Shown: positions 1 to 38,621 of the stretch, piece after piece
How the letters are laid out: the number at the start of each line of letters is the position of its first letter
Numbering within the stretch: the first letter of the stretch is position 1
DNA from: a virus
Lineage: Duplodnaviria > Heunggongvirae > Uroviricota > Caudoviricetes
DNA: 38,621 nucleotides
Virus record (IMG/VR): IMGVR_UViG_2851955134_000002
Reading direction: 5' to 3' (one strand)
The notes under the pieces: generated by a model
The model's input: the letters and a program-made list of their open reading frames with translations, nothing else
What the model was told of the DNA's origin: nothing
Database searches by the model: none
Made by a program: the position numbers and the translations under genes

Positions 1-1005
1 TTAATCCCCCGTGGACACTGCGTGGACACTCACGCCACCTTTCAGCGGATTAAGGGCCACCGCATCCTGCAGGTAATCCGGTGCAAAATGTGCATATGCC
101 ATTGTTTGCTGAATGGTTGCGTGGCCAAGAATCTTCTGAAGCGCAATAATGTTTCCTCCGTTCATCACAAAATGGCTGGCGAACGTATGCCGCAGCACAT
201 GTGCAGCCTGGCCTTTTGGCAAATCGGGCTTAACTCTTTTCAGCGCCAAGCAGAATTCCCGGTACTTCACCTCAAACAAGCCGCCTGTTTCTCTGGTTTT
301 GATCGCCTCACAAACTGCCTGCGAAATTGGCACTGTTCTCTTTCGGCCATTTTTGGTTTCAAGAAACGTTACACGGTTATGAACTATCTGTTCACCACGA
401 AGCTTACAAGCTTCACTCCAGCGCGCCCCCGTGCTTAAACACAAAAGCGCAACACGCCAGTAATCGCCCTCCAGTGTATCGAGCAATAGCGCCACTTCCT
501 TCTGGGACAGGAAAGCCATTTCTCGTGGAGATACATAAAGAATAGAAATTCCCCTTACCGGATGTTCTGCATCCCAGAGGCCTATTTTCTTCAGTACGGT
601 AAACATTCCGGATAACCGATTCATGTATCTGTTAGCAGATGACGGTTTCAATCCATCAGCTATCTTTTGAGAACGCCACGCGATAATTTTTAGCTTATCA
701 AGATCCACAGCCTGCATATCAGCGCCAAGCTCATTGATTATGTTGCGCAGTTGTTTTCGGTCTTCTTCCGCCTTACGCCTGTGCTGGCCATGATACATCC
801 ACCACAACTCAAGCAAATCATTTAGCGTTCGACGATCACGGTAGCCCTGTATATATTCCCGCTTTTCAGCGTTCGCCATGATGTAGCGTTCAGTGGCCAC
901 CGCTACCGATTTTTTGTCAAATACCTTACGCACGCGCTTTCCCTTGCGTCCGTTCGGCCTGATGTCCAGCAAATAACGACCATCTTCGAGCTTCTTAATC
1001 GACAT
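1..1005 (-). CDS. int: Tyrosine integrase, P2 Int-like
   Basis: Translation from MSIKKLEDGRYLLDIRPNGRKGKRVRKVFDKK follows my recollection of P2 Int along its length, including the C-terminal LRHTFASHF...GHATIQQTMAYAHF catalytic region; start moved from the track's 1020 to the ATG at 1005, which has a GGAGGG RBS. Confidence 0.9.
   Translation of the reverse strand: MSIKKLEDGRYLLDIRPNGRKGKRVRKVFDKKSVAVATERYIMANAEKREYIQGYRDRRTLNDLLELWWMYHGQHRRKAEEDRKQLRNIINELGADMQAVDLDKLKIIAWRSQKIADGLKPSSANRYMNRLSGMFTVLKKIGLWDAEHPVRGISILYVSPREMAFLSQKEVALLLDTLEGDYWRVALLCLSTGARWSEACKLRGEQIVHNRVTFLETKNGRKRTVPISQAVCEAIKTRETGGLFEVKYREFCLALKRVKPDLPKGQAAHVLRHTFASHFVMNGGNIIALQKILGHATIQQTMAYAHFAPDYLQDAVALNPLKGGVSVHAVSTGD
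11..29. repeat. attL core: left copy of a 19-bp direct repeat (gtggacactgcgtggacac)
   Basis: Identical to 37441-37459 except one mismatch (a/t at the 5th base); it lies at the 3' end of the integrase gene and its partner lies just past ogr/hok, as expected for prophage ends. Confidence 0.7.
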
Positions 1006-1101
1006 TGCGAAGCCCTCCAATGAACCGCTCTACAATTTCTCCAGCCTCTTTCCAGCAATAATCAGACCAGACAAAAAGCAGGTCTAACCAGTTTTCTGGC
1101 C

Positions 1102-1689
1102 TCAGCGGGATAATTTTTGGATTGTTTTGGTTGAAACCTGATCGCCCTCCGAATCGCAGGAGCCATCAAGAGAGAGAGCCGGAGAAATCTGCCCAACCTC
1201 CGGCATCGTTTCATCTGTTGATAACCAGTAAGCGTATTTCTTAAATTTAGGATGTTTCGTAACCTTAAGTAAGGCCCCCTCTGTTACTTGCTTCCCTCTC
1301 GCCTCATAGTTAGTTACCGTTCCATAAGGTAGCCCAACACAATCCGCAAACTCCTGGCGGGTCATCCCTTCAGCTTCACGCATCAAGCGAAATTTTGCCC
1401 CAAGCCCAGATGCCACTTCAGACTCATCATCTACTAACGGAGTAGGCGAAACTTGCCCATTTTCAGCAGCCGAATGCCCAGTCATAAGCCAAAGCGCGTA
1501 TTTCTTGAACCTTTCAACCTGTAAAACTCGCTCAACCAACTCTGCTCTGGCAGGTTGATGCCCGGTTTCATATTTCTGAATAGTATTGAGCGGAATTCCT
1601 GTAATATCAGAGAATTGACGCCTACTTAACTCCTCCGCCTCTCTCATCATCATGAGTCTTTGCGAATAGTCTATTGACACGTTTCTCAT
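1102..1689 (-). CDS. Immunity repressor with two tandem HTH (XRE-like) modules
   Basis: Divergent from cox; two about 85-aa repeats each carry an HTH (RRQFSDITGIPLNTIQKYETG and RQEFADCVGLPYGTVTNYEARG) followed by KFKKYA(L/Y)WL. The track ORF starts on TTG at 1737; the first ATG is at 1689, so the start is uncertain. Confidence 0.7.
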   Translation of the reverse strand: MRNVSIDYSQRLMMMREAEELSRRQFSDITGIPLNTIQKYETGHQPARAELVERVLQVERFKKYALWLMTGHSAAENGQVSPTPLVDDESEVASGLGAKFRLMREAEGMTRQEFADCVGLPYGTVTNYEARGKQVTEGALLKVTKHPKFKKYAYWLSTDETMPEVGQISPALSLDGSCDSEGDQVSTKTIQKLSR

Positions 1690-1801
1690 ATGAGAAATAT
1701 ACTCCTTTCTAAATTGAGAAATGTTAAAACACCTCAATTGGCCTAAGTAAGCCTATATAAGCCATTTTGAGCCATTCGAACGAATTAGGGAGATTACCAC
1801 A

Positions 1802-2089
1802 ATGAGCGAATCAGAGCTTGGGGGGTTCATTCAGGTAGCACCATATCCACTTGAAGCGGTGCCATATCAACTATTCGCCAAGATGATCGGCCGCAAGGAA
1901 TCCACAGTCAGAACCATGATTGACGCAGCAAAGCTACCGACAATTGACTTTGTGAAACCAGGTTCAGTAAAGACGCGTGCATCAGAAAACTGGGTATATC
2001 TGCCAGCATTTAACGAAGGCATGCGCAAAGCGTTTTTTGAGCAACCGAAAGAACGCCGCGATGCATGGTTGTTGTGGCTGGGGCTTTAG
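1802..2089 (+). CDS. cox: Cox-like excisionase / transcriptional regulator
   Basis: 95 aa; AVPYQLFAKMIG...WVYLPAFNEG...RRDAWLLWLGL resembles P2 Cox as I recall it; first gene of the rightward early operon, divergent from the repressor. Confidence 0.8.
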   Translation: MSESELGGFIQVAPYPLEAVPYQLFAKMIGRKESTVRTMIDAAKLPTIDFVKPGSVKTRASENWVYLPAFNEGMRKAFFEQPKERRDAWLLWLGL

Positions 2090-2095
2090 TCATAA

Positions 2096-2302
2096 ATGAC
2101 CAGCCATATCATCAGCGCCATTCTGACCCTTGTTTTTATTGAGATAGGCGTAATAGCGATCTATTTGTTTCGTAAGTTAACGGGACATGAAGAACGCTTT
2201 ATTGAACTCAGCATTGAATATATCGCAGCTTATACCAAAGGGCTTTTCCCGGCAGCTATTGGGGCGATGTTTATAGCGTTTGTTATCTGGTTTATCGGGT
2301 GA
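2096..2302 (+). CDS. Small membrane protein (two predicted TM helices), function unknown
   Basis: ATG-initiated 68-aa ORF, strongly hydrophobic, immediately after cox. Confidence 0.5.
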   Translation: MTSHIISAILTLVFIEIGVIAIYLFRKLTGHEERFIELSIEYIAAYTKGLFPAAIGAMFIAFVIWFIG

Positions 2303-2445
2303 GAAACCTGACAACCCACAACTACTGCAATGAGGGTAATTATGTGTGGCATGGACAAATTGGACCTTATGTTAATTGTAATACTATCAATTAACTTCGG
2401 TTACCTCTTAAGCGGCGCAATTCTCATGTGCGGAGGCAAACGAAA

Positions 2446-2553
2446 ATGAACCAGCAGTCCGCAAAACGTGAAAACAATGCGATGCGATTTAATCGCAAAT
2501 ATTTTGAGTTCGGCATCTATGCCGGAATAATTAAATCTGTACAGAGTCTTTAA
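2446..2553 (+). CDS. Possible small early ORF (35 aa)
   Basis: ATG with GGAGG RBS 8 nt upstream; below the track's size cutoff and found by manual translation; ends 1 nt before the next gene. Confidence 0.3.
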   Translation: MNQQSAKRENNAMRFNRKYFEFGIYAGIIKSVQSL

Positions 2554-2554
2554 C

Positions 2555-2896
2555 ATGAAACAGCAACGTAATTCACGCTTTCGCAATGGTGCAGAACGCC
2601 ACGCTAACCGTTTTGCTACCAGTGCATCACGCAGCAACATCCGCTACAGCCTGAGTGATACACGCGCAACGCCGGATGGCTACCCAGTAAAACAAATCGC
2701 CGAGCATGCCTGGCTGATTGAGAAAGCTGGAATCGTGGTCCACAAATGCCCACGCAATCCGTTTACCGGAAACCACATTTTTGCTCTAAGCAGCGGCGAC
2801 AATCAGTTCGGGCAGGATTTCACATTATACGAAGCACTGCGCACCGTTGACCGCTTAATTGCAGGCCGTAGTTTTCAGCATCCACGAGGGAATTAA
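2555..2896 (+). CDS. Hypothetical early-operon protein
   Basis: 113-aa ATG ORF co-directional with the early operon. Confidence 0.5.
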   Translation: MKQQRNSRFRNGAERHANRFATSASRSNIRYSLSDTRATPDGYPVKQIAEHAWLIEKAGIVVHKCPRNPFTGNHIFALSSGDNQFGQDFTLYEALRTVDRLIAGRSFQHPRGN

Positions 2897-2899
2897 CCA

Positions 2900-3154
2900 A
2901 TGGCAACAACAGTAAAAGACATGACAGAGATAGCCGCGGCTTACACTCTTATCATACACCGGCTCATAGCTAATAATGCCTGTGATGCACTAAATACGAG
3001 AAAACCTTTACCGAAAGCAAAAAGCGATATTATCAGCGGATTAAAGGCGCTACTGGAATGTGCAGGCTATGCAGATGATTACGCGGCATGCATGGTTATT
3101 AACGATACAATTGAGCGCATTGAATCAGGTAAACCATTAAGAGATTTTGTTTAA
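2900..3154 (+). CDS. Hypothetical early-operon protein
   Basis: 84-aa ATG ORF with GAGGG upstream. Confidence 0.5.
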   Translation: MATTVKDMTEIAAAYTLIIHRLIANNACDALNTRKPLPKAKSDIISGLKALLECAGYADDYAACMVINDTIERIESGKPLRDFV

Positions 3155-3174
3155 TTGTTTTCCGGGAAAATGCA

Positions 3175-3417
3175 ATGGACAAAGAATATAAAACTCTCAT
3201 TAACAAAGCTCTTGAGCGTTTCTATTTTCGCTTAAGTGCATCAGGCGCTCATGCTGAACGTGCAGCCCGTGACTCATTGACCAGGGCAATCCGGAGTCTG
3301 TATGACGTGGCTTTTTACGCTGATGATCTGGATGCACTTAACGAACTTTCCGAGCTAATCTGTGCCGCAGAATGCGGGGAACATATTGAACCGTATAAGC
3401 TGGGGAATATCGCATGA
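3175..3417 (+). CDS. Hypothetical early-operon protein
   Basis: 80-aa ATG ORF. Confidence 0.45.
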   Translation: MDKEYKTLINKALERFYFRLSASGAHAERAARDSLTRAIRSLYDVAFYADDLDALNELSELICAAECGEHIEPYKLGNIA

Positions 3418-3527
3418 GTATATTTATCTCATGGCTTGTTCTGATTATTTCTGTGGCCTGCGCCATCGGGATTATGCGAATTATTCATTCAGTAAAAAAG
3501 ATTGAACGCTTTTTCACTGGCGAATAA
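3414..3527 (+). CDS. Possible small hydrophobic peptide (37 aa), translationally coupled
   Basis: Its ATG overlaps the upstream stop (ATGA); sequence MSIFISWLVLIISVACAIGIMRII... is a single predicted TM helix; not in the ORF track because it is under 60 aa. Confidence 0.3.
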   Translation: MSIFISWLVLIISVACAIGIMRIIHSVKKIERFFTGE

Positions 3528-3613
3528 CAGAGCAAATAAAACCACAGGTTAAATAAGAAAATGTAAAAACAATCCGCATTCGCGGAGGTATTCGCATACG
3601 CCAAGGAGGCGTA

Positions 3614-3817
3614 ATGGCAATTAAGCATTTTCCTGTCGTTCGTTTTACCTCCAGAGGACGTGAATACGAAGTCGACGAACGCCTGATTACCACAATCGAC
3701 AAACACCGTTCAGAAAAGGATGCACATCACATCTATCTCACTGACGGCACTTACTTCTGCGCCACGAATGTGGTGCAGGTGAACCTTATCCGACAGGTAC
3801 AGGAGTCACGCAGATGA
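3614..3817 (+). CDS. Hypothetical protein
   Basis: 67-aa ORF with a strong AAGGAGG RBS 3 nt before the ATG. Confidence 0.55.
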   Translation: MAIKHFPVVRFTSRGREYEVDERLITTIDKHRSEKDAHHIYLTDGTYFCATNVVQVNLIRQVQESRR

Positions 3818-4059
3818 CCATTCTGGATTATATCGCTGCCAATCCGGGGTGTAGCGGTGGAGAAATCGCCGCAGCACTGAATACCCCAACCACAGCCATT
3901 AATGCGGAGTTACGCCGACTCTGGCGCAGCGGTTCAGTCATAAGAAAAGAGCGCAAAACAGGCGGTCGCTTTTCTTACCAGATAAACCCGATGCCGTTCG
4001 GGTGCGGCAATCCACTTACCAACATGTTTAACCAGCTACTGAAGGAAGCCAGAGCATGA
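3814..4059 (+). CDS. Putative winged-helix DNA-binding protein
   Basis: 81 aa; MTILDYIAANPGCSGGEIAAALN...INAELRRLWRSGSV looks like a MarR/winged-helix fold; ATGA overlap with the upstream gene and an AGGAG RBS. Confidence 0.5.
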   Translation: MTILDYIAANPGCSGGEIAAALNTPTTAINAELRRLWRSGSVIRKERKTGGRFSYQINPMPFGCGNPLTNMFNQLLKEARA

Positions 4060-4355
4060 GCACCATCAACCACCAGAAGCTACGCGAACTGGCATTTGCC
4101 CTGCAACGAATGGCAACGCCTCAAAAATTACTGGAATTTCGCGCAATGCTCTCGCCGTCTGCTGTGCTGGCACTGCTGGATCAGCTGGAGCACGCCAGAA
4201 CCACGGCTCCTGCCATTCGCCTCACGCTCCATCATGAAATCGCTGATTTCTGCGCAACGCTGGGGGCACCTGGCGAACCGGAAACGCCGGAAGCAATGCA
4301 GCAAGAGCTGCTGCAACGCATCGATAACGTTTTTGATTTTTTTCTGAACCAGTAA
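4056..4355 (+). CDS. Hypothetical protein
   Basis: 99-aa ATG ORF with a GAAGGAAG RBS, start overlapping the upstream stop. Confidence 0.5.
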   Translation: MSTINHQKLRELAFALQRMATPQKLLEFRAMLSPSAVLALLDQLEHARTTAPAIRLTLHHEIADFCATLGAPGEPETPEAMQQELLQRIDNVFDFFLNQ

Positions 4356-4677
4356 GAAACCAGAACATGCACACACAAAAAAACCGCTTGCCATGCCGCA
4401 ATCAGTCAGGTTACATTTCCGCTGCACCTCACAAAACGGGTGCCGGGTTTCGCAGCCTGCTGACTACACAAGCGCACAACCGCGCCAGCGGTTTTTTTGT
4501 GCGTACTGTATTGCCACGTTTTTTTCGCGTCAGAATTATGGCGGGGCGTACGGGGCCGACTTCGGTCGGGCCGGGTTCTTGTGTAGCCGGTACTGCGAAC
4601 CTCGTACGTCTCGCCACCCACAGTTTCGCAGCTCTGGATGGTGAGTTTTCACAACTTACTACACAAGGGGCCACACC

Positions 4678-4908
4678 ATGGCAAACCGCAAACCACACCG
4701 CGCTATCGCGGAGCGTCGTCACATCCAGACTGAAATCAACCGCCGACTTTTCCGCGCATTCCGCGTTGCGCAAATCATGCACATCAACATGCTGCATGAG
4801 CGCAGTCATGCGCTATCAAACACTTATTCCGCCTCTGTTTTCAGCTATCTGGCGGATGATCTACGCGAGCTTCAGCAGCTCATCCAGCAGCAAAACCAAC
4901 TCCGTTAA
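4678..4908 (+). CDS. Hypothetical protein
   Basis: 76-aa ATG ORF with an AAGGGG RBS, after a 320-bp structured non-coding gap. Confidence 0.45.
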   Translation: MANRKPHRAIAERRHIQTEINRRLFRAFRVAQIMHINMLHERSHALSNTYSASVFSYLADDLRELQQLIQQQNQLR

Positions 4909-4980
4909 TTCCTGTTCCGAGCCTTTCCCGCACCCTGCGGCGGGAGGCCTTCGCACATCTGTAGTAAAGAGAATTGCAGC

Positions 4981-5370
4981 ATGATTGACCGTCACGACTT
5001 CGTAAAATGGGTGCGCACACAGGACACCCGTCTGGCCCCAAAACTTCAGGCAATGTTTGATTTTTATCTCCGTGCCCGTGCCAGCCGGGCACGCACCACA
5101 AAACCGGAGAACGCAGACACCCTTTATTTCACCGTGGACGACTGTTACCGCGTGGCCTTTACACCACAAGGTCTGGGCCTGTACACCCTGACACCACACG
5201 GCGACTCCCTGTTGGCGTATTACGACTCCCCGGCCTCCGTATTTGCGGCAATGCTGGCGCATCGTACCGCTGGCGGGTGTGCATCGCTGAGTGAATACAC
5301 CGCTGAATTTAACCGCCTTTCCGTCATCTTTTCGCAGGAGTGGCAGAGCGTGACGGGATACCAGCCATGA
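4981..5370 (+). CDS. Hypothetical protein immediately upstream of gene A
   Basis: 129-aa ATG ORF; no recognisable motif. Confidence 0.45.
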   Translation: MIDRHDFVKWVRTQDTRLAPKLQAMFDFYLRARASRARTTKPENADTLYFTVDDCYRVAFTPQGLGLYTLTPHGDSLLAYYDSPASVFAAMLAHRTAGGCASLSEYTAEFNRLSVIFSQEWQSVTGYQP

Positions 5371-8207
5371 GTGAGTTTGCATGGAGCTGGAATGAACCGC
5401 AGCCAGCTATTGATCCGGACGACTTCGCGAACTTCAGCCGGTTGCCAAAAACCGGACTGCAACGCGCCATTCGTTACTACCTTGAGGCAGACAAAAAGGC
5501 CCAGGAAGAACAGGAAGCGAAGGGAGAAGCCTTTTTCGCACAATCCGCCATGGGTAAAAAACTCATGGCATCCCTTGAGGAAGCCGGGCAACACAAAAAA
5601 CTGATAAAAAACATCATCAGTAAGCGCCAGGAAATAAAGCAAGACCCGGTGGCCCGTGCATTTGTCACACTAAAGGCGCTTCCCGTTTATCTGCGAGAAC
5701 CCCTGAGCCGCCACCTCTCGTTCCTGCGCAAGAAGCAGGAAGCCGATCGTCAGAAAGGCAAAAAGAGCTGGCAGGCCGAACGCTACGCGCGCGGAAACCT
5801 GCGCAAAATATTCGAACGTCTGAAGCGCACCGACAGCCGCTGGCTGACACAGGGGTATCGCTCCCTTGCCGGACGCGAACGCCTGGACGATTTGCTTTAC
5901 CTGCCGCAGCTCAACAAACACCAGATACAGACGCTGGCCACCATGACGGCGGCGATGTTCAGCAGCACCTTCGAAAAACTCTGCGATGGCTTTGGCGCGA
6001 CCGATGGTGAGCTGACCATGGATGTAACGCTGAAGGCGTATCAGATGCTGGCCCGCATGGCGTTACACCTGCACACCATGCCGCCGCATTATGACGCACT
6101 GACAACAGACAAAGACCGGAAGAACGAACCGGACACGGAGCTGCTGCCAGGCGCAATCCTTCGCCTGACCTGTGCGGAATGGTGGAAACGCAAACTGTGG
6201 CTTTTACGTTGCGAGTGGAGAGAAGAACAACTCCGCGCCGCCTGTCTGGTTTCCAGAAAAACATCGCCCTATCTGAGCCAGGACGCATTAAGCGAGTTTC
6301 GCGCACAGCGCGAGAAAACACGCGATTTCCTGAAAAGTTTCATGCTGGAAAACGAAGATGGGTTCACGATTGATCTCGAGACAGTGTATTACGCGGGAGT
6401 AAGTAACCCGGTTCACCGTAAGGCAGAAATGATGGCCACCATGAAGGGGCTGGAACTTCTGGCCGAAGCCCGTGGCGACAAAGCGGTGTTTCTGACTGTC
6501 ACCTGCCCGTCAAAATACCACGCCACAACAGAGAACGGTCATCCGAATCCCAAATGGAACGGGGCCACCATGCGCGACTCCAGCGATTACCTGGTTAACA
6601 CGTTTTTTGCGGCGGTCCGCAAGAAACTGAACCGCGACGGCCTGCGCTGGTATGGCATCCGCACGGTGGAGCCTCACCATGACGGCACCGTGCACTGGCA
6701 TATGATGGTCTTTGCTCATCCGGAAGAAATCGACACCATTGTGTCCCACACCCGCGATATTGCCATTCAGGAAGATCGTCACGAGCTGGGTGATGATATT
6801 ACCCCACGCTTTAAGGCGGAGTACGTCGACGGCTCAAAAGGCACACCGACCAGCTACATCGCCACCTACATCGGGAAAAACCTGGACAGCCGTGCCGTGG
6901 ATGGCATCGACCCGAAAACGGGCAAGCCACGCGTTGACCACGAAACCGGAAAATCAATGGCCGAGAGCGTGGAACGCGCCATCGGCTGGGCGCGCCTTCA
7001 CCGTGTCCGCCAGTTCCAGTTCTTTGGTATCCCCTCCCGTCAGGTGTGGCGTGAACTCCGCCGCCTTGCCAGCCAGATGGCACGCAACCCGGAAGGCCCG
7101 CAACGGCTGAAGGATGACGCAATGGATGCGGTACTCGCTGCCGCTGATGCCGGATGTTTTGCCACCTACATAGAGAAACAGGGCGGCGTACTTGTTCCAC
7201 GCAAAGACTACCTGATTCGCACCGCCTACGACCTCGCAGAAGAGCTGAACGATTACGGCGAACAGAGCGCACAGATTTATGGGATCTGGTCACCACTCAT
7301 CGGGGAATCCTCCCGTGTGTGCACGCACCCGGATAACTGGAAGCTGGTAAGACGTAAACCGGAAGCGGAAGACAACACCCGCGAAAATGGTTTTGACCTT
7401 CAGGGCGGCCCTGCCGCCCCTTGGACTCGTGGCAATAACTGTCCCCGTGTACAGGAAACAGACAACAACGGGACAGAACAACCGGAAGAACGGCCAGCAC
7501 CGTGGCCGCAGATTCCTGACGGCATTGAAGTGAATGAATGGATGCGCTCACTGAAACGGCACGAACGCCGGGCGCTGATGCGTTCGCTGCGTGACAAACA
7601 GGCAAAAAACAGCAGCGATGAAATGCAGAACTGGACGCAGGGCCGCAAACAGCCGCGGCCTTTGCCTGATAACCACGAGTTACTCGCTAAAGAATGGCGG
7701 GAGTCTGCTGAATCTCTCGGCCTGCATATCGGTGAACAGCAGATGCAGCACCTGTTACGGGGCGGCAGTCTGTACGTTGACGGCAGCATCATTGCACCGC
7801 AGGGATTTGAAATTGTACGCAAACCGGATACCCGACCGGACAGCCGAATCACGCAGCTCTGGCAACGCCTGAGCCGTAATCACGGCGTAAGCAGCACGGA
7901 GATCCGCCATAACCCGGTCGCCAGCTATCTGGAACAGCTGGGGGCATCAGACCCTGAAGCCGCCGCACGCCTGGCATCCACACTTCAGCAGGACCAGAAC
8001 ACCATGAAAACACCCGTTACCGTGCTTTCTGACATGCTGCGCGCCATCCGCGACGCAGAGCACGCACAGAGAATCAGTGAAACCACTGAACGCGCCCGCC
8101 GCAAAGCAGACCTGCTGCGGGGTGGCCTGACCAGTGGAAACAAAAAACAGACAGAAACGGGATTCACAAATCCCGTAAATGAGCAAAAAACGCGCCGCGA
8201 TATATGA
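5367..8207 (+). CDS. A: Replication initiation endonuclease (P2 gpA family, rolling-circle HUH type)
   Basis: Large ORF with an HUH-like motif (EPHHDGTVHWHMMVF) and paired tyrosines (SYIATYIGKN) as in P2 A; the track starts on GTG at 5340, and 5349 (GTG) or 5367 (ATG) are both possible starts. Confidence 0.85.
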   Translation: MSEFAWSWNEPQPAIDPDDFANFSRLPKTGLQRAIRYYLEADKKAQEEQEAKGEAFFAQSAMGKKLMASLEEAGQHKKLIKNIISKRQEIKQDPVARAFVTLKALPVYLREPLSRHLSFLRKKQEADRQKGKKSWQAERYARGNLRKIFERLKRTDSRWLTQGYRSLAGRERLDDLLYLPQLNKHQIQTLATMTAAMFSSTFEKLCDGFGATDGELTMDVTLKAYQMLARMALHLHTMPPHYDALTTDKDRKNEPDTELLPGAILRLTCAEWWKRKLWLLRCEWREEQLRAACLVSRKTSPYLSQDALSEFRAQREKTRDFLKSFMLENEDGFTIDLETVYYAGVSNPVHRKAEMMATMKGLELLAEARGDKAVFLTVTCPSKYHATTENGHPNPKWNGATMRDSSDYLVNTFFAAVRKKLNRDGLRWYGIRTVEPHHDGTVHWHMMVFAHPEEIDTIVSHTRDIAIQEDRHELGDDITPRFKAEYVDGSKGTPTSYIATYIGKNLDSRAVDGIDPKTGKPRVDHETGKSMAESVERAIGWARLHRVRQFQFFGIPSRQVWRELRRLASQMARNPEGPQRLKDDAMDAVLAAADAGCFATYIEKQGGVLVPRKDYLIRTAYDLAEELNDYGEQSAQIYGIWSPLIGESSRVCTHPDNWKLVRRKPEAEDNTRENGFDLQGGPAAPWTRGNNCPRVQETDNNGTEQPEERPAPWPQIPDGIEVNEWMRSLKRHERRALMRSLRDKQAKNSSDEMQNWTQGRKQPRPLPDNHELLAKEWRESAESLGLHIGEQQMQHLLRGGSLYVDGSIIAPQGFEIVRKPDTRPDSRITQLWQRLSRNHGVSSTEIRHNPVASYLEQLGASDPEAAARLASTLQQDQNTMKTPVTVLSDMLRAIRDAEHAQRISETTERARRKADLLRGGLTSGNKKQTETGFTNPVNEQKTRRDI

Positions 8208-8248
8208 AGCGCGCACAAAACAGGCAAAAGCGGGATTTCAGAATCCCG
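8158..8248. repeat. Two copies of a 18-bp perfect hairpin (cgggatt-N4-aatcccg) at 8158-8175 and 8231-8248
   Basis: Each has a 7-bp stem and 4-nt loop and is followed by gtaaa; they bracket the gene A stop and sit upstream of the parM-like gene. No U-tract, so not classical terminators. Confidence 0.5.
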
Positions 8249-8283
8249 TAAACGATTAATTAATCAACATAAGGAAAAGCGAC

Positions 8284-9243
8284 ATGAAAATTTGTATCGA
8301 CGACGGCTCCACCAACATCAAGCTGGCATGGACTGAGAACGGCGAACGCCGCAACGCCATCAGCCCGAACAGCTTCAAGTCGGAATGGTCTGCGCCGTTC
8401 GGTGGCACGCAGCCCGCGAACTACATGCTTGATGGCGTGCGCTATGGTTTTGATCCGGTCAGCGATCGCTTTGTCCAGACGACCGACACGCAATACCAAT
8501 ACAGCGATGTGAATGTCATTGCCATTCATCACGCGCTGGTCAAATCAGGCATCACGCCACAGGAGGTGGATGTGGTTGTCACCCTGCCACTGAGCGAGTA
8601 TTTCGACACAAACGCACAGCCGGACATGGCCAACATCAACCGCAAAAAAGCGAACGTTATGCGCCCGGTGGAGTACCAGAACGGCGAAGCATTCACTATC
8701 CGTAACGTGCGGGTTATGCCTGAATCCATTCCGGCTGGCTTTAAGGCACTGGCTGACATGAGTCCATTTGAATCTCTGCTGATTGTGGATTTAGGCGGAA
8801 CCACGCTGGATGTGGCAAAGGTTCAGGGGCAACTGGCAGGCATCAGCCAGGTATTTTGCGATCCACACGTAGGCGTTTCACTGATGACCGATGCCGTACT
8901 GTCGGTGATGGCCACTAACGGTATGCGTACCAGTCACCACATCGCCAATACCATTATCGAACATCGCCATGATGAAGCCTGGCTGCGCCAGCACATCCAC
9001 AATGTCGCGCATTACGACAGCCTGATGGCGGTTATTCGTGAAAAGGAAGAAACTCTGAAACAACGCGTGATCCGCGCGCTGGCGGGGTTTTCGGGGTACG
9101 GTCGGGTGATGGTTGTCGGTGGAGGGGCGGAGATTGTGGCTCCGGCGGTACATGACGCTTACGGCCTCAACGCAAACATTCACACAACACCGGAGCCACA
9201 GTTTGCCCTGGTTAATGGACTCCATGACATGGACAGGGAGTGA
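8284..9243 (+). CDS. parM: ParM/StbA-like actin-family partition ATPase
   Basis: N-terminus MKICIDDGSTNIKLAW...ISPNSFK...YQYSDVNVIAIHHAL...VMPESIPAGF...IVDLGGTTLD...MVVGGGAE closely tracks plasmid R1 ParM as I recall it, at similar length (319 aa). Confidence 0.85.
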   Translation: MKICIDDGSTNIKLAWTENGERRNAISPNSFKSEWSAPFGGTQPANYMLDGVRYGFDPVSDRFVQTTDTQYQYSDVNVIAIHHALVKSGITPQEVDVVVTLPLSEYFDTNAQPDMANINRKKANVMRPVEYQNGEAFTIRNVRVMPESIPAGFKALADMSPFESLLIVDLGGTTLDVAKVQGQLAGISQVFCDPHVGVSLMTDAVLSVMATNGMRTSHHIANTIIEHRHDEAWLRQHIHNVAHYDSLMAVIREKEETLKQRVIRALAGFSGYGRVMVVGGGAEIVAPAVHDAYGLNANIHTTPEPQFALVNGLHDMDRE

Positions 9244-9247
9244 ACCA

Positions 9248-9559
9248 ATGACAACATCAACCAGGCGGATAAGTTTCTATCTGAAGCCTGCAGCCGTCAA
9301 GAACGAAAGCGAAGCATGCGCCTGGCTGGACAGCCTTACACCAGAAGCCCGCAAAAGCGGCCAGCGTGTGGCTTTTCTGGCCGGGCTGGCACTTCTGAAA
9401 ATGAATCCAGCAGAGGCTTACCGACTGGCTGCATGGGCTGACGATGAGGCGTTATCAGTGACACAAACCAGGACAGAACGCCCCGAGTCACAGCCAGTAC
9501 CAACCGCACAGATAACCAGTCAGATGGCCGGAAATATCCGGGCGTTATTTCCTGAATAA
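9248..9559 (+). CDS. parR: ParR-like partition adaptor
   Basis: 103-aa ORF 4 nt after parM with a GGGAG RBS; N-terminus (RRISFYLKP...ACAWLDSL...RVAFLAGLAL) resembles the ParR DNA-binding region as I recall it; start taken at the internal ATG 9248 rather than the track's 9113. Confidence 0.6.
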   Translation: MTTSTRRISFYLKPAAVKNESEACAWLDSLTPEARKSGQRVAFLAGLALLKMNPAEAYRLAAWADDEALSVTQTRTERPESQPVPTAQITSQMAGNIRALFPE

Positions 9560-9937
9560 CATCAGGGCGTATTCGCCCTGCCACCAATCCCATAACATAA
9601 AGAACGGGGTGCAAATCACTATGCACCCCGTTCCAATACAAACCATCAGAAGATCTACACATCTTTCTCAAATGGCCAAGTAATCGAGCTGGTTCAGGAA
9701 TAAGCATGCTGCCAACACAAGTGAAGGAGATAAAACTGTAGAACTGATCAATCGTTGGAAACAAGTATTGACAATATGTTCGAGTAACCCAACTGGATAG
9801 ATTTTATGCTGATTATCCATACAGTAAAAAAGTGAGGATACTCTTTGAATAACGCCAGCAAGAGTGGTAACATTAGGCACTGATTTTCATCAATGCAGTT
9901 ACCAGCTTACACAAGCTTATGTTTTATTGGGGGTTTT

Positions 9938-11020
9938 ATGGTAAACGTGAGGGAGGATGAACTTTTCAAACTCATCGAGCAAGGCATCAAAGGCAACGCA
10001 AATGCATTTACACTCCTATGCAGAAAGATGATTAACAACATCCGTAAAAATGATGAGGCTTTAGCTTCTAAGCTGGCTTCGTTAATTGCTGAGGGAACAG
10101 TATTACGTGGGGCATCTAGTAAGGCTCCTATGCCTGTGGATGGAGACTCCAGACGAAACCTTTTGCAGGAAACATCTGTCAACGCAATTGTTGAAGAACC
10201 TGTATGGAATACGGATATCTCAAAGAAGCTGGAGTCAATTGTTAACGAAAGAGAGAATGCTGTTTCTTTGTTCAAAGCTGGTCTTGAACCTGTGAAGACG
10301 GTTTTACTTTCTGGCCCGCCAGGCGTAGGCAAAACAATGTCCGCACATTGGCTTGCTGCAAAGTTAAATTTACCTCTTTTAACATTGGATCTCTCATCTG
10401 TAATGAGTTCTCTTTTGGGAAAAACAGGTAATAATATTAAATCCGTTATGGATTATGCCAAAGAGAAACCATGTGTCCTTTTGCTTGATGAATTTGATGC
10501 TGTTGCAAAAAGACGTGATGATGACAGGGACGTTGGAGAATTAAAACGTTTAGTTACTGTACTCCTACAGACCATAGATGAGTGGCCAGCGACCTCGCTT
10601 CTTGTTGCTGCGACTAATCACCCTGATATCTTAGATCCGGCTGTTTGGCGTCGATTTGAGCACATCCTTAAATTTAATATGCCATCAGTAGAACTGATAG
10701 ATAGATATTTAGTCAATCATAATATTGAACCTGAACTATCTAAAAAACTTGCACCATTATTAGATGGCATGTCCTTTGCCATCATTAACCGTATTTTGAA
10801 TTTCTCCAAAAAGAATGAGGTACTTAGAAATATTCCATTTGAAAGCTCATTAATAGAAGCCGTAATTACGGAGAGGGTTTCATTGGATGAATTTAGCGAT
10901 AATGATCTCAATATAATTAAATATCATTTTGACGGTTTTTCAAATAGGAAGATAGCTGAATTAGTTGGTGTTTCACATCCAACAATCGCGAATAAATTAC
11001 AAAAGTGGGGGATTAAATGA
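9938..11020 (+). CDS. AAA+ ATPase with C-terminal helix-turn-helix; first gene of candidate defence pair
   Basis: Walker A (LLSGPPGVGKT), Walker B (VLLLDEFD), sensor-1 (LLVAATN), arginine-finger region (AVWRRFE) and a C-terminal HTH (SNRKIAELVGVSHPTIANKL); AT-rich; start at ATG 9938 (GGGGG upstream) preferred over the track's 9893. Confidence 0.8.
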   Translation: MVNVREDELFKLIEQGIKGNANAFTLLCRKMINNIRKNDEALASKLASLIAEGTVLRGASSKAPMPVDGDSRRNLLQETSVNAIVEEPVWNTDISKKLESIVNERENAVSLFKAGLEPVKTVLLSGPPGVGKTMSAHWLAAKLNLPLLTLDLSSVMSSLLGKTGNNIKSVMDYAKEKPCVLLLDEFDAVAKRRDDDRDVGELKRLVTVLLQTIDEWPATSLLVAATNHPDILDPAVWRRFEHILKFNMPSVELIDRYLVNHNIEPELSKKLAPLLDGMSFAIINRILNFSKKNEVLRNIPFESSLIEAVITERVSLDEFSDNDLNIIKYHFDGFSNRKIAELVGVSHPTIANKLQKWGIK

Positions 11021-13221
11021 TGGAAAGGAACTTACTTTTAGGTAACGGTCATGTTCTGACAAAAAAGGAACCTTTGCCTAAAGGAAGGGATGGTAAGCGC
11101 TATCCCTATACTCTTGAAGAAGTAAGGGAGCATTTAAACCCAGAGATTGATACTTTACTCTCACGCTTTCGCAGTTTGGATGATGCGGCTAAGCCAAGGG
11201 GGGAGAGTGTATTCAATTTAACTTTACACCCAGCGTTTTTGGGTAAAAGCTACTTTCCGGAAGGATTACTTAGAGCGACAGGTTTACGGGATGTCGGTAG
11301 CCGTCAGGTAATCATTCGCCCACGGAAAGCGGCACGTCAGTGCGATCAGAATAAGGACTTAGTAACGGCGCAACTGTTTGTTAGCGGTGATGATGATGCC
11401 GTTATAAGATTTAAGGAAATTTTAAATTCCCCTACAGCTCCGAAGGGCGTACAAAAGGATTTGATCGAAATTGAAAGTGTTAGCTTTTTTGAAGGAAAAG
11501 AGAGAGCACGCAATTTTGAGCATGCGAAAAGTGATTTGATAAAATTTGAAGTGGTTCTTCATGCTGGGGTTGAAGACGATGATATCGTTAAAGCCTATAT
11601 TAGCTATGCGGCACAATATGGTGTCTCTGTTGATTACAAAAGTAGAATCCAAGTTGGTGGACTGACTTTCATCGTTGCACACGCGCGACCTGAAGATATG
11701 AAAAAAACACTCGATTTTTCATTAATCCGCGTTGTGCGGCCGATGCCGTCTCTCAGGTGTACTCAGCCGAACATTGTCAGAAAGTTATCTAATATAGTTA
11801 CACCGGAGCTCCCTAATTCTAAAGCTGTTCTTGAATCCGAACGTATTGCCATTTTTGATGGTGGCTTGGGGACAGCTGACTTGAGTAATTGGGTTACGGA
11901 ATACGTGTATCCAGACACCAAAGAAACAAGCGGATTATTATTGCAGCACGGTAATGAAGTAACATCCACTTTCTTATTCGGACGTGTCGAGGAAAATGCA
12001 CCTTCTTTTAAAAGACCGTTTATGAATGTAGATCATTATAGAGTTCTTTCACCGACATCAGGTGACAATGGCAATTGGGATTTATTTGATGTCCTTAAGA
12101 AAATACAGTCCGTTCTTGATAGTGGTGACTATAAGTTCGCTAATCTAAGTATTGGTCCTCATCTTCCAATTGGTGATGATGAGGTTCATGTATGGACTGC
12201 TGTTTTAGACCAAATCTGTGCTAAGCATGGGATATTACTTACTGTTGCTGTTGGGAATGATGGCAATGAGGACGGTGATGCAGCGAGAATACAACCTCCT
12301 TCCGATATGGTAAACGCGCTAGCGATTGGTGCTGCTGATCGTAGCGGTGAAAAATGGGGGCGGGCACCATATAGCTGTATTGGCCCAGGCAGAAGCCCCG
12401 GATTCGTTAAACCTGATGGTGTTATTTTTGGTGGAAGCGACGACGAGCCTTTTTACACTTACAACCCTCTGCTTGGTTCTATAGTTGGAGTTCAAGGAAC
12501 CAGTTATGCCTCTCCATTAGCATTGAGAACGGCCGCTGGAGTTGCGGCTCTATCAGGAACTCCATTGAACACCATTGCATTGAAAGCGTTGCTTGTTCAT
12601 CATGCTGAAACATCAAGAAAATATTCGCGTGAACATATCGGTTGGGGACGGTTTAGTGAGGATCCTAACGTTTTAATCGATTGTCCAAATGATACTGCTA
12701 CAGTAATTTACTATGGTTCATTAGCAAAAAATAAATATTTAAGGGCACCGATCCCATTCCCTGATGTTCCATTTGACGAAGCATTTGAGCTTACCGCTAC
12801 TTTATGCATTCAAACCCCAGTAGATCCTGAACATTCAGTAAACTATACAAGGGCCGGTATGCAGGTAACTTTCCGCCCAAGATTCGGCCTTGACGATACC
12901 GATACAGATGATTTCTTTGGTCAAAAAAGCCAGTATAAGACTGAAAGGGAGTGTAGGAGTGAAGGTCATAAGTGGGAAACTTGTTTGCACAGAAGCAAAA
13001 AGTTCAGTACTGATACATTATTAAGCGATCCAGTTTTTGATATACGGTATCATGCCCGAGATTCTTCGCGCCATGTTAAGGGAGTTTCAGCCCCTGATAT
13101 GCAATATGCGATGGTAATAAGCGTAAGGGTAAAAGACTTTGATTTATATAATGTTATTCGCCAGCGATATACAATTCTGAATCCTATTCAACTGCGCACA
13201 CAAATTTCTCTCGACACGTAA
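11017..13221 (+). CDS. S8 subtilisin-like serine protease with about 270-aa N-terminal domain of unknown function; second gene of candidate defence pair
   Basis: Subtilase motifs in the canonical D-H-S order (IAIFDGGLG, LQHGNEVTS, oxyanion-hole VAVGNDG, GTSYASP); start overlaps the ATPase stop (ATGA), implying coupled translation. Confidence 0.8.
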   Translation: MMERNLLLGNGHVLTKKEPLPKGRDGKRYPYTLEEVREHLNPEIDTLLSRFRSLDDAAKPRGESVFNLTLHPAFLGKSYFPEGLLRATGLRDVGSRQVIIRPRKAARQCDQNKDLVTAQLFVSGDDDAVIRFKEILNSPTAPKGVQKDLIEIESVSFFEGKERARNFEHAKSDLIKFEVVLHAGVEDDDIVKAYISYAAQYGVSVDYKSRIQVGGLTFIVAHARPEDMKKTLDFSLIRVVRPMPSLRCTQPNIVRKLSNIVTPELPNSKAVLESERIAIFDGGLGTADLSNWVTEYVYPDTKETSGLLLQHGNEVTSTFLFGRVEENAPSFKRPFMNVDHYRVLSPTSGDNGNWDLFDVLKKIQSVLDSGDYKFANLSIGPHLPIGDDEVHVWTAVLDQICAKHGILLTVAVGNDGNEDGDAARIQPPSDMVNALAIGAADRSGEKWGRAPYSCIGPGRSPGFVKPDGVIFGGSDDEPFYTYNPLLGSIVGVQGTSYASPLALRTAAGVAALSGTPLNTIALKALLVHHAETSRKYSREHIGWGRFSEDPNVLIDCPNDTATVIYYGSLAKNKYLRAPIPFPDVPFDEAFELTATLCIQTPVDPEHSVNYTRAGMQVTFRPRFGLDDTDTDDFFGQKSQYKTERECRSEGHKWETCLHRSKKFSTDTLLSDPVFDIRYHARDSSRHVKGVSAPDMQYAMVISVRVKDFDLYNVIRQRYTILNPIQLRTQISLDT

Positions 13222-13228
13222 TTTTTAT

Positions 13229-13250
13229 GGCCGCGAAAGCGGCCTTTTTT
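13229..13250 (+). terminator. Rho-independent terminator after the ATPase/protease operon
   Basis: GGCCGC-GAAA-GCGGCC hairpin followed by TTTTTT, 8 nt after the protease stop. Confidence 0.6.
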
Positions 13251-13673
13251 CTGTAATTTCTTTATGAATTTACATGCACGATAGTGCACAAATTTGCACA
13301 ATTATTTTGAACGACTTTTTGCCCTTCCGGCCCGCGTGGCGGCTGGATCCGTGAAGGATCCGTGCGTGCACAAAAAAACGCGTTTTTGTTGCGCGCCGGT
13401 GCCGGGGGAACAGCCCGCAATTTGGGGCCTGAAAGCATCCCCAGAAATCGCCAGAAATGCGGCTGATTGCGCCCCTGACGCGATGTTTTATTGGTTGTGT
13501 GTGAAGTATGGGCTGATGCATCACACGCCCTGTGATGCGCTTTGGTGCGGCGTGTGCTGACAGGTTATTCAACCTGTAGATCCCTGAGATGCCTGGTGCG
13601 TGACACACCGGAGCTGGTGAGTCGGGGCATAAATTTTTTATGCCCCGGCGAAGCAGCAGACAAGCGGAGCGCG

Positions 13674-14723
13674 TCAGGATGTGGGCGGGGTATCCAGCAG
13701 AGCGTAAGGGTTAAAGCGGATCACCTCCTCGCCCAGCCAGTCATTAACGTGCTTCATCGCCTCCATCACCGGCATCAGTTCATTGATCGCAAACACTCTG
13801 GCCGCCTTCTCCACATCACCAAAAGAACCCTGCCCGCTGGGCATTGCGCCCATCAGTTGCGGTGGTACACGGTGAGCGGCCAGCACATCATCACGTGAGG
13901 CGGTCTTGACGTTCATAAACTCATCCCGGGCGGTGATCTGCTGAAACGGCAGGATCTGCACGCCGTCCTTTCCGCCGTTCGGTGCCTGGAGCAGCAGGTT
14001 TTTGAATGCCCCGCCGCCTCTTGCGCCCTGTAATGCGTTTTCGAGTGCCTGCATGCTTTCGCGGTCAACCTGTGCAGCCCCCACGTAAATGATGCAGCCT
14101 GCGTGTGAACCGTTGTCATAGTAGAGTTTGCGGAAGCGGTCCGCCGAGTGAGACAGACTGGCAGACAGCAGGCCGCCGAGGTATTCCGGCATCCCGTAAA
14201 CTTCCTGGTTGATGTCGGGATTCATGACGTGACAGACGCGCCCCTGACGGAACTCGTGATCCTGCTCCCCCGCCTGCACAAACCAGTACACATCAGGTTC
14301 CACACCTCGGCGGGTGTACTTCGCCAGCGCGTGCCGCAGTTCCAGCTTTCCGCCCAGCCTGTTGGTGCGCAGTTCAAGAAACGCATTCCCGAACACAAAC
14401 CAGTCCAGCGCAAAGGCGGAGAACGCCTGCCGGGACAACAGCCGGTGCGGAATGAAGCAGCCCAGAAGGGCATTCCGCTTGAAGTACAGCGCCGACTGGT
14501 GCCACGAGGTCTGCCGGGATGCCCGCGCCAGTCCGTACCAGTCAACGGGCGTTTCGTAGTATCTGCCGTTACTCAGACAGTATGCGTTATCCAGCAGGTC
14601 GAGTGCGTGCGCATCGTAAGGGCCGTCGAACGAGAAGGCGCTTAACGACGGCTGGCGGCGCAGTGCCTCTGCCAGCGCCACGCCGTCATCGCGGCGCGAA
14701 TATTTTCGTTTTTGTTTTTTCAT
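13674..14723 (-). CDS. Q: Portal protein (P2 gpQ-like)
   Basis: 349 aa, ATG start; length and position (next to the terminase gene, facing the cos region) match P2 Q. Confidence 0.85.
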   Translation of the reverse strand: MKKQKRKYSRRDDGVALAEALRRQPSLSAFSFDGPYDAHALDLLDNAYCLSNGRYYETPVDWYGLARASRQTSWHQSALYFKRNALLGCFIPHRLLSRQAFSAFALDWFVFGNAFLELRTNRLGGKLELRHALAKYTRRGVEPDVYWFVQAGEQDHEFRQGRVCHVMNPDINQEVYGMPEYLGGLLSASLSHSADRFRKLYYDNGSHAGCIIYVGAAQVDRESMQALENALQGARGGGAFKNLLLQAPNGGKDGVQILPFQQITARDEFMNVKTASRDDVLAAHRVPPQLMGAMPSGQGSFGDVEKAARVFAINELMPVMEAMKHVNDWLGEEVIRFNPYALLDTPPTS

Positions 14724-16477
14724 CAGAACTCAATCACCCGCATTCCTGTAGCACCGTCCTCATCGCCCAGCGGCTCGTTAATGACGGCAAGCATGGTTGC
14801 CCACGCGAGGTCGCCGTGGTTCACGCCGCGTGTGCGGTCTGTTTCATACGTTATTGCCCCACCCGCCGTTTTTGCCTTGCGCACAGCGTTGAATGCCCTG
14901 ACCAGCTCACGTTCGCCCCGGTCATACTCCCAGCGCCCCGCACGAATAATCTGCAACATCTTCAGCACAAGCGCGCGTTTGGATGCCAGTGTGAACGTGT
15001 ACGGCACGGCGGCAGGCCAGAACCGCCGCACTATCTGGTACACCGCCTCACCGTTACCGCCGGTCACGTCGATACCAATGTGCTGGACGTTGTATTTGTG
15101 CGTGAACTGCTCAATCACACGGGCCTGCTCTTCAAATTCCAGCCCCTGCACCTGTAACGTCTCCACCGTGCGGAATTTGCCGCCCCTGACAGCAGGCGGA
15201 ACAACAACAGACAGCGCCCCGCTGTCGCCGTTACCGCTGCTGCCGTTAGCGTCGTAGCCAATCCACACCGGACGATTACCCACCGGACGTGCTGCGAACG
15301 GTTTCCAGTCATTCCACTCATCATAGCCGTCCACACCACAGCCCAGCAGGGCATTAAGGTCGAAGGCGGATTCGCCGTCGCTGACAAACTCGCACATGTA
15401 GAGATTGCGGAACTCATCCGGCGAGTTCATGTTGCGGATTTTGTCGATACTGGTGAGCGTCCAGCCCAGGTCCACCGCATCCTGAATCGTCACGATTTGT
15501 CGCCACGCGCTGTCGGGGCACAGCACCCCACTCTTCAGAGCATGATGGGACACATCAATCTCCCGGCGCTCACTGCGTGGTCGCCCGGCATTCCACCGCG
15601 CGCCGTTCCAGAACTGAAACGCCTCGTGCATCTCCGATGACGGCGTGGAAAAGTAGGTCTGCGTCAGGCCATTCAGCGTGGCCATCGCGCCTGCGACCTT
15701 GCGCAGCGTGATGAAGTTCGACACCCAGAAAAATTCGTCAAAATACAGATTGCCCGTATAGGACTGCGCAGTCGCGGCGGATGTCCCCAGAAAATGCAGT
15801 TCCGCGCCGTTAGAAAGCACAATTTTGTCACCGCCTTTCAGCTCGACGTCCACAGCCTGTGCCGCCTTCTGAATCACGCTTTTAAACTGAAAGGCCTGAC
15901 GGCGTGAGGCTGACAAAAAAATCTGGTTTCGCTGGTACGGATATTTCACGCTCTCATCCAGCGCACGCAGCAGTGCCTCCTGCGCAAAATACCAGGTCGC
16001 GCCTATCTGTCGGGATTTCACAATGATGCGAATATCAACACCGGCACGACGGCAGACGTCCAGTGCCTCATACCAGCGTCTCTGATGCTCTGCCAGTTGA
16101 CCGGTGATGTGTTCGCGCAGTGCGGCAACCTGCGATTCGGAAAAATGGTTTTTCAGCTTTCGTTTTCGCGGGCTTTTTTCCGCTCCGCCCCTGTTGTCAT
16201 TCAGTTTTGCGAGCTGGCGTGTCAGCAGGTCGATTTCCTTAAAATCACCGCCGCTCTTTTCAGCTTTTGAGGTCAGCTGAACCAGTCGCGCATCAATCGA
16301 CTGCGTGACCCGCTCCACGGGCGGCGTTTCATCCCATCCGTCGCGCTTTTTCCACGAATAAATCGTGTTCTGACTGATACCCATCAGCCGCGATATTTCA
16401 GCGGGCGGGTAGCCCTGCCAGTAAAGCTGTTTTGCCCGCAGCCTGATGAATGCGTCCTGAATCATGCCGTCTGTCAC
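14723..16477 (-). CDS. P: Terminase large subunit (P2 gpP-like)
   Basis: 584 aa; its stop overlaps the Q start; divergent from O as in P2. Start is GTG at 16477 or ATG at 16465. Confidence 0.85.
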   Translation of the reverse strand: MTDGMIQDAFIRLRAKQLYWQGYPPAEISRLMGISQNTIYSWKKRDGWDETPPVERVTQSIDARLVQLTSKAEKSGGDFKEIDLLTRQLAKLNDNRGGAEKSPRKRKLKNHFSESQVAALREHITGQLAEHQRRWYEALDVCRRAGVDIRIIVKSRQIGATWYFAQEALLRALDESVKYPYQRNQIFLSASRRQAFQFKSVIQKAAQAVDVELKGGDKIVLSNGAELHFLGTSAATAQSYTGNLYFDEFFWVSNFITLRKVAGAMATLNGLTQTYFSTPSSEMHEAFQFWNGARWNAGRPRSERREIDVSHHALKSGVLCPDSAWRQIVTIQDAVDLGWTLTSIDKIRNMNSPDEFRNLYMCEFVSDGESAFDLNALLGCGVDGYDEWNDWKPFAARPVGNRPVWIGYDANGSSGNGDSGALSVVVPPAVRGGKFRTVETLQVQGLEFEEQARVIEQFTHKYNVQHIGIDVTGGNGEAVYQIVRRFWPAAVPYTFTLASKRALVLKMLQIIRAGRWEYDRGERELVRAFNAVRKAKTAGGAITYETDRTRGVNHGDLAWATMLAVINEPLGDEDGATGMRVIEF

Positions 16478-16530
16478 CTCCTGTCATACAGGCTACACGC
16501 GCACGTCCCGTCTGTATTCACACCGCACTT

Positions 16531-16548
16531 TGTCGCAACACTCCGACA
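16531..16548 (+). promoter_or_regulatory. Candidate Ogr-type late-activator site (TGT-N12-ACA) in the P/O divergent promoter region
   Basis: TGTcgcaacactccgACA fits the TGT-N12-ACA dyad recalled for P2 late promoters; it lies about 77 bp upstream of the O start. Confidence 0.4.
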
Positions 16549-16616
16549 ACACCACCGCGTTGAGCGCGGGCCACAGGGCGCGTCATCATGAGCACAACGA
16601 TATTCGAGGAGGCCGT

Positions 16617-17486
16617 ATGGCAGACAAGAAACCTGAACGAAAAAAATTCCGCGTGGCCGTTTCCGGTACGACCTCAGACGGGCGCGAAATCTGTGGCGAT
16701 ATGCTGAAAGCTGCCGCTGCCAGTTATGACCCGTCCGTCTACGGTGCACGTGTGAACGTGGAGCACATCCTTTCACCGCATCCGGACAGCGCCTTCGCGG
16801 CGATGGGGGATGTGGTGGCACTGAGCGCAGAGAACATCACTGACGGGCCGCTGGCGGGGCGCACGGCGCTGTATGCCGAAATTGAACCGACTGAGCGCAT
16901 GAAAAAACTGCTGGATGACGGCAAAAAGATTTATGCCAGCGTCGAGCTTTACCCGCAGTCATTCATCACGGGCGGTCCGTATCTTCAGGGACTGGCGATG
17001 ACCGACACCCCGGCAAGTCTTGGCACTGAGCGTCTGCAGTTTGCCGCACAACAGCGCGCGCAGGTGATGGCGTTTAACAATCAGCAGTGCGAGCCGCCGC
17101 TGTTCACCGATGCCATTGAGGCTGAAATTATCGCCCTGAACCAGCGCCAGAACGACGAAGGCGTTCAGTGGTTCGCGCGTGTCATGAACCTTATCAGCGG
17201 CGGGCGTAAAACGGACAGCGAACAGTTCAGCCAGATGCGTGATGTCGTTGAGCGCGTGGCCTCTGCGCACGCTGACCTGCTTGACCGTTTCAACGCACAG
17301 GAACGCCAGCGCGACGAAGACCGCGCACAAGTCACCCGCCTGACCCGCGAACTGACCACGCTGCGTACACAGTTGCAGGCACAGGACGGCGACCCGCATC
17401 AGCGCTTCTCCGCAACGGGCACTGACGCACCTGCTCACCCTGGCGTAACCGGCGGCGGTATTGCTTACACCGCCTGTGATTTCTGA
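16617..17486 (+). CDS. O: Capsid scaffold protein (P2 gpO-like)
   Basis: Start taken at the ATG with AGGAGG RBS (MADKKPERKKFRV...), giving 289 aa, close to P2 O; the track ORF extends upstream on a non-ATG codon. Confidence 0.8.
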   Translation: MADKKPERKKFRVAVSGTTSDGREICGDMLKAAAASYDPSVYGARVNVEHILSPHPDSAFAAMGDVVALSAENITDGPLAGRTALYAEIEPTERMKKLLDDGKKIYASVELYPQSFITGGPYLQGLAMTDTPASLGTERLQFAAQQRAQVMAFNNQQCEPPLFTDAIEAEIIALNQRQNDEGVQWFARVMNLISGGRKTDSEQFSQMRDVVERVASAHADLLDRFNAQERQRDEDRAQVTRLTRELTTLRTQLQAQDGDPHQRFSATGTDAPAHPGVTGGGIAYTACDF

Positions 17487-17495
17487 GGATTAACC

Positions 17496-18557
17496 ATGAA
17501 CCTGACTCTTTCATCCACCACCCGTGGCGCCCTGGCGATGTATATGCAGCAGCAGGCGGGCATGAACAATGTTTCTCCTGCTGCGCTTGCCCAGCGTTTT
17601 AACGTTCAGCCCGCCGTGCAGCAGCGCATGGAAAACGCCATTCAGCTGAGCGACGAGCTGCTGCAAAAAATCAACGTCATCGGTGTGACCGACCAGAAAG
17701 GCGAAAAAGTCCTGATCGGCATCAACGGTCCGTCCGCCAGTGTGAACACCAGTACAAGCGAGCGCCGCGAGCCGGCATCACTCCACGAGCTGACGGCACG
17801 CCAGTACGCCTGCGAGCAAATCAACTACGACACGTTCATCAGCTACGCGCAACTGGACGCGTGGTCCGCACACCCGGATTTTCAGGCACGGGTCAGCGCG
17901 CAGATTGCCCGCCGTATCGCCCTTGACCGCATCATGATTGGTTTCAACGGCACGTCCCGCGCCGTGAAGTCCGACCGCAGCAGTAATCCGCTGTTGCAGG
18001 ACTGCGCCGTGGGCTGGCTGGAAAGCATCCGCCAGAATGCAGCCCAGCGCGTGATGTCTGATGTCACCATTACGGCACGCGATATGAACAACGCCGTCAC
18101 CCACAAAGGCAAGTACAACAACCCGGACGCTCTGGTACAGGATGCGCGCTCATCCCTGCTGGACGAGTGGTACAAGGATTCATCCGACCTTGTGGTGATG
18201 ATGGGACGCGACCTGTTCAACACGCTGCGCCTGCCGCTCATTAACGCCATGAGTGCCGCCGCGCCGAACACGGAACTGATGGCCGGTCAGTTGATCACCT
18301 CCTCACGCCTGATTGGTGGTCTGCCGGTATATCTCGCGCCGTTCTTCCCGGCAGATGCGCTGCTCATCACCTCGTTCGACAACCTGTCCGTCTACTACCA
18401 GGTGGGGGCATTACGTCGTCTGATGCGTGAAGAGCCGGACTACAACCGCATCGCAACCTATCAGTCCTCCAATGATGCCTGGGTGGTGGAAGACTTCGGC
18501 AAGTGCGCCCTTATCACGGGGCTGAAACTGGCTGATGAAAGTAATCACGAAGACTGA
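17496..18557 (+). CDS. N: Major capsid protein (P2 gpN-like)
   Basis: 353 aa, directly after O; size and position match P2 N. Confidence 0.85.
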   Translation: MNLTLSSTTRGALAMYMQQQAGMNNVSPAALAQRFNVQPAVQQRMENAIQLSDELLQKINVIGVTDQKGEKVLIGINGPSASVNTSTSERREPASLHELTARQYACEQINYDTFISYAQLDAWSAHPDFQARVSAQIARRIALDRIMIGFNGTSRAVKSDRSSNPLLQDCAVGWLESIRQNAAQRVMSDVTITARDMNNAVTHKGKYNNPDALVQDARSSLLDEWYKDSSDLVVMMGRDLFNTLRLPLINAMSAAAPNTELMAGQLITSSRLIGGLPVYLAPFFPADALLITSFDNLSVYYQVGALRRLMREEPDYNRIATYQSSNDAWVVEDFGKCALITGLKLADESNHED

Positions 18558-18606
18558 TTTATCTGAACCACGGGCGGGTGCTGACCGCCCGTAAGAGGAG
18601 AGAACA

Positions 18607-19434
18607 ATGCTGACACCGGCACAGGCGCATTTTCAGCGCACGATGGCACAACGCGCCGGACTGATCGATGACAGTCAGTCACAGACGGTGCGCACGGCTC
18701 ACGAACAAATCCTGCACCGCCTGCGACTGGCACAGGCGCGACTGAAAGGCATTCAGTCAAAGGCGGCGAAAGCGGAACTGAAAAAGACACTGCTGCCGGA
18801 TTTTTCCGGCTGGATTGACGGCACGCTGGAGAGCGACAGCGGACGCCAGGATGAGGTGATTGTCACCCTCATGGTCTGGGCCGTTGACTGTGGTGATTTG
18901 CCGCTGGCGCTGCGTATCGGTGAGTACGTGGTGCGTCATAACCTCAGCACACCGGACAGCTTCGGGCGCGATGCCGCCACGCTGCTGACAGAGGAAATCT
19001 GTAACCCGGTGCTGACGCTGGCAGGCACGGACCAGGACGCGGATTTGTCCGGATACATCGCCCCGCTGGATACCCTCTGGAAAATCGTCACCAACCGGGA
19101 TATGCCGGACGAGGTTCGCGCCAAACTCTGCAAGGCGTGCGCCTTTTCCCGCCGTGGTCTGACCGATGCGGACAGTATGGCTTCATCATTGAAACTGCTG
19201 CGCGAAGCGATGCACCTGAACCCGAACGCGGGCGTGAAACGCGAGATTGCCACGCTGTCCCGCGCACTGAAAAAGCTGACCAGCAGTGATGGCGGGGAGA
19301 ACAACGCGGAAAACAAAAGCACCGCGAAAACCGCCACCACGAAAACCGCCACCACGAAAACCGTGACGAAAAAGGCAGGCAAAAAGAGCGCCACAAAAGC
19401 CACTGCCACACGGAAAAGCAAAAAATCCGCGTGA
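18607..19434 (+). CDS. M: Terminase small subunit (P2 gpM-like)
   Basis: 275 aa after N with an AAGAGGAG RBS; ends in a Lys/Thr/Ala-rich low-complexity tail (TAKTATTKTATTKTVTKK). Confidence 0.75.
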   Translation: MLTPAQAHFQRTMAQRAGLIDDSQSQTVRTAHEQILHRLRLAQARLKGIQSKAAKAELKKTLLPDFSGWIDGTLESDSGRQDEVIVTLMVWAVDCGDLPLALRIGEYVVRHNLSTPDSFGRDAATLLTEEICNPVLTLAGTDQDADLSGYIAPLDTLWKIVTNRDMPDEVRAKLCKACAFSRRGLTDADSMASSLKLLREAMHLNPNAGVKREIATLSRALKKLTSSDGGENNAENKSTAKTATTKTATTKTVTKKAGKKSATKATATRKSKKSA

Positions 19435-19557
19435 AATTCAGCTTTCACGCATAACGACTTCGCCCCGGCGACAGGCGGCGCGGACGGTCACCTGGTTTTT
19501 AACTCCGCGACCTTCTGACCGTTCGCCCACCGCCTGACTTTTTAACGGAGGCTCGTC

Positions 19558-20052
19558 ATGAGCATGATTGCAAAACCCGGTATCACTGCCGCGACGGAGG
19601 ATGTCGCGGACACGGACGACGGTGATGCACGCATCACCACGGACGACTTCTGGCCGGAGACAGAACTGCGCGCGCTGCGCCTTGCCGTTCGCCTGCCCGG
19701 TCGCACCACCACGTCGCGTCTGATGCACGCGGCAACCGAAGCCGTGGCACACGTCACCGGTGAGCTGCGCAACTGGCAGACGCAGCAGATGAATGACGGA
19801 TACCGCACGCTGGCGGACGTTCCGGCCTCCCGCGTGAACGGCGAAAGCGTCAACGTGCACCGCTTCCGCCTTGCGGTGTATGCCGCCACCCGCGCCCTGA
19901 TACTGGAGCGCGTGCGCGATGTGGACACCACCGAACAGGGCGACCGGAAAGCGGACGCACTGGAAGCCCAGACCGGCGACCTCTGGCGCGACGTGCGCTG
20001 GGCCATTGCCGATATTCAGGGTGCACCGCGCATCTTTGCGAGGCTGTGCTGA
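19558..20052 (+). CDS. L: Head completion protein (P2 gpL-like)
   Basis: 164 aa with a GGAGG RBS; position and size match P2 L. Confidence 0.75.
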   Translation: MSMIAKPGITAATEDVADTDDGDARITTDDFWPETELRALRLAVRLPGRTTTSRLMHAATEAVAHVTGELRNWQTQQMNDGYRTLADVPASRVNGESVNVHRFRLAVYAATRALILERVRDVDTTEQGDRKADALEAQTGDLWRDVRWAIADIQGAPRIFARLC

Positions 20053-20252
20053 TGAAGGTGAAGGCATTACAGGGCGACACCGTTGACCTGCTGTGCTTCC
20101 GGCACTACGGCACAACGCAGGGTGTGACCGAAAAGGTGCTGGCCGCTAATCCGGGGCTGTGCGGACAGATTTTTCTGGAGGCAGGACAGGAAGTGGAATT
20201 ACCGGAGCAGGAAGAGAAAAAAACACGGGAGACGGTGCAGTTATGGGATTAG
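20052..20252 (+). CDS. X: Tail protein X (P2 gpX-like)
   Basis: 66 aa from the ATG overlapping the L stop; MKVKALQGDTVDLLCFRHYGTT... resembles P2 X. Confidence 0.75.
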   Translation: MKVKALQGDTVDLLCFRHYGTTQGVTEKVLAANPGLCGQIFLEAGQEVELPEQEEKKTRETVQLWD

Positions 20253-20536
20253 GTTTTTTTCGCAGTATTTACGACCACATCGCCTTCGCCGCCTCCGTCT
20301 CTGCGGTCACGATTGGCGCGATGACCATCAGCGAAAAAATCGCGCTGGCCGGGCTGCTGCTGGGTGCGCTTTCACTCTTTCAGGGCTGGCTTCACCGTCG
20401 CCGCATGGAGCGTGCGCAGGTCCGCCGCAATGCGCTGATTGCACAGATTCTGGCGCAGGCCGGAACGCGCGGGCTTCATGAAAGTGAACAGCGGGCGCTT
20501 GCCGCACTGCAACGGGATAACGATGAAAAACATTAA
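20243..20536 (+). CDS. Holin (P2 gpY position)
   Basis: 97 aa from the internal ATG; hydrophobic helices followed by a charged C-terminal tail; immediately precedes the endolysin gene. Confidence 0.6.
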   Translation: MGLGFFRSIYDHIAFAASVSAVTIGAMTISEKIALAGLLLGALSLFQGWLHRRRMERAQVRRNALIAQILAQAGTRGLHESEQRALAALQRDNDEKH

Positions 20537-21065
20537 GCGATATGCCGCCGCCGTGATTGTGGCGCTGGGTGTCTCGCTGGCTCCCGAAGCACTGCGCACC
20601 TCACAGGAGGCACAGATAAAAATTGCCACGTGGGAAGACTGCCGCGCCACGCCCTACACGGACATCGCGGGTATTGCCACCGTGGGCTGCGGCTCCACGG
20701 GGAACGTACAGAAACACCTGTACAGCGAGCAGGAGGTGGCCCGCCGCTGGGTGAATGACATGCAGCGGGCGGAGAACTGCATTAACCAGAATTTTCAGGG
20801 AGCAGCCATGCCGCAGTCGGCCTTCGAGGCGATGACGGACGCGGCCTTCAATCTGGGCTGTTCCGGCCTGATGTGGTTTAAGGACCGCAACGGAAAGCGC
20901 CAGCGCACCACCATCTGGAAACAGGCACAGACGCATAACTGGGCGCTGATGTGCACCCGCCTCACGGATTTTGTGAATGCGGGCGGGAAGCGCAGTCAGG
21001 GACTGGTTAACCGCCGCAGCGATTTTCGCACCTGGTGTCTGCGGGATGCGGAGAAACAGAAATGA
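20523..21065 (+). CDS. Endolysin, phage lysozyme family (P2 gpK position)
   Basis: Start at MKNIKRYAAAV (ATG 20523); N-terminal hydrophobic segment, then a lysozyme-like region (ATWEDCRATPYTDIAGIATVGCGSTG) consistent with a signal-anchored endolysin. Confidence 0.8.
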   Translation: MKNIKRYAAAVIVALGVSLAPEALRTSQEAQIKIATWEDCRATPYTDIAGIATVGCGSTGNVQKHLYSEQEVARRWVNDMQRAENCINQNFQGAAMPQSAFEAMTDAAFNLGCSGLMWFKDRNGKRQRTTIWKQAQTHNWALMCTRLTDFVNAGGKRSQGLVNRRSDFRTWCLRDAEKQK

Positions 21066-21508
21066 GACTGACCACCGCCGCCGTTATCGCCCTGTTTTCA
21101 GGGGCGCTGTATCTGGTGTCGCTGCGTCTGGCCTGGCAGGCAGGGCATGAATGGGCACGTCGTGAATATCACGAACAGGCGCTGGCGGGAACGAATGCCG
21201 CCGTGGATGCACTTCATGCAGAACTCCGGGGCATCAGCGGCCTGCTGGCGCAGGTCCGCGCCGCAGAGCAGCACCGGAATCAGGAAGGAGAAAAACGCCG
21301 TGAAGAGATACGCAACGCACTCCGGGAAAATCCGTGCGCGGCTGCTGCTGTGCCTGCCGCTGTTGCTGACCGCCTGCAGCAGCGCACCGCGCCCCGTCGT
21401 GGTCACCCAGACGCAGCACGCACCGCTGCCGGAAAGCCTGACACAGCCAACGCCGGTCCCCTCCCTGCCCCGACCGCTGACGTGGGGCGGACTGGCCGTC
21501 TGGAGTGA
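21062..21508 (+). CDS. Inner-membrane spanin (Rz/LysB-like)
   Basis: ATG overlaps the endolysin stop; one N-terminal TM helix, then a charged helical region. Confidence 0.6.
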   Translation: MRLTTAAVIALFSGALYLVSLRLAWQAGHEWARREYHEQALAGTNAAVDALHAELRGISGLLAQVRAAEQHRNQEGEKRREEIRNALRENPCAAAAVPAAVADRLQQRTAPRRGHPDAARTAAGKPDTANAGPLPAPTADVGRTGRLE

Positions 21509-21593
21509 CCGGCTGCTGGACGCGCTGGAGAGCTGCAACGCCGACAAGGCAGCCATTAAAGCAACCGAACAACAACGCCGGATGCGACCGTAA
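21300..21593 (+). CDS. Outer-membrane lipoprotein spanin (Rz1/LysC-like), overlapping the i-spanin in the +1 frame
   Basis: GTG start after a GGAAGGAG RBS; signal peptide with lipobox LLTAC; extends beyond the i-spanin stop, the overlapped arrangement typical of P2 lysB/lysC. Confidence 0.55.
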   Translation: MKRYATHSGKIRARLLLCLPLLLTACSSAPRPVVVTQTQHAPLPESLTQPTPVPSLPRPLTWGGLAVWSDRLLDALESCNADKAAIKATEQQRRMRP

Positions 21594-21602
21594 GGAGAAG
21601 TC

Positions 21603-22085
21603 ATGCTGAAAATGAACCGTCTGCGCGAAGCCCTCACCGCCTCATCCCGGTGGTGTCGCGCGAATCCGGAAAAACTCACCGTGTTTGCAGAAAGCGGAAA
21701 TATTGAGACCACCGGTGAAACCCCGACGTTTGTCTACCGTTACACGCTCGTGGCCTTCGTCATGGATTTTCCGGGACACATCGACGAGCTGATGCTGCCG
21801 CTGATTGTCTGGCTCATGCACAACCAGCCGGATTTGCTGCTCAACCCGGAGAAAAACGGGGACGTTAAGTTTTCCGTTGCCGTCAATGACGACGACAGTA
21901 CCGACCTGTTACTGGAAATTCCCGTGCGTGAACGCGTGAAAGTCTGCCGCAATGAAAACGGTGAACTGTATCCGGTGCACCTGCCGGAACCGCGACCGCC
22001 TGCCGTGCTGACAGGCGGCTGGGGCGATGTGATTGTTGAAGATGTGACCTTTAAGGATTTGACCGATGAACACCGCAGTGCATGA
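21603..22085 (+). CDS. R: Tail completion protein (P2 gpR-like)
   Basis: 160 aa, AAGGAG RBS; position in the R-S-V-W-J-I-H series. Confidence 0.7.
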   Translation: MLKMNRLREALTASSRWCRANPEKLTVFAESGNIETTGETPTFVYRYTLVAFVMDFPGHIDELMLPLIVWLMHNQPDLLLNPEKNGDVKFSVAVNDDDSTDLLLEIPVRERVKVCRNENGELYPVHLPEPRPPAVLTGGWGDVIVEDVTFKDLTDEHRSA

Positions 22086-22704
22086 GCTGGATGTGGTTTT
22101 CCGCGACATTCTGGACGGGCTTTCCGCCGCCGGACGGGCACGCACGGCACGGGCTGTCGGGCAGGCGCTGCGCCGGAGCCAGCAGGCGCGCATCCGCGCA
22201 CAGAAGAACGCAGACGGCTCGCCGTATCCGGCACGAAAACGGCAGGTGATGCACACCCGTCGTGAAGTGAAATTTGTGTGGAACGGCGAGGTCCGCACGC
22301 TGCGCCAGTGGGGACACAAGCGTTACCGGAAAGGCCGCGCCATTATCGGGCGCGACCCTGACCGTGGCGGCGCGCTGAGGACGTTTTACCGTGATGATAT
22401 TGAGCGATACATCGCGGTATCGTCCATGTCTGCCCGCCAGACCAGCAAAAAAAACACGCCGATGTTCGCGCGTCTTCGCACATACCGCTGGTTAAAAATG
22501 CGCTCAGATGCGGAAGGCGCTGTTGTGGGCTTCGATGGCCTGGCTGCGCGGATTGCCCGCGTGCATCAGGCAGGGTTACGCGACGAGGTGGCTCCGGGCG
22601 TGATGACCACCTACCCGGTGCGTGAACTGCTGGGTATCACGGCAGCCGACGAACGCCTGGTACATGACACGATTATCCGCTCCCTGAGGAGCGCGGCACG
22701 ATGA
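22066..22704 (+). CDS. S: Tail completion protein (P2 gpS-like)
   Basis: ATG-initiated ORF overlapping the R stop; longer than I recall for P2 S, so the true start may be internal. Confidence 0.65.
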   Translation: MNTAVHELDVVFRDILDGLSAAGRARTARAVGQALRRSQQARIRAQKNADGSPYPARKRQVMHTRREVKFVWNGEVRTLRQWGHKRYRKGRAIIGRDPDRGGALRTFYRDDIERYIAVSSMSARQTSKKNTPMFARLRTYRWLKMRSDAEGAVVGFDGLAARIARVHQAGLRDEVAPGVMTTYPVRELLGITAADERLVHDTIIRSLRSAAR

Positions 22705-23282
22705 CAGCGGAAATCATGCGACTGCTTGCAAACATCATCCGCACGGGCGTGATTTTTGCCGTGGACGAAACCACGTGGCGCGTTCGTGTGCGCAGCGGAG
22801 AGCTGGAAACCGACTGGCTGCGCTGGAACACACCACGCGCGGGCGCGTTCAGCATATGGCTGCCGCCTGCCGTGGGCGAACAGGTCATGATTGCCTGTAT
22901 CAATGGCGACCCCGCAACCGCCACCGTCATCGGCAGTCTCTGGAGCAGCGAACATCCTGCGCCCGGTAGCAGCCTGACGGAAATCGTGGTCACAGCGCCT
23001 GACGGCGCGGTGTTCCGCTACGATGCGGACGCAGGCGCGCTGAGCGCCAGCGGAATCAGAACAGCCACCATTCAGGCCGGAACGGGCGTGACGCTGGACA
23101 CCCCCACCGTCACCTGCACAAACCATCTGAAAGCGGCAACGTTTGAGGTGACAGAAGGCGGAACCCTGAGTGGCAATATCTCGCACAGCGGCGGTGATTT
23201 CACCTCCAACGGTGTGACGCTGCACACGCACAAACACAGTGGCGTGAAGAGCGGCGGCGACACCACAGGAGACCCGCAGTGA
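22701..23282 (+). CDS. V: Baseplate spike/assembly protein (P2 gpV-like)
   Basis: 193 aa; ATGA overlap with S; position and size match P2 V. Confidence 0.8.
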   Translation: MTAEIMRLLANIIRTGVIFAVDETTWRVRVRSGELETDWLRWNTPRAGAFSIWLPPAVGEQVMIACINGDPATATVIGSLWSSEHPAPGSSLTEIVVTAPDGAVFRYDADAGALSASGIRTATIQAGTGVTLDTPTVTCTNHLKAATFEVTEGGTLSGNISHSGGDFTSNGVTLHTHKHSGVKSGGDTTGDPQ

Positions 23283-23644
23283 GTGCACGTTTTCTGGGGA
23301 TGAACCCCGAGGCCACCGGCACGCTCAGCGATACGGACCATCTGTGGAACAGCGTGAGGGATATTCTGCTGACACCGCTCGCCAGCCGGGTGATGCGCCG
23401 GGAATACGGCAGCCTGCTGCCGGATTTGCTGGATGCACCGATGAATGCCACAACCCGCCTTCAGTGCATGAGTGCCGTGGTGATTGCCCTGACACAGTGG
23501 GAGCCACGCATCGCCCTGAATGCCGTTGACATTCAGTGGGAGGCGGGCGGAAAAGCTGTTATCACCCTCACCGGCACGCTGACAGAAAGCCTGGAAACCG
23601 TACAGAACACACTGACACTCAGGAGCGACAATGCCAGCCGTTGA
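23279..23644 (+). CDS. W: Baseplate protein (P2 gpW-like)
   Basis: 121 aa; GTG start overlapping the V stop; size and position match P2 W. Confidence 0.75.
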   Translation: MSARFLGMNPEATGTLSDTDHLWNSVRDILLTPLASRVMRREYGSLLPDLLDAPMNATTRLQCMSAVVIALTQWEPRIALNAVDIQWEAGGKAVITLTGTLTESLETVQNTLTLRSDNASR

Positions 23645-24527
23645 CCTGTCGGAACTGCCGACACCACAGATTATTGAAACGCCGGATTTTGAAGTCATCC
23701 TGGCGGAGGTGAAAGAAAGCATGATTACGACATTCCCGCAGACACAGCAGGCTGCCGTCCGGTCAGCCATGGCGCTGGAGTCCGAACCGCTCACGGTCAT
23801 CGCTCAGGCATTTGCACTGCGTGAGTTGCTGCTTCGCCAGCGAATTAATGAAGGGGCGGCGGCCTGTATGCTGAGCCATTCCACAGGTGACGACCTGGAT
23901 AACCTCGCCGCCAACATGAACACCGCGCGACTGGTCATCACACCTGCCACGGACACCGCGGAGGCCGTCATGGAAAGCGACACAGCCCTGCGGCTGCGTG
24001 CGCAGTCTGCATTCGATGGCCTCAGCGTGGCCGGTCCCACCGGGGCGTATGAATATTTTGCCCGCAGTGCCAGCGGTCTGGTGGCGGACGCGCGCGCTAC
24101 CAGCCCAGCACCGGCGGAAGTGGTGGTGGCAGTGCTGTCCACAGAAGGCGACGGTACGGCGACCGAAGCACTCCTGACGACGGTCAGAAATGCGCTGAAT
24201 GCCGAAGACGTTCGCCCGGTCGGTGACCGCCTGACGGTGCAGAGTGCAGAAATCATCCGGTATCAGATTGATGCCCGGCTTTACTTTTATCCGGGGCCGG
24301 AGTCGGAACCCATCCTGAATGCAGCCAGAAATAACCTGAAAGCCTGGCTTGCTGAACAGGGCAAAATCGGTCGCGATGTGGCGCTTTCCGCCATCATGGC
24401 CGCGCTGCATGTTCAGGGCGTTCAGCGCGTGGAACTGACCAGTCCCGCACAGAATATTGTTATCAGCGATGTGCAGTCAGCGTACTGCACATCGTTCACG
24501 GTCAGCGCAGGGGGAACCAATGAGTGA
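23631..24527 (+). CDS. J: Baseplate protein (P2 gpJ-like)
   Basis: 298 aa, ATG with AGGAG RBS; size and position match P2 J. Confidence 0.8.
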   Translation: MPAVDLSELPTPQIIETPDFEVILAEVKESMITTFPQTQQAAVRSAMALESEPLTVIAQAFALRELLLRQRINEGAAACMLSHSTGDDLDNLAANMNTARLVITPATDTAEAVMESDTALRLRAQSAFDGLSVAGPTGAYEYFARSASGLVADARATSPAPAEVVVAVLSTEGDGTATEALLTTVRNALNAEDVRPVGDRLTVQSAEIIRYQIDARLYFYPGPESEPILNAARNNLKAWLAEQGKIGRDVALSAIMAALHVQGVQRVELTSPAQNIVISDVQSAYCTSFTVSAGGTNE

Positions 24528-25296
24528 GCCATCACTTCTTCCCCCTTCAGCCAGCGATTTCATGCGCTGCGTGGAGCGGGGAACAAGCCGGTTGTCAGCA
24601 CTGCCTGTCAGCGTTAACCAGCTCTGGGATCCTGACACCTGCCCGGTGGCCCTGCTGCCTTATCTGGCGTGGGCGCTGTCCGTGGACAGGTGGGATCGTG
24701 ACTGGACGGAAGAAACAAAGCGCCAGGTGATCCGTGATGCCTGGGCTATCCACCGCCATAAGGGAACCATCAGCGCCATCCGGCGTGTGGTTGAACCCTT
24801 TGGCTATGTCATTAACGTGACGGAGTGGTGGCAGAACGGCGACCCGCGCGGCACCTTCCGCATTGATATTGGTGTGCAGAATGCGGGTATCACAGAGGAA
24901 ACGTACTCCGAGCTGACACGACTGATCGACGATGCCCGTCCGGTCAGCCGCCACCTTGCCTCGCTGAACATTATGCTGGATGCACAGGGAGTCGCACGTG
25001 TGTTTTCCGGCATGCACGACGGCAGTGAAACAACAATCTGGCCAGCCGCTTCTGCCGGTGTTGAGACTGTTTCGGTGTTCAGGGCATCCCCGGTTTTCTT
25101 TGACGGCGACATGCTCACCATTTACCCGCCGACACCGTCGGTATCTGTCGATGCGGGGATTGCCATGGGATTACGGGTTACGGGCGATGATGCGGTGACC
25201 GTGGAGCCACAGGCGGTGATGCAGATAACCACCACAACCGGAACCCTGACGGCATCAGTGGTATTTCTGGAGGATTCTTTGAGGATTTTTTCATGA
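24520..25296 (+). CDS. I: Baseplate/tail protein (P2 gpI position)
   Basis: Start taken at the internal ATG (MSEPSLLPP...) overlapping the J stop. Confidence 0.7.
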   Translation: MSEPSLLPPSASDFMRCVERGTSRLSALPVSVNQLWDPDTCPVALLPYLAWALSVDRWDRDWTEETKRQVIRDAWAIHRHKGTISAIRRVVEPFGYVINVTEWWQNGDPRGTFRIDIGVQNAGITEETYSELTRLIDDARPVSRHLASLNIMLDAQGVARVFSGMHDGSETTIWPAASAGVETVSVFRASPVFFDGDMLTIYPPTPSVSVDAGIAMGLRVTGDDAVTVEPQAVMQITTTTGTLTASVVFLEDSLRIFS

Positions 25297-27080
25297 CTGT
25301 AAAATATTTTTCTGTTCTGACTGACAAAGGCGCAGCCCGTCTGGCAAGGGCGGTTGCCAGCGGCTCGAAAATATCCATCACCACCATGAAACTGGGGGAT
25401 GGCGGCGGCAGTCTGCCGGAACCGGCTGCTTCCATGGAAAACCTGGTGAACACGGTATACAGTGCCCCACTGAATCAACTGAGCGTCAGCGCGTCCGATG
25501 CCAGCCAGCTTGTCGCCGAGATGATTATCCCGGAGGATAAAGGGGGGTTCTGGATCCGCGAGATTGGGCTTTTTGACAGCGACGGCGTGATGATTGCCGT
25601 GGCGAACTGCCCCGAAACCTACAAGCCCGTACTCGCCGAGGGAAGCGGGCGCACGCAGACAATTCGCATGATTGTTGTGGTTTCCAGTGCTTCATCCGTC
25701 GAGCTGAAAGTTGATCCCTCTGTCGTGCTCGCCACCCGCGCCTATGTTGAAGAATATGTTGCACAGGAAAAGGACTCTGTACCGCCGCTGCCTGATGTAT
25801 GGATACCGTTTAACGATTCACTGGATATGCTTACGGGGTTCGCTCCGGGCTATAAAAAAATCACCATTGGTGATGATGTGGTTCAGGTTGCCAGTGATAA
25901 ACAGGTTAGTTTCACGCGCGCATCAACGGCAACCTATATCAATAAATCTGGTGAACTGAAAACGGCGGAAATTAATGAGCCGCGATTTGAGCGCGAAGGT
26001 CTGCTGATTGAGGGGCAAAGAACAAACTACATGCTGAATTCGGAAACTCCGGCCAGCTGGGGCAAGTCAGTAAGTATGGATGTGCCCGAAACCGGGACAG
26101 ATAGTTTTGGGTTTACTTATGGGAAGTTTGTCTGCAAGGATTCCATCATAGGGCAAACCTCGGCCATTAATATGGCATCAGTTGCTGCAACAGACGCGGT
26201 TGATGTTTCAGGCGATAATAAGTACGTGACAACCTCGTGCCGTTTCAAAACAGAACGACAGGTAAGATTGCGCATCAGGTTTGACAGGTATGATGGTAGT
26301 ACAACAGATTTTCTTGGCGATGTGTACATTGATGCGCAATCGCTTGAAGTAAATATGACAGGCGGTGCTTCTGGCAGAATTACGGCACGAGTCAGAAAGG
26401 ATAAGATGACAGGCTGGATTTTTGCTGAGGCAACAATTGAGGCAATTGATGGTGAGTTAAAAGTAGGCTCTCAGATACAGTACTCCCCCAGGCAGGGTGA
26501 GGGAACGGTATCTGGCGACTATATTTATCTGTCCACCCCACAAGTCGAAAACGGACCGTGTGCGTCATCATTTATTATTTCAGGGGCCAGCGCAACGACA
26601 AGAGCCAGTGATTTGGTTAGTATTCCCACTAAAAATAACCTGTATTCGCTTCCATTTAGTTTTTTAGTTGAAGTCCATAAAGAATGGGATGTTGCGCCAA
26701 ATGCAGCCCCTCGCGTGTGGGATATAGCGGCAGCCAATACCGGGCAATCAGCAATCGCAGCAATCAACGGAAGTGGCGGTAAGTTATATATGAGTCTGTC
26801 AGACCCCTCAGGAACATATGTTAATAGTGCGGCGGCAGATGTATTTGCACAAAATGCCACGTTTGGATGTATTGCAAAATCTGATGGTAAGTTTCATGTA
26901 GTGACGAATGGTGAAGCGGTTAGTGAAGTTTATTGTGAATATAATGGTGTGACCGCTGATAAGAATATCCGATTTGGAGGGCAGACAAATACTGGAGAAC
27001 GACATCTGTTTGGTCACATTCGTAATTTCCGTATATGGCACAAAGAATTAAATGACAGGCAATTAAGAGAGACCGTATGA
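25293..27080 (+). CDS. H: Tail fibre protein (P2 gpH-like) with divergent AT-rich C-terminal domain
   Basis: Conserved-looking N-terminus (MTVKYFSVLTDKGAARLARA...ITTMKLGDGGG) typical of P2-family fibres; composition turns visibly AT-rich from about 25800 onward. Confidence 0.8.
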   Translation: MTVKYFSVLTDKGAARLARAVASGSKISITTMKLGDGGGSLPEPAASMENLVNTVYSAPLNQLSVSASDASQLVAEMIIPEDKGGFWIREIGLFDSDGVMIAVANCPETYKPVLAEGSGRTQTIRMIVVVSSASSVELKVDPSVVLATRAYVEEYVAQEKDSVPPLPDVWIPFNDSLDMLTGFAPGYKKITIGDDVVQVASDKQVSFTRASTATYINKSGELKTAEINEPRFEREGLLIEGQRTNYMLNSETPASWGKSVSMDVPETGTDSFGFTYGKFVCKDSIIGQTSAINMASVAATDAVDVSGDNKYVTTSCRFKTERQVRLRIRFDRYDGSTTDFLGDVYIDAQSLEVNMTGGASGRITARVRKDKMTGWIFAEATIEAIDGELKVGSQIQYSPRQGEGTVSGDYIYLSTPQVENGPCASSFIISGASATTRASDLVSIPTKNNLYSLPFSFLVEVHKEWDVAPNAAPRVWDIAAANTGQSAIAAINGSGGKLYMSLSDPSGTYVNSAAADVFAQNATFGCIAKSDGKFHVVTNGEAVSEVYCEYNGVTADKNIRFGGQTNTGERHLFGHIRNFRIWHKELNDRQLRETV

Positions 27081-27355
27081 AAGATTTGACTTTGAAGTTT
27101 CATGACAAACAGCAGTTTAAAGCCCTCCTGTCATCTCTTTGCTGGGAGGAAAATGAAGACCTCCAGAACAAACTGTTAGTTGATGAAATTGGTTTCACCT
27201 ATACAGAAACAGGGGAAAATGAAGAGGGAGAACCTGTATGTATCCGGAATGACGGTTATTTTGTCAACGTTCGTATCCTTGATGACTCGTTTGATGTTTC
27301 TGTGTTCTCTGATTATGTGGTGGAGCTGGAAACACCGCTTCGGGAATGGAGCTGA
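27077..27355 (+). CDS. Small acidic protein after the tail fibre gene; possibly a fibre assembly chaperone
   Basis: 92 aa, ATGA overlap with H; AT-rich; no resemblance to P2 G as I recall it, so the function is a guess from position. Confidence 0.3.
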   Translation: MKDLTLKFHDKQQFKALLSSLCWEENEDLQNKLLVDEIGFTYTETGENEEGEPVCIRNDGYFVNVRILDDSFDVSVFSDYVVELETPLREWS

Positions 27356-27367
27356 AGGGAGAAAATA

Positions 27368-27661
27368 ATGGATATAAGCCCCTTGCTTCATGCACTTTGT
27401 GCTGTGGCTGCGCAGCTTCTGGCTGGGCTTTTCACCGGAAACTGGGCTTATGGTGCGGTAGCTGGCTGTACGTTCTTCATTGCACGTGAACACACCCAGG
27501 CAGAATATCGCTGGATTGAAAAATTCGGGAAAGGGAAACGAATTAACATGCCATGGTGGGGTGGTTTTGATCCGCGCGTGTGGGATGCCGGAAGCCTGAT
27601 GGATTTTGCTGTACCGGTGGCAACATGCCTGTTCTTCTGGCTGTCGGTTAGTTACTGGTGA
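27368..27661 (+). CDS. Small membrane protein (two hydrophobic segments), candidate moron
   Basis: 97 aa with an AGGGAG RBS; hydrophobic N- and C-terminal segments around a WWGGFDP motif; followed by a 13-bp-stem hairpin at 27666-27702. Confidence 0.4.
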   Translation: MDISPLLHALCAVAAQLLAGLFTGNWAYGAVAGCTFFIAREHTQAEYRWIEKFGKGKRINMPWWGGFDPRVWDAGSLMDFAVPVATCLFFWLSVSYW

Positions 27662-27734
27662 AATCACGCCACCACCTCGTTATCTGTATGAGGTGGTGGC
27701 GTCAGGTTAAGGGAATGCGTTCAACGACGACGAT

Positions 27735-27839
27735 TTGTCTTTAAGCGTATTCAGTGATTCCCCACACAGATGCAGGCTGAAGTTTCTCCCACATATCCTC
27801 ATCACACCATTGAAAGCCTGCAGGAAACTCAATTCTTTC
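27735..27839 (-). pseudogene. Decayed 3' fragment of a gpU-like tail gene
   Basis: About 105 bp aligning by eye at roughly 80% identity with the 3' end of the intact U gene (28518-28620), same orientation; the reading frame is broken. Confidence 0.6.
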
Positions 27840-28160
27840 AGGCAAGCTTCAGAAAATTATAAATTTCAACAGATACAATTAAAATGATTTACAACGAAAT
27901 CCCCTGCTGCCGGAGGCAAAAGAGGGGATCAGCATCTGGCAATCTGAGTTGTTGCCTGGCACTATCAGTGATGAATACAGATGAAGCCTGGCTGCGTGGA
28001 TTGAATACATTAAAGAACTTCAGCAGGTGACTTTCACTTCCGTGAAGGACAAAGATTATTACAATGCGCTGGTATGGCCTGAATCGCCATCAAAGGGGGT
28101 TTTACAGAAGGCATAATATATTTATAATCCCGCAGCGTTATACACATGCAAACATTCTTT

Positions 28161-28186
28161 GCCCGCCCCGTGCGGGCTTTTTTTTT
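28161..28186 (+). terminator. Rho-independent terminator in the AT-rich intergenic block
   Basis: GCCCGC-CCCGT-GCGGGC hairpin followed by nine T. Confidence 0.55.
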
Positions 28187-28349
28187 ACCACAAAGATACA
28201 GTAACAGACAAAATTGTAATCAGAGCAACAAAATCGCAGGAAACATTTTCATCGATGACGATAATAATTAAAAATATTGTTTCAATAACGCCAACCCAAT
28301 ATAATCCCTTCCGGAACATAGAACTTTAAATCTTCACACAATGCATGTT

Positions 28350-28372
28350 GCCCTCTTTATGAGGGCTTTTTT
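28350..28372 (+). terminator. Rho-independent terminator in the AT-rich intergenic block
   Basis: GCCCTC-TTTAT-GAGGGC hairpin followed by TTTTTT. Confidence 0.5.
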
Positions 28373-28495
28373 ATTTCCCGAATATCACCATTGCCTTCAT
28401 CGGGCGATTTATATATAGTGAGAATGTATTGACAACATTTGCTTTTCTTCCATAACGGGTATAAGGGAGTGTTTTTTACACTCCCTTCTTTTTAT

Positions 28496-28954
28496 TCAGA
28501 ATGCCGCTGTCGCCATTTTGTCTTTAAGCGTGTTCAGTAATTCACCCGCAGAAGCTGACTGAAGTTTCTCCCTCATATCCTCATCACACCGCTGAAAACT
28601 GACAGAAAACTCAATCTTTTTTGCCTTTCCGTAACGATCCAGTTCGGAGCGGGTGGTCTGTAATCCCGTAATCACGTACATTCCGTAAATCTGCCCCGTG
28701 CCATCAATCAGCGGCCAGGGACATCCGGTGTAGGCCTGAGTGTTCAGTAGTGTCAGTGACACCTCACCGCCGGTAATTTCGGGATACAACATGCCGGACA
28801 GCGTGATCTGATCATCACCTGCACCAATATACTGCCAGGCCGCAGAGCGGTTAATGCGCTCATTTTTCACATGTCGCCATGTTTTGCTCTGCTGGATCTG
28901 CTGATGCGGCAGTGTCTTCAGTTCAAACACAAACATGCCAAAAATCATCATCAT
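28496..28954 (-). CDS. U: Tail protein U (P2 gpU-like)
   Basis: Start at the MMM triplet (MMMIFGMFVFEL...) with an AAGGAG RBS, as at the N-terminus of P2 U; the track ORF begins on an upstream GTG. Confidence 0.8.
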   Translation of the reverse strand: MMMIFGMFVFELKTLPHQQIQQSKTWRHVKNERINRSAAWQYIGAGDDQITLSGMLYPEITGGEVSLTLLNTQAYTGCPWPLIDGTGQIYGMYVITGLQTTRSELDRYGKAKKIEFSVSFQRCDEDMREKLQSASAGELLNTLKDKMATAAF

Positions 28955-28967
28955 AATTGCGTCTCCT

Positions 28968-31900
28968 TTAGTCCCTGTCACGGAAGCTGTTCATGCCTGT
29001 ACGCGCCTGTCTGCGCATCTCTTCGCGGACAGCCTCACCAACCAGTGTTGCCAGTTCACGCGGATTCTGTGTGTTGACGTTGTGCAGATGCACATGTATC
29101 TCACCGGAAAATGCCGCAGCCTGCGTTTGTGGCGCGGTTTCTTTTTTGACGGACTCCGGTCGCAGCGGTGGACGGATAACCTCCGCAACAGGAACAGATA
29201 AAGCCACATCTCCACCCGGGCCGTTTACAGCCTCACGCACGCGCTGAATACCGGCAACCAGCTCTGCATTTGCCTCGTTGTGCTGCGGCTGTGACAGCGT
29301 GGACACCTGACGGGCCACGCTCACCACTGGCGCAGGCACATTCACTGCCGGCATCAGAACGTTAACCACGGGGGAAGGCAAAGCACCCTCTCCACCCGGA
29401 CTGTTCACCGCCTCATGCACACGCTGAATACCGGCAACCAGTTCTGCATTTGCCTCGTTGTGCTGCGGCTGTGACAGCGTGGACACCTGACGGGCCACGC
29501 TCACCACTGGCGCAGGCACATTCACTGCCGGCATCAGAACGTTAACCACGGGGGAAGGCAAAGCCCCCTCTCCACCCGAACTGTTCACCGCCTCATGCAC
29601 ACGCTGAATACCGGCAACCAGTTCTGTATTTTCCTCGTTGTGCTGCGGCTGTGACAGCGTGGACACCTGACGGGCCACGCTCACCACTGGCGCAGGCACA
29701 TTCACTGCCGGCATCAGAACGTTAACCACGGGGGAAGGCAAAGCACCCTCTCCACCCGGACTGTTCACCGCCTCATGCACACGCTGAATACCGGCAACCA
29801 GCTCTGCATTTGCCTCGTTGTGCTGCGGCTGTGACAGCGTGGACACCTGACGGGCCACGCTCACCACTGGCGCAGGCACATTCACTGCCGGCATCAGAAC
29901 GTTAACCACGGGGGAAGGCAAAGCCCCCTCTCCACCCGAACTGTTCACCGCCTCATGCACACGCTGAATACCGGCAACCAGTTCTGTATTTTCCTCGTTG
30001 TGCTGCGGCTGTGACAGCGTGGACACCTGACGGGCCACGCTCACCACTGGCGCAGGCACATTCACTGCCGGCATCAGAACGTTAACCACGGGGGAAGGCA
30101 AAGCACCCTCTCCACCCGGACTGTTCACCGCCTCATGCACACGCTGAATACCGGCAACCAGTTCTGCATTTGCCTCGTTGTGCTGCGGCTGTGACAGCGT
30201 GGACACCTGACGGGCCACACTCACCACTGGCGCAGGAATATTCACGGCCGGAACGGGTGAAACAGTCTGTCTTCCGGTGAGTTTCTGCCAGAGCGTTGTC
30301 AGCGCATCCGCCACTCCTCCGCCCGCCGATACCGCCTGCACTGTCCGGATAACCTGCGGCGCTTTCCACTCGCCGTGAATGATTTCGGGCGCTGGCAGAT
30401 TTTTGAAAACAATATCGCCGGGGCCAGTACGTTTTTTGGTTTCCTCAAGAAGCCCGCCTGTATTGCTGGCGGTTTTCTGTATCCCCTGCCGGAACCATGC
30501 CTCATCCAGCGGGGATTTGCTGCCGGGTTTGCCGACCGGATTGTCCGCCGTTCCCCTCACCTCTCCGGGAACAGCAGGGGCAGGTTTATTGTCACCGTTG
30601 TTTTCCGCTGCATCTGATGACCACGACCATGTTTTCTGCACCATTTTTTTCTGTGCAGGATCCCACTCCCACACAACCGGCGCTTTTTGTGTGGCCTGTT
30701 TTGCGGCACTCTCCTGGAGTTTTTGTGTCTCCTTCTGTGCCTCTTTGATGCCGTCCGGGATGACACCCAGCCACTTCAGCACGGTACCGAGACCATCAAG
30801 GAGCAGCGTCAGCGGCCCCAGCACAATGTTCTGAATGACCCACCCCAGCGTTTTGCCGAACGACTCCCCGGCACTGGTGCATTTGTCGAGCGTCTCTTTT
30901 GAGGCGTTCGCAGGTTCAAGCAGGCGGGTGAACCACTCCCACACAGCTTTAATGCCGTCGCCAATCAGCCCGAACACCGGAGCCAGCGATGCAAAGGCTT
31001 CCCGCAGCGGTTGCAGCGCCTCCCACACTCCGGCAAAAAAGCCGGAAAAAAACGCGCTGATCTGATCCCAGCATCTCCACACCAGAACCGCGCCGCCCAC
31101 CAGGGCGGCAACAATCAGCCCGACCGGGCTGAACAGCGCCCCCAGTGCGCCCCCCAGTACCGACACCGCCCCTGTGACCAGTCCCCACAGGGAAGACAAT
31201 CCCGTCAGGCGCAGCGCCAGCGCGGACACAAGCCGGACAGCCCCACCAATGCCACCGCCCCCCGTCAGCAGCCCCAGCCCCAGTTGCAGTTTTGCCAGTG
31301 GCCCCGCAATCAGCCCGAGCGTCAGTGACAGCGCACCGAATGTGGAAGACAGCGCCAGAACACTCCCGCCCGCCAGTACCAGCACCCTGACCAGCGCCTG
31401 ATGCTCACCGACCCATTCGCGCATCCGGCTCACCCACGCGCTCACCGTCTGAACCAGACCGCGCAAATCCTCCGTCACTGTACCGAAGATGTCCGTGCGT
31501 AGCCCTGAGAACGCGCCACTCAGCGCCTGAACATCGCCGGAAAGATTACCGCGCAGCGTCTGCCCCATGCGGTCTGCCACGCCGCTGACATCACCCAGGT
31601 TGTCACGGACATCGGCCAGCGCCTTTAAGAACTGCGGGATCTGGTCAACGGAGAGGTCTTCAACGGGTGTGCCGAACAGCGCAATGGCCGTGTTCGCCCG
31701 CTCTGCCGGGTCACGGATGGCCAGCAGTGCACGGGCGGTCACCTGCATCGCCTGACGTGCGTTGCTGCCCCCCTGTGCAATGGCAGCAGACACCCGTTCG
31801 GCATTCAGGCCGAGTGTCTCATACGCTGAGACACTGGATTTCGACATATCCGAACCCCGGATGCTGAACTCCTTCACGGCATCGCCGGTTTTATCCAGCG

Positions 31901-33011
31901 CAAACTTGCCCTGCTTCGCCATCTCAACCAGCAGGCTCATTGTCTCGCTGCCGGTGAAGCCCATGTTGCGGAAGTGGGTGGAATACTCATGCAGAATTTC
32001 CGGCAGTTCATCGCGCATTTCAGCGGACATGCGCTGCATCCCTGCCGTCATCAGGTTGGTGGCCTCGTCACTGCTGGCGGCCAGCCCGTTCTTCATCATG
32101 ATGGCTGCAGCCTGAATGCTCTGCGGCACATCAACACCAAAGACGGTCCGCATGTCCAGCGCGCGACGACTGATGCGCTCCAGTTCCCGGTCGCCGGTGT
32201 CGCCCAGCGCACCGAGCGTGCTGCGTACCGCACTCACGGCCTCCGCAGCACCGGCAAAATCAGCGAGACCGTCAGCCTGTATGTTACGGATGATGTGAGT
32301 GTAACGTGCGCCATCCTCTGCGCCTTCCCCCGAACCGGCTGCGATAACCGCGCCGTGCTGTTCGAATTCCATCGCCGGAGCCATCATGCGCTGCGCCGCA
32401 TACAGGCCACCTGTACCCGCCGCCATCGCCACAGCCCCTGTGTTGCGCAGTTTTTCCGCCTGAGCCTTCGCGGCCTCATAGCGGTTCTGTGCCTGCGTCA
32501 CGCGAGCCAGCACCTGCCGTTCGCGCTCGAGCTGCTCGTTGTACTGCTGTGTGCGGCGAACGGCACTTTCGATGGTCCGGCTGCTACCGGAAAGCAGAAT
32601 GCCGTGTCTGCGCATTTCCCCTGCCGCCGCCTGAAGTTTTTCGCGTTCGCGCGTGCGCAGCTCGTTCAGGCGCTCAAGACGTGCAGACAGCGCCGTCATC
32701 ATCTCCCGCTGCTTTTCAGAGAGGGTGTTGCCGTCCTGCTCTGCCTTTCGCAGCCCGGCGAGCCTCTGCTCCGCGCGGGCAATCTGTTCGCGATATTTAC
32801 TGAGATTTCCGGCGGCACGATCGAACACCTTCGACTGCCTGTCGAGCGCCTGTATGTTGTTCTGCGTCTTCTGAAGGGATTCAGTGAGAGCGCCCACCTG
32901 ACGGCGGGCGTTTTCGGTCGGGCGTGTCAGCCGGTCGATTGCGCCAAAGCTGACACGAATATCAAGGGATTTCACTGTTGCGGACTCCGCTGCGTTGCGC
33001 CGCCCGCTCAC
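28968..33011 (-). CDS. T: Tail tape-measure protein (P2 gpT-like), expanded by tandem repeats
   Basis: 1347 aa between E and U; coiled-coil N-terminal part, glycine-rich TM-like central segments and six tandem 60-aa repeats near the C-terminus; GTG start. Confidence 0.85.
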   Translation of the reverse strand: MSGRRNAAESATVKSLDIRVSFGAIDRLTRPTENARRQVGALTESLQKTQNNIQALDRQSKVFDRAAGNLSKYREQIARAEQRLAGLRKAEQDGNTLSEKQREMMTALSARLERLNELRTREREKLQAAAGEMRRHGILLSGSSRTIESAVRRTQQYNEQLERERQVLARVTQAQNRYEAAKAQAEKLRNTGAVAMAAGTGGLYAAQRMMAPAMEFEQHGAVIAAGSGEGAEDGARYTHIIRNIQADGLADFAGAAEAVSAVRSTLGALGDTGDRELERISRRALDMRTVFGVDVPQSIQAAAIMMKNGLAASSDEATNLMTAGMQRMSAEMRDELPEILHEYSTHFRNMGFTGSETMSLLVEMAKQGKFALDKTGDAVKEFSIRGSDMSKSSVSAYETLGLNAERVSAAIAQGGSNARQAMQVTARALLAIRDPAERANTAIALFGTPVEDLSVDQIPQFLKALADVRDNLGDVSGVADRMGQTLRGNLSGDVQALSGAFSGLRTDIFGTVTEDLRGLVQTVSAWVSRMREWVGEHQALVRVLVLAGGSVLALSSTFGALSLTLGLIAGPLAKLQLGLGLLTGGGGIGGAVRLVSALALRLTGLSSLWGLVTGAVSVLGGALGALFSPVGLIVAALVGGAVLVWRCWDQISAFFSGFFAGVWEALQPLREAFASLAPVFGLIGDGIKAVWEWFTRLLEPANASKETLDKCTSAGESFGKTLGWVIQNIVLGPLTLLLDGLGTVLKWLGVIPDGIKEAQKETQKLQESAAKQATQKAPVVWEWDPAQKKMVQKTWSWSSDAAENNGDNKPAPAVPGEVRGTADNPVGKPGSKSPLDEAWFRQGIQKTASNTGGLLEETKKRTGPGDIVFKNLPAPEIIHGEWKAPQVIRTVQAVSAGGGVADALTTLWQKLTGRQTVSPVPAVNIPAPVVSVARQVSTLSQPQHNEANAELVAGIQRVHEAVNSPGGEGALPSPVVNVLMPAVNVPAPVVSVARQVSTLSQPQHNEENTELVAGIQRVHEAVNSSGGEGALPSPVVNVLMPAVNVPAPVVSVARQVSTLSQPQHNEANAELVAGIQRVHEAVNSPGGEGALPSPVVNVLMPAVNVPAPVVSVARQVSTLSQPQHNEENTELVAGIQRVHEAVNSSGGEGALPSPVVNVLMPAVNVPAPVVSVARQVSTLSQPQHNEANAELVAGIQRVHEAVNSPGGEGALPSPVVNVLMPAVNVPAPVVSVARQVSTLSQPQHNEANAELVAGIQRVREAVNGPGGDVALSVPVAEVIRPPLRPESVKKETAPQTQAAAFSGEIHVHLHNVNTQNPRELATLVGEAVREEMRRQARTGMNSFRDRD
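29211..30235 (-). repeat. In-frame tandem repeat inside the tape-measure gene: about 5.7 copies of a 180-bp unit
   Basis: Units at 29341, 29521, 29701, 29881 and 30061 are nearly identical and alternate between two variants (protein NEANAELV...NSPGGEG versus NEENTELV...NSSGGEG), so the true unit is 360 bp in about three copies. Confidence 0.9.
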
Positions 33012-33542
33012 GCCAGCTCATCACCTCGACGAGAGGCATTGAGAATATCTCGCCGGGCGACCAGTTAAACACGACTGCTATATCAGCGACCAGTTCTTCA
33101 ACGTTGTCGAACTTCGCCAGCGTGATTACGCTTCCATCACCGCCACGGACGGTTTCGCAGACTCCGTGGGAGCAAAAAAATTCGCAGCCATAGTCGCCAG
33201 CGCCACGAAATCACCGGTGGACAGTGACTGAATTTCTGCCAGTTTCAGGCGTGGTGCGGTCACGCGCGAAAGCAGCGTCATCATCGGGTCCGTTTTGAGG
33301 TTCAGCACCTCAATCAGCGACAGCCCGCGCAACGAGCCTGCCTGACGGATTTCCTCGCCAATCTCCACGTAGTCAATAACGCGTTCGCCACGCACCACCG
33401 GGCAGGATAACTTCACCCCCGTTTTTTCCTCTGCGGCTTCTGCGTTATCCGCAGTGTTTTCCTCTGCCACATCGATGTTTTCAGTGGTGGTGTCACCTGC
33501 GACGATTTCGCTGTTCATGATGTCATCTTTCTTTGCTGCCAT
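32962..33542 (-). CDS. E: Tail assembly chaperone E with predicted -1 frameshift extension E' (slippery T TTT TTT at 33172-33180)
   Basis: The E ORF (33126-33542) ends soon after a TTTTTTT run; the -1 frame is open from that site to a stop at 32962-32964, overlapping the T start, as in P2 E/E'. Confidence 0.6.
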
Positions 33543-33587
33543 TTTCTTTCTCCTGTGGCGGCACGGCGTGCCGCCCTGTTAATACTG

Positions 33588-34103
33588 TCAGTTCAGACCG
33601 AGCGCCGAACTCACGCGGTCACCAAAGACGTTCTGGCCGTCTTTTTTGTAGATGAAGTTCAGCAGGTCGATTTCTGTCACATCGCTGTCATCCACCGACT
33701 CCTTGTAGTAGGTGTTTTTGACGGCGAAGGTGTACTGTGTGGTGTCGCCCTGTTTGGTTTCGCCACGGTCGATTTCCGTGATGCGTCCGCGCATCTCCAC
33801 CTCAAGGAGCTGACTTTCCTCACCATCGGTGAACAGCTCACCCACAAAGCGCAGCGCCACTTCGTTAATGTCAGTGGCGTATTCCTGGAGCAACTCTTTT
33901 TCAACACCGCCGGTGGTGAATGAGGCATCCAGTGCGCTGTCATCCAGTCCGAGGTCAATATGCACCGCACCCAGCATCCCGCCACCGCGATAGGCTTCGG
34001 TTTTTCGGGTCAGTTTAGGCAGAGTGACGCCTGTCACCGTGCCGATTTTGTTTTTGCCGTTCACAAACAGCGTGAACTGGCGAACGTAACGTGGTACAGC
34101 CAT
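33588..34103 (-). CDS. FII: Tail tube protein (P2 gpFII-like)
   Basis: 171 aa, ATG start directly after the sheath gene stop; size and position match P2 FII. Confidence 0.85.
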   Translation of the reverse strand: MAVPRYVRQFTLFVNGKNKIGTVTGVTLPKLTRKTEAYRGGGMLGAVHIDLGLDDSALDASFTTGGVEKELLQEYATDINEVALRFVGELFTDGEESQLLEVEMRGRITEIDRGETKQGDTTQYTFAVKNTYYKESVDDSDVTEIDLLNFIYKKDGQNVFGDRVSSALGLN

Positions 34104-35285
34104 TTACGCACCTCCCAGCGTTGCAAAAGCGGAGTCGAAATACTCATCCGTGAAGGTCTGGTACAGCGTCAGGTCTTCCATCGGCGGCACTGGTGTGTAC
34201 TTGTAGCGGATACGCACGCGCCCCTGACGTAAATCCGTCGTGCCGTTGTCCAGCACGTCATACCAGCACTCCGCACCGATAAGTTTTCCGGCGGTGACCA
34301 GGGCATTGAGTTTTGCGCGGATGGCGCTAATCACGTCCTTCACGTTCGCCGGGGTCAGCGGTTCGTCAATGGTTTCGAACTGTGCTTCGGCGATGGTATC
34401 TGCCAGAATCTGCGCTGTGCGCGTGTACACCTCAAAGATGTAGTCGCTGGTTTCGGCGGTACGGTTCCCCCAGAAGCGGAAGCCGTTACGGCGAATAATC
34501 GTGGTGATTTCCTTGTTGTTCAGGTTGTTCGCATCACTGTCTTCGGCCTGCAACGACCAGAACACCTGCTGCGACATACCGAGCACATTTTTCAGCGCCA
34601 CGTTGGACAGTGACTTATGCCAGCCCTGCTCACTGTCAATCCGCGCACGCAACCCGCACGCATACGCCGCTGCCGGAAACGTTTCGTTATTTCCGCTCAC
34701 CGGGTTGTAGGCAATGAAGTCAGGCCACAGCAGCATCAGCTCACGCGCGGAGAACTTAGCGCGGTAAGTGATTGCCTCCGCCATCGTGTCACAGCCGTTA
34801 CATCCGGCGTACACAAAGGCGCGGAGCTTGTCCGCAATGACGCACAGGGCAGATGTGACAGCTTCGGTATCAAGGCCGGGAGCCGCCAGAATACGCGGGC
34901 GGTAACCAATGCTCTCATCCTGTTCGGCAACCAGCAGGGCATACATGCCCGTGTAGCTGCCGTCAGCCTGCGAGCCACCAATAACAAGCTGATCCTGTGT
35001 CTCACCTTCCTCTCCGGCTTCTGCCACACGCACCACGATAACCTTCGGGCTGGTCTGGTCGGAAATCGCCTTGAGCGTTTTGTACAGCGTGCCTGTTGTG
35101 CCTGCCTTACCCAACACATTCGCCACGCGGGTGATCAGTACGGGCTTGTTTAACGGGAACGCGTCGCTGTCTGCATCGTCCGCCGTGGCCACGATACCGA
35201 TGACACTGGAATCAATGTCATTAATCGCGGTCACGAGGTCGGTGTTTTCTTTGACGCGTGCGCCGTGAAAGCGTGTTTCACTCAT
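34104..35285 (-). CDS. FI: Tail sheath protein (P2 gpFI-like)
   Basis: 393 aa from the ATG with AGGAGG RBS; the TADDAD..FPLNKPVLIT N-terminal region resembles P2 FI as I recall it. Confidence 0.9.
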   Translation of the reverse strand: MSETRFHGARVKENTDLVTAINDIDSSVIGIVATADDADSDAFPLNKPVLITRVANVLGKAGTTGTLYKTLKAISDQTSPKVIVVRVAEAGEEGETQDQLVIGGSQADGSYTGMYALLVAEQDESIGYRPRILAAPGLDTEAVTSALCVIADKLRAFVYAGCNGCDTMAEAITYRAKFSARELMLLWPDFIAYNPVSGNNETFPAAAYACGLRARIDSEQGWHKSLSNVALKNVLGMSQQVFWSLQAEDSDANNLNNKEITTIIRRNGFRFWGNRTAETSDYIFEVYTRTAQILADTIAEAQFETIDEPLTPANVKDVISAIRAKLNALVTAGKLIGAECWYDVLDNGTTDLRQGRVRIRYKYTPVPPMEDLTLYQTFTDEYFDSAFATLGGA

Positions 35286-35446
35286 GAGCACCTCCTGGTG
35301 TTATTTGTGGTGCTATCCTCCCGAAAAACGCCACGACATTCACGCGCCGCCCCTTCTCGCCGCTCTCCTACAACATGCGCGGCTCGCGGTGTATTTCGCG
35401 TGTGTGGAATGATTTGCAGGACGAAGACACAGACGGAGAAAGCGGG

Positions 35447-36580
35447 ATGAACCTTTCGGGCATTAACGGATACCTCGCCGGGCTGGCAGAGTGCGTGAAG
35501 ATACCGGATTTTTCCGTCACAACTGACAACGCGGAAACCGGAAAAAAAGAGGAAAACGAGGCGTTAACCCGACGGGTCATCTCGCTGGCAATGACCGACA
35601 ACCGGGGATTTGAAGCAGACCAGTTAACCCTCACGATTGACGACAGCGACGGCGGCGTGCGTCTCCCGAAGCGCGGGCAGAAGCTGGGGCTGGCGCTGGG
35701 CTGGAAAGGTGAGGCACTGACGGACAAGGGAGCCTTCATCGTTGACGAGGTGACACACGAGGGACCGCCGGACAGACTCACCATTACGGCCAGCAGCGCA
35801 GACTTCCGCCAGGAGTTCAACGTGAAGCGTGAAGTGTCCTGGCATGACGTGACGGTGGGACAGGTTGTTTCTGCCATCGCGTACCGCTACGGGCTGAAAG
35901 CGCAAATCAGCGCCTCACTGGCAGGGGTGGAAATCGACCACGCCGACCAGACGGAGGAAAGCGACATCTCCTTCCTCACGCGCATGGCGGACATGCTGGG
36001 AGCAATCGCCACCGTCAAGAACGGCGCACTGCTTTTCATCGTGCCCGGACATGGGGTGAGCGCCAGCGGACAGCCGATGCCCTCATTCGCCATCACCCGC
36101 AGCAGCGGTGACAGCCATCACTTCCGCATTGCAGACCGGCAGGCGTACACGGGGGTACGCGCTTACTGGCTGGACCTGGACTATGGCAAAAAGAAAAAAG
36201 TCAGCGTGAAGAAACGTGGTTCTGCCCAAAAAACAAAAAAGGAGAAAAGCAGCAGCCGCGAGGGGGATTACATGGAGGGCGCAGACGGCAATGTGTACGT
36301 CATGCGCAAAACCTTCAAAAACGAGGAGGCTGCACGCCGTGCGGCGGCGGCAAAGTGGCAGCAGTTACAGCGCGGTGCGGCTGAGTTCTCCATCACACTG
36401 GCACGCGGTCGCCCCGACCTGTACCCCGAAATGCGCGGCACGGTATCCGGTTTCAAGAGCGACATCGACGCGGAAGACTGGGTGCTGGCGAAGGTGGAGC
36501 ACAACATCGACGACAGCGGCTTCACCACGCGGCTTGAGCTGGAATTAAAAATTCCTGAATGGATAGCACAACAGGAATAA
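35447..36580 (+). CDS. D: Tail protein D (P2 gpD-like, late control gene D family)
   Basis: Start at MNLSGINGYLAG (ATG with GGAG upstream); directly precedes ogr as in P2. Confidence 0.8.
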   Translation: MNLSGINGYLAGLAECVKIPDFSVTTDNAETGKKEENEALTRRVISLAMTDNRGFEADQLTLTIDDSDGGVRLPKRGQKLGLALGWKGEALTDKGAFIVDEVTHEGPPDRLTITASSADFRQEFNVKREVSWHDVTVGQVVSAIAYRYGLKAQISASLAGVEIDHADQTEESDISFLTRMADMLGAIATVKNGALLFIVPGHGVSASGQPMPSFAITRSSGDSHHFRIADRQAYTGVRAYWLDLDYGKKKKVSVKKRGSAQKTKKEKSSSREGDYMEGADGNVYVMRKTFKNEEAARRAAAAKWQQLQRGAAEFSITLARGRPDLYPEMRGTVSGFKSDIDAEDWVLAKVEHNIDDSGFTTRLELELKIPEWIAQQE

Positions 36581-36630
36581 CCGGAATAAAATCACGACAA
36601 TTCACCTTCACGAAAAAGGAGGTCTTCGTC

Positions 36631-36888
36631 GTGTCTTTTCCGTGTCCTTTTTGTGGTGCGAGCACACGCACCCGCACCAGTCGCGCAGCGAACGATACCG
36701 GAACTGTCCGCTGGAAACTCTGCCAGTGCAACAACCCGGAATGCAGTCTCTCCTTCTCGACGCTGGAGAGTTTCGACAAAATCACTGTTAAACGTTATGG
36801 CAGCACTTCACAGGATATTCCGTGGCAAAGCCTGCCTGCGTCTCACCGGGGTGATGCGCAGTTGTCACTGCCGTTTCCGGTAATGTGA
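36631..36888 (+). CDS. ogr: Ogr/Delta-family zinc-finger late transcription activator
   Basis: GTG start 8 nt after AAGGAGG; CPFCG...(22 aa)...CQCNNPEC four-cysteine arrangement typical of Ogr. Confidence 0.75.
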   Translation: MSFPCPFCGASTRTRTSRAANDTGTVRWKLCQCNNPECSLSFSTLESFDKITVKRYGSTSQDIPWQSLPASHRGDAQLSLPFPVM

Positions 36889-37104
36889 TCGCCTGTATCT
36901 GTTTTTGACCCTGGAATTTTATTTGGAGAATTAACTCAGAAAACGGTAAATTACGCGCGGGTGCCTTTCGGCTGATGGTCGGAGGGAATACCCGAAAGCC
37001 GGATGTGGAAAGGCCCCGGAAAACATCTCTGTTTAACCGAGGCCCTAACCGTCTACCCTAAGCAAGTGACAGGTTAGCGCCTCTCCGAAAAAGGAGCAAG
37101 CGCT

Positions 37105-37245
37105 ATGTCGCAAAAATCGCTTACGGCCATCACGTTCTGCGTGACGGCAATCCTCATCATCTGGATGCTGCACGGTTCGCTGTGCGAAATACGGATGAGC
37201 TTCTGGGGAGCGGAATTTGCGGCGTTCTTACAGTGTAAGCAGTAA
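37105..37245 (+). CDS. hok: Hok/Gef-family type I toxin (46 aa)
   Basis: MSQKSLTAITFCVTAILIIWMLHGSLCEIRMSFWGAEFAAFLQCKQ: TM helix, then the SLCEI and AAFL-CK motifs of Hok/HokA; AAGGAG RBS 8 nt upstream; an 8-bp-stem hairpin follows the stop (37265-37286). Confidence 0.7.
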   Translation: MSQKSLTAITFCVTAILIIWMLHGSLCEIRMSFWGAEFAAFLQCKQ

Positions 37246-37331
37246 GGAAACCGCGACGGGGGAGCAATCCCCCGTCAATCGGTTGCCAGGGTAAGGTCGA
37301 CAAGGCACCCTATCTCACAGATATGAACAAA

Positions 37332-37363
37332 CCCGCAGCGTAAAAACTGCGGGTTTTCTTTTT
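37332..37363 (+). terminator. Rho-independent terminator downstream of the hok-like gene
   Basis: CCCGCAG-N8-CTGCGGG hairpin followed by TTTTCTTTTT. Confidence 0.55.
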
Positions 37364-37440
37364 GGCACCCTCACACGTAAGGGCACCATACACAAGACAA
37401 AGCCCGCAAAATTTGCGGGCTTACTCTACATCTCGAAAAT

Positions 37441-37459
37441 GTGGTCACTGCGTGGACAC
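37441..37459. repeat. attR core: right copy of the 19-bp direct repeat (gtggtcactgcgtggacac)
   Basis: Matches 11-29 at 18 of 19 positions; located after ogr/hok and before the gene outside the prophage. Confidence 0.7.
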
Positions 37460-37625
37460 GCGATGATATAAATCCTTTTATATCAATAAATTAAATATTT
37501 ATTTTTTTCATCAACAAGGATTTTCACGTTTGTGTTACCTGTATGAGACGAGAGTTAACCGGACAAGTGTGCCATAATCTCGCGGCCAGGCATACTTGCG
37601 AAGATTTCAGGTATAAGGATACGTA

Positions 37626-38621
37626 ATGATACAACCTATTTCCGGCCCTCCTCCTGGGCAACCACCAGGTCAGGGAGATAATCTGCCGTCTGGCACGGGC
37701 AATCAGCCTTTATCCAGTCAGCAACGTACTTCGCTGGAAAGCTTAATGACGAAAGTGACCTCACTGACGCAACAGCAAAGAGCAGAACTGTGGGCGGGTA
37801 TCAGGCACGATATTGGTCTGTCGGGAGATTCACCGCTGCTTTCGCGTCACTTCCCTGCCGCTGAGCATAATCTGGCGCAACGTCTGCTGGCCGCGCAAAA
37901 AAGCCATTCTGCCCGCCAGCTTTTAGCGCAATTAGGGGAGTATTTACGTCTGGGGAATAATCGTCAGGCGGTCACGGATTATATCCGTCATAACTTTGGT
38001 CAGACGCCGCTGAATCAGCTCTCACCGGAGCAATTAAAAACCATTCTCACCCTGTTGCAGGAAGGGAAGATGGTTATTCCGCAACCACAGCAGCGCGAGG
38101 CGACCGACCGTCCTTTATTACCGGCGGAGCACAATGCGCTAAAACAGCTGGTGACCAAACTTGCGGCGGCAACGGGGGAACCCAGCAAACAGATCTGGCA
38201 ATCGATGCTGGAACTTTCCGGGGTGAAAGATGGCGAGTTAATTCCAGCGAAACTGTTTAACCATCTGGTGACCTGGCTACAGGCGCGTCAGACGCTAAGC
38301 CAGCAAAATACGCCGACGCTGGAATCACTACAGATGACGCTAAAACAACCTTTAGATGCCAGTGAACTGGCGGCGTTATCGGCATATATCCAGCAAAAAT
38401 ATGGTCTTTCTGCGCAATCATCGCTTTCTTCTGCCCAGGCCGAGGATATTCTTAATCAGCTTTATCAACGGCGGGTTAAAGGGATTGATCCGCGTGTTAT
38501 GCAACCGCTGCTTAATCCTTTTCCACCGATGATGGACACGTTGCAAAATATGGCAACGCGTCCCGCGCTGTGGATACTGTTAGTCGCGATTATCCTGATG
38601 CTGGTCTGGCTGGTTCGTTAA
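37626..38621 (+). CDS. Flanking gene outside the prophage: Gln/Pro-rich protein with internal repeats and a C-terminal TM anchor, function unknown
   Basis: 331-aa ATG ORF; N-terminal PPGQPPGQG low-complexity stretch, repeated AEHN-containing helical segments, C-terminal hydrophobic tail (ALWILLVAIILMLVWLV); preceded by an AT-rich region with an extended -10-like TGcCATAAT. Confidence 0.6.
   Translation: MIQPISGPPPGQPPGQGDNLPSGTGNQPLSSQQRTSLESLMTKVTSLTQQQRAELWAGIRHDIGLSGDSPLLSRHFPAAEHNLAQRLLAAQKSHSARQLLAQLGEYLRLGNNRQAVTDYIRHNFGQTPLNQLSPEQLKTILTLLQEGKMVIPQPQQREATDRPLLPAEHNALKQLVTKLAAATGEPSKQIWQSMLELSGVKDGELIPAKLFNHLVTWLQARQTLSQQNTPTLESLQMTLKQPLDASELAALSAYIQQKYGLSAQSSLSSAQAEDILNQLYQRRVKGIDPRVMQPLLNPFPPMMDTLQNMATRPALWILLVAIILMLVWLVR

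What the first reader, a model, noticed from the sequence alone, without database searches (positions are those of the whole stretch)
1102..1737. Immunity repressor built from two tandem HTH modules
The protein contains two consecutive, clearly homologous repeats of about 85 aa, each with an XRE-type HTH and a conserved KFKKYA-WL segment. Small P2-type repressors act as dimers on direct-repeat operators; an internally duplicated version would be a single-chain dimer, which could change operator spacing requirements and immunity specificity.
Basis: seen in the sequence. Interest (0 to 1): 0.45.

Follow-up and report, generated by a model that had tools for sequence, protein, structure and literature searches.

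The report
Two-module P2-type phage immunity repressor
A P2-like prophage of E. coli makes its immunity repressor as one chain holding two different complete repressor units, its own plus an intact copy of a common rival phage's; its operator matches only the first unit, so one protein may silence two kinds of phage.

Summary
It lies between int and cox of a P88-like (Xuanwuvirus) prophage.

It is not a simple internal duplication. Module 1 ('X' type) has the recognition helix of the single-module repressor of phage Chuche. Module 2 is about 94% identical to the whole 100-aa repressor of phage P88_4B11. A sister family (195 aa, hundreds of contigs, E. coli and Citrobacter) has the same module 1 fused to a different module 2, which equals the Shae_phiSM-type repressor.

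The operator follows module 1 only. Two dyads, TTTCT-N6-AGAAA, lie 24 bp apart around the -10 of Pe, exactly as in single-module Chuche. No P88-type operator occurs anywhere in the window. Module 2 is nevertheless under strong purifying selection (dN/dS 0.05-0.07).

The idea that a single-chain dimer changes operator spacing is therefore not supported. My best reading is a bivalent repressor: module 1 controls the phage's own switch, and module 2 keeps the specificity of a rival or ancestral immunity class, giving dual immunity. That last step is inferred. I found no description of this architecture. It recurs in other P2-like lineages.

The parts
1102..1689 (-). C-type immunity repressor gene, 195 aa plus stop (stop codon 1102-1104; ATG 1687-1689).
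   Evidence: (RefSeq WP_023277586, 195 aa)
1426..1689 (-). Module 1 (aa 1-88), 'X' immunity type: five helices, then a degenerate GQVSPTPLVDD motif. The HTH (helices 2-3, aa 23-42) lies at 1564-1623.
   Evidence: About 83% identical to the phage Chuche C core, with the same recognition helix IPLNTIQKYE.
1405..1425 (-). Linker (aa 89-95, ESEVASG). The total length is 195 aa in every double retrieved full-length. The DNA shows residual similarity to the promoter/operator region upstream of the P88_4B11 C gene.
   Evidence: linker dN/dS about 0.5
1162..1404 (-). Module 2 (aa 96-176), P88_4B11 immunity type: five helices plus an intact GQISPALSLDG motif. The HTH (aa 111-129) lies at 1303-1359.
   Evidence: (6 differences in 99 residues from P88_4B11 C; core 13 synonymous / 3 non-synonymous)
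1105..1161 (-). Disordered C-terminal tail (aa 177-195)
   Evidence: pLDDT about 30. The wider 171-195 segment has dN/dS of 0.7 to above 1.
1674..1703 (+). Early promoter Pe: TTGACA (1674-1679), 18-nt spacer, TATACT (1698-1703). It reads toward cox. The -35 lies inside codons 4-6 of the repressor gene.
   Evidence: 11 of 12 consensus; conserved in all relatives
1682..1697 (.). Operator O1: TTTCTCATATGAGAAA, a perfect 16-bp palindrome that overlaps the repressor start codon and the Pe spacer
   Evidence: (pattern expected 0.01 times in the window, found twice)
1706..1721 (.). Operator O2: TTTCTAAATTGAGAAA, 24 bp from O1, just downstream of the Pe -10
   Evidence: both arms conserved in four double lineages and in Chuche
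1748..1773 (+). Three direct repeats, TAAGCC / TAAGCC / TGAGCC, at 10-bp spacing. These are candidate Cox-binding boxes in the Pc region, conserved in all five phages compared.
   Evidence: read; inference only, since no Pc promoter reached the consensus threshold
1802..2089 (+). cox (Cox family excisionase/repressor), first gene of the early operon
   Evidence: PF10743, E 1.3e-22; 98.7% nucleotide identity to P88_4B11
1..1020 (-). P2-type tyrosine integrase, downstream of the repressor in the lysogenic operon (annotated as 334 aa, 1-1005, in relatives)

Best explanation
The gene encodes the immunity repressor of a P88-like (P2-family) prophage, built as a covalent fusion of two heteroimmune C repressors.

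Module 1 (X type) is the phage's own switch component. Paired with module 1 of a second chain, it binds the two dyad-symmetric operators O1 and O2 that bracket the -10 of Pe, and so shuts off cox and the early operon, as single-module C proteins do.

Module 2 is an intact copy of the repressor of the P88_4B11 immunity class. That is the class of the phage backbone this prophage sits on, and the commonest class at this attachment site in E. coli. It has no cognate operator in its own genome. It most likely pairs with module 2 of the partner chain and acts in trans on the Pe operators of incoming P88_4B11-type phages. A lysogen would then be immune to two immunity classes, while the phage itself, now under X operators, escapes P88_4B11-type immunity.

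The X cassette (operators + Pe + module 1 + linker) has been joined in the same way to a second backbone (Shae type), giving the sister family.

Shown by the sequence comparisons:
- the two-module architecture
- the mosaic origin of the modules
- operator identity with single-module X phage
- absence of module-2 sites
- purifying selection on module 2

Inferred:
- homotypic pairing between chains
- DNA binding by module 2
- the dual-immunity phenotype
For: 1. Context is the P2 switch: int, then C on the minus strand, facing cox on the plus strand. Both modules are P2 C homologues.

2. Close relatives have single-module C genes at the same place. The window matches P88_4B11 at 95% up to the start codon of its C gene (window 1405), and again at 98.7% from 1745 onward. 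The 339 bases in between resemble Chuche.

3. Module 2 differs from P88_4B11 C at 6 of 99 residues. One of these falls in the recognition helix, at its last residue (V to A, equivalent to P2 Ser39). None falls at positions equivalent to the P2 C dimer interface (interface list from PMC2995052).

4. The sister family has the same module 1 (about 90% nucleotide identity) but a module 2 at about 50% nucleotide identity. Its recognition helix equals that of the E. coli Shae-type single repressor.

5. Operators follow module 1. TTTCT-N6-AGAAA occurs twice, 24 bp apart, in the window, in both sister-family loci, in the Citrobacter locus and in single-module Chuche. P88_4B11 has ATGCCAYATCGGGCA twice at 31 bp, and Shae has an ATGTGAT-type repeat twice at 31 bp.

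6. No P88-type operator is present in 38.6 kb, even allowing 3 mismatches. Loose dyads occur at chance level. No hybrid dyad is present.

7. Module 2 is not decaying. Among doubles from E. coli and Citrobacter its core has dN/dS of 0.05-0.07 at dS 0.43-1.1. This is as constrained as module 1 (0.07-0.14), whereas the linker is about 0.5 and the tail 0.7 or more.

8. In 5426 complete E. coli genomes the X module occurs only in the 8 doubles. P88_4B11-type singles are in 216 genomes and Shae-type singles in about 54. The two module-2 types are therefore the two prevalent resident classes.
Against: - There is no experimental evidence of any kind, and DNA binding by module 2 is untested.
- Part of the synonymous divergence in module 2 may have accumulated while it was a free-standing gene and been imported by recombination. 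Its dS exceeds that of module 1. The selection signal in the fused state is therefore weaker than the numbers suggest.
- The match between module-2 types and the commonest resident classes could reflect recombination opportunity rather than selection for dual immunity.
- The invariant 195-aa length and short linker could equally point to a fixed packing of the two modules within one chain.
- The AF2 result is ambiguous on module arrangement (pTM 0.49).
- Doubles are rare (8 of 5426 complete genomes). That is not what one would expect of a large competitive advantage.
Confidence: 0.45

Rival explanations
1. Single-chain pseudo-dimer. The two modules of one chain pack like the two subunits of a P2 C dimer, and one chain occupies each operator copy. 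Module 1 reads the repeat and module 2 makes the less specific contacts that the second subunit makes in the published P2 C model. The same molecule could in principle also read P88-type sites through module 2.
For: - The published P2 C model has one dimer per half-site with only one HTH making specific contacts (PMC2995052).
- The linker is short, and the total length is 195 aa in every double retrieved full-length.
- The strictly conserved surface motif GQIAPALxxxG is degenerate in module 1 (GQVSPTPLVDD) but intact in module 2, as if the chain were one unit.
- AF2 pTM of 0.49 is higher than expected for two fully independent 65-residue domains.
Against: - O1 is a perfect 16-bp palindrome and O2 keeps both arms. 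Both arms are conserved in four double lineages exactly as in single-module Chuche, which fits a symmetric X:X dimer.
- Operator spacing and sequence are unchanged from the single-module phage.
- The same module 1 would have to pack against two very different partner surfaces, P88 type and Shae type.
- Module 2 keeps the residues at homodimer-interface positions identical to the free-standing repressor.
Confidence: 0.2
2. Module 2 has been co-opted as an oligomerisation or cooperativity domain. Module-2:module-2 contacts bridge the two module-1 dimers sitting on O1 and O2, playing the role of the C-terminal domain in lambda or 186 CI. Its DNA-binding surface is irrelevant.
For: - P2 C needs cooperative binding of two dimers to two half-sites (PMC2995052).
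- Module 2 retains the dimer-interface residues and is under purifying selection.
- It has no operator in its own genome.
Against: - Purifying selection also covers the recognition helix, which equals that of circulating free repressors in both families. A pure dimerisation role would not require this.
- Single-module Chuche manages with the same operators and no such domain.
Confidence: 0.15
3. Neutral by-product. An illegitimate recombination swapped the immunity of a P88_4B11-type phage to X type and left the old repressor fused in frame as a harmless C-terminal passenger.
For: - The mosaic junctions lie exactly at the old start codon.
- The linker resembles the old promoter/operator region.
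- Doubles are rare in complete genomes.
Against: - Module 2 core dN/dS is 0.05-0.07 among doubles, against about 0.5 for the linker and 0.7 or more for the tail.
- The architecture persists in E. coli and Citrobacter and on hundreds of contigs.
- The same arrangement exists with two different module-2 types and in unrelated P2-like lineages.
Confidence: 0.1
4. Anti-repressor decoy. The extra module titrates or blocks a C-binding anti-repressor, such as the P4 epsilon (E) protein of satellite phages. This would protect the prophage from being hijacked.
For: P4 E inactivates P2 by binding C. The conserved surface and tail of C have been proposed as the contact site (PMC2995052). Module 2 keeps that conserved surface, and the tail evolves fast.
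Against: No anti-repressor or satellite was identified here. Nothing links module-2 type to any anti-repressor. A decoy would not need a conserved recognition helix.
Confidence: 0.05

Closest known systems
P2 C immunity repressor (99 aa; PDB 2XCJ / 2L49) and its heteroimmune relatives W-phi C and P2 Hy dis C
   Same: - Each module is a sequence homologue (E 4e-17) and a fold homologue.
- Same gene position, before int and facing cox.
- Same switch logic: two repeated operators around the -10 of Pe.
   Different: - Two complete modules of different immunity class lie in one 195-aa chain, whereas P2 C is a single module that forms homodimers.
- The operators here are direct repeats of dyad-symmetric sites, whereas P2's half-sites are described as non-palindromic (PMC2995052).
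Single-module C repressors of Xuanwuviruses: P88_4B11 (100 aa), Chuche (about 107 aa), Shae_phiSM (106 aa)
   Same: - Module 2 is about 94% identical to P88_4B11 C.
- Module 1 has the recognition helix and operators of Chuche C.
- The flanking int and cox are 95-99% identical to P88_4B11.
   Different: Those phages carry one module and the matching operator. This prophage carries both modules but only the Chuche-type operator.
Engineered single-chain 434 repressors (covalently linked DNA-binding domains, including heterodimeric versions that read asymmetric operators; Simoncsits and co-workers; from my own knowledge, not retrieved here)
   Same: Two XRE-type HTH domains of possibly different specificity joined by a short peptide linker.
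   Different: The engineered proteins bind one hybrid operator with one half-site per domain. No hybrid operator exists here, and the operator is that of a homodimer.
Coliphage 186 CI / lambda CI type repressors
   Same: About twice the size of P2 C, with the N-terminal HTH domain controlling the lytic promoter.
   Different: Their C-terminal half is an unrelated oligomerisation domain. Here it is a second complete HTH repressor. 186 CI shares no sequence similarity with C (PMC2995052, PMC3448106).
R-M controller proteins such as C.Esp1396I
   Same: Small XRE dimers that bind cooperatively to tandem palindromic sites, one dimer per site. They are structural neighbours of the model.
   Different: They are single-module proteins and not phage immunity repressors.
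Other tandem XRE-HTH proteins (e.g. Wolbachia prophage Wmk with two HTH domains, listed; multi-HTH arrays of 4-11 modules found)
   Same: Several XRE HTH domains in one chain.
   Different: They are not P2 C-family modules with the KY-WL helix and GQIxP motif, are not in a C/cox switch, and have no known immunity role.

Membership tests
P2 C-family immunity repressor | Sequence and fold homology to P2 C (five-helix XRE domain with the K-Y-x-x-W helix 5 and GQIxP motif) | tested here: met
   Both modules qualify. P2 C gives E 4e-17, phrog_147 matches twice at E 3.3e-55, and 2xcj_A is the top fold match with TMt 0.72.
P2 C-family immunity repressor | [quoted passage not shown] | tested here: met
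   int 1-1020 (-), C 1102-1689 (-), cox 1802-2089 (+). The order is the same in all relatives.
P2 C-family immunity repressor | Two directly repeated operator copies overlapping the early promoter Pe | tested here: met
   Pe scores 11/12 at 1674-1703. There are 22-nt direct repeats 24 bp apart, at 1677-1698 and 1701-1722. The core dyad occurs only at these two places in the window, against 0.01 expected. This is in silico only.
P2 C-family immunity repressor | Small (about 100 aa) single-domain protein acting as a homodimer | tested here: not met
   The protein is 195 aa with two complete modules. Its oligomeric state cannot be tested here. It is therefore a variant architecture of the family rather than a canonical member.
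P2 C-family immunity repressor | Represses Pe and confers superinfection immunity | not testable with these tools
   This needs reporter, EMSA or plating assays.
Single-chain (covalent) dimer repressor | Two homologous DNA-binding modules in one polypeptide | tested here: met
Single-chain (covalent) dimer repressor | The two modules pack against each other within one chain like the subunits of the parent dimer | tested here: inconclusive
   AF2 gives pTM 0.49 with the linker (aa 74-93) at low confidence, and no PAE or coordinates were returned. No two-module structural match was found in PDB or BFVD, where TMq was 0.34 or less.
Single-chain (covalent) dimer repressor | Operator composed of one half-site per module (hybrid or re-spaced operator) | tested here: not met
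   Both operator copies are module-1 type, dyad-symmetric and identical in spacing to the single-module phage Chuche. No hybrid TTTCT-N6-GGCAT site is present.
Dual-specificity (two-immunity) repressor (proposed here, not an established family) | Second module carries the DNA-recognition helix of a free-living heteroimmune repressor | tested here: met
   Module 2 differs from P88_4B11 C at 6 of 99 residues. The only change in the recognition helix is V to A at its last residue. Module 2 of the sister family has a recognition helix identical to the E. coli Shae-type C.
Dual-specificity (two-immunity) repressor (proposed here, not an established family) | Cognate operator of the second module is absent from the phage's own genome but present in the rival phage | tested here: met
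   The window has 0 matches to ATGCCAYATCGGGCA at up to 3 mismatches. The motif occurs twice in P88_4B11 at Pe.
Dual-specificity (two-immunity) repressor (proposed here, not an established family) | Lysogen is immune to the second immunity class through module 2 | not testable with these tools
   This needs plating of P88_4B11/PhiR44_2-type phage on lysogens with wild-type and module-2-mutant repressor.

The most novel reading that the evidence does not exclude
Temperate P2-like phages repeatedly build 'two-in-one' immunity repressors by fusing their own C repressor to an intact copy of a competitor's (or their own ancestral) C repressor. A phage that has switched to new operators then escapes the immunity of its common relatives, while its lysogens still repress those relatives. 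This would be a one-protein, asymmetric weapon in prophage competition. It would also be a natural exception to the proposed selection against mixing repressors of different immunities.
Probability: 0.4. Interest if true: 0.72.

Novelty: new variant of a known kind. Interest (0 to 1): 0.56.

Why it matters
Immunity specificity in P2-like phages is thought to rest on small homodimeric C proteins. Their dimer interfaces are thought to diverge so that repressors of different immunity classes do not mix (PMC2995052). Here two classes are welded into one chain and kept under selection.

If module 2 is active, one gene gives a lysogen immunity to two phage classes. It would also show a simple route by which a phage changes its own immunity without giving up the old one. 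That bears on prophage competition, on predicting superinfection immunity from genomes, and on phage-therapy host-range problems.

The protein is also a ready-made natural reagent for an open mechanistic question about this family. That question is whether one or both HTHs of a C dimer read each operator repeat, and how dimers on O1 and O2 cooperate.

For annotation, these 195-aa 'helix-turn-helix domain-containing proteins' should be recognised as immunity repressors with two specificities.

Tried and rejected
1. A MAFFT alignment of doubles plus singles (A1) put the sister-family doubles out of register because of the repeat. I discarded it and used doubles only (A3) for AF2 and singles only (A2) for the profile search.

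2. AF2 gave confident modules, but it returns no PAE or coordinates and the pTM was intermediate (0.49). It could not decide between within-chain and between-chain pairing.

3. Fold searches against PDB and BFVD found no chain sharing the two-module arrangement (TMq 0.34 or less). The afdb50 library was not available.

4. I searched the window for module-2 operators. The exact 15-mer with up to 3 mismatches gave nothing. The loose dyad ATGCC-N6-GGCAT with 1 mismatch gave 3 hits against 2 expected, all far from the switch. The hybrid X/P88 dyad gave 1 hit against 3 expected. All are rejected as chance.

5. Recent tandem duplication is rejected. The modules are only 38% identical, and each has a much closer free-standing relative.

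6. Two separate genes or an assembly artefact are rejected. The ORF is the same in six complete genomes and in a sister family. The old ATG of module 2 is now CTT, so independent initiation at that position is lost.

7. Six literature searches were run, five of them aimed at repressor architecture (one search looked for P88/Xuanwuvirus literature). I also read the P2 C structure paper and the P2-like regulatory-region phylogeny paper. None describes a two-module C repressor. The library does not hold most subscription-journal papers, so this is absence in the library only.

8. No Pc promoter reached the consensus threshold on the minus strand. I did not assign one.

9. I did not locate the second Xuanwuvirus-type switch region in strain ZH177 (2 places), because the tool lists one place per record.

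10. My first dN/dS run against Chuche was out of frame and is not used (last two lines).
Full report
**1. What is at the coordinates**

The minus strand carries an uninterrupted ORF at 1102..1737 (211 aa from a TTG). The likely start is the ATG at 1689, giving 195 aa (MRNVSIDY...). RefSeq annotates this start in six complete E. coli genomes that hold the locus at 99.9% identity. It is also where the alignment to P2 C begins.

The gene sits between a P2-type tyrosine integrase (1-1020, minus) and a Cox-family gene (1802-2089, plus; PF10743, E 1.3e-22). This is the lysis-lysogeny switch of a P2-like phage. The whole window is a P88-like (Xuanwuvirus) prophage integrated next to pdxB.

**2. The repeat is real**

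The two halves align at 38% identity over 82 residues, E 8e-20. Pfam HTH_3 and HTH_31 match twice. The 100-position P2-C family profile phrog_147 matches twice (E 3.3e-55), and residues 96-188 cover nearly the whole profile. The only solved relative by sequence is P2 C (2XCJ/2L49, E 4e-17).

AlphaFold2 on an alignment of 21 two-module proteins gives two five-helix modules (pLDDT about 75-90). A low-confidence linker (aa 74-93) joins them, and the tail (aa 159-195) is disordered. The pTM is 0.49. The best fold match is 2xcj_A.

**3. It is a fusion of two immunity classes, not a self-duplication**

The closest phages have a single-module C gene of 100-122 aa at this position:
- PhiR44_2 and P88_4B11, 97-98% nucleotide identity
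- Chuche, 90%
- Shae_phiSM, 93%

Compared with P88_4B11, the window matches at 95% from int up to the start codon of that phage's C gene (window 1405). It matches again at 98.7% from 1745 through cox. The 339 bases in between are absent from P88_4B11 and resemble Chuche.

Module 2 (aa 96-195) differs from the complete P88_4B11 repressor at 6 of 99 residues. Module 1 has the recognition helix of Chuche C (IPLNTIQKYE). The former ATG of module 2 is now CTT.

The linker DNA keeps some similarity to the promoter/operator region upstream of the P88_4B11 gene. This suggests the double arose from a single, rather than the reverse.

**4. A sister family shows that module 2 is exchangeable**

The protein database holds the window's protein at 99% (P0001). 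It also holds about twenty clusters of exactly 195 aa at 62-67% identity, from E. coli and Citrobacter. Some of these are seen on hundreds of contigs: P0008 on 416 and P0015 on 193.

Their module 1 and linker are the same as here (about 90% nucleotide identity). Identity falls to about 50% across the module 2 core and rises again in the tail and int. That module 2 is the Shae_phiSM-type repressor. Its recognition helix is identical to that of the Shae-type single-module repressor found in E. coli strain 10153. That strain also shares the identical Cox protein accession with the sister-family locus.

One 'X cassette' (operators, Pe, module 1, linker) is thus found joined to two different resident repressors on two backbones.

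**5. The operator follows module 1**

Aligning the switch regions, with the promoter scan and the repeat finder, gives this picture:
- Pe is TTGACA (1674-1679), an 18-nt spacer, then TATACT (1698-1703).
- Two operator copies lie 24 bp apart: TTTCTCATATGAGAAA (1682-1697, a perfect palindrome overlapping the start codon) and TTTCTAAATTGAGAAA (1706-1721).
- The pattern TTTCT-N6-AGAAA occurs only at these two places in 38.6 kb, against 0.01 expected.

The same two sites, with both arms intact and the same spacing, are present in:
- the sister family, at two E. coli loci and one Citrobacter locus
- the single-module phage Chuche

By contrast, P88_4B11 has ATGCCAYATCGGGCA twice at 31 bp, and Shae has an ATGTGAT-type repeat twice at 31 bp.

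The window contains no P88-type operator at up to three mismatches. Looser P88-type dyads occur only at chance level. There is no hybrid dyad. Operator sequence and spacing are therefore unchanged from a single-module phage, and module 2 has no target in its own genome.

**6. Module 2 is maintained**

Between the window's module 2 core and P88_4B11 C there are 13 synonymous and 3 non-synonymous differences (dN/dS 0.05). One of the three falls in the recognition helix, at its last residue. None falls at positions equivalent to the P2 C dimer interface listed in PMC2995052.

Among sister-family doubles from E. coli and Citrobacter, the values are:

| Segment | dN/dS |
|---|---|
| Module 2 core (dS 0.43-1.1) | 0.05-0.07 |
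| Module 1 core | 0.07-0.14 |
| Linker | about 0.5 |
| Tail | 0.7 to above 1 |

One caveat applies. The dS of module 2 exceeds that of module 1. Some of this divergence may therefore have been imported from free-standing genes by recombination.

**7. Prevalence**

In 5426 complete E. coli genomes:
- The window's form is in 6 genomes and the sister form in 2.
- The X module with its operator occurs in these 8 genomes and nowhere else.
- P88_4B11-type single repressors are in 216 genomes.
- Shae-type singles are in about 54.

The two module-2 types are thus the two common resident classes at this attachment site.

**8. How it most likely works**

In the published model for P2 C, one symmetric dimer binds each operator copy and two dimers bind cooperatively. 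The authors also argue that repressors of different immunities are under selection not to heterodimerise (PMC2995052).

Here both operator copies are dyad-symmetric and of module-1 type. The simplest reading is that module 1 pairs with module 1 of another chain on O1 and O2. This leaves module 2 to pair with module 2.

Module 2 is an intact, conserved copy of a rival (or ancestral) repressor with no site at home. Its most plausible function is therefore to repress incoming phages of that class. The phage itself, now under X operators, is insensitive to that class's repressor.

I put this at 0.45. The architecture, mosaic origin, operator assignment and selection are shown by the comparisons above. 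The pairing mode, DNA binding by module 2 and the immunity phenotype are inferred.

The rivals are:
- a within-chain pseudo-dimer (0.2), favoured by the invariant short linker and by the degenerate conserved surface motif in module 1, but disfavoured by the symmetric, unchanged operators
- a cooperativity domain (0.15)
- a neutral passenger (0.1)
- an anti-repressor decoy (0.05)

**9. Wider distribution**

An exhaustive profile search with a single-module profile found 4999 proteins at E of 0.001 or less. Among the best 150 were several other two-module C-like proteins in separate 50%-identity clusters: P0060, P0063, P0070, P0083, P0158 and P0181. There was also a three-module one, P0072. Their modules are mostly 32-41% identical to each other, with one pair at 69%.

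One of these (L006, 87% identical to P0063) again lies between a cox-like gene and a P2-type integrase. The architecture therefore recurs.

In L006 the intergenic region seems, by eye, to hold two different small dyads. Its single-module relatives have two copies of TGTTCC-N6-GGAACA at that place. That may be a different use of the same architecture.

**10. Comparison with what is known, and novelty**

Each module is a bona fide P2 C-family domain, and the locus is a bona fide C/cox switch. The protein fails the family's 'small single-domain homodimer' description.

It resembles engineered single-chain 434 repressors in design (from my own knowledge). It lacks the hybrid operator that defines their mode of action.

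186 and lambda CI are also about twice the size of C, but their second half is an unrelated oligomerisation domain.

Five literature searches and two P2-family papers gave no description of a two-module C repressor. The searchable library is incomplete. I therefore rate it a new variant of a known kind, of moderate to good interest. It is directly testable by plating and EMSA.

Noticed in passing
window 9893-13221 (+): This is an IetA/IetS anti-phage defence pair. IetA is an AAA ATPase at 9893-11020 (PADLOC IetA, E 2.9e-89). IetS is a subtilase at 11017-13221 (IetS, E 5e-41). The pair lies between the replication gene / ParM-like gene and the portal gene, which is the usual accessory-gene hotspot of P2-like phages.
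   Followed up: partly
window 8284-9243 (+): A ParM/StbA-type actin-like segregation protein (PF06406, E 1.8e-82) lies inside the prophage, as annotated in P88 and Shae_phiSM.
   Followed up: no
window 1748-1773 (+): Three direct repeats, TAAGCC / TAAGCC / TGAGCC, occur at 10-bp spacing just upstream of cox. They are conserved in all five phages compared. They are plausible Cox boxes over Pc. No Pc promoter passed the consensus scan.
   Followed up: no
window 1105-1176 (-), aa 171-195 of the repressor: The C-terminal tail shows many non-synonymous and almost no synonymous differences between doubles, e.g. 9.5-11.5 non-synonymous against 0.5 synonymous. The numbers are small. This could be diversifying selection, mosaic recombination, or a constraint from the int upstream region.
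   Followed up: partly
L006 2935-3000 (IMG/VR contig 3300028679_000011): An independent two-module C-like repressor (167 aa) lies between a cox-like gene and a P2-type integrase. By eye its intergenic region holds two different dyads, GGGGAA-N5-TTCCCC and TTGGA-N9-TCCAA, about 21 bp apart. Its single-module relatives (L007, L010, L011, L013) have two copies of TGTTCC-N6-GGAACA there. This may mean one dyad per module. The repeat tool did not confirm it.
   Followed up: partly
proteins P0059, P0061, P0071, P0102 and others: The single-module profile also hits long proteins with 4-11 tandem XRE-HTH stretches (300-2000 aa). It also hits a three-module C-like protein, P0072 (229 aa). I did not examine their origin or function.
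   Followed up: no
E. coli complete genomes: The X-type module with its operator is found in complete E. coli genomes only as part of two-module repressors (8 of 8 occurrences). Free-standing X-type repressors were seen only in phage Chuche and a few draft or metagenome contigs (P0033-P0038).
   Followed up: partly
NZ_CM125652.1 (E. coli ZH177): One of the six genomes carrying this prophage has a second place matching the int-C-cox region. It may therefore be a double lysogen with another Xuanwuvirus-type prophage. I did not determine the second copy's immunity type.
   Followed up: no
window 1674-1697: The -35 of Pe and the left arm of O1 lie inside the first six codons of the repressor gene. 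Operator, promoter and the N-terminus of module 1 are therefore physically inseparable. This explains why the module that matches the operator is always the N-terminal one.
   Followed up: yes

Follow-up and report, generated by a model that had tools for sequence, protein, structure and literature searches.

A P88-like (Xuanwuvirus) P2-type prophage of Escherichia coli, chromosomally integrated beside flk, carries a parM-parR gene pair directly downstream of its replication gene A, together with a pair of conserved palindromes. With a probability that we put at about 0.55, this cassette is a functional type II (ParMRC) system of DNA segregation, core to P88-like P2-type phages, whose target would be the phage circle once excised and replicating. 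The gene pair itself has already been annotated and remarked on in print, and it is no new kind of system; the point of interest is the role, so far only putative, of parMR in a phage that integrates and replicates by the rolling-circle mechanism.

The features of the window (the whole 38.6-kb stretch of DNA that was analyzed) are listed in Table 1. The initial annotation had described the element as integrative, and the integrase, an 18/19 att repeat and the E. coli core gene flk as chromosomal right flank agree with this description. Genes neighboring parMR have PADLOC matches to IetA and IetS. A homologue of the Hok/Gef toxin is located near attR of the same phage.

Table 1. Positions of the parMR cassette and associated features in the window.
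Feature	Position	Strand	Basis or location
Tyrosine integrase	1-1020	-	within 38.6-kb window
att candidate, 18/19 direct repeat	11-29, 37441-37459		14 bases exact match; remainder extended by eye
Gene A, P2-type replication gene (HUH rolling-circle initiator)	5340-8207	+	Pfam Phage_GPA 2.2e-131
Candidate parC, two 42-nt direct repeats	8141-8182, 8214-8255	.	repeat analysis, region 8141-8255
Palindrome 1, CGGGATTCACAAATCCCG (CGGGATT-CACA-AATCCCG)	8158-8175	.	within last codons of gene A
Palindrome 2, CGGGATTTCAGAATCCCG (CGGGATT-TCAG-AATCCCG)	8231-8248	.	in A-parM spacer
parM, actin-fold partition ATPase, 319 aa	8284-9243	+	Pfam, PDB and PHROG matches
parR, predicted centromere-binding adaptor, 103 aa	9248-9559	+	Pfam PF10784, PHROG 2515
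Stem-loop, 12 perfect bp (13 with flanking pair)	9601-9634	.	just 3′ of parR

The open reading frame after gene A, which is preceded by an AAGGA ribosome-binding site, encodes an R1-like ParM over its whole length, as had been proposed initially. Structures of R1 ParM (PDB 1mwk) match residues 2-314 of the product with an E-value of 2.7e-91, and both ParM domains score far above the Pfam cut-off (StbA_N, 1.8e-82, residues 1-157; C-terminal domain, 2.1e-65, residues 159-316). In the alignment to R1 ParM the motifs DDGSTNIK, PESIPAG, DLGGTTLD and GGGAE are all kept; thus, the ParM/StbA-family actin-fold ATPase of type II systems is present with intact nucleotide-binding motifs. The product belongs to PHROG 691, ‘partition protein’, and plasmid ParMs are ∼47-52% identical to it.

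The parR start codon lies 4 nt after the parM stop codon (9241-9243), a spacing of translational coupling, and the gene order is parC-parM-parR. The ParR-like N-terminus noticed initially in this small open reading frame was confirmed by a match to the Pfam profile PF10784 (Plasmid_stab_B; 1.7e-24, profile positions 1-71 of 72), so that both the ParM and the ParR families are identified by profile search. Since PF10784 is also matched by ParRs of R1-type, IncI1, IncFIA and IncL/M plasmids, it is family membership that identifies the product as the small adaptor, encoded directly downstream of parM and with an N-terminal ribbon-helix-helix, of type II systems; the AlphaFold model of the monomer (pLDDT 58) did not confirm this fold. 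Relatives do not differ in the RRISFYLKP strand at the N-terminus and hardly differ in NIxxLFPE at the C-terminus, which can be aligned to the C-terminal ends of plasmid ParRs, KKNAMKLIN (R1-type) and NIKNLFPDDE (IncFIA). In R1, the C-terminal tail of ParR binds ParM. The dN/dS values are 0.21 for the N-terminus, 0.63 for the linker and 0.10 for the C-terminus; the alleles are mosaic and the linker is hypervariable. Judging from these alignments, ParR keeps a predicted DNA-binding N-terminus and a predicted ParM-binding tail.

The candidate centromere consists of two 42-nt direct repeats, 79% identical and 73 bp apart, with the palindromes as their cores. Gene A extends at its 3′-end into the first repeat, and its stop codon (at 8207) lies in the GC-rich/AT-core segment between the repeats. 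The two GGGATT-N4-AATCCC palindromes were found exactly where the initial annotation had placed them, although its description needs amendment. Both lie upstream of the cassette, but only palindrome 2, with 52 nt from the start of its GGGATT core to the parM ATG, is in the intergenic spacer; palindrome 1 is situated inside the 3′-end of gene A. ‘Perfect hairpin’ is correct for this copy, but in about one-third of distinct relatives one stem has an uncompensated mismatch, which indicates that the conserved feature is sequence and spacing rather than base pairing. Both palindromes occur in all 65 distinct relatives, each of these upstream sequences having the core of palindrome 1; the 73-bp spacing is kept in 64 of the 65 and the 52-nt distance to the ATG in 63. 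No further match to the pattern occurs in 38.6 kb, even with two mismatches allowed (chance expectation 0.12; 1 of 100 shuffles reached two). Of the phage records, the 14 with parMR, and no others, contain the parC region (94-99% identity), and its conservation extends to a Hafnia relative in which the surrounding 3′-end of gene A diverges; there the gene A stop codon falls in the loop of palindrome 1, thus protein coding does not account for conservation of the palindrome. Repeat analysis revealed no other repeated element upstream of parM, and the candidate centromere showed no significant A-tract periodicity of 11 bp (196 of 2000 shuffles). The palindrome pair appears to be a conserved cis element tied to parMR, for which the role of a centromere is reasonable, if unproven.

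We observed the cassette in 1307 of 5426 complete E. coli genomes (24%), including the ST131 and O157 lineages, with two or three copies in some genomes; 1453 of the 1455 copies are chromosomal. The module is kept across Escherichia, Salmonella, Citrobacter, Cronobacter and Hafnia. Gene A is its constant upstream neighbor (the upstream 1.5 kb forms one cluster in 76 of 77 relatives) and parMR always follows directly, while what follows parR is diverse, with nine clusters in 74 relatives: the window shares its IetAS cargo with only one of the 74, and in one relative the portal gene comes directly after parMR. The idea that the cassette was acquired together with the adjacent defence pair is contradicted by this pattern. 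Nucleotide homology to relatives ends at window positions 9559-9604, where the stem-loop is located; this is probably an operon-end or insulator hairpin marking the left edge of the cargo hotspot. Downstream of parR, relatives often have minus-strand cargo genes, which would be transcribed towards parMR. The parM gene is under strong purifying selection, with dN/dS of 0.076 over 70 distinct alleles; the open reading frame has the length seen in the window (960 nt) in 87 of 90 loci, 954 nt in two Hafnia-like loci and is truncated in one.

In our analysis parMR belongs to the core of the P88-like lineage, where selection maintains it at the edge of a variable defence hotspot. It is most improbable that it is a plasmid-derived passenger, acquired with hotspot genes and now neutral or decaying and useless to the phage. 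Its location is what such a passenger would have, and Rousset et al. (2022) counted the partition system among the contents of the P2 hotspot (PMC9122126); however, a neutral or decaying state is disfavoured by the low dN/dS and full-length frames of parM, by a position that stays constant as cargo turns over, by retention across five genera and by the ∼52% identity to the nearest plasmid ParM, which implies that the capture is old. Anti-phage defence cargo was considered as well and rejected: PADLOC gave no match for ParM or ParR, and parMR is constant in the lineage while cargo varies.

By analogy with R1, ParR dimers would bind both palindromes, which lie on either side of the gene A terminus, and probably also A-rich flanks of the 42-nt repeats. 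The C-terminal tail of ParR would then capture the ends of ATP-bound ParM filaments, and filament growth between two ParR-parC complexes would push sister DNA circles apart, so that copies are kept separate and present in both cell halves or daughter cells. The target would be the excised or not-yet-integrated circular genome during replication, as the prophage is normally chromosomal and the module lies directly downstream of gene A. A free circle does exist, given that a complete P88-like genome, which also has an integrase, was deposited as a circular record of 34,461 bp. Between gene A and parM we detected neither a plus-strand terminator nor a good sigma-70 promoter; with parMR immediately following gene A, its expression may be expected to go with that of the early operon, upon infection or induction. 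What the sequences show is homology with intact motifs, purifying selection, a conserved cis element, constant synteny and integration in the chromosome; ParR binding to the palindromes, this timing and the biological pay-off are what we infer. A weak autoregulated promoter (TGAGCA-15 nt-TATATG) is possible in the repeat region, which would make expression of parMR in the lysogen possible. As counterpoints to partition, its faithfulness is of no obvious use to a phage headed for lysis, and P2 itself, as well as most P2-like phages, manage without the module.

A suggestion already in print (PMC9122126), that phages which do not integrate could survive over many generations as low-copy plasmids thanks to the module, seems unlikely for P88-like phages; the initial annotation had likewise considered stabilization of an episomal state. 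The circular 34.5-kb genome was deposited as a ‘plasmid’, the Hok/Gef homologue and parMR are relatives of both R1 stabilization loci, and the only other phage in our collection with an R1-type ParM is the P1-like D6 (StbA-type). However, the copies found in complete E. coli genomes sit almost exclusively on chromosomes, and integrase and att sites are present. In lysogens of P2-type phages, the immunity repressor shuts off the early operon; as replication needs gene A, located in this operon, a repressed plasmid would not replicate. Spontaneous induction would explain a single circular contig equally well; phiSM was described as spontaneously active (PMC6456863). Because of the integrase, the att repeat, the flk flank and the chromosomal copies, we did not place the element in the phage-plasmid class. 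One could speculate that P88-like phages are facultative phage-plasmids with homologues of both R1 stabilization loci, persisting as low-copy rolling-circle episomes, a proposition we regard as quite doubtful; such episomes may form when integration fails or after excision. If true, a prophage family that about one in four E. coli genomes contains would lead a hidden extrachromosomal life, and its centromere would be of a new, minimal two-palindrome type overlapping a replication gene.

The palindromes could have another purpose, as minus-strand terminators or insulators or as the operator of another regulator, with the true ParR sites elsewhere or lost. On the minus strand, both hairpins were picked out as terminator-like by a consensus scan and a T-rich stretch follows each of them, and the minus-strand cargo genes of relatives would indeed transcribe towards parMR. 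Still, the changes in the stems are always one-sided and neither strand tolerates all of them as G-U pairs; both copies are alike in sequence and structure at a fixed spacing of 73 bp (∼7 helical turns), they occur only with parMR, a much stronger hairpin (the 9601-9634 stem-loop) already separates parR from the cargo, and no alternative repeated element was seen upstream of parM. We therefore consider such a purpose improbable. There is very little chance that ParR and parC serve as a device of incompatibility or interference against co-resident related phages, P4-type satellites or plasmids: proximity to the anti-phage hotspot, the mosaic ParR alleles with their fast-evolving linker and the presence of 2-3 copies in some genomes could be accommodated, but neither the DNA-contacting strand of ParR nor the palindromes vary from allele to allele, the opposite of what avoidance of incompatibility predicts. 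Absence of a PADLOC match tells against competition as well, and phage ParR has no close plasmid counterpart, tblastn returning only the phage's own copies.

The initial annotation had treated an actin-type partition cassette on an integrative element as unexpected. This surprise was overstated: 24% of the complete E. coli genomes have the cassette, and it is annotated as ParM/partition protein in RefSeq and listed as ‘partition protein’ in PHROGs. Rousset et al. (2022) reported that about one-quarter of P2-like phages carry a putative partition system, which might allow plasmid maintenance, and about three-quarters have none (PMC9122126); a type II precedent in SXT/R391 integrative and conjugative elements (ICEs) is also known (PMC4489591). 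Our literature search found no reports of binding, expression or stabilization for the P88-like parMR family. For so common a module, the question narrowed here is the role of actin-type segregation in an integrating phage, and two palindromes 73 bp apart, overlapping the end of gene A, offer a concrete, mutable centromere candidate.

Among known systems, the closest in organization is the actin-type parMRC (parA/stb) of plasmids R1 and NR1, with the same order of cis site, parM and parR. The ParMs align from end to end (47.5% identity in tblastn to the R1-type plasmid protein) and no ATP-binding motif is missing, ParR is of the same Pfam family with a matching C-terminal tail, and the candidate cis region of the prophage, like that of R1, is upstream of parM and has two repeat units flanking a central segment. 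The R1 centromere, however, is built of ten 11-bp A/C-rich direct iterons, whereas the prophage candidate has two 18-bp palindromes in 42-nt repeats, the first overlapping the coding end of gene A; ParR of R1/NR1 has 116-117 aa in comparison with 103 aa and a hypervariable linker in the prophage; and the carriers are a low-copy plasmid and an integrative P2-type prophage, respectively. Phage D6, the only other carrier of an R1-type ParM (46.5% identical) in the 50,697-record collection, is 91 kb long and has its homologue annotated as a StbA-type plasmid stability protein. We take D6 to live as a plasmid prophage, in which case partition would have an obvious use; P88-like phages, by contrast, integrate.

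In the Corynebacterium prophage CGP3, which is integrated as well, the actin-like filament protein AlpC and its co-transcribed adaptor AlpA are expressed early on induction and link circular phage DNA to filaments, with AlpA binding upstream of its own operon; the role shown is efficient replication, not partition (Donovan et al. 2015, PMC4446434). AlpC is of another actin-like family, and its adaptor is unrelated to ParR. A further precedent for the preferred reading, partition of the free phage circle, is srpMRC of the SXT/R391 ICEs, a type II partition system of experimentally shown function, which acts only on the transient excised circle with its HUH-initiated rolling-circle replication (Carraro et al. 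2015, PMC4489591). Like parMR, it is a type II module on an element normally integrated in the chromosome, and its cis site, with direct and inverted repeats, lies upstream of the ATPase gene. SrpM is distant from R1 ParM and SrpR has no recognizable ParR domain, whereas ParM and ParR of the prophage are clearly of the R1 family. The carrier there is an ICE and here a phage, in which the role is putative; the question posed is whether phages, like ICEs, use partition systems for a transient circular stage.

The window is a P2-type prophage with the E. coli chromosome as its integration site. After the integrase gene come an HTH repressor, cox, the gene A homologue (a P2-type replication gene), and then the portal gene, late genes and ogr; by nucleotide similarity the element groups with phage P88/Xuanwuvirus. 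The right flank is flk, a gene found in 5425 of 5426 complete E. coli genomes. In the repeat taken as the att candidate, 14 bases are an exact match found by search and the remainder was extended by eye. The integrative character proposed in the initial annotation is borne out by the integrase, this repeat and the flk flank. In the early region (4424-4621) two RNAs fall in the first part of an ORF carrying a Phage_ASH domain; the arrangement resembles antirepressor control by antisense RNA of the P1/P7 type, here placed within a P2-type early region. Between ogr and the attR candidate lies a Hok/Gef-family toxin ORF of 46 aa. This locus is also present in the P88, P884B11, Chuche and phiSM genomes, with annotation as 'MokW-like host killing', so that P88-like phages carry relatives of parMRC and hok/sok, the two stabilization loci of R1; no Sok-like RNA scored above the Rfam threshold there.

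Features of the prophage considered in this analysis
Feature	Coordinates	Strand	Evidence or remark
Tyrosine integrase	1-1020	-	
Direct repeat, GTGGACACTGCGTGGACAC / GTGGTCACTGCGTGGACAC	11-29 and 37441-37459		18/19 identical; att candidate
ORF with Phage_ASH domain	4367-4984		
isrK RNA	4424-4498	+	Rfam, 64 bits
C4 antisense RNA	4534-4621	+	Rfam, 83 bits
Gene A homologue	5340-8207	+	Pfam Phage_GPA, 2.2e-131
Palindrome 1	8158-8175		GGGATT-N4-AATCCC
Inter-repeat segment, AAAAACGCGCCGCGATATATGAAGCGCGCA	8186-8213		GC-rich imperfect palindrome
Palindrome 2	8231-8248		GGGATT-N4-AATCCC
parM	8284-9243	+	319 aa; both Pfam halves of ParM, 1.8e-82 and 2.1e-65
parR	9248-9559	+	Start 4 nt past parM stop; Pfam PF10784, 1.7e-24
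Stem-loop, GAACGGGGTGCA / TGCACCCCGTTC	9601-9634		12 perfect pairs, 13 with flanking pair; 40 nt past parR
IetA and IetS	9893-13221	+	AAA ATPase with C-terminal HTH; S8 peptidase
Hok/Gef-family toxin ORF	37105-37245	+	Pfam HOK_GEF, 4.1e-07

The ORF following gene A had been read as a relative of ParM from plasmid R1, and the small ORF behind it as ParR-like; profile searches matched both families, and both identifications hold. The parM product aligns to R1 ParM crystal-structure sequences over residues 2-314 (E-value 2.7e-91), with phosphate-binding, catalytic and adenosine motifs unaltered. Among 70 distinct alleles dN/dS was 0.076, and in 87 of 90 loci the ORF has the length seen in the window, 960 nt (954 nt in two Hafnia-like loci; truncated in one). 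The Pfam family of ParR is shared with ParRs of R1-type, IncFIA, IncI1 and IncL/M plasmids. The closest plasmid ParM is only ∼52% identical and no plasmid ParR close enough for tblastn was found, which indicates that the capture of parMR is old.

Constraint on ParR is uneven. The first 60 codons show dN/dS of 0.21, with an invariant RRISFYLKP strand; the linker, codons 61-91 (9428-9520), is nearly free to vary (0.63), while the final 12 codons are again constrained (0.10). The C-terminal NIxxLFPE aligns to the C-terminal tails of plasmid ParRs; in R1, ParR binds ParM through this tail. Such a pattern of selection is the one expected from a working adaptor. The alleles are mosaic (loci L007-L094), with at least two N-terminal types and several linker/C-terminal types that recombine freely, e.g. 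P0027 and P0029; the linker is hypervariable, and the predicted DNA-contacting strand and the palindromes stay constant. A search of ParR against PDB by sequence returned nothing relevant. The AlphaFold model of the monomer (35-sequence alignment, pLDDT 58) has a helix where the N-terminal strand was expected; the probable reason is that a dimer is required for the fold.

The two palindromes reported earlier upstream of parM are present at the positions described; no others occur in the window, and the chance expectation is 0.12. Over 780 kb of related DNA there are ∼2 sites per locus. Each palindrome is the core of one unit of a 42-nt direct repeat, the units lying 73 bp apart. Both cores are kept in each of the 65 distinct upstream sequences that were gathered; the core-to-core distance is 73 bp in 64 of them, and in 63 the second core begins 52 nt ahead of the parM ATG. 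The repeat region occurs in exactly those 14 phage records that carry parMR. A GTDB genome scan for wider relatives suitable for covariation gave three close loci only, and matches from the ParR homologue search came from Escherichia and near relatives; the furthest usable relative was a Hafnia contig. In this contig the 3′ end of gene A has diverged, both cores and their A-rich leaders are retained, and the loop of palindrome 1 holds the gene A stop codon; coding constraint thus does not explain the conservation of the palindromes. Stem mismatches were seen in 25 of 65 variants of palindrome 1 and in 17 of 65 variants of palindrome 2, all of them one-sided. As none was compensated, selection acts on the sequence, as it would on a protein-binding site, not on a hairpin; an RNA hairpin was rejected for this reason.

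With two units around a central segment, loosely R1-like, the repeat region fits a candidate ParR-binding centromere (parC). Unlike R1 parC, it is not an iteron array of the R1 type. Ten phased 11-bp R1-like repeats, suggested by A-tracts roughly phased by eye in 8130-8283, were dropped on a shuffle test, since the periodicity power at 10.5-11.5 bp was matched by 196 of 2000 shuffles. A centromere sequence common to plasmids was likewise rejected: the parC regions of R1-type, IncFIA, IncI1 and IncL/M plasmids contain A/C- or T-rich iterons and no GGGATT palindromes. The segment between the repeats is centered on an AT core with the gene A stop codon; in relatives the core varies (ATAAAACATG, CGATATAAG) and the GC arms are retained. 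A weak -10 element for parMR may be located here.

Fourteen phage records, among them P88, P884B11, 520873, 503458 and Citrobacter phiSM, contain the 1.5-kb segment at 92-96% identity, and most of them annotate ParM or a partition protein. The segment is also present in 1307 of 5426 complete E. coli genomes, where 1453 of 1455 copies are chromosomal. A 93% identical enterobacterial ParM on a 226-kb contig labeled as Gram-positive ('Vagococcus sp. WN89Y', NZ_JBQPOM010000071.1) most likely reflects contamination or a mislabeled assembly. RefSeq labels the products 'plasmid segregation protein ParM' and 'plasmid partitioning/stability family protein', and PHROGs places both in 'partition protein' families. 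Rousset et al. (2022, PMC9122126) noted a putative partition system in roughly a quarter of P2-like phages and raised the possibility that it permits maintenance as a plasmid. In the phiSM paper (PMC6456863) the gene is named among 'fitness' factors but not studied, the P88 paper makes no mention of it, and our literature search found no functional study of phage parMR. The gene pair and the idea of plasmid maintenance were therefore on record before.

The initial annotation also suggested that parMR may be cargo co-acquired with the adjacent IetA/IetS defence pair. We rejected this reading from synteny: DNA 5′ of parMR forms one cluster, DNA 3′ of it falls into nine (74 loci), and only one further locus of the 74 carries the IetA/IetS cargo. 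Thus, parMR marks the left edge of the P2 defence hotspot and stays fixed there; in the window the IetA/IetS pair fills the hotspot between parR and the portal gene, and in one relative the portal gene directly follows parMR. Similarity to relatives ends directly past parR (9559-9604), at a 12-bp perfect stem whose stem-loop may be a recombination boundary of the hotspot. IetA and IetS score 253 and 115 bits in NCBIfam, well under the equivalog cut-offs of 510 and 900, indicating a divergent variant. A defence function of parMR itself was dropped, as PADLOC gave no match.

Judged from its sequence, the module is a real ParMRC homologue and is very probably functional; parMR is a core feature of an integrative phage lineage, with a well-defined candidate for the cis-acting site. 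The main rival explanation of its presence is true plasmid lysogeny of P88-like phages, suggested by the single deposition of a whole P88-like genome as a 34.5-kb circle and by the Hok/Gef homologue of the same phage; the overwhelmingly chromosomal location of the copies speaks against it, as does replication that, as in P2, relies on the early, repressible gene A. The circle (NZ_CP148288.1, 34 461 bp) comes from a feline E. coli isolate and was deposited as a 'plasmid'. It is a complete genome that encodes integrase, a com/methyltransferase pair, parMR and hok, and may represent either a phage that has excised and is replicating or a true episome. A 26.8-kb Shigella 'plasmid' match was discounted as evidence for an episome, the record being a linear fragment.

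Most likely, by analogy with related systems, the module acts on circular phage DNA. Between gene A and parM neither a + strand terminator nor a sigma-70-like promoter was detected, from which we infer co-expression with the early operon. Upon infection or induction, parMR would be expressed alongside this operon, ParR would attach to the palindromes of the circular phage genome, and ParM filaments would next drive the sister circles away from each other. Experimental work on two other systems fits such an action. The srpMRC system of SXT/R391 ICEs was shown to stabilize the excised, rolling-circle-replicating form (PMC4489591), and in prophage CGP3 efficient replication requires AlpAC, which connects circular phage DNA with actin-like filaments (PMC4446434).

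Follow-up and report, generated by a model that had tools for sequence, protein, structure and literature searches.

The two adjoining genes upstream of the portal gene of this prophage most probably constitute an IetAS system of the subfamily in which IetA bears a helix-turn-helix (HTH), carried as cos-proximal cargo in the gpA-gpQ slot and acting, in our working model, as a toxin/antitoxin pair that causes abortive infection; we put the probability of this reading at roughly 80%. The window, i.e. the whole stretch of DNA analysed (38,621 nucleotides), matches E. coli AR_0085 at 100% identity; by sequence, the host is assigned to E. coli and the prophage to the P2-like Xuanwuvirus type. The finding is already known and ordinary, because Rousset et al. 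2022 listed the same cassette in the same slot: their Table S5B contains essentially both window sequences, as hotspot cargo of rank 7 with 400 loci and under the label 'ietAS (Gao et al, 2020)', so the cassette at the gpA-gpQ slot was catalogued as ietAS in 2022.

Organisation of the gene pair

9938..11020, plus strand: ietA, encoding a 360-aa classic-clade AAA+ ATPase with an N-terminal helical region, AAA core, lid and C-terminal HTH
11017..13221, plus strand: ietS, encoding a 734-aa S8 subtilase-like serine peptidase with three regions
11017..11020, plus strand: ATGA overlap of the ietA stop and ietS start, read from the sequence; translational coupling
9930..9934, plus strand: Shine-Dalgarno-like GGGGG, 3 nt 5' of the ietA start, read from the sequence

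The ATPase-plus-protease pair is real and both open reading frames are intact. The genes are co-oriented neighbours with the ATPase first and the S8 peptidase second, as in IetAS systems; the first frame runs from 9893 or 9938 to 11020 (375 or 360 aa) and the second from 11017 to 13221 (734 aa), both on the plus strand. The junction reads AAATGATGG, in which the TGA of ietA overlaps the ATG of ietS at 11017-11020, and these letters agree with the ATGA overlap described in an earlier note on this DNA. The ietA start given by RefSeq, 9893, is probably wrong. We prefer 9938, the start that had been proposed before, because homologues are about 360 aa long and GGGGG lies 5' of this position; phiT5282H retains the motif as GGGGG, Plesiomonas as GGGG. 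The 9893 start is further disfavoured because phiT5282H has ACA in place of the ATG there, followed by an in-frame TAG. Homologues of IetA and IetS occurred on contigs of equal length in at least 12 cases, and the pairing of the two genes is therefore conserved.

A mobile cargo cassette in the gpA-gpQ slot

about 9677..13266: mobile cargo cassette of ~3.6 kb with its own promoter region, ietA, ietS and terminator, delimited by comparative junctions and GC content
8284..9559, plus strand: ParM (StbA) and a partition/stability protein, left neighbours within the gpA-gpQ interval (RefSeq annotation; context only)
13267..13673: conserved non-coding stretch near cos, separating the cargo from the portal gene (context, outside the cassette)
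9845..9873, plus strand: candidate promoter with -35 TTGAAT (9845-9850), a 17-nt spacer and an extended -10 TGgTAACAT (9865-9873)
13229..13254, plus strand: intrinsic terminator GGCCGC-GAAA-GCGGCC then TTTTTTCTGT, read from the sequence and conserved in phiT5282H

The pair lies beside cos, between the gpA endonuclease gene (5340-8207) and the portal gene gpQ (13674-14723, minus strand), and comparative genomics bears out the slot between replication/partition genes and the cos/portal region that had been named from the sequence. The ends of the cassette are sharp and are defined by two phages, i.e. Xuanwuvirus Shae_phiSM, which has the same flanks and different cargo between them, and Novemvirus phiT5282H, which has another backbone and the same cargo. 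At the left junction homology to Shae_phiSM stops at ~9676 and homology to phiT5282H starts at ~9677; at the right junction the window, Shae_phiSM and phiT5282H all realign from TGCACGATAGTGCACAAATTTGCAC at ~13267, and the cos-proximal DNA that follows is common to all three, including GGTG(C/A)CGGGGGAACAGCC at ~13399-13417. GC content is 0.41 in 9677-13343 compared with 0.55 in the remaining window, and GC3 is 0.32-0.33 in the cassette genes compared with 0.63-0.71 in gpA and the portal gene. The description of an AT-rich pair in a GC-rich prophage therefore holds as regards the pair, but since the flanks have a GC content of only 0.55-0.60, 'GC-rich' is true only relative to the cassette.

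The candidate ietA promoter is below the threshold of a consensus scanner (8/12), and the promoter scan and cassette comparison gave no consensus-grade promoter and no convincing conserved operator upstream of ietA. A block GGATACTCTTTGaATA...GAGTGGTAAnAT is kept in three cassettes from three different phage backbones. The pair has its own terminator, as had been proposed: the hairpin GGCCGCGAAAGCGGCC, followed by TTTTTT, lies eight bases past the ietS stop.

Occupancy of the slot is variable. The flanks are present in 690 E. coli records, the cassette in only 32, and 31 of these 32 copies are at least 99% identical. The same cassette is found in phiT5282H, which is devoid of any ParM module, and in a Plesiomonas lambda-like prophage, where it lies within the lysis/terminase region, i.e. 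in unrelated backbones. The cassette is thus a self-contained moron, horizontally mobile and swappable. It resembles P2 old/tin and other gpA-gpQ cargo in its slot, moron-like organisation, cos adjacency and high turnover among related prophages, although old (an ATPase/TOPRIM nuclease) and tin encode proteins unrelated to the window pair and have the genomic niche alone in common with it.

The cassette lies directly downstream of ParM and a partition/stability gene, and Rousset et al. suggest that partition modules allow P2-like prophages to persist as plasmids. The pair could then be mainly an addiction module, stabilising by post-segregational killing a P2-like prophage able to live as a plasmid, rather than a defence system. 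IetAS first came to light as a toxin-antitoxin conferring plasmid stability, the founding pair stabilising plasmid pTiC58 (cited in PMC13069673), and we found full-length homologues on 27 plasmid records, including Agrobacterium, Rhizobium and Xanthomonas plasmids. However, this prophage is integrated beside pdxB and has an integrase, the cassette also resides in the ParM-free and lambda-like backbones described above, Rousset et al. 2022 document the gpA-gpQ slot of P2-like prophages as a hotspot for defence, and relatives of the pair protect against phages. We therefore regard a mainly addictive role as unlikely and retain the defence reading, noting that the two roles are not mutually exclusive.

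IetA is a classic-clade AAA+ ATPase with a C-terminal HTH

10313..10336, plus strand: Walker A GPPGVGKT, IetA aa 126-133 (lysine K132), from the sequence and aligned to the p97 Walker A
10478..10498, plus strand: Walker B LLLDEFD, IetA aa 181-187, from the sequence and the p97 alignment
10940..11014, plus strand: C-terminal HTH, IetA aa ~335-359, IAELVGVSHPTIANKLQKWG, from Pfam/NCBIfam profiles

IetA matches Pfam AAA (PF00004) with an E value of 1e-30 and, near full length, the PADLOC IetA model PDLC02196 (E 2.9e-89, 298 bits, residues 22-371 on profile positions 5-370 of 374); three more PADLOC IetA models also match. Its closest solved relatives are p97/Cdc48/PAN, and alignment to p97 places the full set of catalytic motifs, with sensor-1 (AATN, 224-227) and an arginine-finger motif (WRRF, 237-240) following Walker A and Walker B. 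The pore-loop position reads L-L-G rather than aromatic-hydrophobic-Gly, and whether IetA works by threading or unfolding is therefore uncertain. Weaker matches were to PADLOC TRIP13 (E 5e-13) and NCBIfam PAN/FtsH/Cdc48. TRIP13/Pch2 of CBASS, the PAN-proteasome and FtsH indeed share the classic-clade AAA+ core, but unlike these systems the window has no HORMA partner, M41 peptidase domain or proteasome. The phiT5282H copy, which has 360 aa and no protease domain, is misannotated in GenBank as 'ftsH: ATP-dependent zinc metalloprotease'.

The extreme C-terminus scores 26.6 bits against Pfam HTH_50, just short of the gathering score of 27, and matches an NCBIfam TyrR-type HTH (E 4e-6). Homologues of IetA bear HTH_23 or HTH_50, and the region falls within the PADLOC IetA profile match. 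An AAA+ ATPase with a C-terminal HTH, as first read from the letters, is thus upheld by both profiles. We rejected an assignment of IetA to the sigma-54 enhancer-binding type, since its Pfam matches are PF00004 and relatives, with no PF00158, and its nearest families are Cdc48/PAN/FtsH.

IetS has an intact subtilase active site between two conserved domains

11017..11832, plus strand: N-terminal domain, IetS aa 1-272, conserved within the subfamily
11839..12651, plus strand: S8 catalytic domain, IetS aa ~275-545 (Pfam Peptidase_S8, residues 288-544, E 4e-17)
11857-11859, 11947-11949, 12256-12258 and 12502-12504, plus strand: codons of D281, H311, oxyanion N414 and S496, respectively
12652..13218, plus strand: C-terminal domain, IetS aa 546-734 (~190 aa), conserved and common to the tested IetS type

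IetS matches the PADLOC IetS model PDLC02197 near full length (E 5.1e-41, residues 22-707 on profile positions 24-718 of 749), and five more PADLOC IetS models and PHROG phrog_3964, the latter over the full length, also match. A complete subtilase triad had been read from the sequence, and alignment confirms an intact Asp-His-Ser triad with the oxyanion Asn: D281, H311, N414 and S496, in the motifs IAIFDGG (277-283), QHGNEVTS (310-317), VAVGNDG (410-416) and GTSYASP (494-500), are invariant in two independent homologue sets (n=38 and n=40, 41-86% identity), and the H, N and S align with those of the cyanobactin protease and subtilisin BPN'. The earlier placement of the S8 domain in the C-terminal two thirds of the protein needs refinement; the subtilase does lie there, but it occupies the middle third (~275-545) and is followed by a separate conserved C-terminal domain, which has 30 invariant columns and no PDB relative.

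The first ~270 aa, in which no motif had been recognised by eye, matched no Pfam family and had no PDB relative even at E 10. This N-terminal domain nevertheless has 25 invariant columns in 20 homologues and lies inside the PADLOC IetS match. The possibility that the proteins belong to a morphogenesis or housekeeping family, which the earlier note had raised against its own reading, found no support in PHROGs, Pfam or NCBIfam: no head-maturation or housekeeping protease family matched, the PHROGs hits (phrog_3757 and phrog_3964) are both of 'unknown function', and there was no match to another Pfam or NCBIfam family. Both ietA and ietS lie outside the structural operons.

Relation to known IetAS systems

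Profile searches, the check that the earlier note had proposed for its suggestion of an IetAS-like ATPase/S8-peptidase system, support that suggestion: besides the near full-length PADLOC matches, the best NCBIfam matches of the two proteins are IteA (NF042959) and IteS (NF042956), and the table of Rousset et al. agrees. The scores were 252.8 bits against a cut-off of 510 for IteA and 114.9 against 900 for IteS; as both are far under the equivalog cut-offs, the pair is a family member and not an equivalog of the tested type, and we class it by sequence as a divergent IetAS subfamily.

The ECOR52 system, cloned by Wu et al. and tested in E. coli (bioRxiv 10.1101/2022.08.21.504612), is likewise a two-gene operon with the ATPase gene first. 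In its IetA an N-terminal region precedes a classic AAA+ core, a lid and a C-terminal stretch alignable with the window HTH; in its IetS an S8 domain lies between an N-terminal region and a C-terminal domain homologous to that of the window. PDLC02196 and PDLC02197 are the best PADLOC models for both pairs. Identity is 30% for IetA over the full length, HTH region included, and 27% for IetS (E 9e-19). The IetS C-terminal domains are related (hhalign probability 93%, E 2.7e-7), whereas no homology could be demonstrated for the N-terminal domain (2.9% probability by hhalign). The ECOR52-type pair passes the NCBIfam cut-offs that the window pair fails (526.6 and 1043.4 bits), and the Pfam HTH signal is present in the window IetA but not in the ECOR52-type IetA.

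The toxin-antitoxin pair on which the family was founded, from Agrobacterium plasmid pTiC58 (Yamamoto et al. 2009, cited in PMC13069673), also has an AAA ATPase adjoining an S8 peptidase, but is plasmid-borne where the window pair is phage-borne. Its IetA is 32% identical to that of the window (E 2e-45); this protein has 328 aa and its profile match ends at position 322 of 374, short of the HTH region. Its IetS (836 aa) has no pairwise BLAST similarity to the window IetS (E 0.33), and the two are linked only via PADLOC PDLC02197 (E 3.8e-12 for pTiC58 and 5.1e-41 for the window). In the E24377A-type ietHAS (Liu-DS4), an SNF2 helicase, IetA and IetS are encoded beside a type III restriction-modification system and the helicase is needed as a third gene (PMC13069673); the window has no SNF2 helicase. 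Between the two systems identity is 31% for IetA and 22% for the S8 domains, whose active-site motifs align. The E24377A-type IetA (326 aa) has no HTH, its IetS (795 aa) has PDLC02198 as best PADLOC model, and the system resides in a chromosomal island rather than a phage hotspot.

These comparisons qualify the idea of a distinct variant, which had rested on the HTH and the extra N-terminal domain. The pair is divergent from the ECOR52 type, and the pTiC58 and E24377A-type IetA proteins do lack the HTH. However, both proteins of the ECOR52-type pair are built of the same three parts, the HTH region aligns to the C-terminus of its IetA, and a ~360-aa HTH-bearing IetA with a ~732-aa IetS is the norm across hundreds of proteobacterial homologues.

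That a Fis/TyrR-type HTH is kept, as HTH_23 or HTH_50, across the subfamily could also mean that IetA serves mainly as a regulator or remodeller that binds DNA and has DNA-protein complexes of phage or host as its targets, IetS being a processing protease in an accessory role, and Stokar-Avihail et al. place ietAS among the systems escaped by phage mutations in core replication proteins. We consider this very improbable, as the AAA domain is PF00004, closest to Cdc48/PAN/FtsH and not of the sigma-54 interaction type, the pTiC58 and E24377A-type IetA function without the HTH region, and relatives need the protease active site for defence (PMC13069673). An inert or decaying passenger, for which one might cite that our literature search found no experiment on the window's IetAS subfamily, is scarcely credible, given two intact reading frames, invariant catalytic residues throughout, dN/dS of 0.07-0.15, an upstream region and terminator conserved across three phage backbones, and the 400 loci of Rousset et al. 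2022. Relative to phiT5282H, dN/dS is 0.145 for ietA and 0.068 for ietS, i.e. both genes are under purifying selection.

Working model

By analogy with its relatives, the IetAS pair of the window is likely to consist of a protease toxin restrained by an AAA+ ATPase, with a phage trigger releasing abortive infection. In relatives the protease is the toxin and the ATPase the antitoxin, defence requires the protease active site, and in one relative an ietA mutant could not be made (PMC13069673); the toxin/antitoxin behaviour is known only for pTiC58 and ietHAS (PMC13069673). An ietAS relative acts by abortive infection, with a phage protein triggering toxicity (bioRxiv 10.1101/2022.08.27.505566). 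We infer that the toxin/antitoxin, anti-phage, abortive-infection and trigger properties of these relatives extend to the window subfamily. IetS would then be a latent toxic subtilase-like protease, which the Cdc48/PAN/FtsH-like IetA, made in coupled stoichiometry, would hold harmless in an ATP-dependent manner. The C-terminal HTH of IetA probably binds DNA, its own promoter being the likeliest target, as in many antitoxins; both this role and the mode of IetS restraint are put forward as suppositions. A product of an infecting phage would upset the control by IetA, IetS would cut essential proteins, and the infected lysogen would stop growing before the competing phage finished its cycle.

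The P2-borne, HTH-bearing subfamily may not functionally copy the tested IetAS systems, differing in its trigger, in a coupling to DNA via the HTH or in an addiction role. We hold this to be a minor possibility but a real one; neither Pfam nor PDB sequences nor the tested type offers a detectable relative of the IetS N-terminal domain. In such a case this domain, a plausible sensor or regulatory part, could recognise another trigger, e.g. some component of a competing P2-like or lambdoid phage, the HTH of IetA could couple the system to DNA, and the cassette could also serve as an addiction module for prophages persisting as ParM-partitioned plasmids.

Assignment of the cassette to the IetAS family

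The features of the cassette, which occupies ~9677-13266, and of the neighbouring partition genes are as follows.

8284-9559, between gpA and the cassette: ParM (StbA) actin-like segregation ATPase and partition/stability protein
9893 or 9938 to 11020, + strand, same orientation as ietS: ietA ORF, from the ORF listing
11017-13221, + strand, same orientation as ietA: ietS ORF (734 aa), from the ORF listing
13229-13254, 3' of the ietS stop codon: GC-rich terminator hairpin, then a T-run

The earlier note, made from the sequence alone, had likened the two genes to the IetAS defence system without verifying homology, and had suggested profile searches as a check. In these searches IetA residues 22-371 aligned with positions 5-370 of the 374 in the PADLOC IetA profile PDLC02196 (E 2.9e-89), IetS residues 22-707 aligned with positions 24-718 of the 749 in the IetS profile PDLC02197 (E 5.1e-41), and several further PADLOC models for each protein also matched. 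The best NCBIfam matches were the equivalogs IteA and IteS, with scores far under their cut-offs (252.8 vs 510 and 114.9 vs 900, respectively).

Three reference systems served for comparison. IetA from the founding system on the Agrobacterium plasmid pTiC58 is 32% identical to the window IetA (E 2e-45), whereas its IetS has no BLAST similarity to the window IetS (E 0.33), although both match PDLC02197. The proteins of the E. coli E24377A island, in which SNF2, IetA and IetS (the 'ietHAS' type) lie beside a type III restriction-modification system, are 31% (IetA) and 22% (IetS) identical to those of the window. The ECOR52 pair cloned by Wu et al. (bioRxiv 10.1101/2022.08.21.504612) was recovered by scanning metagenome contigs with their primer sequences, which match loci carrying the NCBI-equivalog type; this pair (384 aa and 754 aa) scores above the NCBI cut-offs, and its PADLOC E values are 9e-143 (PDLC02196) and 8e-301 (PDLC02197). 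It is 30% (IetA) and 27% (IetS) identical to the window pair, with the IetA alignment spanning the HTH region. That the window cassette is itself the ECOR52 system was rejected, as the cloning primers are absent from the window; nor do they match the E24377A island.

The profile matches, taken together with the low identity to the reference systems, therefore indicate that the pair truly belongs to the IetAS family, within a divergent subfamily. Members of this subfamily are common across the Proteobacteria (Pseudomonas, Burkholderia, Serratia, Chromobacterium and Plesiomonas among others), where a ~360-aa IetA with HTH_23 or HTH_50 is paired with a ~732-aa IetS on the same contigs.

Three or more IetAS types are present in E. 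coli. Besides IetA and IetS, the E24377A island (NC_009801.1, 3330029-3340792) encodes an SNF2 helicase together with the DNA methyltransferase and DEAD/DEAH helicase of a type III RM system, a make-up that accounts for the co-localisation of ietAS with RM III reported by Wu et al.

Domains and active sites

IetA contains an AAA domain (Pfam, E 1e-30) and, at its C-terminus, an HTH that falls just under the Pfam gathering score (HTH_50, 26.6 bits vs 27), in agreement with the first reading of the gene. All ATPase motifs are present and the closest solved relatives are p97, Cdc48, PAN and FtsH; by its sequence IetA is a classic-clade AAA+ ATPase. Substrate threading by IetA is uncertain, because the pore-loop-1 position reads L-L-G. 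An FtsH-like identity was rejected, as IetA has no M41 peptidase domain, and so was TRIP13, for which a HORMA partner is missing.

In IetS, residues 288-544 match Peptidase_S8 (Pfam, E 4e-17). The active-site motifs lie at 277-283, 310-317 and 494-500 and the oxyanion-hole motif at 410-416, and D281, H311, N414 and S496 do not vary across two sets of homologues (38 and 40 proteins, with no overlap) at 41-86% identity. The subtilase triad is thus complete, as had been claimed; however, the S8 domain takes up the middle third of the protein rather than its C-terminal two thirds, and residues 546-734 form a separate conserved domain. A single-sequence AlphaFold2 model of IetS (mean pLDDT 32, pTM 0.26) was too poor for use.

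The earlier note had also raised the possibility that the HTH and an extra N-terminal domain mark a distinct variant. This is borne out in part, as the subfamily is divergent. The HTH is missing from IetA of the pTiC58 and E24377A types, in which PADLOC matches end at profile position ~322, whereas this region is within the PADLOC IetA profile and in the tested ECOR52 architecture. The N-terminal region of IetS is not 'extra', because 240-290 residues precede the S8 domain in all IetS proteins examined, and it is the most divergent part of the protein. A profile of residues 1-272 matched no PDB sequence at E up to 10 and no consistent Pfam family, giving single-member chance matches only. The first 260 aa of IetS of the tested type, used as a protein query, brought up just three fragments. 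The alignment of the window and ECOR52-type N-termini is co-linear and not significant (hhalign probability 2.9%), whereas the C-terminal domain is common to both types (probability 93%, E 2.7e-7); a profile of this latter domain likewise had no PDB match up to E 10.

Gene boundaries and annotation

The ietA/ietS junction reads AAATGATGG, so that ATGA at 11017-11020 is both the ietA stop and the ietS start, i.e. the overlap first described is present. For ietA we favour a start at 9938, as first read, over the RefSeq start at 9893, because it gives the ~360 aa typical of IetA homologues, is preceded by a GGGGG Shine-Dalgarno sequence, and is consistent with Enterobacter phage phiT5282H, in which ACA followed by an in-frame TAG stands at the position of the 9893 ATG. 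The RefSeq ATPase start would then be 15 codons too early (9893-9937), at a codon that is not conserved. RefSeq and PHROGs give the two genes generic labels ('AAA family ATPase', 'S8 family peptidase', 'unknown function'), and both can be given a better annotation, with 9938 as the probable ietA start. The phiT5282H GenBank record (4269-5351) names its IetA orthologue 'ftsH: ATP-dependent zinc metalloprotease', a mislabel, since that protein lacks a peptidase domain.

As the earlier note had it, the pair is AT-rich (GC 0.41 in the cassette vs 0.55) and has its own terminator. GC3 is 0.32-0.33 in the cassette genes vs 0.63-0.71 in the adjoining gpA and portal genes. The 160 bp 5' of ietA moves with the cassette and keeps a TTGAAT -35 and a TGgTAA(C/G)AT extended -10, which we propose, from conservation alone, as a candidate ietA promoter; a consensus promoter scan gave no + strand site 5' of ietA. 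An operator candidate at 9901-9922 (palindrome/direct repeat) was dropped because its position and sequence differ among three cassettes.

The hotspot and mobility of the cassette

RefSeq annotates a P2-like prophage integrated beside pdxB, and the region is 100% identical to the chromosome of E. coli AR_0085 and ~99% identical to EPEC E2348/69. The gene order is integrase, repressor/Cox, replication endonuclease, ParM, partition protein, ietA/ietS, opposite-strand portal and terminase, capsid, lysis and tail, and this order and three-way phage alignments place the cassette between the replication/partition genes and the cos/portal region, the slot originally assigned to it. The closest phages sharing the flanks are Xuanwuvirus members. 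Citrobacter phage Shae_phiSM shares the ParM/partition and portal flanks and has another cargo gene, and phiT5282H, which belongs to another genus (Novemvirus) and is without ParM, carries the cassette of the window in its gpA-portal interval (96% nucleotide identity). The alignments set the junctions at ~9677 and ~13266, to the right of which the cos-proximal DNA is conserved in all three phages. Across 5,426 complete E. coli genomes the flanks occur in 690 records and the cassette in only 32, always chromosomal and in single copy.

The same subfamily (84% amino-acid identity) also occurs in a lambda-like prophage on the Plesiomonas plasmid NZ_CP027853.1 (216406-219824), between an endolysin and a DUF2514 (Rz-like) gene just 5' of terminase, i.e. 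at a different phage 'moron' site, likewise near packaging genes.

Exactly this gpA-gpQ hotspot was analysed by Rousset et al. 2022 (PMC9122126), who comment on the cargo as 'ietAS (Gao et al, 2020)'. Their printed IetA and IetS agree with those of the window over the parts shown (~400 residues for IetS), with one substitution noted per protein. The cassette is therefore an IetAS system already catalogued in a known hotspot, and little is added as discovery, since family, hotspot and the exact cassette at the hotspot are all in print; the residual interest lies only in the subfamily and the IetS N-terminal domain. This subfamily is abundant, compact and phage-borne, and its clear HTH, its N-terminal domain and its presence in the well-studied EPEC strain E2348/69 make it a convenient system in which to seek the trigger, the substrates of IetS and the means by which the AAA+ partner restrains it. 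Wu et al. (bioRxiv 10.1101/2022.08.21.504612) suggest that ietAS and Zorya II may come to exclude each other when one of the two is carried by an integrated element, e.g. a prophage.

Possible mechanism and alternative readings

On pTiC58, IetS is a toxin and IetA its antitoxin, as cited in PMC13069673. In relatives, defence needs the protease active site and an ietA mutant could not be made (PMC13069673). The IetAS of Bacillus cereus acts by abortive infection and is made toxic by a co-expressed phage protein, and ietAS is listed among the systems escaped via mutations in core replication proteins (bioRxiv 10.1101/2022.08.27.505566). By analogy, IetA and IetS of the window would be made by coupled synthesis, IetA would hold IetS in check in an ATP-dependent manner, and a phage cue would free the protease and lead to growth arrest. 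The HTH may bind DNA, probably for autoregulation. The steps carried over from relatives, like the roles of the HTH and N-terminal domain, are inferred.

The ParM and partition genes suggest that this prophage family can be kept as a plasmid, and Rousset et al. (PMC9122126) remark on plasmid maintenance for about a quarter of P2-like phages. Service as an addiction module for a prophage able to persist as a ParM-partitioned plasmid is plausible as a second role of the cassette. That it does nothing else is unlikely, because it is also found in phages of other types and where ParM is absent. A sigma-54 activator, i.e. an enhancer-binding-protein-like regulator, is not supported for IetA, as its AAA domain is of another type. 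Nor did Pfam, NCBIfam or PHROGs searches place either protein in a morphogenetic or housekeeping family, the match that would have told against a defence role. An inert passenger is contradicted by conservation and by purifying selection on both genes (dN/dS 0.145 for ietA and 0.068 for ietS, measured against phiT5282H).

Other features of the window

Rfam matches on the + strand (4424-4621) comprise an isrK Hfq-binding RNA (4424-4498, 64 bits) and a C4 antisense RNA (4534-4621, 83 bits), directly 5' of an ORF (4678-4908) annotated in RefSeq as 'derepression protein'; the arrangement resembles a P1/P7-style c4-antirepressor immunity module within the P2-like prophage. A stretch of 830 bp (27668-28495), flanked by two small PHROG 'unknown function' genes (27077-27661) and by the opposite-strand tail genes, has no ORF of at least 60 aa, includes the lowest GC of the window (0.37) and contains several hairpin-plus-T-run motifs; it may be decayed cargo or a further variable locus. 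The tape-measure gene (28968-33011, - strand) contains 5.8 copies of a 180-bp unit at 29209-30251 (96% identity), which appear in the 1347-aa protein as near-identical 60-aa repeats (…PAVNVPAPVVSVARQVSTLSQPQHNE…); tail length would be expected to vary with the number of repeats.

Follow-up and report, generated by a model that had tools for sequence, protein, structure and literature searches.

The box between the divergent genes P and O of a P2-like prophage very likely binds the Ogr/Delta-type late activator that the phage itself encodes and serves the promoters of both genes, and a second site of this kind very likely lies between genes FI and D. The window analyzed here is the whole stretch of 38,621 nucleotides with the IMG/VR virus record IMGVR_UViG_2851955134_000002 (Caudoviricetes). 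Judged from its sequence, the P–O box is a functional-looking and ordinary instance of the bidirectional late promoter of P2 and 186; most likely it is the activator site usual in P2-type phages, shared by the two promoters and set to switch on both divergent operons. In a first-pass annotation of the same DNA the box had been assigned to gene O, and degenerate sites had been suggested for the P/Q operon and for the inverted gene FI.

The window encodes a prophage of the P2 family (Peduoviridae) with kinship to P88 (genus Xuanwuvirus), and close copies of this prophage are present in E. coli chromosomes. Among named phages those of the P88 type come nearest, with capsid genes of about 75% nucleotide identity to the window. 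At the P–O locus, identity reaches 98–99% with a few chromosomal loci of E. coli, among them those of strains TUM9803 and SWHEFF_58. Gene order is the same in P88 and in related prophages of E. coli, which also have the inverted FI-to-U block divergent from D. Virion-assembly genes recognized by Pfam flank both proposed sites, namely terminase/portal and scaffold/capsid at the first, and sheath through GpU, and GPD, at the second. The leftward P–Q late operon is headed by gene P, the terminase large subunit (14723–16465, minus strand), followed by gene Q, the portal (13674–14723, minus strand; Phage_portal). Gene P matches Terminase_6N (1e-50), Terminase_6C and Terminase_5 (gpP-like), and an N-terminal helix–turn–helix domain is also found by Pfam. 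Its start was placed at ATG 16465 from homologue alignment and from close relatives as annotated by NCBI (PGAP); GTG 16477 was dropped because the same two sources favour the ATG. As P starts at ATG 16465, the P–O gap extends over 16466–16616 (151 bp). The rightward late operon is headed by gene O, the capsid scaffold/protease (16617–17486, plus strand; Phage_GPO, 6e-83), and the gene after it encodes a P2-type major capsid protein (Phage_cap_P2, 3e-119). Gene FI, the tail sheath (34104–35285, minus strand; Phage_sheath_1 and related domains), heads the inverted tail operon, which runs in the order FI, FII, E, T, U and ends at 28496; further Pfam matches in this block are GpU (4e-40) and the tape measure PhageMin_Tail. 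Gene D, the tail/baseplate hub (35447–36580, plus strand; Phage_GPD, 3e-17), diverges from FI, and the start codons ATG 35285 (minus strand) and ATG 35447 (plus strand) bound an FI–D gap of 161 bp (35286–35446).

Several features of the window outside the two gaps were also recorded. A low-GC (38–43%) two-gene cargo (9893–13221, plus strand), located between ParM-type partition genes and the portal gene Q, matches the anti-phage defence pair IetA (E 3e-89) and IetS (E 5e-41). The tape-measure gene (28968–33011, minus strand; 1347-amino-acid protein) contains 5.8 in-frame copies of a 180-bp (60-amino-acid) tandem repeat at 29209–30251, with 96% matches, and each repeat unit contains TGT-N12-ACAAC. 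The E. coli prophage L167, related at 94%, carries about 2.8 repeat copies and a 1154-amino-acid tape measure, and P88-type phages have none; since the copy number differs, tail length is suggested to vary between relatives. A low-GC stretch at 27700–28500, where the fibre and tail operons converge, contains a near-consensus sigma-70 promoter (TTTACA-16-TATAAT, 28101–28128) and strong terminator-like hairpins at 28161, 28350 and 28463; at the matching position in P88-type phages there is an invertible fibre segment together with a DNA invertase.

The sole exact TGT-N12-ACA match in the P–O gap (TGTCGCAACACTCCGACA) lies at 16531–16548, with its centre at 16539.5 and no strand assigned, as previously noted. 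It sits in a perfect 6-bp inverted repeat, TTGTCG-N8-CGACAA (16530–16549), and its right half runs on as ACAACA (16546–16551). This dyad is predicted to be an Ogr-type activator site common to the P and O late promoters. On the O side, its centre is 47 bp from the conserved −10-like hexamer CATCAT (16584–16589, plus strand), the predicted −10 of the O late promoter, and the earlier description of a divergent Ogr-type late-promoter region with a box well placed for O is thereby borne out. On the P side, the centre is also 47 bp from TAGCCT (16490–16495, minus strand), the predicted −10 of the P/Q late promoter. The same hexamer forms the −10 of P2 pP, 8 nt upstream of the annotated start (hexamer 3029..3024, start 3016). 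Transcripts are accordingly predicted to start at about 16482–16483 for P/Q and at about 16596 for O, which would place the dyad at about −56 for both promoters. The −10 assignments are weak hexamers, picked by position and conservation. Upstream of CATCAT the window has CGT, where most relatives have TGn (an extended −10), and a weak TTGAGC 18 bp upstream of CATCAT is kept in some clades only. A consensus scan of the P–O gap (16466–16616) and the FI–D gap (35286–35446) found no sigma-70 −35/−10 pair, which fits activator-dependent promoters.

With the box at 47 bp from TAGCCT as well, the first-pass view that the P/Q operon lacked a dyad is not supported, and known phages of the family are arranged in the same manner. 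The P2 RefSeq record annotates a single 'activator binding site; pO, pP promoters' at 3057–3087, and the P2 starts at 3016 (minus strand) and 3127 (plus strand), separated by 111 bp, lie symmetrically around 3071.5, on which TGTGTCAGTGATAAGCCA is centred. The 186 RefSeq record annotates a single B-protein site at 3798–3817 for 'activation of pV and p12 promoters', with TAGCCT 46 bp from its centre. In the Stenotrophomonas phage Smp131, PP' and PO' are listed as the same 18 bp read both ways (PMC3931495). Since P2, 186 and Smp131 each have one box for both divergent promoters, a single shared box is the family norm; given the P2 and 186 annotations and the equal distance of the dyad from both hexamers, a separate site for P/Q is probably unnecessary. 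The alternative that the box serves the O operon only, with P/Q and the inverted FI using other degenerate sites or another route, draws on the presence of one exact box in the P–O gap and none near FI, and on one-mismatch matches nearby at 16482–16499 and 16558–16575. Neither of these is at an activator position, however. The former was ruled out as an activator site because it covers the P −10 and the ribosome-binding site, and the latter because its centre would fall near −30 of O; a further ground for rejecting both is that each region of the relatives has a single T[G/C]T-N12-ACAA, located at this main dyad. The −10-like hexamers at 47 bp on both strands and the single site annotated for both divergent promoters in P2 and 186 also count against an assignment to O only, as does a conserved TCT-N12-ACAACA site next to FI; this alternative is very improbable.

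The site near FI, TCTCGCCGCTCTCCTACA, differs from the exact pattern by one mismatch, lies between FI and D at 35355–35372 and reads TCT-N12-ACAACA. The earlier statement that no dyad lies upstream of the inverted FI is therefore valid for exact matches only. As the predicted second activator site (TCT-N12-ACA, TCTCGCCGCTCTCCTACAACA), it extends to 35375, has its centre at 35363.5 and is given no strand; its position suggests that it would be common to the inverted FI operon and the D–ogr unit. The predicted −10 of the FI operon, GAGGAT (35315–35320, minus strand), is 46 bp from the dyad centre and aligns with GATGAT, AATCAT, GATTAT or AATTAT in relatives. The predicted extended −10 of D, TGG-AATGAT (35405–35413, plus strand), has its hexamer at 35408–35413, 47 bp from the centre, and in the FI–D alignment the D side of clades L007, L008, L011, L040, L066 and P88 shows TGn followed by (G/A)AnnAT-type hexamers. 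Transcripts are predicted to start near 35307 (minus strand) for FI and near 35420 (plus strand) for D. On all four sides of the two dyads, −10-like hexamers are found 46–47 bp from the centre, compared with 45–46 bp in P2 and 186, for which starts are annotated. The suggested use of degenerate sites is correct in so far as the FI site has one mismatch, but TCT is what this lineage usually has, and even the sites annotated in P2 and 186 read TGT-N12-CCA, with one mismatch to ACA, only the P4 sites being exact. As the window has TGT at P–O and TCT at FI–D, the activator must accept G or C in the left half.

The conservation of both sites was followed in viral contigs, with 80 loci sampled next to homologues of O and 80 next to homologues of D; the contig collection contains 308 relatives of gene D. 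Exactly one T[G/C]T-N12-ACAA was present in 27 of 27 distinct P–O regions and in 59 of 59 distinct FI–D regions. Across these 86 distinct regions the half-sites are kept and the 12-bp spacer is free to vary, although conservation inside each region partly reflects shared ancestry. The ACAACA half is nearly invariant among relatives. The left half of the P–O site is TGT in the clade of the window and TCT elsewhere, that of the FI–D site is TGT in some clades and TCT in others, and TCT is the majority form in the lineage. The O-side hexamer in relatives is CATCAT, CATGAT, CAGTAT or AATCAT, in exact register and without gaps to the dyad, mostly after TGn; the P-side hexamer is TAGCCT, TAATCT, TAAGCT or TACTCT (TAnnCT), 46–47 bp from the dyad with a shift of at most 1 bp. 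In two relatives with flanking genes about 94% identical (L167, at 20205–20245, and L088), an unrelated sequence, TCTGGCGGTTCTCCGACAACA, replaces the counterpart of approximately 16505–16545 of the window. The replacement covers the spacer, the left half-site and about 30 bp further left; from the CGACAACA half rightward the sequence is unchanged. The difference is a local mosaic patch with an edge inside the activator site.

The motif itself is short, and its frequency in the window was therefore compared with shuffled sequence. The window has 13 exact TGT-N12-ACA matches where 9.3 ± 3.0 would be expected, and a count of at least 13 arises in 12 of 100 shuffles; six of the 13 matches are copies of the 180-bp tandem repeat in the tape-measure gene. 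With no enrichment of the bare pattern over the window, an exact match is by itself weak evidence, even though the shuffle expectation corresponds to only about 0.04 matches in a gap of 151 bp. The extended form T[G/C]T-N12-ACAAC, in contrast, occurs nine times against 2.1 expected, a count reached in none of 100 shuffles. Six of these matches are in the tandem repeat, one is inside gene O and two are in the divergent late gaps, which together span 313 bp (0.8% of the window) and would be expected to hold about 0.017; the match at 17033 in O and the six tape-measure copies were taken as coding-sequence coincidences. A matrix was also built from 17 non-redundant sites of relatives, with the clade of the window left out and both strands scored. 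It ranks the FI–D site first in the window (21.7) and the P–O site second (20.0); in simulated windows the maximum averages 12.9 (sd 2.6) and reaches 20.5 at most. A matrix from FI–D sites alone still places the non-homologous P–O site second, whereas one from the four distinct P–O sites of relatives was noisy and put the two sites of the window fifth and sixth. A third match to the lineage matrix at 4442–4473 (score 17.2) was ruled out as a site and judged to be chance: it has two core mismatches (TTT...ACT), is within the range of random maxima, and falls, in the early region, within both the isrK small-RNA gene and an Ash-family open reading frame. At this locus Rfam matches above the gathering score identify an isrK Hfq-binding RNA (4424–4498, plus strand; 64 bits) and a C4 antisense RNA (4534–4621, plus strand; 83 bits), which overlap the start of the Ash-family frame (4367–4984).

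A position weight matrix from P2 and 186 sites had been proposed as a check. Built with the addition of P4 (seven sites), it fails to single out either site: P–O scores 11.4 (rank 7) against a null mean maximum of 14.6, and FI–D is outside the top ten, because the motif without position and conservation carries too little information to discriminate. This failure, together with the unremarkable number of bare matches, is what could be cited for a chance dyad without a regulatory role, the late operons being driven by other signals. Such a coincidence would, however, have to account for half-sites kept around a variable spacer in 86 of 86 distinct related regions, for the same motif with the same ±46–47 bp geometry in two non-homologous gaps, for the first and second ranks of these two sites by the lineage matrix, for an enriched extended motif present in both gaps, and for a cognate activator gene in the same phage; it is regarded as extremely improbable.

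The activator gene, ogr-like, lies at 36631–36888 (plus strand), 50 bp downstream of D, and encodes 85 amino acids from a GTG start preceded by an AAGGAGG ribosome-binding site. The product has the zinc-finger motif CPFC-N22-C-x-C-N4-C and matches Pfam Ogr_Delta (PF04606) with an E value of 6e-12 and 45.7 bits, above the curated cut-off of 26.3. Its identity is 36% with P2 Ogr, 31% with 186 B and 58% with the protein of the P88 type, and the four cysteines are invariant when these three proteins and Delta are aligned with it. An Ogr-type zinc finger is encoded within 1.5 kb downstream of D in 55 of 80 related D loci. In P88 itself (L001, NC_026014), a frame with CPLC-N22-CNNLEC lies just after D at about 34470–34730 (plus strand), where the reference annotation has no ogr. 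A consensus scan detected no promoter in the 50-bp gap between D and ogr. The dyad might instead bind another protein, such as a Cox/Apl-type or immunity regulator, the helix–turn–helix of terminase P or a host factor; P does have such a domain at its N-terminus, and the left half in the lineage is mostly TCT where the canonical form is TGT. Nevertheless, the half-sites (TGT/ACA, ACAACA), the N12 spacing and the position fit the Ogr/B/Delta family, the top two lineage-matrix matches are the two late gaps, the third being the isrK match judged to be chance, and an Ogr gene follows D in most relatives. Binding by a protein of another type is consequently considered highly improbable.

The P2/186/P4 type of Ogr-dependent late promoter is characterized by transcription that requires the activator and the alpha subunit of RNA polymerase and is blocked by the host mutation rpoA109, and by a footprint of the activator on the dyad; in P2, Ogr-type activators bound near −55 work through the alpha subunit. 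In the mechanism proposed here, the Ogr/Delta-type zinc-finger protein (36631–36888) would bind at 16531–16548, midway between back-to-back promoters that have −10-like hexamers but no −35. A single bound activator, at about −56 for each promoter, would most likely recruit RNA polymerase to both in a class I-type manner, via the alpha subunit by analogy with P2. Activation from the P–O site would then yield leftward transcription of P–Q and rightward transcription of O and onward, and the FI–D site (35355–35372) would act likewise on the FI-to-U tail operon and on D. If the D promoter reads through into ogr, the activator gene would be under its own control.

The O operon appears to continue across the genes for head, lysis, baseplate and fibre without a separate V promoter. 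The S- and V-type open reading frames overlap (22066–22704 and 22701–23282), and a lineage-matrix scan found no further motif match from O to the fibre genes, so the late genes appear as four units driven from two sites. Slightly more confidence than doubt attaches to the wider proposal that inversion of the FI-to-U block gave this lineage a second bidirectional Ogr-type promoter, that two sites therefore serve four units without a V promoter, that ogr is subject to positive feedback, and that the ACAACA half stands on the O side, opposite to its placement in P2 and 186. If true, ogr would lie downstream of one of its own targets and form a positive feedback loop. The second bidirectional site arising from the tail-block inversion, the possible self-activation of ogr, and the asymmetric site reversed relative to P and O in comparison with P2 and 186 would be modestly new.

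For annotation, a single P–O box in P2-like prophages is the expected state and leaves no hole in the regulon. Searches for exact TGT-N12-ACA will miss real sites, since P2 and 186 use CCA and the lineage of the window mostly uses TCT. The P88-like layout of two sites and four operons is a compact case of one activator site for divergent promoters; the P–O and FI–D sites are clear targets in such E. coli prophages, and no new biological question is opened by them.

Among known systems, P2 resembles the window in its leftward P–Q and rightward O units, a gap of about 150 bp with one partial dyad midway, the pP −10 TAGCCT, and a small Cys4 zinc-finger activator encoded after gene D. The start spacing is 111 bp in P2 (annotated) and about 114 bp in the window (predicted), and the distance from hexamer to dyad is 45–46 bp in P2 and 47 bp at the P–O site of the window. 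However, the P2 site, TGT-N12-CCA, has its better-conserved half, TGTTGT, on the P side, whereas the window has an exact TGT-N12-ACA with ACAACA on the O side; P2 has separate pV and pF promoters, whereas the window has no visible V promoter and an inverted F operon; and P2 Ogr is only 36% identical to the activator of the window. Phage 186 likewise has a single site, with TAGCCT on the p12 side at 46 bp (47 bp in the window), but this site reads TGT-N12-CCA, its B protein is 31% identical, and pJ lies upstream of a sheath gene oriented as the head genes, whereas the sheath operon of the window is inverted. In the Ralstonia phages RSA1 and RSY1 the motif is TGTTGT-N13-ACAACA, reported for RSY1 in late promoter regions without sigma-70 promoters, and its ACAACA is the invariant half of the window; these phages and Smp131 differ from the window in host and operon arrangement, and the Ralstonia phages also in spacer length. 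A further counterpart is P88, for which a literature search found no promoter analysis of the late genes. It shares with the window the inverted FI-to-U block divergent from D, ogr after D, and one T[G/C]T-N12-ACAACA per gap with −10-like hexamers 46–47 bp away, and differs in a P–O site that reads TCT-N12-ACA rather than TGT and in a tape measure without the 180-bp repeats that the window carries.

Follow-up and report, generated by a model that had tools for sequence, protein, structure and literature searches.

Inherited P88-type tail gene order and a putative fiber-cassette exchange scar in a P2-like prophage of Escherichia coli

Does a tail gene block that runs opposite to its P2 counterpart record a rearrangement in the genome that carries it, or an order that this genome inherited? 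The question is raised by IMG/VR record IMGVR_UViG_2851955134_000002, whose whole 38,621-nucleotide stretch is referred to here as the window. Reference P2 carries H, G, FI, FII, E, T, U, D, and ogr on a single strand, and it is for this reason that the FI-U block of the window, which lies on the minus strand between the fiber genes and D, counts as inverted relative to P2. The preliminary description of this DNA had remarked on the divergence of FI-U from D and on a second, broken copy of the U 3′ end, and had proposed a module replacement or inversion by recombination at the U end or, alternatively, a misassembly across the tape measure repeats. Its account of the layout was accurate: gene identities and strands (Pfam, PHROG) place FI through U on the minus strand and leave D and ogr in their usual orientation, and the P2 reference gene order does have the block codirectional with H. 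The genes concerned are the following.

28496-28954, minus strand: U, intact gpU tail gene (Pfam PF06995 Phage_P2_GpU, E 3e-40; phrog_76)
28968-33011, minus strand: T, tape measure (phrog_28; longest ORF 1347 aa)
~32961-33125, minus strand: E′ frameshift extension, downstream of E and overlapping the T start
33126-33542, minus strand: gpE tail chaperone (phrog_103; translation; RefSeq "GpE family" fragment in SWHEFF_58)
33588-34103, minus strand: FII tail tube (phrog_55; "major tail tube protein" annotation in SWHEFF_58)
34104-35286, minus strand: FI tail sheath (phrog_23, E 1e-126; ATG at 35286, AGGAGG just ahead)
35447-36580, plus strand: gpD tail/baseplate hub (phrog_52, E 5e-148; Pfam PF05954 Phage_GPD; RefSeq length 1134 nt)
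36631-36888, plus strand: ogr/Delta-type zinc-finger late activator (CX2CX22CX4C in the translation; RefSeq annotation in SWHEFF_58)

The longest ORF at U extends to 28981, the RefSeq length in relatives being 459 nt, and the RefSeq-equivalent start of T lies at ~32975. Compared with the ST131 prophage, intact U has a dN of 0.02 and a dS of 0.25, and this dN/dS of ~0.08 indicates purifying selection. With gpU, gpD, FI, FII, E, T, and an Ogr-type zinc finger all present (Pfam PF06995 and PF05954; PHROG 23, 55, 103, 28, 76, and 52; CX2CX22CX4C), the tail module is of the P2-like (Peduoviridae) kind, and both the gene set and the order within the block are those of the P2 F operon (FI FII E E′ T U D, promoter pF). 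The overall order is not that of canonical P2 (Peduovirus), in which the block is codirectional with H/G and D and D comes last in the operon, whereas the window has FI-U on the minus strand and H and D on the plus strand.

The answer comes from synteny. In P88 (Xuanwuvirus), the tail fiber and tfa genes on the plus strand are followed by U, T, E′, E, FII, and FI on the minus strand and then by D on the plus strand, and the annotated order is the same in Reginaelenavirus 3LV2017, Senquatrovirus SEN5, and Novemvirus phiT5282H. These phages and the window have V-W-J-I-H-(tfa) rightward, U-T-E′-E-FII-FI leftward, and D-ogr rightward, and this order of rightward baseplate/fiber genes, leftward tail block, and rightward D and ogr is the inherited one in the P88-type branch. 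The window shares a fiber/tfa end convergent with U, combined with FI divergent from D, with phage isolates from four genera of Peduoviridae: P88, Klebsiella 3LV2017, Salmonella SEN4/5, and Enterobacter phiT5282H. The divergent FI/D junction is contiguous in P88, 500465-2, 503458, 520873, Chuche, and PhiR44_2, as well as in phiSM, phiT5282H, 3LV2017, the Kp48xx phages, and SEN4/5; one blast match place spans it in phages of E. coli, Citrobacter, Enterobacter, Klebsiella, and Salmonella. U and the adjoining spacer occur with P88-type order in 71 of 5426 complete E. coli genomes.

Because the same order recurs in four Peduoviridae genera and in 71 closed E. coli genomes, the P88-type order is, on these sequence comparisons, a stable and inherited lineage trait, and the block was not inverted in the window genome. 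The preliminary description had allowed that an order common to close relatives would make it such a trait; relatives do have it in common, and the inversion reading fails. Among P2-like phages (Peduoviridae), the window represents an E. coli prophage from the P88-type branch. The ICTV criterion for the genus Xuanwuvirus is at least ~70% nucleotide identity to P88 across the whole genome; in our alignment to P88 only FII-FI-D-ogr (~12% of a 12-kb query) aligns, at 75 to 79%, most of U and T being too diverged for megablast. The P88 FI/D region falls within this 75 to 79% range and has a conserved dyad in its control region. P88 differs in having an invertible fiber segment and a DNA invertase beside U, whereas the window has a lambdoid-type fiber cassette, a U fragment (U′), a dead G, and a 380-bp spacer. 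The window's tape measure is also ~400 aa longer than that of P88 because of 60-aa repeats: T holds 5.8 in-frame 180-nt (60-aa) tandem copies at 29200-30251 with 96% identity (TRF), and their number differs between close relatives.

The finding is thus real but ordinary, the P88-type order being normal for a whole P2-like branch. At least four Peduoviridae genera have it as their standard layout; it is neither an event nor an assembly error, and the main value of this result is negative, since readers working from a P2 template will repeatedly flag the order as a rearrangement. The literature that we searched contains no explicit discussion of the P88-type inversion. We put at roughly 85% the joint explanation developed below, in which an inherited P88-type order is combined with a U′ scar left by fiber-cassette exchange and with a putative Ogr site shared by FI and D.

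The features between the fiber gene and the spacer are as follows.

25293-27080, plus strand: H tail fiber gene (PHROG matches split at aa ~160)
27077-27355, plus strand: orfA, small ORF accompanying the lambdoid fiber
27368-27661, plus strand: orfB, small ORF accompanying the lambdoid fiber
27667-27704, unstranded: strong hairpin closing the fiber cassette, flanked by the stop codons of orfB and U′
27709-27845, minus strand: U′, decayed gpU 3′ fragment (last ~35 codons with its own TAA at 27709-27711, one frameshift, no 5′ part)
27846-27891, plus strand: segment joining U′ to the G remnant (alignment with SCU-172)
27892-28116, plus strand: pseudogene, 3′ third of the old tail-fiber-assembly gene G/tfa (in-frame TGA at 27982-27984)

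Horizontal transfer of tail fiber genes across unrelated phages, with P2 H/G set against the fibers of lambda, Mu, P1, and T-even phages, was reportedly described by Haggard-Ljungquist et al. in 1992. The window resembles such cases: the first ~160 aa of H form a P2-type baseplate-attachment domain, and from ~25779 a lambdoid side-tail-fiber-like C-terminal part follows, which with its accessory ORFs is 88% identical in nucleotide sequence (25779-27650) to stf regions of the lambdoid phages ev207, phage 21, and Perceval. GC content drops to ~45% in the lambdoid-like part of H and is 42 to 46% over 25.5 to 28.5 kb, compared with ~60% in the flanks. orfA and orfB match phrog_1361 and phrog_1443, with no match to a Pfam family, and are 87% identical to lambdoid phages, a similarity that ends at 27663. 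Since lambdoid homology stops ahead of the hairpin (fold −29.4 kcal/mol, z = −6.6; kept in SCU-172 with compensating changes), the hairpin and U′ would come from a P88-type context. As a candidate left-hand scar, we considered the neighboring gene I, which carries a 249-nt in-frame C-terminal extension (25048-25296) that had no homolog among the fetched loci outside the window's own lineage.

The broken U copy of the preliminary description proved genuine, both as a direct-repeat match within the window and by blastn against the U 3′ ends of relatives (E ~1e-20 to 1e-25). At 27734-27838, 650 bp from intact U, 105 nt repeat the U 3′ end in direct orientation, with ~83% identity and a frameshift. 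The copy consists of two directly repeated stretches, 27734-27763 against 28517-28546 (90% match) and 27767-27838 against 28549-28620 (82%), whose registers differ by a 1-nt indel. Its minus-strand translation reads ..RIEFPAGFQWCDEDMWEKLQPASV, then a frameshift, then GESLNTLKDKSSSLNAFP and a stop, and that of intact U ends in ..KIEFSVSFQRCDEDMREKLQSASAGELLNTLKDKMATAAF and a stop. U′ is oriented like U and retains a stop codon; 4 nt separate the fragment from the cassette hairpin, and by sequence it groups not with P88 U but with the short-C-terminus U type found in the window's E. coli sublineage. Its partial homology, broken frame, missing start, and intact paralog mark it as a pseudogene or recombination scar. 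The ~650 bp of AT-rich DNA reported between the two copies corresponds to 27846-28495, at ~42 to 43% GC versus 58 to 62% in the tail genes. What looks like an AT-rich spacer there opens with the decayed 3′ third of old G.

That remnant is a G/Tfa pseudogene, with homology to intact Tfa that includes the C-terminal W..Y...L..V......WP..P region and with its N-terminal part lost. Window positions 27892-28113 correspond to aa 114 to 187 of the intact 187-aa G of L011, a metagenomic IMG/VR contig, at 84% identity (tblastn E 2e-39), and they also match aa 138 to 197 of phiT5282H TfaE (E 2e-12). The segment between U′ and the remnant (27846-27891) is probably the last ~40 nt of a displaced old H followed by the start of old G; it was shortened in the window by deletion between two ACAACGAAAT direct repeats, both of which are present in SCU-172. 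The U′/G junction recurs in SCU-172, TUM9803, SWHEFF_58, and the ST131 prophage with varying decay of G, which retains aa 54 to 187 in SCU-172 and only aa 138 to 184 in the ST131 prophage.

A further comparison is with L011, which has H, an intact G, and the same spacer and U at 96.8% identity to the window, and in which U′ is missing. Because L011 joins H, G, a spacer of identical type, and U with nothing else between them, U′ is best read as a scar that illegitimate recombination left behind when two phages, both with the P88-type order beforehand, exchanged modules. U′ being a direct repeat of U and convergent with the fiber cassette, its source phage must already have carried U on the minus strand. 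Of the earlier proposal, module replacement at the U end is supported, and the link from U′ to an inversion is not.

In the exchange that we envisage, one partner would have carried the low-GC lambdoid-type cassette (H C-terminal part, orfA, orfB, and hairpin) with U directly convergent to it, and the other H, G, the 380-bp spacer, and a convergent U. The joint would have formed ~105 nt into the U of the first partner and ~40 nt ahead of the end of the second partner's H, leaving the product cassette, hairpin, U′, H tail, G, spacer, and intact U. The old chaperone gene G would then have decayed because the new fiber has no need of it, by stages that may be those seen today: near full length but broken in SCU-172, the last 74 codons with a stop in the window, and shorter still in ST131. 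The spacer and U of the window are nearer to those of L011, which has no scar, than to those of SCU-172 or ST131, which have it, so a scar of single origin needs later homologous exchange among prophages. Compared with classical fiber exchange, the window keeps a legible scar, namely, a piece of the partner's U and the decaying gene of the displaced chaperone. U′ and dead G would make a clean, datable case of fiber cassettes passing between lambdoid prophages and P2-like ones through two crossovers, one homologous and the other illegitimate, with successive stages of chaperone-gene decay kept in relatives.

An origin of U′ in place, either by a tandem duplication of the U 3′ end later split by insertion of G and the spacer or by an inserted element that supplied a replacement end, strikes us as improbable. 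U′ does have the same short-C-terminus subtype as the resident U, and the donor searches returned no external source: blastn against E. coli genomes gave no U more than 84% identical to U′, a 26-base exact pattern for the hairpin/U′ junction had 0 matches in contigs of one genome per species and in viral contigs matched only the two lineages known beforehand, and no extant phage came to light in which orfB and the hairpin are joined to an intact U. However, the interval between U′ and U holds old G and the native spacer, contiguous with H and U in L011, and no mobile element; U′ is joined to the terminator of a foreign cassette, and it is ~17% diverged from every U examined.

Still less probable is that U′ has been kept because it is useful, whether as a homology patch for fiber-cassette swaps with phages in which the cassette abuts U or as an antisense or regulatory element. 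Its persistence beside two different fiber cassettes, the window type and the ST131 type, would fit such a role, but U′ copies differ by ~30% between lineages, contain indels, and have no constrained core, unlike the neighboring block at 28330-28440 described below, and their decay looks neutral.

We give very little credence to a recent inversion of FI-U in the window genome or its immediate ancestor, with U′ as the breakpoint scar. The order opposite to P2 and a broken U copy at one block boundary are what suggested it, but identical order and junction types are found in four phage genera from four host genera, L011 has the same orientation without U′, and the FI/D control region is conserved across genera. 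Moreover, U′ is a direct rather than an inverted repeat and has no partner at the FI/D boundary, and a repeat search of the window revealed no inverted-repeat pair above chance level linking the two block boundaries. The misassembly suggested earlier is the least credible account of all: a 180-nt repeat present in 5.8 copies that are 96% identical can confuse short-read assemblers, but these copies are tandem, direct, in frame, and entirely inside T, so that they may alter copy number and cannot flip the block. Independent closed genomes reproduce both block junctions at 97 to 99% identity, as do many others at lower identity, and the junctions also recur in the inducible, plaque-forming phages P88 and phiSM (PMC5285337, PMC6456863).

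The inherited P88-type order has a consequence for expression: D needs its own promoter, because FI-U are on the opposite strand and cannot be cotranscribed with it. A candidate lies between the two start codons.

35287-35446, unstranded: 160-nt divergent FI/D control region containing TCT-N12-ACAAC (35355-35374), a conserved element of Ogr type

D is probably expressed from this conserved dyad at the FI/D midpoint. From the center of its TCT-N12-ACA core the distance is 77.5 nt to the FI ATG and 83.5 nt to the D ATG, a geometry that agrees with P2 pF, whose activator-site center is 83 nt from the FI ATG. P2 likewise has an Ogr-type zinc-finger activator and a TGT-N12-ACA-type site ~80 nt upstream of the FI ATG (PMC3931495); the late-promoter consensus and four P2 late promoters come from the same source, and an Ogr/Delta-dependent late promoter is defined by a TGT-N12-ACA dyad centered near −55 of a mapped late start. 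The FI/D region contains no perfect TGT-N12-ACA, only the one-mismatch version with a TCT half-site, which is conserved across genera: in an alignment of five phages from four genera, the T.T and ACAA columns are invariant and TCT/TGT-N12-ACAAC is conserved. A search of the window for Ogr-type patterns gave nonrepeat intergenic matches only in the P/O and FI/D regions, the former with a single perfect TGT-N12-ACA at its midpoint, an arrangement that a single Ogr site at the FI/D midpoint would mirror. This one dyad-like putative site probably activates both divergent late promoters. If so, a single symmetric Ogr site driving FI-U and D would explain the viability of the inverted order; such a shared bidirectional site would be cheap to test and a modest addition to P2-family biology.

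Between the G remnant and U, the spacer contains the following predicted elements.

28101-28186, plus strand: sRNA-like unit 1 (−35 TTTACA, 16-nt spacer, −10 TATAAT, an 11/12 promoter match; ~50 nt; terminator)
28277-28372, plus strand: sRNA-like unit 2, paralog of unit 1 (−10 TATAAT+CCC, ~60 nt, terminator GCCCTC/GAGGGC, T6)
28330-28440, unstranded: constrained noncoding block (unit 2 body and terminator, unit 3 promoter)
28391-28495, plus strand: sRNA-like unit 3 (TTGCCT, 17-nt spacer, TATAGT, hairpin 28463-28487, T run to the U stop codon)

The terminator of unit 1 (GCCCGC/GCGGGC followed by T9) doubles as the old H-G operon terminator, and the unit differs from the ST131 prophage at 7 of 73 positions. 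Repeat searches and alignments showed that units 1 and 2 share the core ACACA(A)TGCA. The hairpin of unit 3 is a convergent terminator shared with U (z = −3.1), and in TUM9803 its stem carries a compensatory G:C to C:G change. Block 28330-28440 has 2 differences in 111 positions, versus 31 in 138 in the adjacent 28191-28329 (Fisher p = 3e-7), and the pS of U is 0.21 in the same pairwise comparison; the block thus appears to evolve ~10 times more slowly than both the neighboring DNA and the synonymous sites of U. It is nearly invariant across 7 haplotypes, and the ORFs within it are not conserved.

Two small ORFs of the spacer were rejected as genes. A 44-aa hydrophobic ORF at 28319-28185 (minus strand) has no ATG left in either the ST131 or the SCU-172 type and meets a stop after 7 codons in L009. 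An extra T in L009 puts a 25-aa ORF at 28341-28418 out of frame, and the changes in this ORF are all nonsynonymous. A type I toxin-antitoxin reading of the spacer was rejected along with them.

Rfam scans (by E value over 27300-28700 and at gathering thresholds over the whole window) returned nothing credible in the spacer, and a literature search with its sequence gave only unrelated matches. An Hfq-type trans-acting sRNA would be a short transcript that is expressed from a promoter of its own and has a single-stranded seed and a rho-independent terminator; of the sequence signals, the spacer shows promoter-like and terminator motifs, folds, and conservation. It may encode two paralogous sRNAs of ~50 to 65 nt, bounded by sigma-70 promoters and terminators and sharing the core ACACA(A)UGCA, with a third unit convergent with U. 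That the 380-bp spacer is a conserved noncoding moron with such sRNAs and that a single symmetric Ogr site also drives FI-U and D is, taken together, a tentative proposal that we consider rather doubtful. If it is true, lysogens would express the predicted RNAs from the prophage, those with the widespread ST131 prophage among them, and these RNAs would fall outside every described RNA family. The constrained block with its sRNA-like units is the only mildly novel item at this locus; the putative units sit in a prophage carried by many ST131 isolates, would be inexpensive to test, and would be a modest gain for P2-family biology.

In position, downstream of the fiber operon terminator, and in being AT rich with promoter-like and terminator signals of its own, the spacer resembles the place in P2 that fun(Z) occupies, a moron or variable site flanked by G and FI. 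Unlike that site, it has no protein gene and consists of short promoter-terminator units and a constrained noncoding block without an Rfam family. At the other end of the tail module, a hok/gef-type gene follows ogr in the window, as it does in P88 and the allied genera.

The window is a P2-like prophage in Escherichia coli: across 27300-29000 its identity is 99.4% to strain SWHEFF_58 and 96.8% to strain TUM9803, and its right flank holds a hok/gef gene followed by flk and yfcJ. Its layout, from left to right, is as follows.

(-), int and repressor
early genes and A
8.3-13.2 kb, AT-rich cargo
(-), Q and P
(+), O to H
28496-28954, (-), U (Pfam Phage_P2_GpU)
(-), T, E, FII and FI (PHROG assignments: tape measure, chaperone, tube and sheath)
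35447-36580, (+), D (Pfam Phage_GPD)
36631-36888, (+), ogr (CX2CX22CX4C finger)

The P2 reference record places H, G, FI, FII, E, E', T, U, D and ogr on a single strand and puts fun(Z) in the gap separating G from FI. The FI-to-U block of the window is therefore inverted relative to P2, and gene identities, strands and the reference record all agree with the preliminary description on this point. That description went on to treat the order as an inversion tied to a broken second copy of the U 3' end (U'), while allowing that an order shared by relatives would mark a lineage trait. We ran the synteny comparison with related P2-like genomes that it proposed and found the shared order in P88, 3LV2017, SEN5 and phiT5282H. 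In P88 (Xuanwuvirus), the baseplate, fibre and tail-fibre-assembly (tfa) genes are on one strand and U, T, E', E, FII and FI on the other, followed by D. The annotated maps of Klebsiella phage 3LV2017 (Reginaelenavirus), Salmonella phage SEN5 (Senquatrovirus) and Enterobacter phage phiT5282H (Novemvirus) likewise have tfa and U convergent and FI and D divergent, as in the window. A query across the FI/D junction aligned as one place in E. coli phages P88, 500465-2, 503458, 520873, Chuche and PhiR44_2, as well as in phiT5282H, many Klebsiella phages, Salmonella SEN4/SEN5 and Citrobacter phiSM. Both P88 and phiSM can be induced and are infectious (PMC5285337, PMC6456863). Since a known phage group normally has its genes in this inverted order, the link between U' and an inversion is wrong. 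Our repeat search of the window returned no inverted repeats flanking the FI-U block. We also rejected a misassembly over the tape-measure repeats, since these are tandem, direct and in frame and cannot flip the block, and the block junctions were found again in independent closed genomes.

The second U end itself is real. Two stretches, 27734-27763 against 28517-28546 (90% match) and 27767-27838 against 28549-28620 (82%), form direct repeats with a 1-nt offset; the U' stretch matches U genes of relatives by blastn (E ~1e-20), and its minus-strand translation yields the ~35 C-terminal residues of gpU, broken by one frameshift and closed by a TAA of its own (27709-27711). The 650 bp separating U' from U is AT-rich, as had been described, at 42-43% GC. 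The features of this region are, from left to right:

~25779 to 27663, where lambdoid homology ends, imported fibre cassette (C-terminal part of H and the small ORFs orfA and orfB), 87-88% identical to lambdoid side-tail-fibre regions
27667-27704, very stable hairpin after the cassette
4 nt beyond the hairpin, U', convergent with the cassette
~45 nt, junction segment between U' and the G remnant
27892-28113, remnant of the old tfa gene G (residues 114-187 of a 187-aa tail-fibre-assembly protein)
28114-28116, G stop
28161-28186, terminator, then the remaining spacer and intact U

The G remnant has an in-frame TGA at 27982-27984 and matches the intact gene of L011, a metagenomic relative (an IMG/VR contig), at 84% identity (E 2e-39), and phiT5282H TfaE (E 2e-12).

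Relatives fix the history of this region. L011 carries H (1055 aa), intact G, and the spacer and U as in the window (96.8% identity to 27891-29100); U' is absent, and L011 represents the unscarred state. In SCU-172, U' is followed by a broken but nearly full-length G (residues 54-187), and the window, TUM9803 and SWHEFF_58 have additionally lost sequence by a deletion between two ACAACGAAAT repeats. In the ST131 prophage U' is more decayed, only residues 138-184 of G are left, and the adjoining fibre gene is a different one. The most economical history is a single illegitimate joint that brought together two phages, both already in P88-type order, one contributing cassette-hairpin-U and the other H-G-spacer-U. 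The redundant chaperone gene would then have decayed, and homologous exchange among these prophages would have continued after the joint. U' is the mark of a module exchange at the U end, as had been proposed, but not of an inversion. A present-day donor whose intact U matches U' was not found among E. coli genomes or in an exact-pattern scan of one genome per species.

At the other end of the fibre region, gene I stays open ~83 codons past the end of homology to P88/SEN5 gpI (25048-25296). This high-GC extension, for which the fetched loci outside this lineage offered no homologue, may be a left-hand scar of the fibre exchange. In SWHEFF_58, TUM9803 and SCU-172, NCBI's PGAP labels the gene a pseudogene 'missing C-terminus'.

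Part of the residual novelty lies in control of D, which in P2 closes the pF operon; the pF activator site there is centred 83 nt from the FI ATG. P2 late promoters have a common TGT-N12-ACA element (PMC3931495). In the window, 160 nt separate the FI ATG (35286) from the D ATG (35447), and a TCT-N12-ACAAC at 35355-35374 is kept in five phages from four genera, whose alignment shows no variation in the T.T and ACAA columns. Measured from the centre of its TCT-N12-ACA core, the FI ATG lies 77.5 nt away and the D ATG 83.5 nt. We infer that this one symmetric putative Ogr site serves both divergent promoters, and a shared late-activator site here is probable. In the divergent P/O region (ATGs 16466 and 16618), the single perfect TGT-N12-ACAAC lies at the midpoint. 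The FI/D (35287-35446) and P/O (16467-16617) control regions are both ~150-160 nt, each with one T(G/C)T-N12-ACAAC almost exactly midway, and these midpoint elements suggest bidirectional Ogr activation from one site.

A further lead is a constrained element in the spacer (28117-28495). Set against the ST131 prophage, the window gives pS 0.21 and pN 0.02 for U, and 28191-28329 differs at 31/138 sites (22%; neutral-like); 28330-28440 differs at just 2/111 (Fisher p = 3e-7), and its slow change holds in seven haplotypes. The spacer reads as three candidate units on the plus strand, in each of which a sigma-70-like promoter is followed by 50-70 nt and an intrinsic terminator; units 1 and 2 are paralogues of each other, and in TUM9803 the stem of the last hairpin carries a compensatory change. 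Small-ORF candidates in the spacer are not conserved, the spacer has no Rfam match, and its units are annotated in none of 71 E. coli genomes. Other genera have a different conserved non-coding block at the equivalent position. SEN5 (5803-6010 of its locus), phiT5282H (744-900) and 3LV2017 (5927-6060) have in common a tfa/U spacer sequence, ..GTATCGAGTA..TTTTTAACGGTGCTGCAGCACGGTCAGTTATGGC.., that shows no relationship to the E. coli spacer and likewise lacks an Rfam match.

Within T, a 180-nt (60-aa) repeat with ~96% identity between copies occurs 5.8 times, in frame, at 29200-30251. Close relatives differ in copy number: SWHEFF_58 has 4.8 copies, TUM9803 and SCU-172 have 2.8, and none was detectable in L011, the ST131 prophage or P88. 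T therefore spans ~935 to 1347 aa, and tail length may vary with it.

Elsewhere, a hok/gef-family toxin locus (36900-37600, from annotation in matching E. coli genomes) lies between ogr and host flk/yfcJ, and P88 has a MokW/hok-like gene at the equivalent position. Between A and Q, the cargo carries genes for an IetA-like AAA ATPase and an IetS-like S8 peptidase (9893-13221), an IetAS anti-phage or anti-plasmid defence pair at the P2 defence hotspot; phiT5282H has an AAA ATPase and S8 peptidase at the corresponding place. Directly downstream of A, inside this integrated prophage, is a ParM/StbA-type actin-like segregation protein (8284-9243; Pfam StbA_N and ParM C-terminal domain). The early region gave Rfam matches over the gathering threshold to isrK Hfq-binding RNA (4424-4498) and C4 antisense RNA (4534-4621).

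Follow-up and report, generated by a model that had tools for sequence, protein, structure and literature searches.

The tail tape-measure gene gpT of a P2-like E. coli prophage, contained in a stretch of 38,621 nucleotides of viral DNA (hereafter the window, this being the whole of the DNA that was analyzed), carries six in-frame copies of a 180-bp unit, and comparison with related prophages identifies this array as a genuine, polymorphic coding tandem duplication that has been recently and repeatedly resized. On balance we favor the reading that this real and recent in-frame array belongs to an apparently intact prophage, in which the extra units lengthen the ruler and, with it, the contractile tail.

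Identity of gpT and structure of the array

The gene occupies positions 28968..32975 on the minus strand, and its identity as a tail tape measure, which an earlier note on this DNA had proposed, is borne out by both profile searches and gene order. In the list of open reading frames the longest gpT frame extends over 28968-33011, with a GTG at 33011; a RefSeq-type start lies 36 nt further in, and the start at 32975 was adopted from the RefSeq annotation of homologues, resulting in a product of 1335 aa that is identical to WP_249940373.1, an E. coli protein recorded on a 5.21-Mb contig. Searches with the translation recovered the PhageMin_Tail domain (PF10145) at residues 255-447 (62.1 bits against a curated cut-off of 33.2), the NCBIfam model tape_meas_TP901 (TIGR01760; 30.8 against a cut-off of 28.8) and the 'tail length tape measure protein' family phrog_28 (E=8e-114). 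On the minus strand the tail module runs through the sheath gene (34104-35291; PF04984/PF17482), the tube gene (33588-34103; PF04985), both of them recognized by Pfam as well as PHROG, the gene for a gpE-like chaperone (33126-33542; phrog_103), gpT and, directly 3' of it, the gene for a gpU-like tail protein (28496..28981; PF06995, E=3.7e-40), and the RefSeq annotation of the relatives gives the same order. All of the P2-like tail-module families, namely the gpFI sheath, gpFII tube, gpE, gpT, gpU, gpD (PF05954) and the Ogr-type late activator (PF04606), were matched, the gpD and Ogr genes being on the strand opposite to gpT. The other open reading frames of the window encode an integrase, a repressor-like HTH protein, a gpA-like replication protein, the portal, both terminase subunits, the capsid and a tail fibre. 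Judging from this gene content, the host element is apparently a complete-looking P2-like (Peduoviridae, Xuanwuvirus-like) E. coli prophage. The closest isolated phages recovered by tblastn are members of Xuanwuvirus (Peduoviridae), such as P88 (KP063541), in which gpD likewise lies on the opposite strand and is followed by sheath, tube, E, E', T and U.

In the 38.6-kb window Tandem Repeats Finder reported no more than two arrays, of which that in gpT is the larger (29209-30251; period 180, 5.8 copies, 96% matches, score 1946), and a repeat search recovered five 300-nt copies in register, spaced by 180 nt and 95-100% identical to each other. Dissection in the reading frame yields six units of 180 bp (60 aa) at 29172..30251 on the minus strand, corresponding to residues 909-1268 of 1335 and hence to the C-terminal third of the protein, as had been noted earlier. 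The earlier placement of the array at 29211-30235 captured the right region and the frame, but its ends are off by a few tens of bases, and the array reads on the minus strand. In the direction of translation the units are U1 (A', 30072..30251), U2 (B, 29892-30071), U3 (A, 29712-29891), U4 (B, 29532-29711), U5 (A, 29352..29531) and U6 (A'', 29172..29351), all on the minus strand. Variant B is distinguished from A at codons 27 (A/E), 29 (A/T), 45 (P/S) and 49 (synonymous), so that three of the four differences alter the protein; the signatures are EANAE...SP for A and EENTE...SS for B, and U1 is set apart by markers of the 5' end (Ile at codon 5). Any two of U1-U5 differ at 0-8 of their 180 positions, with U2 and U4 the same throughout and U5 1 nt away from U3, and the pairs U2-U3 and U4-U5 form a near-perfect 360-bp higher-order duplicate. 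Therefore, the youngest event was the duplication of a 360-bp (B-A) segment. U6 keeps the repeat for its first ~110 nt and is divergent over the last ~70 nt, with 25-30 differences overall; here the distal end of the unit is ancestral. Thus, of the earlier description of six repeats alternating between two variants with close to 100% nucleotide identity, the number of units and their length of 60 aa stand, but the alternation is limited to units 2-5 in an order that reads A' B A B A A'', and the identity holds for U1-U5 and not for the half-diverged U6.

No stop interrupts the 1080 nt of the array in the tape-measure frame, as against 6-23 stops in each of the other five frames, and a repeat of such length and identity is far beyond what could arise by chance. 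Scans with Rfam and for tRNAs gave no match in or near the array, and no Chi site (GCTGGTGG) was seen in the unit upon inspection by eye only.

Copy number and linker length in related prophages

A megablast search against 5,426 complete E. coli genomes recovered nine with a match covering at least 73% of gpT, and six of these loci were fetched and translated. This allowed the comparison of gpT length across related prophages that the earlier note had suggested, and the copies number 6, 5, 3, 3 and 1 in descending order of length: against the 1335 aa of the window, the five-copy gpT of SWHEFF_58 (L001) has 1275 aa, the three-copy forms of TUM9803 (L002) and SCU-172 (L003; units of 60, 58 and 58 aa) have 1158 and 1154 aa, and the forms of strains 135 (L004) and 2-1 (L005), each with 1 degenerate copy of ~45 aa, have 1022 and 1016 aa. 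The sixth locus, from no107 (L006), has 1 degenerate copy in a gpT that is frameshifted and annotated as two CDS, and in the remaining three of the nine genomes the span of the match is equal in size to that of the one-copy loci.

Outside the array the gpT of the window is 99.45% identical to that of SWHEFF_58 and 94.6-97% identical to those of the other relatives. The units of SWHEFF_58 are exactly U1, U3, U4 and U5 of the window, followed by U6 with one synonymous change; therefore, the two arrays differ by exactly one B unit, U2 being missing from the five-copy allele. Across lineages the first and last units are orthologous, with U1 corresponding to the first unit of SWHEFF_58 (0 differences) and TUM9803 (6 differences) and U6 to the last unit of SWHEFF_58, TUM9803, SCU-172 and a further relative (L007). 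The internal units are lineage-specific, and in the three-copy arrays, where 13-17 differences separate the units, they are older. This points to a recent internal expansion in the lineage of the window and SWHEFF_58, and the earlier proposal of a recent expansion is thereby upheld, both by the identical units and by the existence in another complete genome of a near-identical allele that differs by one unit.

Every change in array length is divisible by three (steps of 180 nt, or of 174 nt in SCU-172 and L007). Among the other tail proteins, the sheath and tube subunits are almost constant apart from one divergent tube, and the chaperone is more variable. The sheath proteins are identical at 389-393 of 393 residues across all copy numbers. 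The tube proteins are identical at 169-170 of 171 positions in SWHEFF_58, SCU-172, 135 and 2-1 and divergent in TUM9803 (144/171), and the gpE-like chaperone is identical at 133-138 of 138 positions in SWHEFF_58, 135 and 2-1 and at 99-105 of 127 in TUM9803 and SCU-172.

A search of IMG/VR for the unit recovered one two-copy contig and one one-copy contig, a scan of the GTDB species representatives found none, and megablast of gpT against 50,697 phage records (INPHARED) gave no match. A tblastn search of the phage collection matched only the flanks, in Xuanwuvirus members and in Klebsiella phages, and the unit itself was recovered from no phage. When the C-terminal 517 aa were used as a protein query, most of the hits were either 'partial' fragments or unrelated tape measures aligned over no more than the last ~75 residues; full-length repeat-bearing proteins sit inside 90% clusters with one-copy representatives, and the list of copy numbers is thus not a census.

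Alignment of the C-termini places the array within a Pro/Ala/Val-rich linker of variable length that separates two invariant blocks, GPGDIVFK at its proximal boundary (30402..30425, minus strand) and GEIHVH, the beginning of GEIHVHLHNV, at its distal boundary (29088..29105, minus strand), both of which were also recovered in the relatives by pattern search. Measured from GPGD to GEIHVH, this linker spans 440 aa in the window and 86 aa in phage P88 (L009), and among the E. coli relatives (L001-L008) it has lengths of 380, 256-260, 196 and 121-124 aa. Of 28 loci retrieved in a scan of species representatives, which came from Enterobacterales and, in one record, from Vagococcus, 14 had both blocks in measurable form, and in these the linker spans 70-95 aa. 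The 440 aa of the window, when set against these 70-95 aa, therefore indicate that the array is an expansion of the most length-variable segment of the protein, beside its C-terminal anchor. The tape measure of P88 shares with that of the window the GPGDIVFK and GEIHVHLHNV blocks and the C-terminal helix, with 22% of the C-terminal query aligned at 58% identity, but its linker lacks the repeat that in the window contributes six units. Beginning with the GEIHVH block, the last 45 residues of the protein are a constant segment with a predicted helix, which probably serves as an anchor in the baseplate hub. In the tape measure of the myophage Mu the last 17 residues alone are ordered, docked with the hub and spike, and the remainder fills the lumen of the tube (PMC11915804). 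The array of the window is near the hub end, and it could form a loop if both invariant blocks were to dock at the baseplate, a consideration that speaks against an effect on length.

Tail length and competing explanations

The amplified part is a 180-bp segment of the Pro/Ala/Val-rich linker between GPGDIVFK and GEIHVH, and the generator would most likely be unequal homologous recombination or replication slippage between copies, with both one-unit (180 bp) and two-unit (360 bp) steps visible. The outcome is the copy-number polymorphism, of 1, 3, 5 and 6 copies, seen in finished genomes of otherwise near-identical prophages. In the assembled tail the tape measure fills the lumen of the tube from the hub to the terminator and halts the polymerization of tube and sheath, and each extra 60-aa unit would be expected to give a longer ruler and a longer contractile tail. 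Several precedents bear on this last step. Deletions of tape-measure repeats in TP901-1 shorten the tail in linear fashion, by 0.145 nm per residue (PMC5099701), and changes in tail length have been described upon in-frame lengthening or shortening of lambda gpH (Katsura & Hendrix 1984, as cited in PMC13585406) and upon duplications and deletions in T4 gp29 (Abuladze 1994, as cited in PMC13585406).

For the P2-like phages a scale is offered by P88, the tail of which has been measured at 137-140 nm (PMC5285337). Together with its tape measure of 935 aa this gives 0.147-0.15 nm per residue. On this calibration each unit would add ~9 nm, or ~2.3 rings of tube and sheath, and tails of roughly 150 nm would be predicted for the 1016-aa allele and of roughly 200 nm for the 1335-aa allele. 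P2 itself, with a tape measure of 815 aa and a tail of ~135 nm, is not an exact fit to 0.15 nm per residue. The composition of the unit of the window precludes one continuous alpha-helix, so the figure of 0.15 nm per residue may not apply to it, which is the main consideration against an effect on length. Taken by analogy with these phages, tail length probably varies between the related prophages.

The leading rival to a length effect accepts the array as real and polymorphic and holds that tail length is indifferent to it, the units forming a Pro/Val-rich spacer, flexible or compacted, close to the C-terminus anchored in the hub; such a spacer might act after ejection alone, for instance by extending the reach of the tape measure in the periplasm, or have no function at all. 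Part of the appeal of this rival is that the array sits between the two invariant blocks, where the protein varies most in length, and part is the composition of the unit, which points away from a helix. The 60-aa unit, PAVNVPAPVVSVARQVSTLSQPQHNEANAELVAGIQRVHEAVNSPGGEGALPSPVVNVLM, is devoid of Phe, Trp and Tyr, and the array contains 20% Val and 10.8% Pro, as against 1.3% Pro in the N-terminal 540 residues of gpT. Being rich in Pro, with the longest Pro-free stretches being only 22-29 residues, the unit cannot be one continuous alpha-helix. Neither is there a recognizable fold or family: a Pfam search with a single unit recovered 0 families at E<=10, the whole array gave only summed sub-threshold scores against Pfam and NCBIfam, with no individual stretch passing, and a sequence search of the PDB had 0 hits. 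A single-sequence AlphaFold2 model of the C-terminal 517 aa shows short strands and a helix of 12-22 residues per unit at a mean pLDDT of 40.9, with the C-terminal helix as the sole part with a pLDDT of 60-79, and its confidence was judged too low for a decision between helical and extended forms. Nevertheless, all of the tape measures that have been put to experiment (lambda, T4 and TP901-1), as reported in PMC5099701 and in the references given in PMC13585406, changed tail length roughly proportionally when internal segments were deleted or duplicated in frame. Furthermore, room has to be found for three chains of 360 extra residues in a lumen that is narrow and that the tape measure of Mu fills. 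We therefore consider the spacer to be distinctly less probable than an effect on the ruler, though a serious contender.

A different kind of doubt concerns the number of copies, for tandem repeats of this kind could be misassembled. The 1095-aa form P0127, which consists of A' and A'' only, matches the window with 0 mismatches over the 908 residues that precede the array, is identical in the part that follows it, and was found on 12 draft or MEGAHIT (k141) contigs; GCA_023952955.1 is one of the draft genomes with two copies. Relative to the window these contigs show 1-3 differences over 5724 nt upstream of the array and, downstream of it in L038 and L040, 1 difference over 3204 nt, and all are shorter than the window by exactly 720 bp, or four units. 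Other proteins of the same allele are annotated as 'partial' and stop at or inside the array, namely P0005 (representing a cluster of 105 sequences), P0129 (937 aa) and P0133 (962 aa). The two-copy draft forms are probably assembly collapses rather than a true two-copy allele, because, in a de Bruijn graph, the shortest route across the repeat leads from A' straight to A''. The array had earlier been flagged as a likely site of assembly collapse, and drafts of the same prophage do indeed either stop inside it or retain the two end units only; copy number is reliable in long-read genomes only. In principle the window might be affected in the same manner, such that an array exists in the source strain at a length other than six copies: the 360-bp near-perfect repeat of U2-U3 and U4-U5 exceeds typical short reads, and the shortened and truncated forms just described come from near-identical prophages. 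However, the exact 1335-aa protein is recorded on a chromosome-scale contig of 5.21 Mb, an independent finished genome reproduces the units and their order with one unit fewer, the A/B markers and a synonymous site at codon 30 provide internal landmarks, and the reading frame is intact throughout the array, all of which make an error in the six copies improbable. For users of public drafts of this prophage lineage, an array that breaks or collapses short-read assemblies is a reason to distrust both tape-measure lengths and 'partial' annotations.

That the prophage is defective, its gpT in decay and the array a product of neutral slippage that affects no particle, is very improbable indeed, since, even though the gene of the relative no107 is frameshifted into two CDS and the unit is absent from the isolated phages of the INPHARED collection, the 4-kb reading frame of the window is intact, length changes preserve the frame in every case, the window has open frames for a full P2-type set of genes for structure, replication and regulation, and the flanking tail proteins are conserved.

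Relationship to known tape-measure repeats and implications

Variation of tape-measure length by means of repeats is already known (PMC3271669, PMC5099701, PMC13585406), and the window is a new example of it in a myophage. The nearest parallels are the repeats of TP901-1 and the 11-residue units described by Belcaid et al. 2011 (PMC5099701, PMC3271669), which are likewise in-frame tandem repeats of the tape measure that vary in number between relatives. The units of those siphophages measure 11 residues, are ancient and degenerate, carry Phe/Trp at periodic positions and are situated in the central helical part of the protein. In contrast, the unit of the window is 60 residues long and Pro/Val-rich, has no aromatic residues, shows up to 100% identity at the DNA level and lies beside the C-terminal anchor in a P2-like phage with a contractile tail. 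Membership in the class of 11-residue aromatic-marked repeats is ruled out by the 60-residue (180 nt) period and the absence of Phe, Trp and Tyr. The unit may, by likeness to the 11-residue units, act as a length module in its own right. As to the other tested rulers, the changes in lambda gpH and T4 gp29, the latter of which extends the rule to contractile tails, were laboratory constructs, whereas the series in the window and its relatives (1, 3, 5 and 6 units) is natural. A 2026 survey (Moreno-Rodriguez et al., PMC13585406) regards tandem repeats as contributing to length variation of tape measures and reports that myovirus-type tape measures are characteristically without them; therefore, the array of the window is uncommon for a phage with a contractile tail.

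A more ambitious reading would make the array a contingency-like locus, at which recombination in steps of 180 bp maintains a standing series of tail lengths, from ~150 to 200 nm, and thereby tunes to different E. coli hosts how deeply the tube penetrates capsule, O-antigen and periplasm. We regard this as speculative and unlikely; were it to be true, the prophages with 1, 3, 5 and 6 copies would constitute a natural experiment on both the determination of tail length in P2-like phages and the depth of penetration. Apart from the allelic series that it provides and the caution that it imposes on assemblies, the array is an ordinary instance of a tape measure that varies in length through repeats. 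Should tail length follow copy number, the prophages described here would represent a natural, near-isogenic allelic series in which the ruler varies from 1016 to 1335 aa and the sheath and tube are nearly the same. Such a series could serve the study of how P2-type contractile tails are measured, and could be used to find out if a Pro/Val-rich segment that is not helical adds to the length of the ruler.

Records of the tape-measure gene in assemblies and relatives

Public short-read assemblies of nearly the same prophage, comprising draft and MEGAHIT contigs (L038-L042) and tape-measure protein records (P0005, P0129 and P0133), show two outcomes at the array of 180-bp units in gpT. In the first, the two end units alone are kept and the sequence is exactly 720 bp shorter; in the second, the contig stops within the array. 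Many of the "partial tape measure" records of this prophage lineage are assembly products.

The tape-measure orthologue of E. coli no107 (NZ_CP075374.1, 3037-6106) carries a frameshift, and its annotation splits it into two CDS; because of this lesion we conclude that at least one member of the lineage is decaying. A more distant relative is represented by a partial E. coli tape measure of 371 aa (P0001), with 73% identity over the aligned part. This protein carries a diverged version of the unit twice, first as a full-length copy (about 64 aa) and then as a shorter, terminal copy (PAVNVPAPVVNVARQVSTLPQPRNAANTELTASIRRVHEAVN...), and therefore another sub-lineage, too, has undergone duplication of this linker segment.

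The fibre region and a second tandem repeat

The approximately 830 bp at window 27662-28495, a stretch bounded by small fibre-associated ORFs and gpU, lack any ORF reaching 90 aa. Its counterpart in the E. coli SWHEFF_58 locus is without annotation, that in the TUM9803 locus contains a short remnant of a "tail fiber assembly protein", and that in Escherichia phage P88, the nearest isolated phage, encodes a DNA invertase and alternative fibre genes. The stretch may have been an invertible fibre segment that has since decayed.

A small second tandem repeat in the window (19320-19363; 15 nt x 2.9, CACCACGAAAACCGC, 96% matches) lies within the small-terminase ORF (18607-19434), at its 3' end.

Defence and segregation loci and a possible immunity module

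A two-gene anti-phage defence cassette of the IetAS type was recovered by PADLOC at window 9893-13221 (+), encoding the AAA ATPase IetA (375 aa, E=2.9e-89) and the subtilase-family protease IetS (734 aa, E=5e-41; PF00082). The patch that holds it has a GC content of 0.405, as against about 0.58-0.60 in the adjacent phage genes, and has the gpA-like replication gene on one side and the portal gene on the other, a position which is a known defence-cargo site in P2-like phages.

In the early region, adjoining matches to isrK and C4 antisense RNA at window 4424-4621 (+) both score above the Rfam gathering score (64.1 and 83.2 bits, respectively). This pair resembles the c4-antirepressor immunity module of the P1/P7 type, here within a P2-like prophage. 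Directly after the gpA-like gene lies a gene for a ParM/StbA-type actin-like segregation protein (window 8284-9243, +; PF06406, E=1.8e-82; PF21523), which is unusual in an integrated P2-like prophage.

What the first reader, a model, noticed from the sequence alone, without database searches (positions are those of the whole stretch)
37105..37363. Hok/Gef-family type I toxin between ogr and attR
A 46-aa ORF missed by the ORF track (under 60 aa) carries a TM helix and the conserved SLCEI...AAFL-CK core of Hok/HokA, with a strong RBS, a stable hairpin after the stop and a downstream terminator. It sits in the ogr-att intergenic region, a second classic cargo slot. If an antisense Sok-like RNA is present, this is a post-segregational killing or abortive-infection module on the prophage.
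Basis: partly seen in the sequence, partly recalled or inferred. Interest (0 to 1): 0.6.

Follow-up and report, generated by a model that had tools for sequence, protein, structure and literature searches.

The report
Known Hok toxin locus on prophage
The small gene is a real Hok-family membrane toxin with its antisense-RNA antidote, carried at the right end of a P2-like prophage; this kind of locus is common, already annotated, and the identical peptide has already been reported to kill E. coli when overexpressed.

Summary
The 46-aa ORF at 37105-37245 exists and is a Hok/Gef toxin: Pfam HOK_GEF scores 29.9 bits against a cut-off of 22, and phrog_251 gives E = 1.3e-22. The full unit runs from about 36923 to 37363 and has nearly all the anatomy of the plasmid R1 hok/sok locus:
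- a hok promoter;
- a roughly 405-nt mRNA whose 5' end (GGGUGCCUU) is perfectly complementary to a 3' fold-back element (AAGGCACCC, 37302-37310), with a second local partner at 37009-37017;
- a hairpin that buries the hok ribosome-binding site and start codon;
- the stem-loop after the stop codon, then a terminator;
- on the minus strand, a Sok-like antisense gene (TTGCTC-17-TAACCT promoter, about 60-nt RNA, roughly 37064 to 37003).

Thirty related sequences support the fold with compensatory base changes. One thing is missing. There is no canonical mok frame overlapping hok, only a 24-codon leader ORF that stops 28 nt upstream.

The locus lies in prophage DNA, between ogr and the attR core near 37505. 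About 1,500 of 5,426 complete E. coli genomes carry the module, as do P2-like and Stx phages, and it is annotated there. A 2026 preprint tested the identical peptide (72_1621) and reports toxicity. The finding is correct but already known. The biological role was not tested.

The parts
36923..36952 (+). Putative hok mRNA promoter: -35 TTGGAG (36923-36928), 18-nt spacer, -10 TAAATT (36947-36952), then 6 nt to the GGG start.
   Evidence: Read from the sequence. It falls below the threshold of the promoter scanner. An R1-type locus has the same geometry, TATGAT plus 6 nt plus GGCGCUU. The TTG of the -35 and the TA..TT of the -10 are invariant in the six-sequence alignment. Similarity to other copies starts at about 36940.
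36959..37363 (+). Predicted full-length hok mRNA, about 405 nt.
   Evidence: The minimum-energy fold is -176.1 kcal/mol, z = -7.0 against shuffles, with the 5' and 3' ends paired. On 30 homologues 95.2% of cells pair, against about 42% in the slid controls. Twenty pairs show compensatory change, against 4-8 in the slid controls. Rfam RF01794 matches the leader, 36959-37118, at 43.4 bits, E = 4.8e-8.
36959..36968 (+). tac-like 5' element, GGGUGCCUUU.
   Evidence: It is a perfect 9-nt complement of 37302-37310. It alternatively pairs with 37009-37017. Both pairings are kept in all 30 homologues.
37003..37077 (+). 24-codon leader ORF (MWKGPGKHLCLTEALTVYPKQVTG). It is in frame with hok but closed by TAG 37075-37077, 28 nt before the hok ATG. 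It is the only candidate mok substitute.
   Evidence: The extent of the leader ORF varies among homologues.
37009..37017 (+). Local partner of the 5' end, AAAGGCCCC (ucb-like). It forms the tac stem once the 3' end is removed.
   Evidence: Folds of 36959-37020 and 36959-37298. 99.3% of cells pair in the homologues, but the pairs are almost invariant.
37012..37045 (+). Hairpin corresponding to the Sok target region. Its complement is the body and terminator hairpin of the Sok-like RNA.
   Evidence: Rfam alignment. Helix 5 has 12 pairs, 3 of them with compensatory change, and 95.3% of cells paired.
37071..37099 (-). Sok-like promoter: -35 TTGCTC (37099-37094), 17-nt spacer, -10 TAACCT (37076-37071).
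   Evidence: Position and 17-nt spacing are kept in 28 of 30 unique variants, the exceptions being an 18-nt spacer (Sp5 copy) and L012, where the script picked different hexamers. Allowed variants are TTGACT, TTTACT and TATCCT. An R1-type locus has TTGCGC-17-TATCCT at the equivalent place. The site scores 6 of 12 and is not called by the scanner.
37003..37064 (-). Predicted Sok-like antisense RNA, about 60 nt: a single-stranded 5' tail, then the hairpin GGCCUCGG...CCGGGGCC, then UUUCC.
   Evidence: Fold of 37000-37065 on the minus strand: -26.3 kcal/mol, z = -3.2. The ends are inferred, not mapped.
37068..37109 (+). Hairpin that sequesters the hok ribosome-binding site (AAGGAG, 37091-37096) and the hok AUG.
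   Evidence: Fold: -18.7 kcal/mol, z = -3.1. Helices 7 and 8 are 92-96% paired.
37105..37245 (+). hok coding sequence, 46 aa.
   Evidence: Pfam PF01848 29.9 bits against a cut-off of 22. phrog_251 E = 1.3e-22. Identical to peptide 72_1621, reported toxic.
37249..37284 (+). Stem-loop just after the stop codon. It is the counterpart of the 3' stem-loop that protects the truncated R1 hok mRNA.
   Evidence: Helix 17 has 9 pairs, 3 of them compensatory, and 99.6% of cells paired. The role in R1 is taken from PMC9841398.
37302..37310 (+). fbi-like fold-back element, AAGGCACCC.
   Evidence: The GGCACCC core is kept in 29 of the 30 homologues (GGCACTC in L023). Similarity to the Stx-phage copy ends here.
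37329..37363 (+). Intrinsic terminator of the hok mRNA.
   Evidence: It has the same fbi-then-terminator order as R1.

Best explanation
This is a hok/sok-type type I toxin-antitoxin locus carried as cargo at the right end of a P2-like prophage in E. coli.

The plus strand gives a roughly 405-nt mRNA (36959-37363) encoding a 46-aa membrane toxin. As made, the mRNA is locked shut. Its 5' end pairs with the fold-back element near the 3' end. A separate hairpin buries the hok ribosome-binding site and start codon.

By analogy with R1, slow 3' trimming back to the stem-loop after the stop codon removes the fold-back element. The 5' end then re-pairs locally at 37009-37017 and the leader becomes accessible.

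A short, unstable antisense RNA is made from the minus-strand promoter at 37099-37071. It pairs with the leader (about 37003-37064), which should block translation and mark the duplex for cleavage. If the antisense RNA stops being made, for example after loss of the element or a transcription shut-off, the stable mRNA is translated and the cell is damaged.

Shown here: family membership, the RNA architecture and its conservation, and the location. Taken from the literature: toxicity of the identical peptide. Inferred: the transcript ends, the processing step, Sok action, native expression of this copy, and the biological role.
For: - Family: Pfam HOK_GEF is above its cut-off and phrog_251 gives E = 1.3e-22. 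All seven conserved Hok residues and the transmembrane segment are present. NCBI's annotation pipeline (PGAP) calls the same gene 'Hok/Gef family protein' in the same ogr-hok-flk position.
- RNA: the leader matches Rfam RF01794 at E = 4.8e-8. The full-length fold closes the 5' end on the 3' end, z = -7. With the 3' end removed, the 5' end refolds onto 37009-37017. Covariation on 30 homologues gives 20 compensatory pairs against 4-8 in the slid controls, and 0 of 500 shuffles reach the observed value.
- Antisense promoter: the same position and 17-nt spacing are kept in 28 of 30 unique variants. The geometry matches an R1-type locus.
- Comparison with R1: the element order is the same, namely promoter, tac, target hairpin, ribosome-binding-site hairpin, CDS, stem-loop, fbi, terminator.
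- Toxicity: the identical peptide 72_1621 was cloned as LRP137. Only three other constructs were non-toxic.
- Location: prophage DNA, since the attR core starts at 37505. Sequenced P2-like phages P88, P884B11, 500465-2 and Chuche carry the module.
Against: - There is no canonical mok. The frame that corresponds to R1 mok is closed by TAA at 37059-37061 and has no ATG, GTG or TTG after it. The only leader ORF stops 28 nt before the hok ATG. In R1, translation of mok up to the hok ribosome-binding site is mandatory (PMC9841398), so this copy might not translate Hok.
- The Rfam score of 43.4 bits is below the gathering score of 59.
- Both promoters match the consensus weakly (6-7 of 12) and were not called by the scanner.
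- No transcript data exist for this locus.
- The tac, fbi and local-partner pairs are invariant, so they carry no covariation signal.
- The tested structure was derived from the window's own fold, which favours it in the controls.
Confidence: 0.9

Rival explanations
1. This particular copy is a translationally silent or decaying hok locus. The RNA elements and the toxin frame are intact, but without a leader frame that reaches the hok ribosome-binding site the toxin is never made from its own mRNA. Several inactivated chromosomal hok loci of K-12 behave this way.
For: - The mok-equivalent frame is closed and the leader ORF ends at -28.
- The ribosome-binding motif ahead of the leader start is GAAAG here, against GAAGG in nearly all homologues.
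- 69 of 106 related copies do have a leader ORF that reads into hok.
- In R1, premature stops in mok upstream of hok abolish toxicity.
Against: - The stop at -28 occurs in 10 different leader sequences (18 copies). The 81%-identical Stx-phage lineage has a 24-codon leader ORF ending at the same TAG, reached from a different start codon and frame.
- A ribosome terminating at UAG 37075-37077 would sit on the 5' arm of the hairpin (37075-37086) that hides the ribosome-binding site. Coupling is therefore physically plausible (inference).
- Salmonella copies lack any conserved leader ORF, yet keep hok and every RNA element.
- In the close group, 16 hok codons vary only synonymously and 4 change the amino acid. 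That sample was picked by protein identity, so it is biased.
Confidence: 0.25
2. The locus serves the phage at induction rather than acting as an addiction or defence module. Loss of the antisense RNA on prophage induction would release Hok, which would help lysis and phage release, as reported for hokW-sokW of prophage Sp5.
For: hokW-sokW increases Sp5 release about two-fold after mitomycin C (PMC8621323). The module here is phage-borne and is packaged in P2-like and Stx phages.
Against: HokW is a different, HokC-like peptide, 31% identical and at another Sp5 locus. No experiment addresses this cluster. The roles are not mutually exclusive.
Confidence: 0.2
3. The ORF is a chance open frame in the ogr-att intergenic region, and the hairpins are simply the ogr/late-operon terminator.
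For: Many short ORFs of this length exist in the region.
Against: The profile matches are above threshold. The module is conserved across four enterobacterial genera, Escherichia, Salmonella, Citrobacter and Klebsiella. The structure covaries. The peptide is reported toxic.
Confidence: 0.01

Closest known systems
hok/sok (parB) of plasmid R1, the paradigm type I toxin-antitoxin locus
   Same: - The order of elements and the geometry match: -10 box plus 6 nt plus a G-rich start, and a 5' end complementary to a fold-back element that sits just before a terminator.
- A stem-loop follows directly after the stop codon.
- The antisense promoter (TTGnnC-17-TAnCCT) overlaps the complement of the hok ribosome-binding site.
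- The antisense hairpin GCCUCG...CGGGGC is shared.
- mRNA lengths are about 405 nt here and about 400 nt in R1.
   Different: - The peptide is 46 aa rather than 52. The conserved residues and the SLCEIR and AAF motifs are shared.
- There is no mok frame overlapping hok.
- The Rfam score is 43 bits here, against 87 bits for an R1-type locus.
- The carrier is a prophage, not a conjugative plasmid. Only 34 of 72,556 plasmids carry this cluster.
Hok cluster 72 of Escalera-Maurer et al. (bioRxiv 10.1101/2025.08.07.668861), peptide 72_1621
   Same: The amino-acid sequence is identical. The peptide is catalogued as part of a high-abundance cluster and reported toxic on arabinose induction.
   Different: That study expressed only the coding sequence. 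It states that Mok, Sok and the mRNA ends were not analysed.
HokA of E. coli K-12
   Same: It is the best NCBIfam match and 43% identical over the whole peptide, sharing M.QK, W-M, SLCE and AAFL.CK.
   Different: The NCBIfam score of 34 bits is far below the equivalog cut-off of 89. HokA sits at a different chromosomal locus, which is disrupted by IS150 in K-12.
hokW-sokW of Sakai prophage 5 (PMC8621323)
   Same: It is a phage-borne hok/sok locus. The label 'MokW-like host killing' (phrog_251) is applied to this peptide in phage records.
   Different: HokW is the 51-aa, HokC-like product within ECs_1245, 31% identical. The true Sp5 counterpart of the window's module is a second hok between lom and ECs_1237 that is not annotated in the Sakai record.

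Membership tests
Hok/Gef toxin family (Pfam PF01848) | Profile score at or above the curated gathering score | tested here: met
   29.9 bits against 22, E = 4.1e-7, residues 7-44. phrog_251 gives E = 1.3e-22.
Hok/Gef toxin family (Pfam PF01848) | Peptide of about 50 aa with one N-terminal transmembrane helix and the conserved residues M1, C16, T18, L30, C31, E32, E41 (logo numbering) | tested here: met
   46 aa. Hydrophobic segment at residues 8-22. All seven residues are present at an offset of 4.
Hok/Gef toxin family (Pfam PF01848) | Toxic to the cell when expressed | not testable with these tools
   The literature covers this: the identical peptide 72_1621 (plasmid LRP137) is among the 42 of 45 constructs reported toxic.
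hok/sok/mok locus (R1 parB type) | Long-range pairing of the mRNA 5' end (tac) with a 3' fold-back element (fbi) placed before the terminator | tested here: met
   9-nt perfect complement, 36959-36967 with 37302-37310. It forms in the minimum-energy fold, z = -7. It is kept in 30 of 30 homologues.
hok/sok/mok locus (R1 parB type) | Alternative local partner for the 5' end (tac stem) once the 3' end is removed | tested here: met
   Folds. 99.3% of cells pair in homologues, but the pairs are invariant, so there is no covariation support.
hok/sok/mok locus (R1 parB type) | Antisense Sok gene in the leader, with its own promoter and a terminator hairpin | tested here: met
   This is sequence-level evidence only. 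The promoter is TTGCTC-17-TAACCT, kept with 17-nt spacing in 28 of 30 unique variants. The hairpin folds at -26.3 kcal/mol. An R1-type locus has the same layout. Expression was not shown.
hok/sok/mok locus (R1 parB type) | mok reading frame that starts in the leader and is translated at least up to the hok ribosome-binding site | tested here: not met
   The mok-equivalent frame is closed by TAA 37059-37061 with no start codon after it. The leader ORF 37003-37077 stops 14 nt before the ribosome-binding site. 69 of 106 related copies do have a read-through leader ORF.
hok/sok/mok locus (R1 parB type) | Stable stem-loop after the stop codon that forms the 3' end of the processed mRNA | tested here: met
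   37249-37284, -25.3 kcal/mol. Three compensatory pairs. Processing itself was not tested.
Rfam RF01794 (sok / hok leader) | Score at or above the gathering score of 59 bits | tested here: not met
   43.4 bits, E = 4.8e-8, full-length model match. An R1-type locus scores 87.2 bits and the K-12 sokA region 70.1 bits.
HokA equivalog (NCBIfam NF007290) | Score at or above the cut-off of 89 bits | tested here: not met
   34 bits. 43% identity to K-12 HokA.
hokW-sokW (Sp5) orthologue | Orthology to the characterised 51-aa HokW (ECs_1245) | tested here: not met
   31% identity over 35 residues. The Sp5 counterpart of this module lies at a different locus.

The most novel reading that the evidence does not exclude
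Hok cluster 72 may run on a variant control circuit without a classical mok. Under this reading, Hok translation is opened by a short leader ORF. Its stop codon (UAG 37075-37077) overlaps the complement of the Sok -10 box and sits at the foot of the hairpin that hides the ribosome-binding site. Alternatively, some mok-independent route is used, as suggested by Salmonella copies that have no conserved leader ORF at all. The ogr-att slot of P2-like phages would then be a dedicated landing site for this module, which is sometimes amplified to two or three tandem copies.
Probability: 0.3. Interest if true: 0.35.

Novelty: already known. Interest (0 to 1): 0.12.

Why it matters
For annotation, it adds one small toxic gene and an antisense RNA gene that ORF tracks with a 60-aa floor miss. 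It also warns that deleting or cloning this end of the prophage without the antisense promoter could be toxic.

Biologically it is one more example of hok being enriched in prophages. The only open questions it touches are how cluster-72 hok is translated without a classical mok, and what hok does for a P2-like phage: retention, exclusion of other phages, or help with lysis.

Tried and rejected
- I first took the 81%-identical Stx-phage/Sp5 copy to be the characterised hokW. Fetching all of Sp5 showed that hokW is ECs_1245, a different HokC-like gene.
- My first Pfam test of ogr used the wrong frame (36632) and found nothing. The correct frame, starting at 36631, gives Ogr_Delta.
An alignment of five variants worked.
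- I looked for a conserved mok. The AUGUGG site at 37003 starts read-through ORFs in many E. coli copies and in C. braakii, where the stop overlaps the hok start as UGAUG. It is absent from the Salmonella and Klebsiella copies, so no single mok model fits the cluster.
- I tested whether 37364-37425 is the remnant 3' end of a second hok module. Only 12-14-nt matches turned up, so this is unsupported.
- PADLOC has no model that matches the peptide.
- A search for papers linking hok to P2-like prophages or ogr found nothing specific. HokST of Salmonella is plasmid-borne and unrelated to this slot.

Full report
**Observation.** An AAGGAG motif sits 8 nt upstream. A very stable stem-loop follows the stop codon: 37249-37284, -25.3 kcal/mol, z = -4.7. 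A terminator-like hairpin with a T-run lies at 37329-37363.

The upstream gene is ogr (36631-36888; Pfam Ogr_Delta 45.5 bits against a cut-off of 26.3), preceded by gpD. Downstream is the host gene flk (NCBIfam equivalog, 505 bits). Homology to the empty pdxB-flk site of E. coli K-12 begins at 37505, so the ORF lies in prophage DNA about 260 nt inside attR.

**Identity of the peptide.** Pfam HOK_GEF scores 29.9 bits, above its gathering score of 22. The phage family phrog_251 ('MokW-like host killing') matches at E = 1.3e-22. NCBIfam's closest model is HokA, but at 34 bits it is far below the equivalog cut-off of 89. Identity is 43% to K-12 HokA and 31% to HokW.

The hydrophobic segment at residues 8-22 matches those of Hok R1 and HokA. 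The seven residues conserved in more than 80% of 1,264 Hok peptides are all present.

**The locus is larger than the finding.** Similarity to related copies starts at about 36940 and, in the most distant copies, ends at about 37310. Within that span the sequence has the architecture of the R1 hok mRNA.

- A weak promoter, TTGGAG-18-TAAATT, is followed after 6 nt by GGGUGCC. This is the geometry seen upstream of an R1-type hok on an IncFII plasmid.
- The first nine bases, GGGUGCCUU, are the exact complement of AAGGCACCC at 37302-37310, just before the terminator. The 405-nt transcript folds with these ends paired, at -176 kcal/mol, z = -7.0.
- Removing the 3' end makes the 5' end re-pair with AAAGGCCCC at 37009-37017. 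That is also the structure drawn by the Rfam model, which matches 36959-37118 at E = 4.8e-8 but below its gathering score.
- A hairpin at 37068-37109 buries the hok ribosome-binding site and start codon.

**Support from related sequences.** I aligned 30 distinct homologues from E. coli, E. albertii, Salmonella, Citrobacter and phages. On this alignment 95.2% of the predicted pairs form, against about 42% when partners are slid. Twenty pairs show changes on both sides, against 4-8 in the slid controls, and no shuffle out of 500 reaches the observed values.

Two caveats apply. The structure came from the window's own fold, which favours it. And the tac, fbi and local-partner pairs never vary, so they are conserved rather than covarying.

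**Antisense gene.** On the minus strand, TTGCTC (37099-37094), 17 nt, then TAACCT (37076-37071) precede a predicted RNA of about 60 nt. It has a free 5' tail and a GC-rich hairpin followed by UUUCC.

The same position and 17-nt spacing recur in 28 of the 30 unique variants found. The variants are promoter-compatible: TTGACT, TTTACT and TATCCT. An R1-type locus has TTGCGC-17-TATCCT at the equivalent position overlapping the hok ribosome-binding site. That this element is the Sok promoter in R1 rests on established literature, not on a test here.

The hexamers are weak, the scanner did not call them, and they overlap constrained sense-strand elements. Expression is therefore inferred.

**What does not fit: mok.** In R1, translation of mok at least up to the hok ribosome-binding site is required for Hok synthesis, whereas translation past the hok start is not (PMC9841398). 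In the window, the frame equivalent to R1 mok is closed by TAA at 37059-37061 and has no start codon after it. The only leader ORF (37003-37077, 24 codons) ends at a TAG 28 nt before the hok ATG.

Among 106 related copies the picture is mixed:

- 69 have a leader ORF reading into hok.
- 18 stop at -28, as here.
- The rest stop at other positions.

The Stx-phage lineage also has a 24-codon ORF ending at the same TAG, but from a GTG in another frame. A Citrobacter copy ends its leader ORF in UGAUG over the hok start. Salmonella and Klebsiella copies have no conserved leader start at all.

The TAG overlaps the complement of the antisense -10 box, which by itself explains its invariance. A ribosome stopping there would cover the 5' arm of the hairpin that hides the ribosome-binding site. 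Coupling is therefore plausible but unproven. I put the chance that this copy is translationally silent at about one in four.

**How common and how well known.** The 611-nt query around the locus finds matches in 1,557 of 5,426 complete E. coli genomes. A few of those matches cover only the terminator region.

- PGAP annotates the gene as 'Hok/Gef family protein', including in a strain with the same ogr-hok-flk arrangement at 95% identity.
- P2-like phages P88, P884B11, 500465-2, Chuche and PhiR44_2, and about 100 Stx phages, carry the module.
- Protein relatives are named Hok/Gef in E. coli, Shigella, Salmonella and Klebsiella.
- Only 34 of 72,556 plasmids carry it.

A 2026 preprint catalogues 32,532 hok loci, shows enrichment in prophages, and lists the identical peptide as 72_1621 in a high-abundance cluster. 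The peptide was cloned as LRP137. Only three other constructs out of 45 were non-toxic. That paper did not analyse Mok, Sok or the mRNA ends.

The characterised phage locus hokW-sokW of Sp5 is a different, HokC-like gene.

**Function.** Nothing here tests the biological role. Three roles are compatible with a phage-borne hok/sok locus: killing of cells that lose the prophage, exclusion of other phages, and help with lysis on induction as reported for hokW. The preprint found no enrichment of hok next to defence systems and leaves the prophage role open.

**Verdict.** The kind of locus, this cluster and even this exact peptide are already described. The only mildly unusual point is the missing classical mok frame.

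Noticed in passing
window 9893-13221 (+): Two adjacent genes match the IetA/IetS anti-phage defence pair. IetA is the 375-aa AAA ATPase (PADLOC E = 2.9e-89). IetS is the 734-aa subtilase (PADLOC E = 5.1e-41; Pfam Peptidase_S8). They lie downstream of the P2 gpA-like replication gene (5340-8207), in the known P2 cargo hotspot.
   Followed up: partly
window 8284-9243 (+): A 319-aa ParM/StbA actin-like segregation protein (Pfam StbA_N E = 1.8e-82, ParM C-terminal domain E = 2.1e-65) sits inside a P2-like prophage. Together with hok/sok it is a plasmid-type maintenance function.
   Followed up: no
L101 and L102, 1-2641; L099 and L100, 2501-3135: Salmonella enterica P2-like prophages carry gpD-ogr followed by three tandem hok modules of this cluster. 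Other Salmonella contigs carry two. Each copy has its own 5' GGGUGCC start, antisense promoter and fold-back element.
   Followed up: partly
L005 1520-1879 (E. coli O157:H7 Sakai, prophage Sp5, between lom ECs_1236 and ECs_1237): Sp5 has a second hok locus of this cluster (46 aa, 74% identical). It is not annotated in the Sakai record, and it is distinct from the characterised hokW (ECs_1245). Work on hokW-sokW deletions in Sp5 may need to take it into account.
   Followed up: partly
window 37364-37422: After the hok terminator come two more motifs resembling the fold-back element (GGCACCC at 37364-37370, GGGCACC at 37381-37387). A second GC-rich hairpin follows (AAGCCCGCAAAATTTGCGGGCTT, 37400-37422) and scores as a minus-strand terminator. 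Only short matches to the 3' ends of Salmonella hok modules were found, so the meaning is unknown.
   Followed up: partly
L002 3446-3742: In several E. coli strains the same prophage end carries an extra TM2-domain gene inserted between hok and flk. This shows that the ogr-att interval accepts further cargo.
   Followed up: no
L103 344-403: In an IncFII plasmid whose Hok is 100% identical to R1 Hok, the ATG at the mok position lies 57 nt, 19 codons, upstream of and in frame with hok. The reading frame of mok relative to hok is therefore not fixed, even among close R1 relatives.
   Followed up: no
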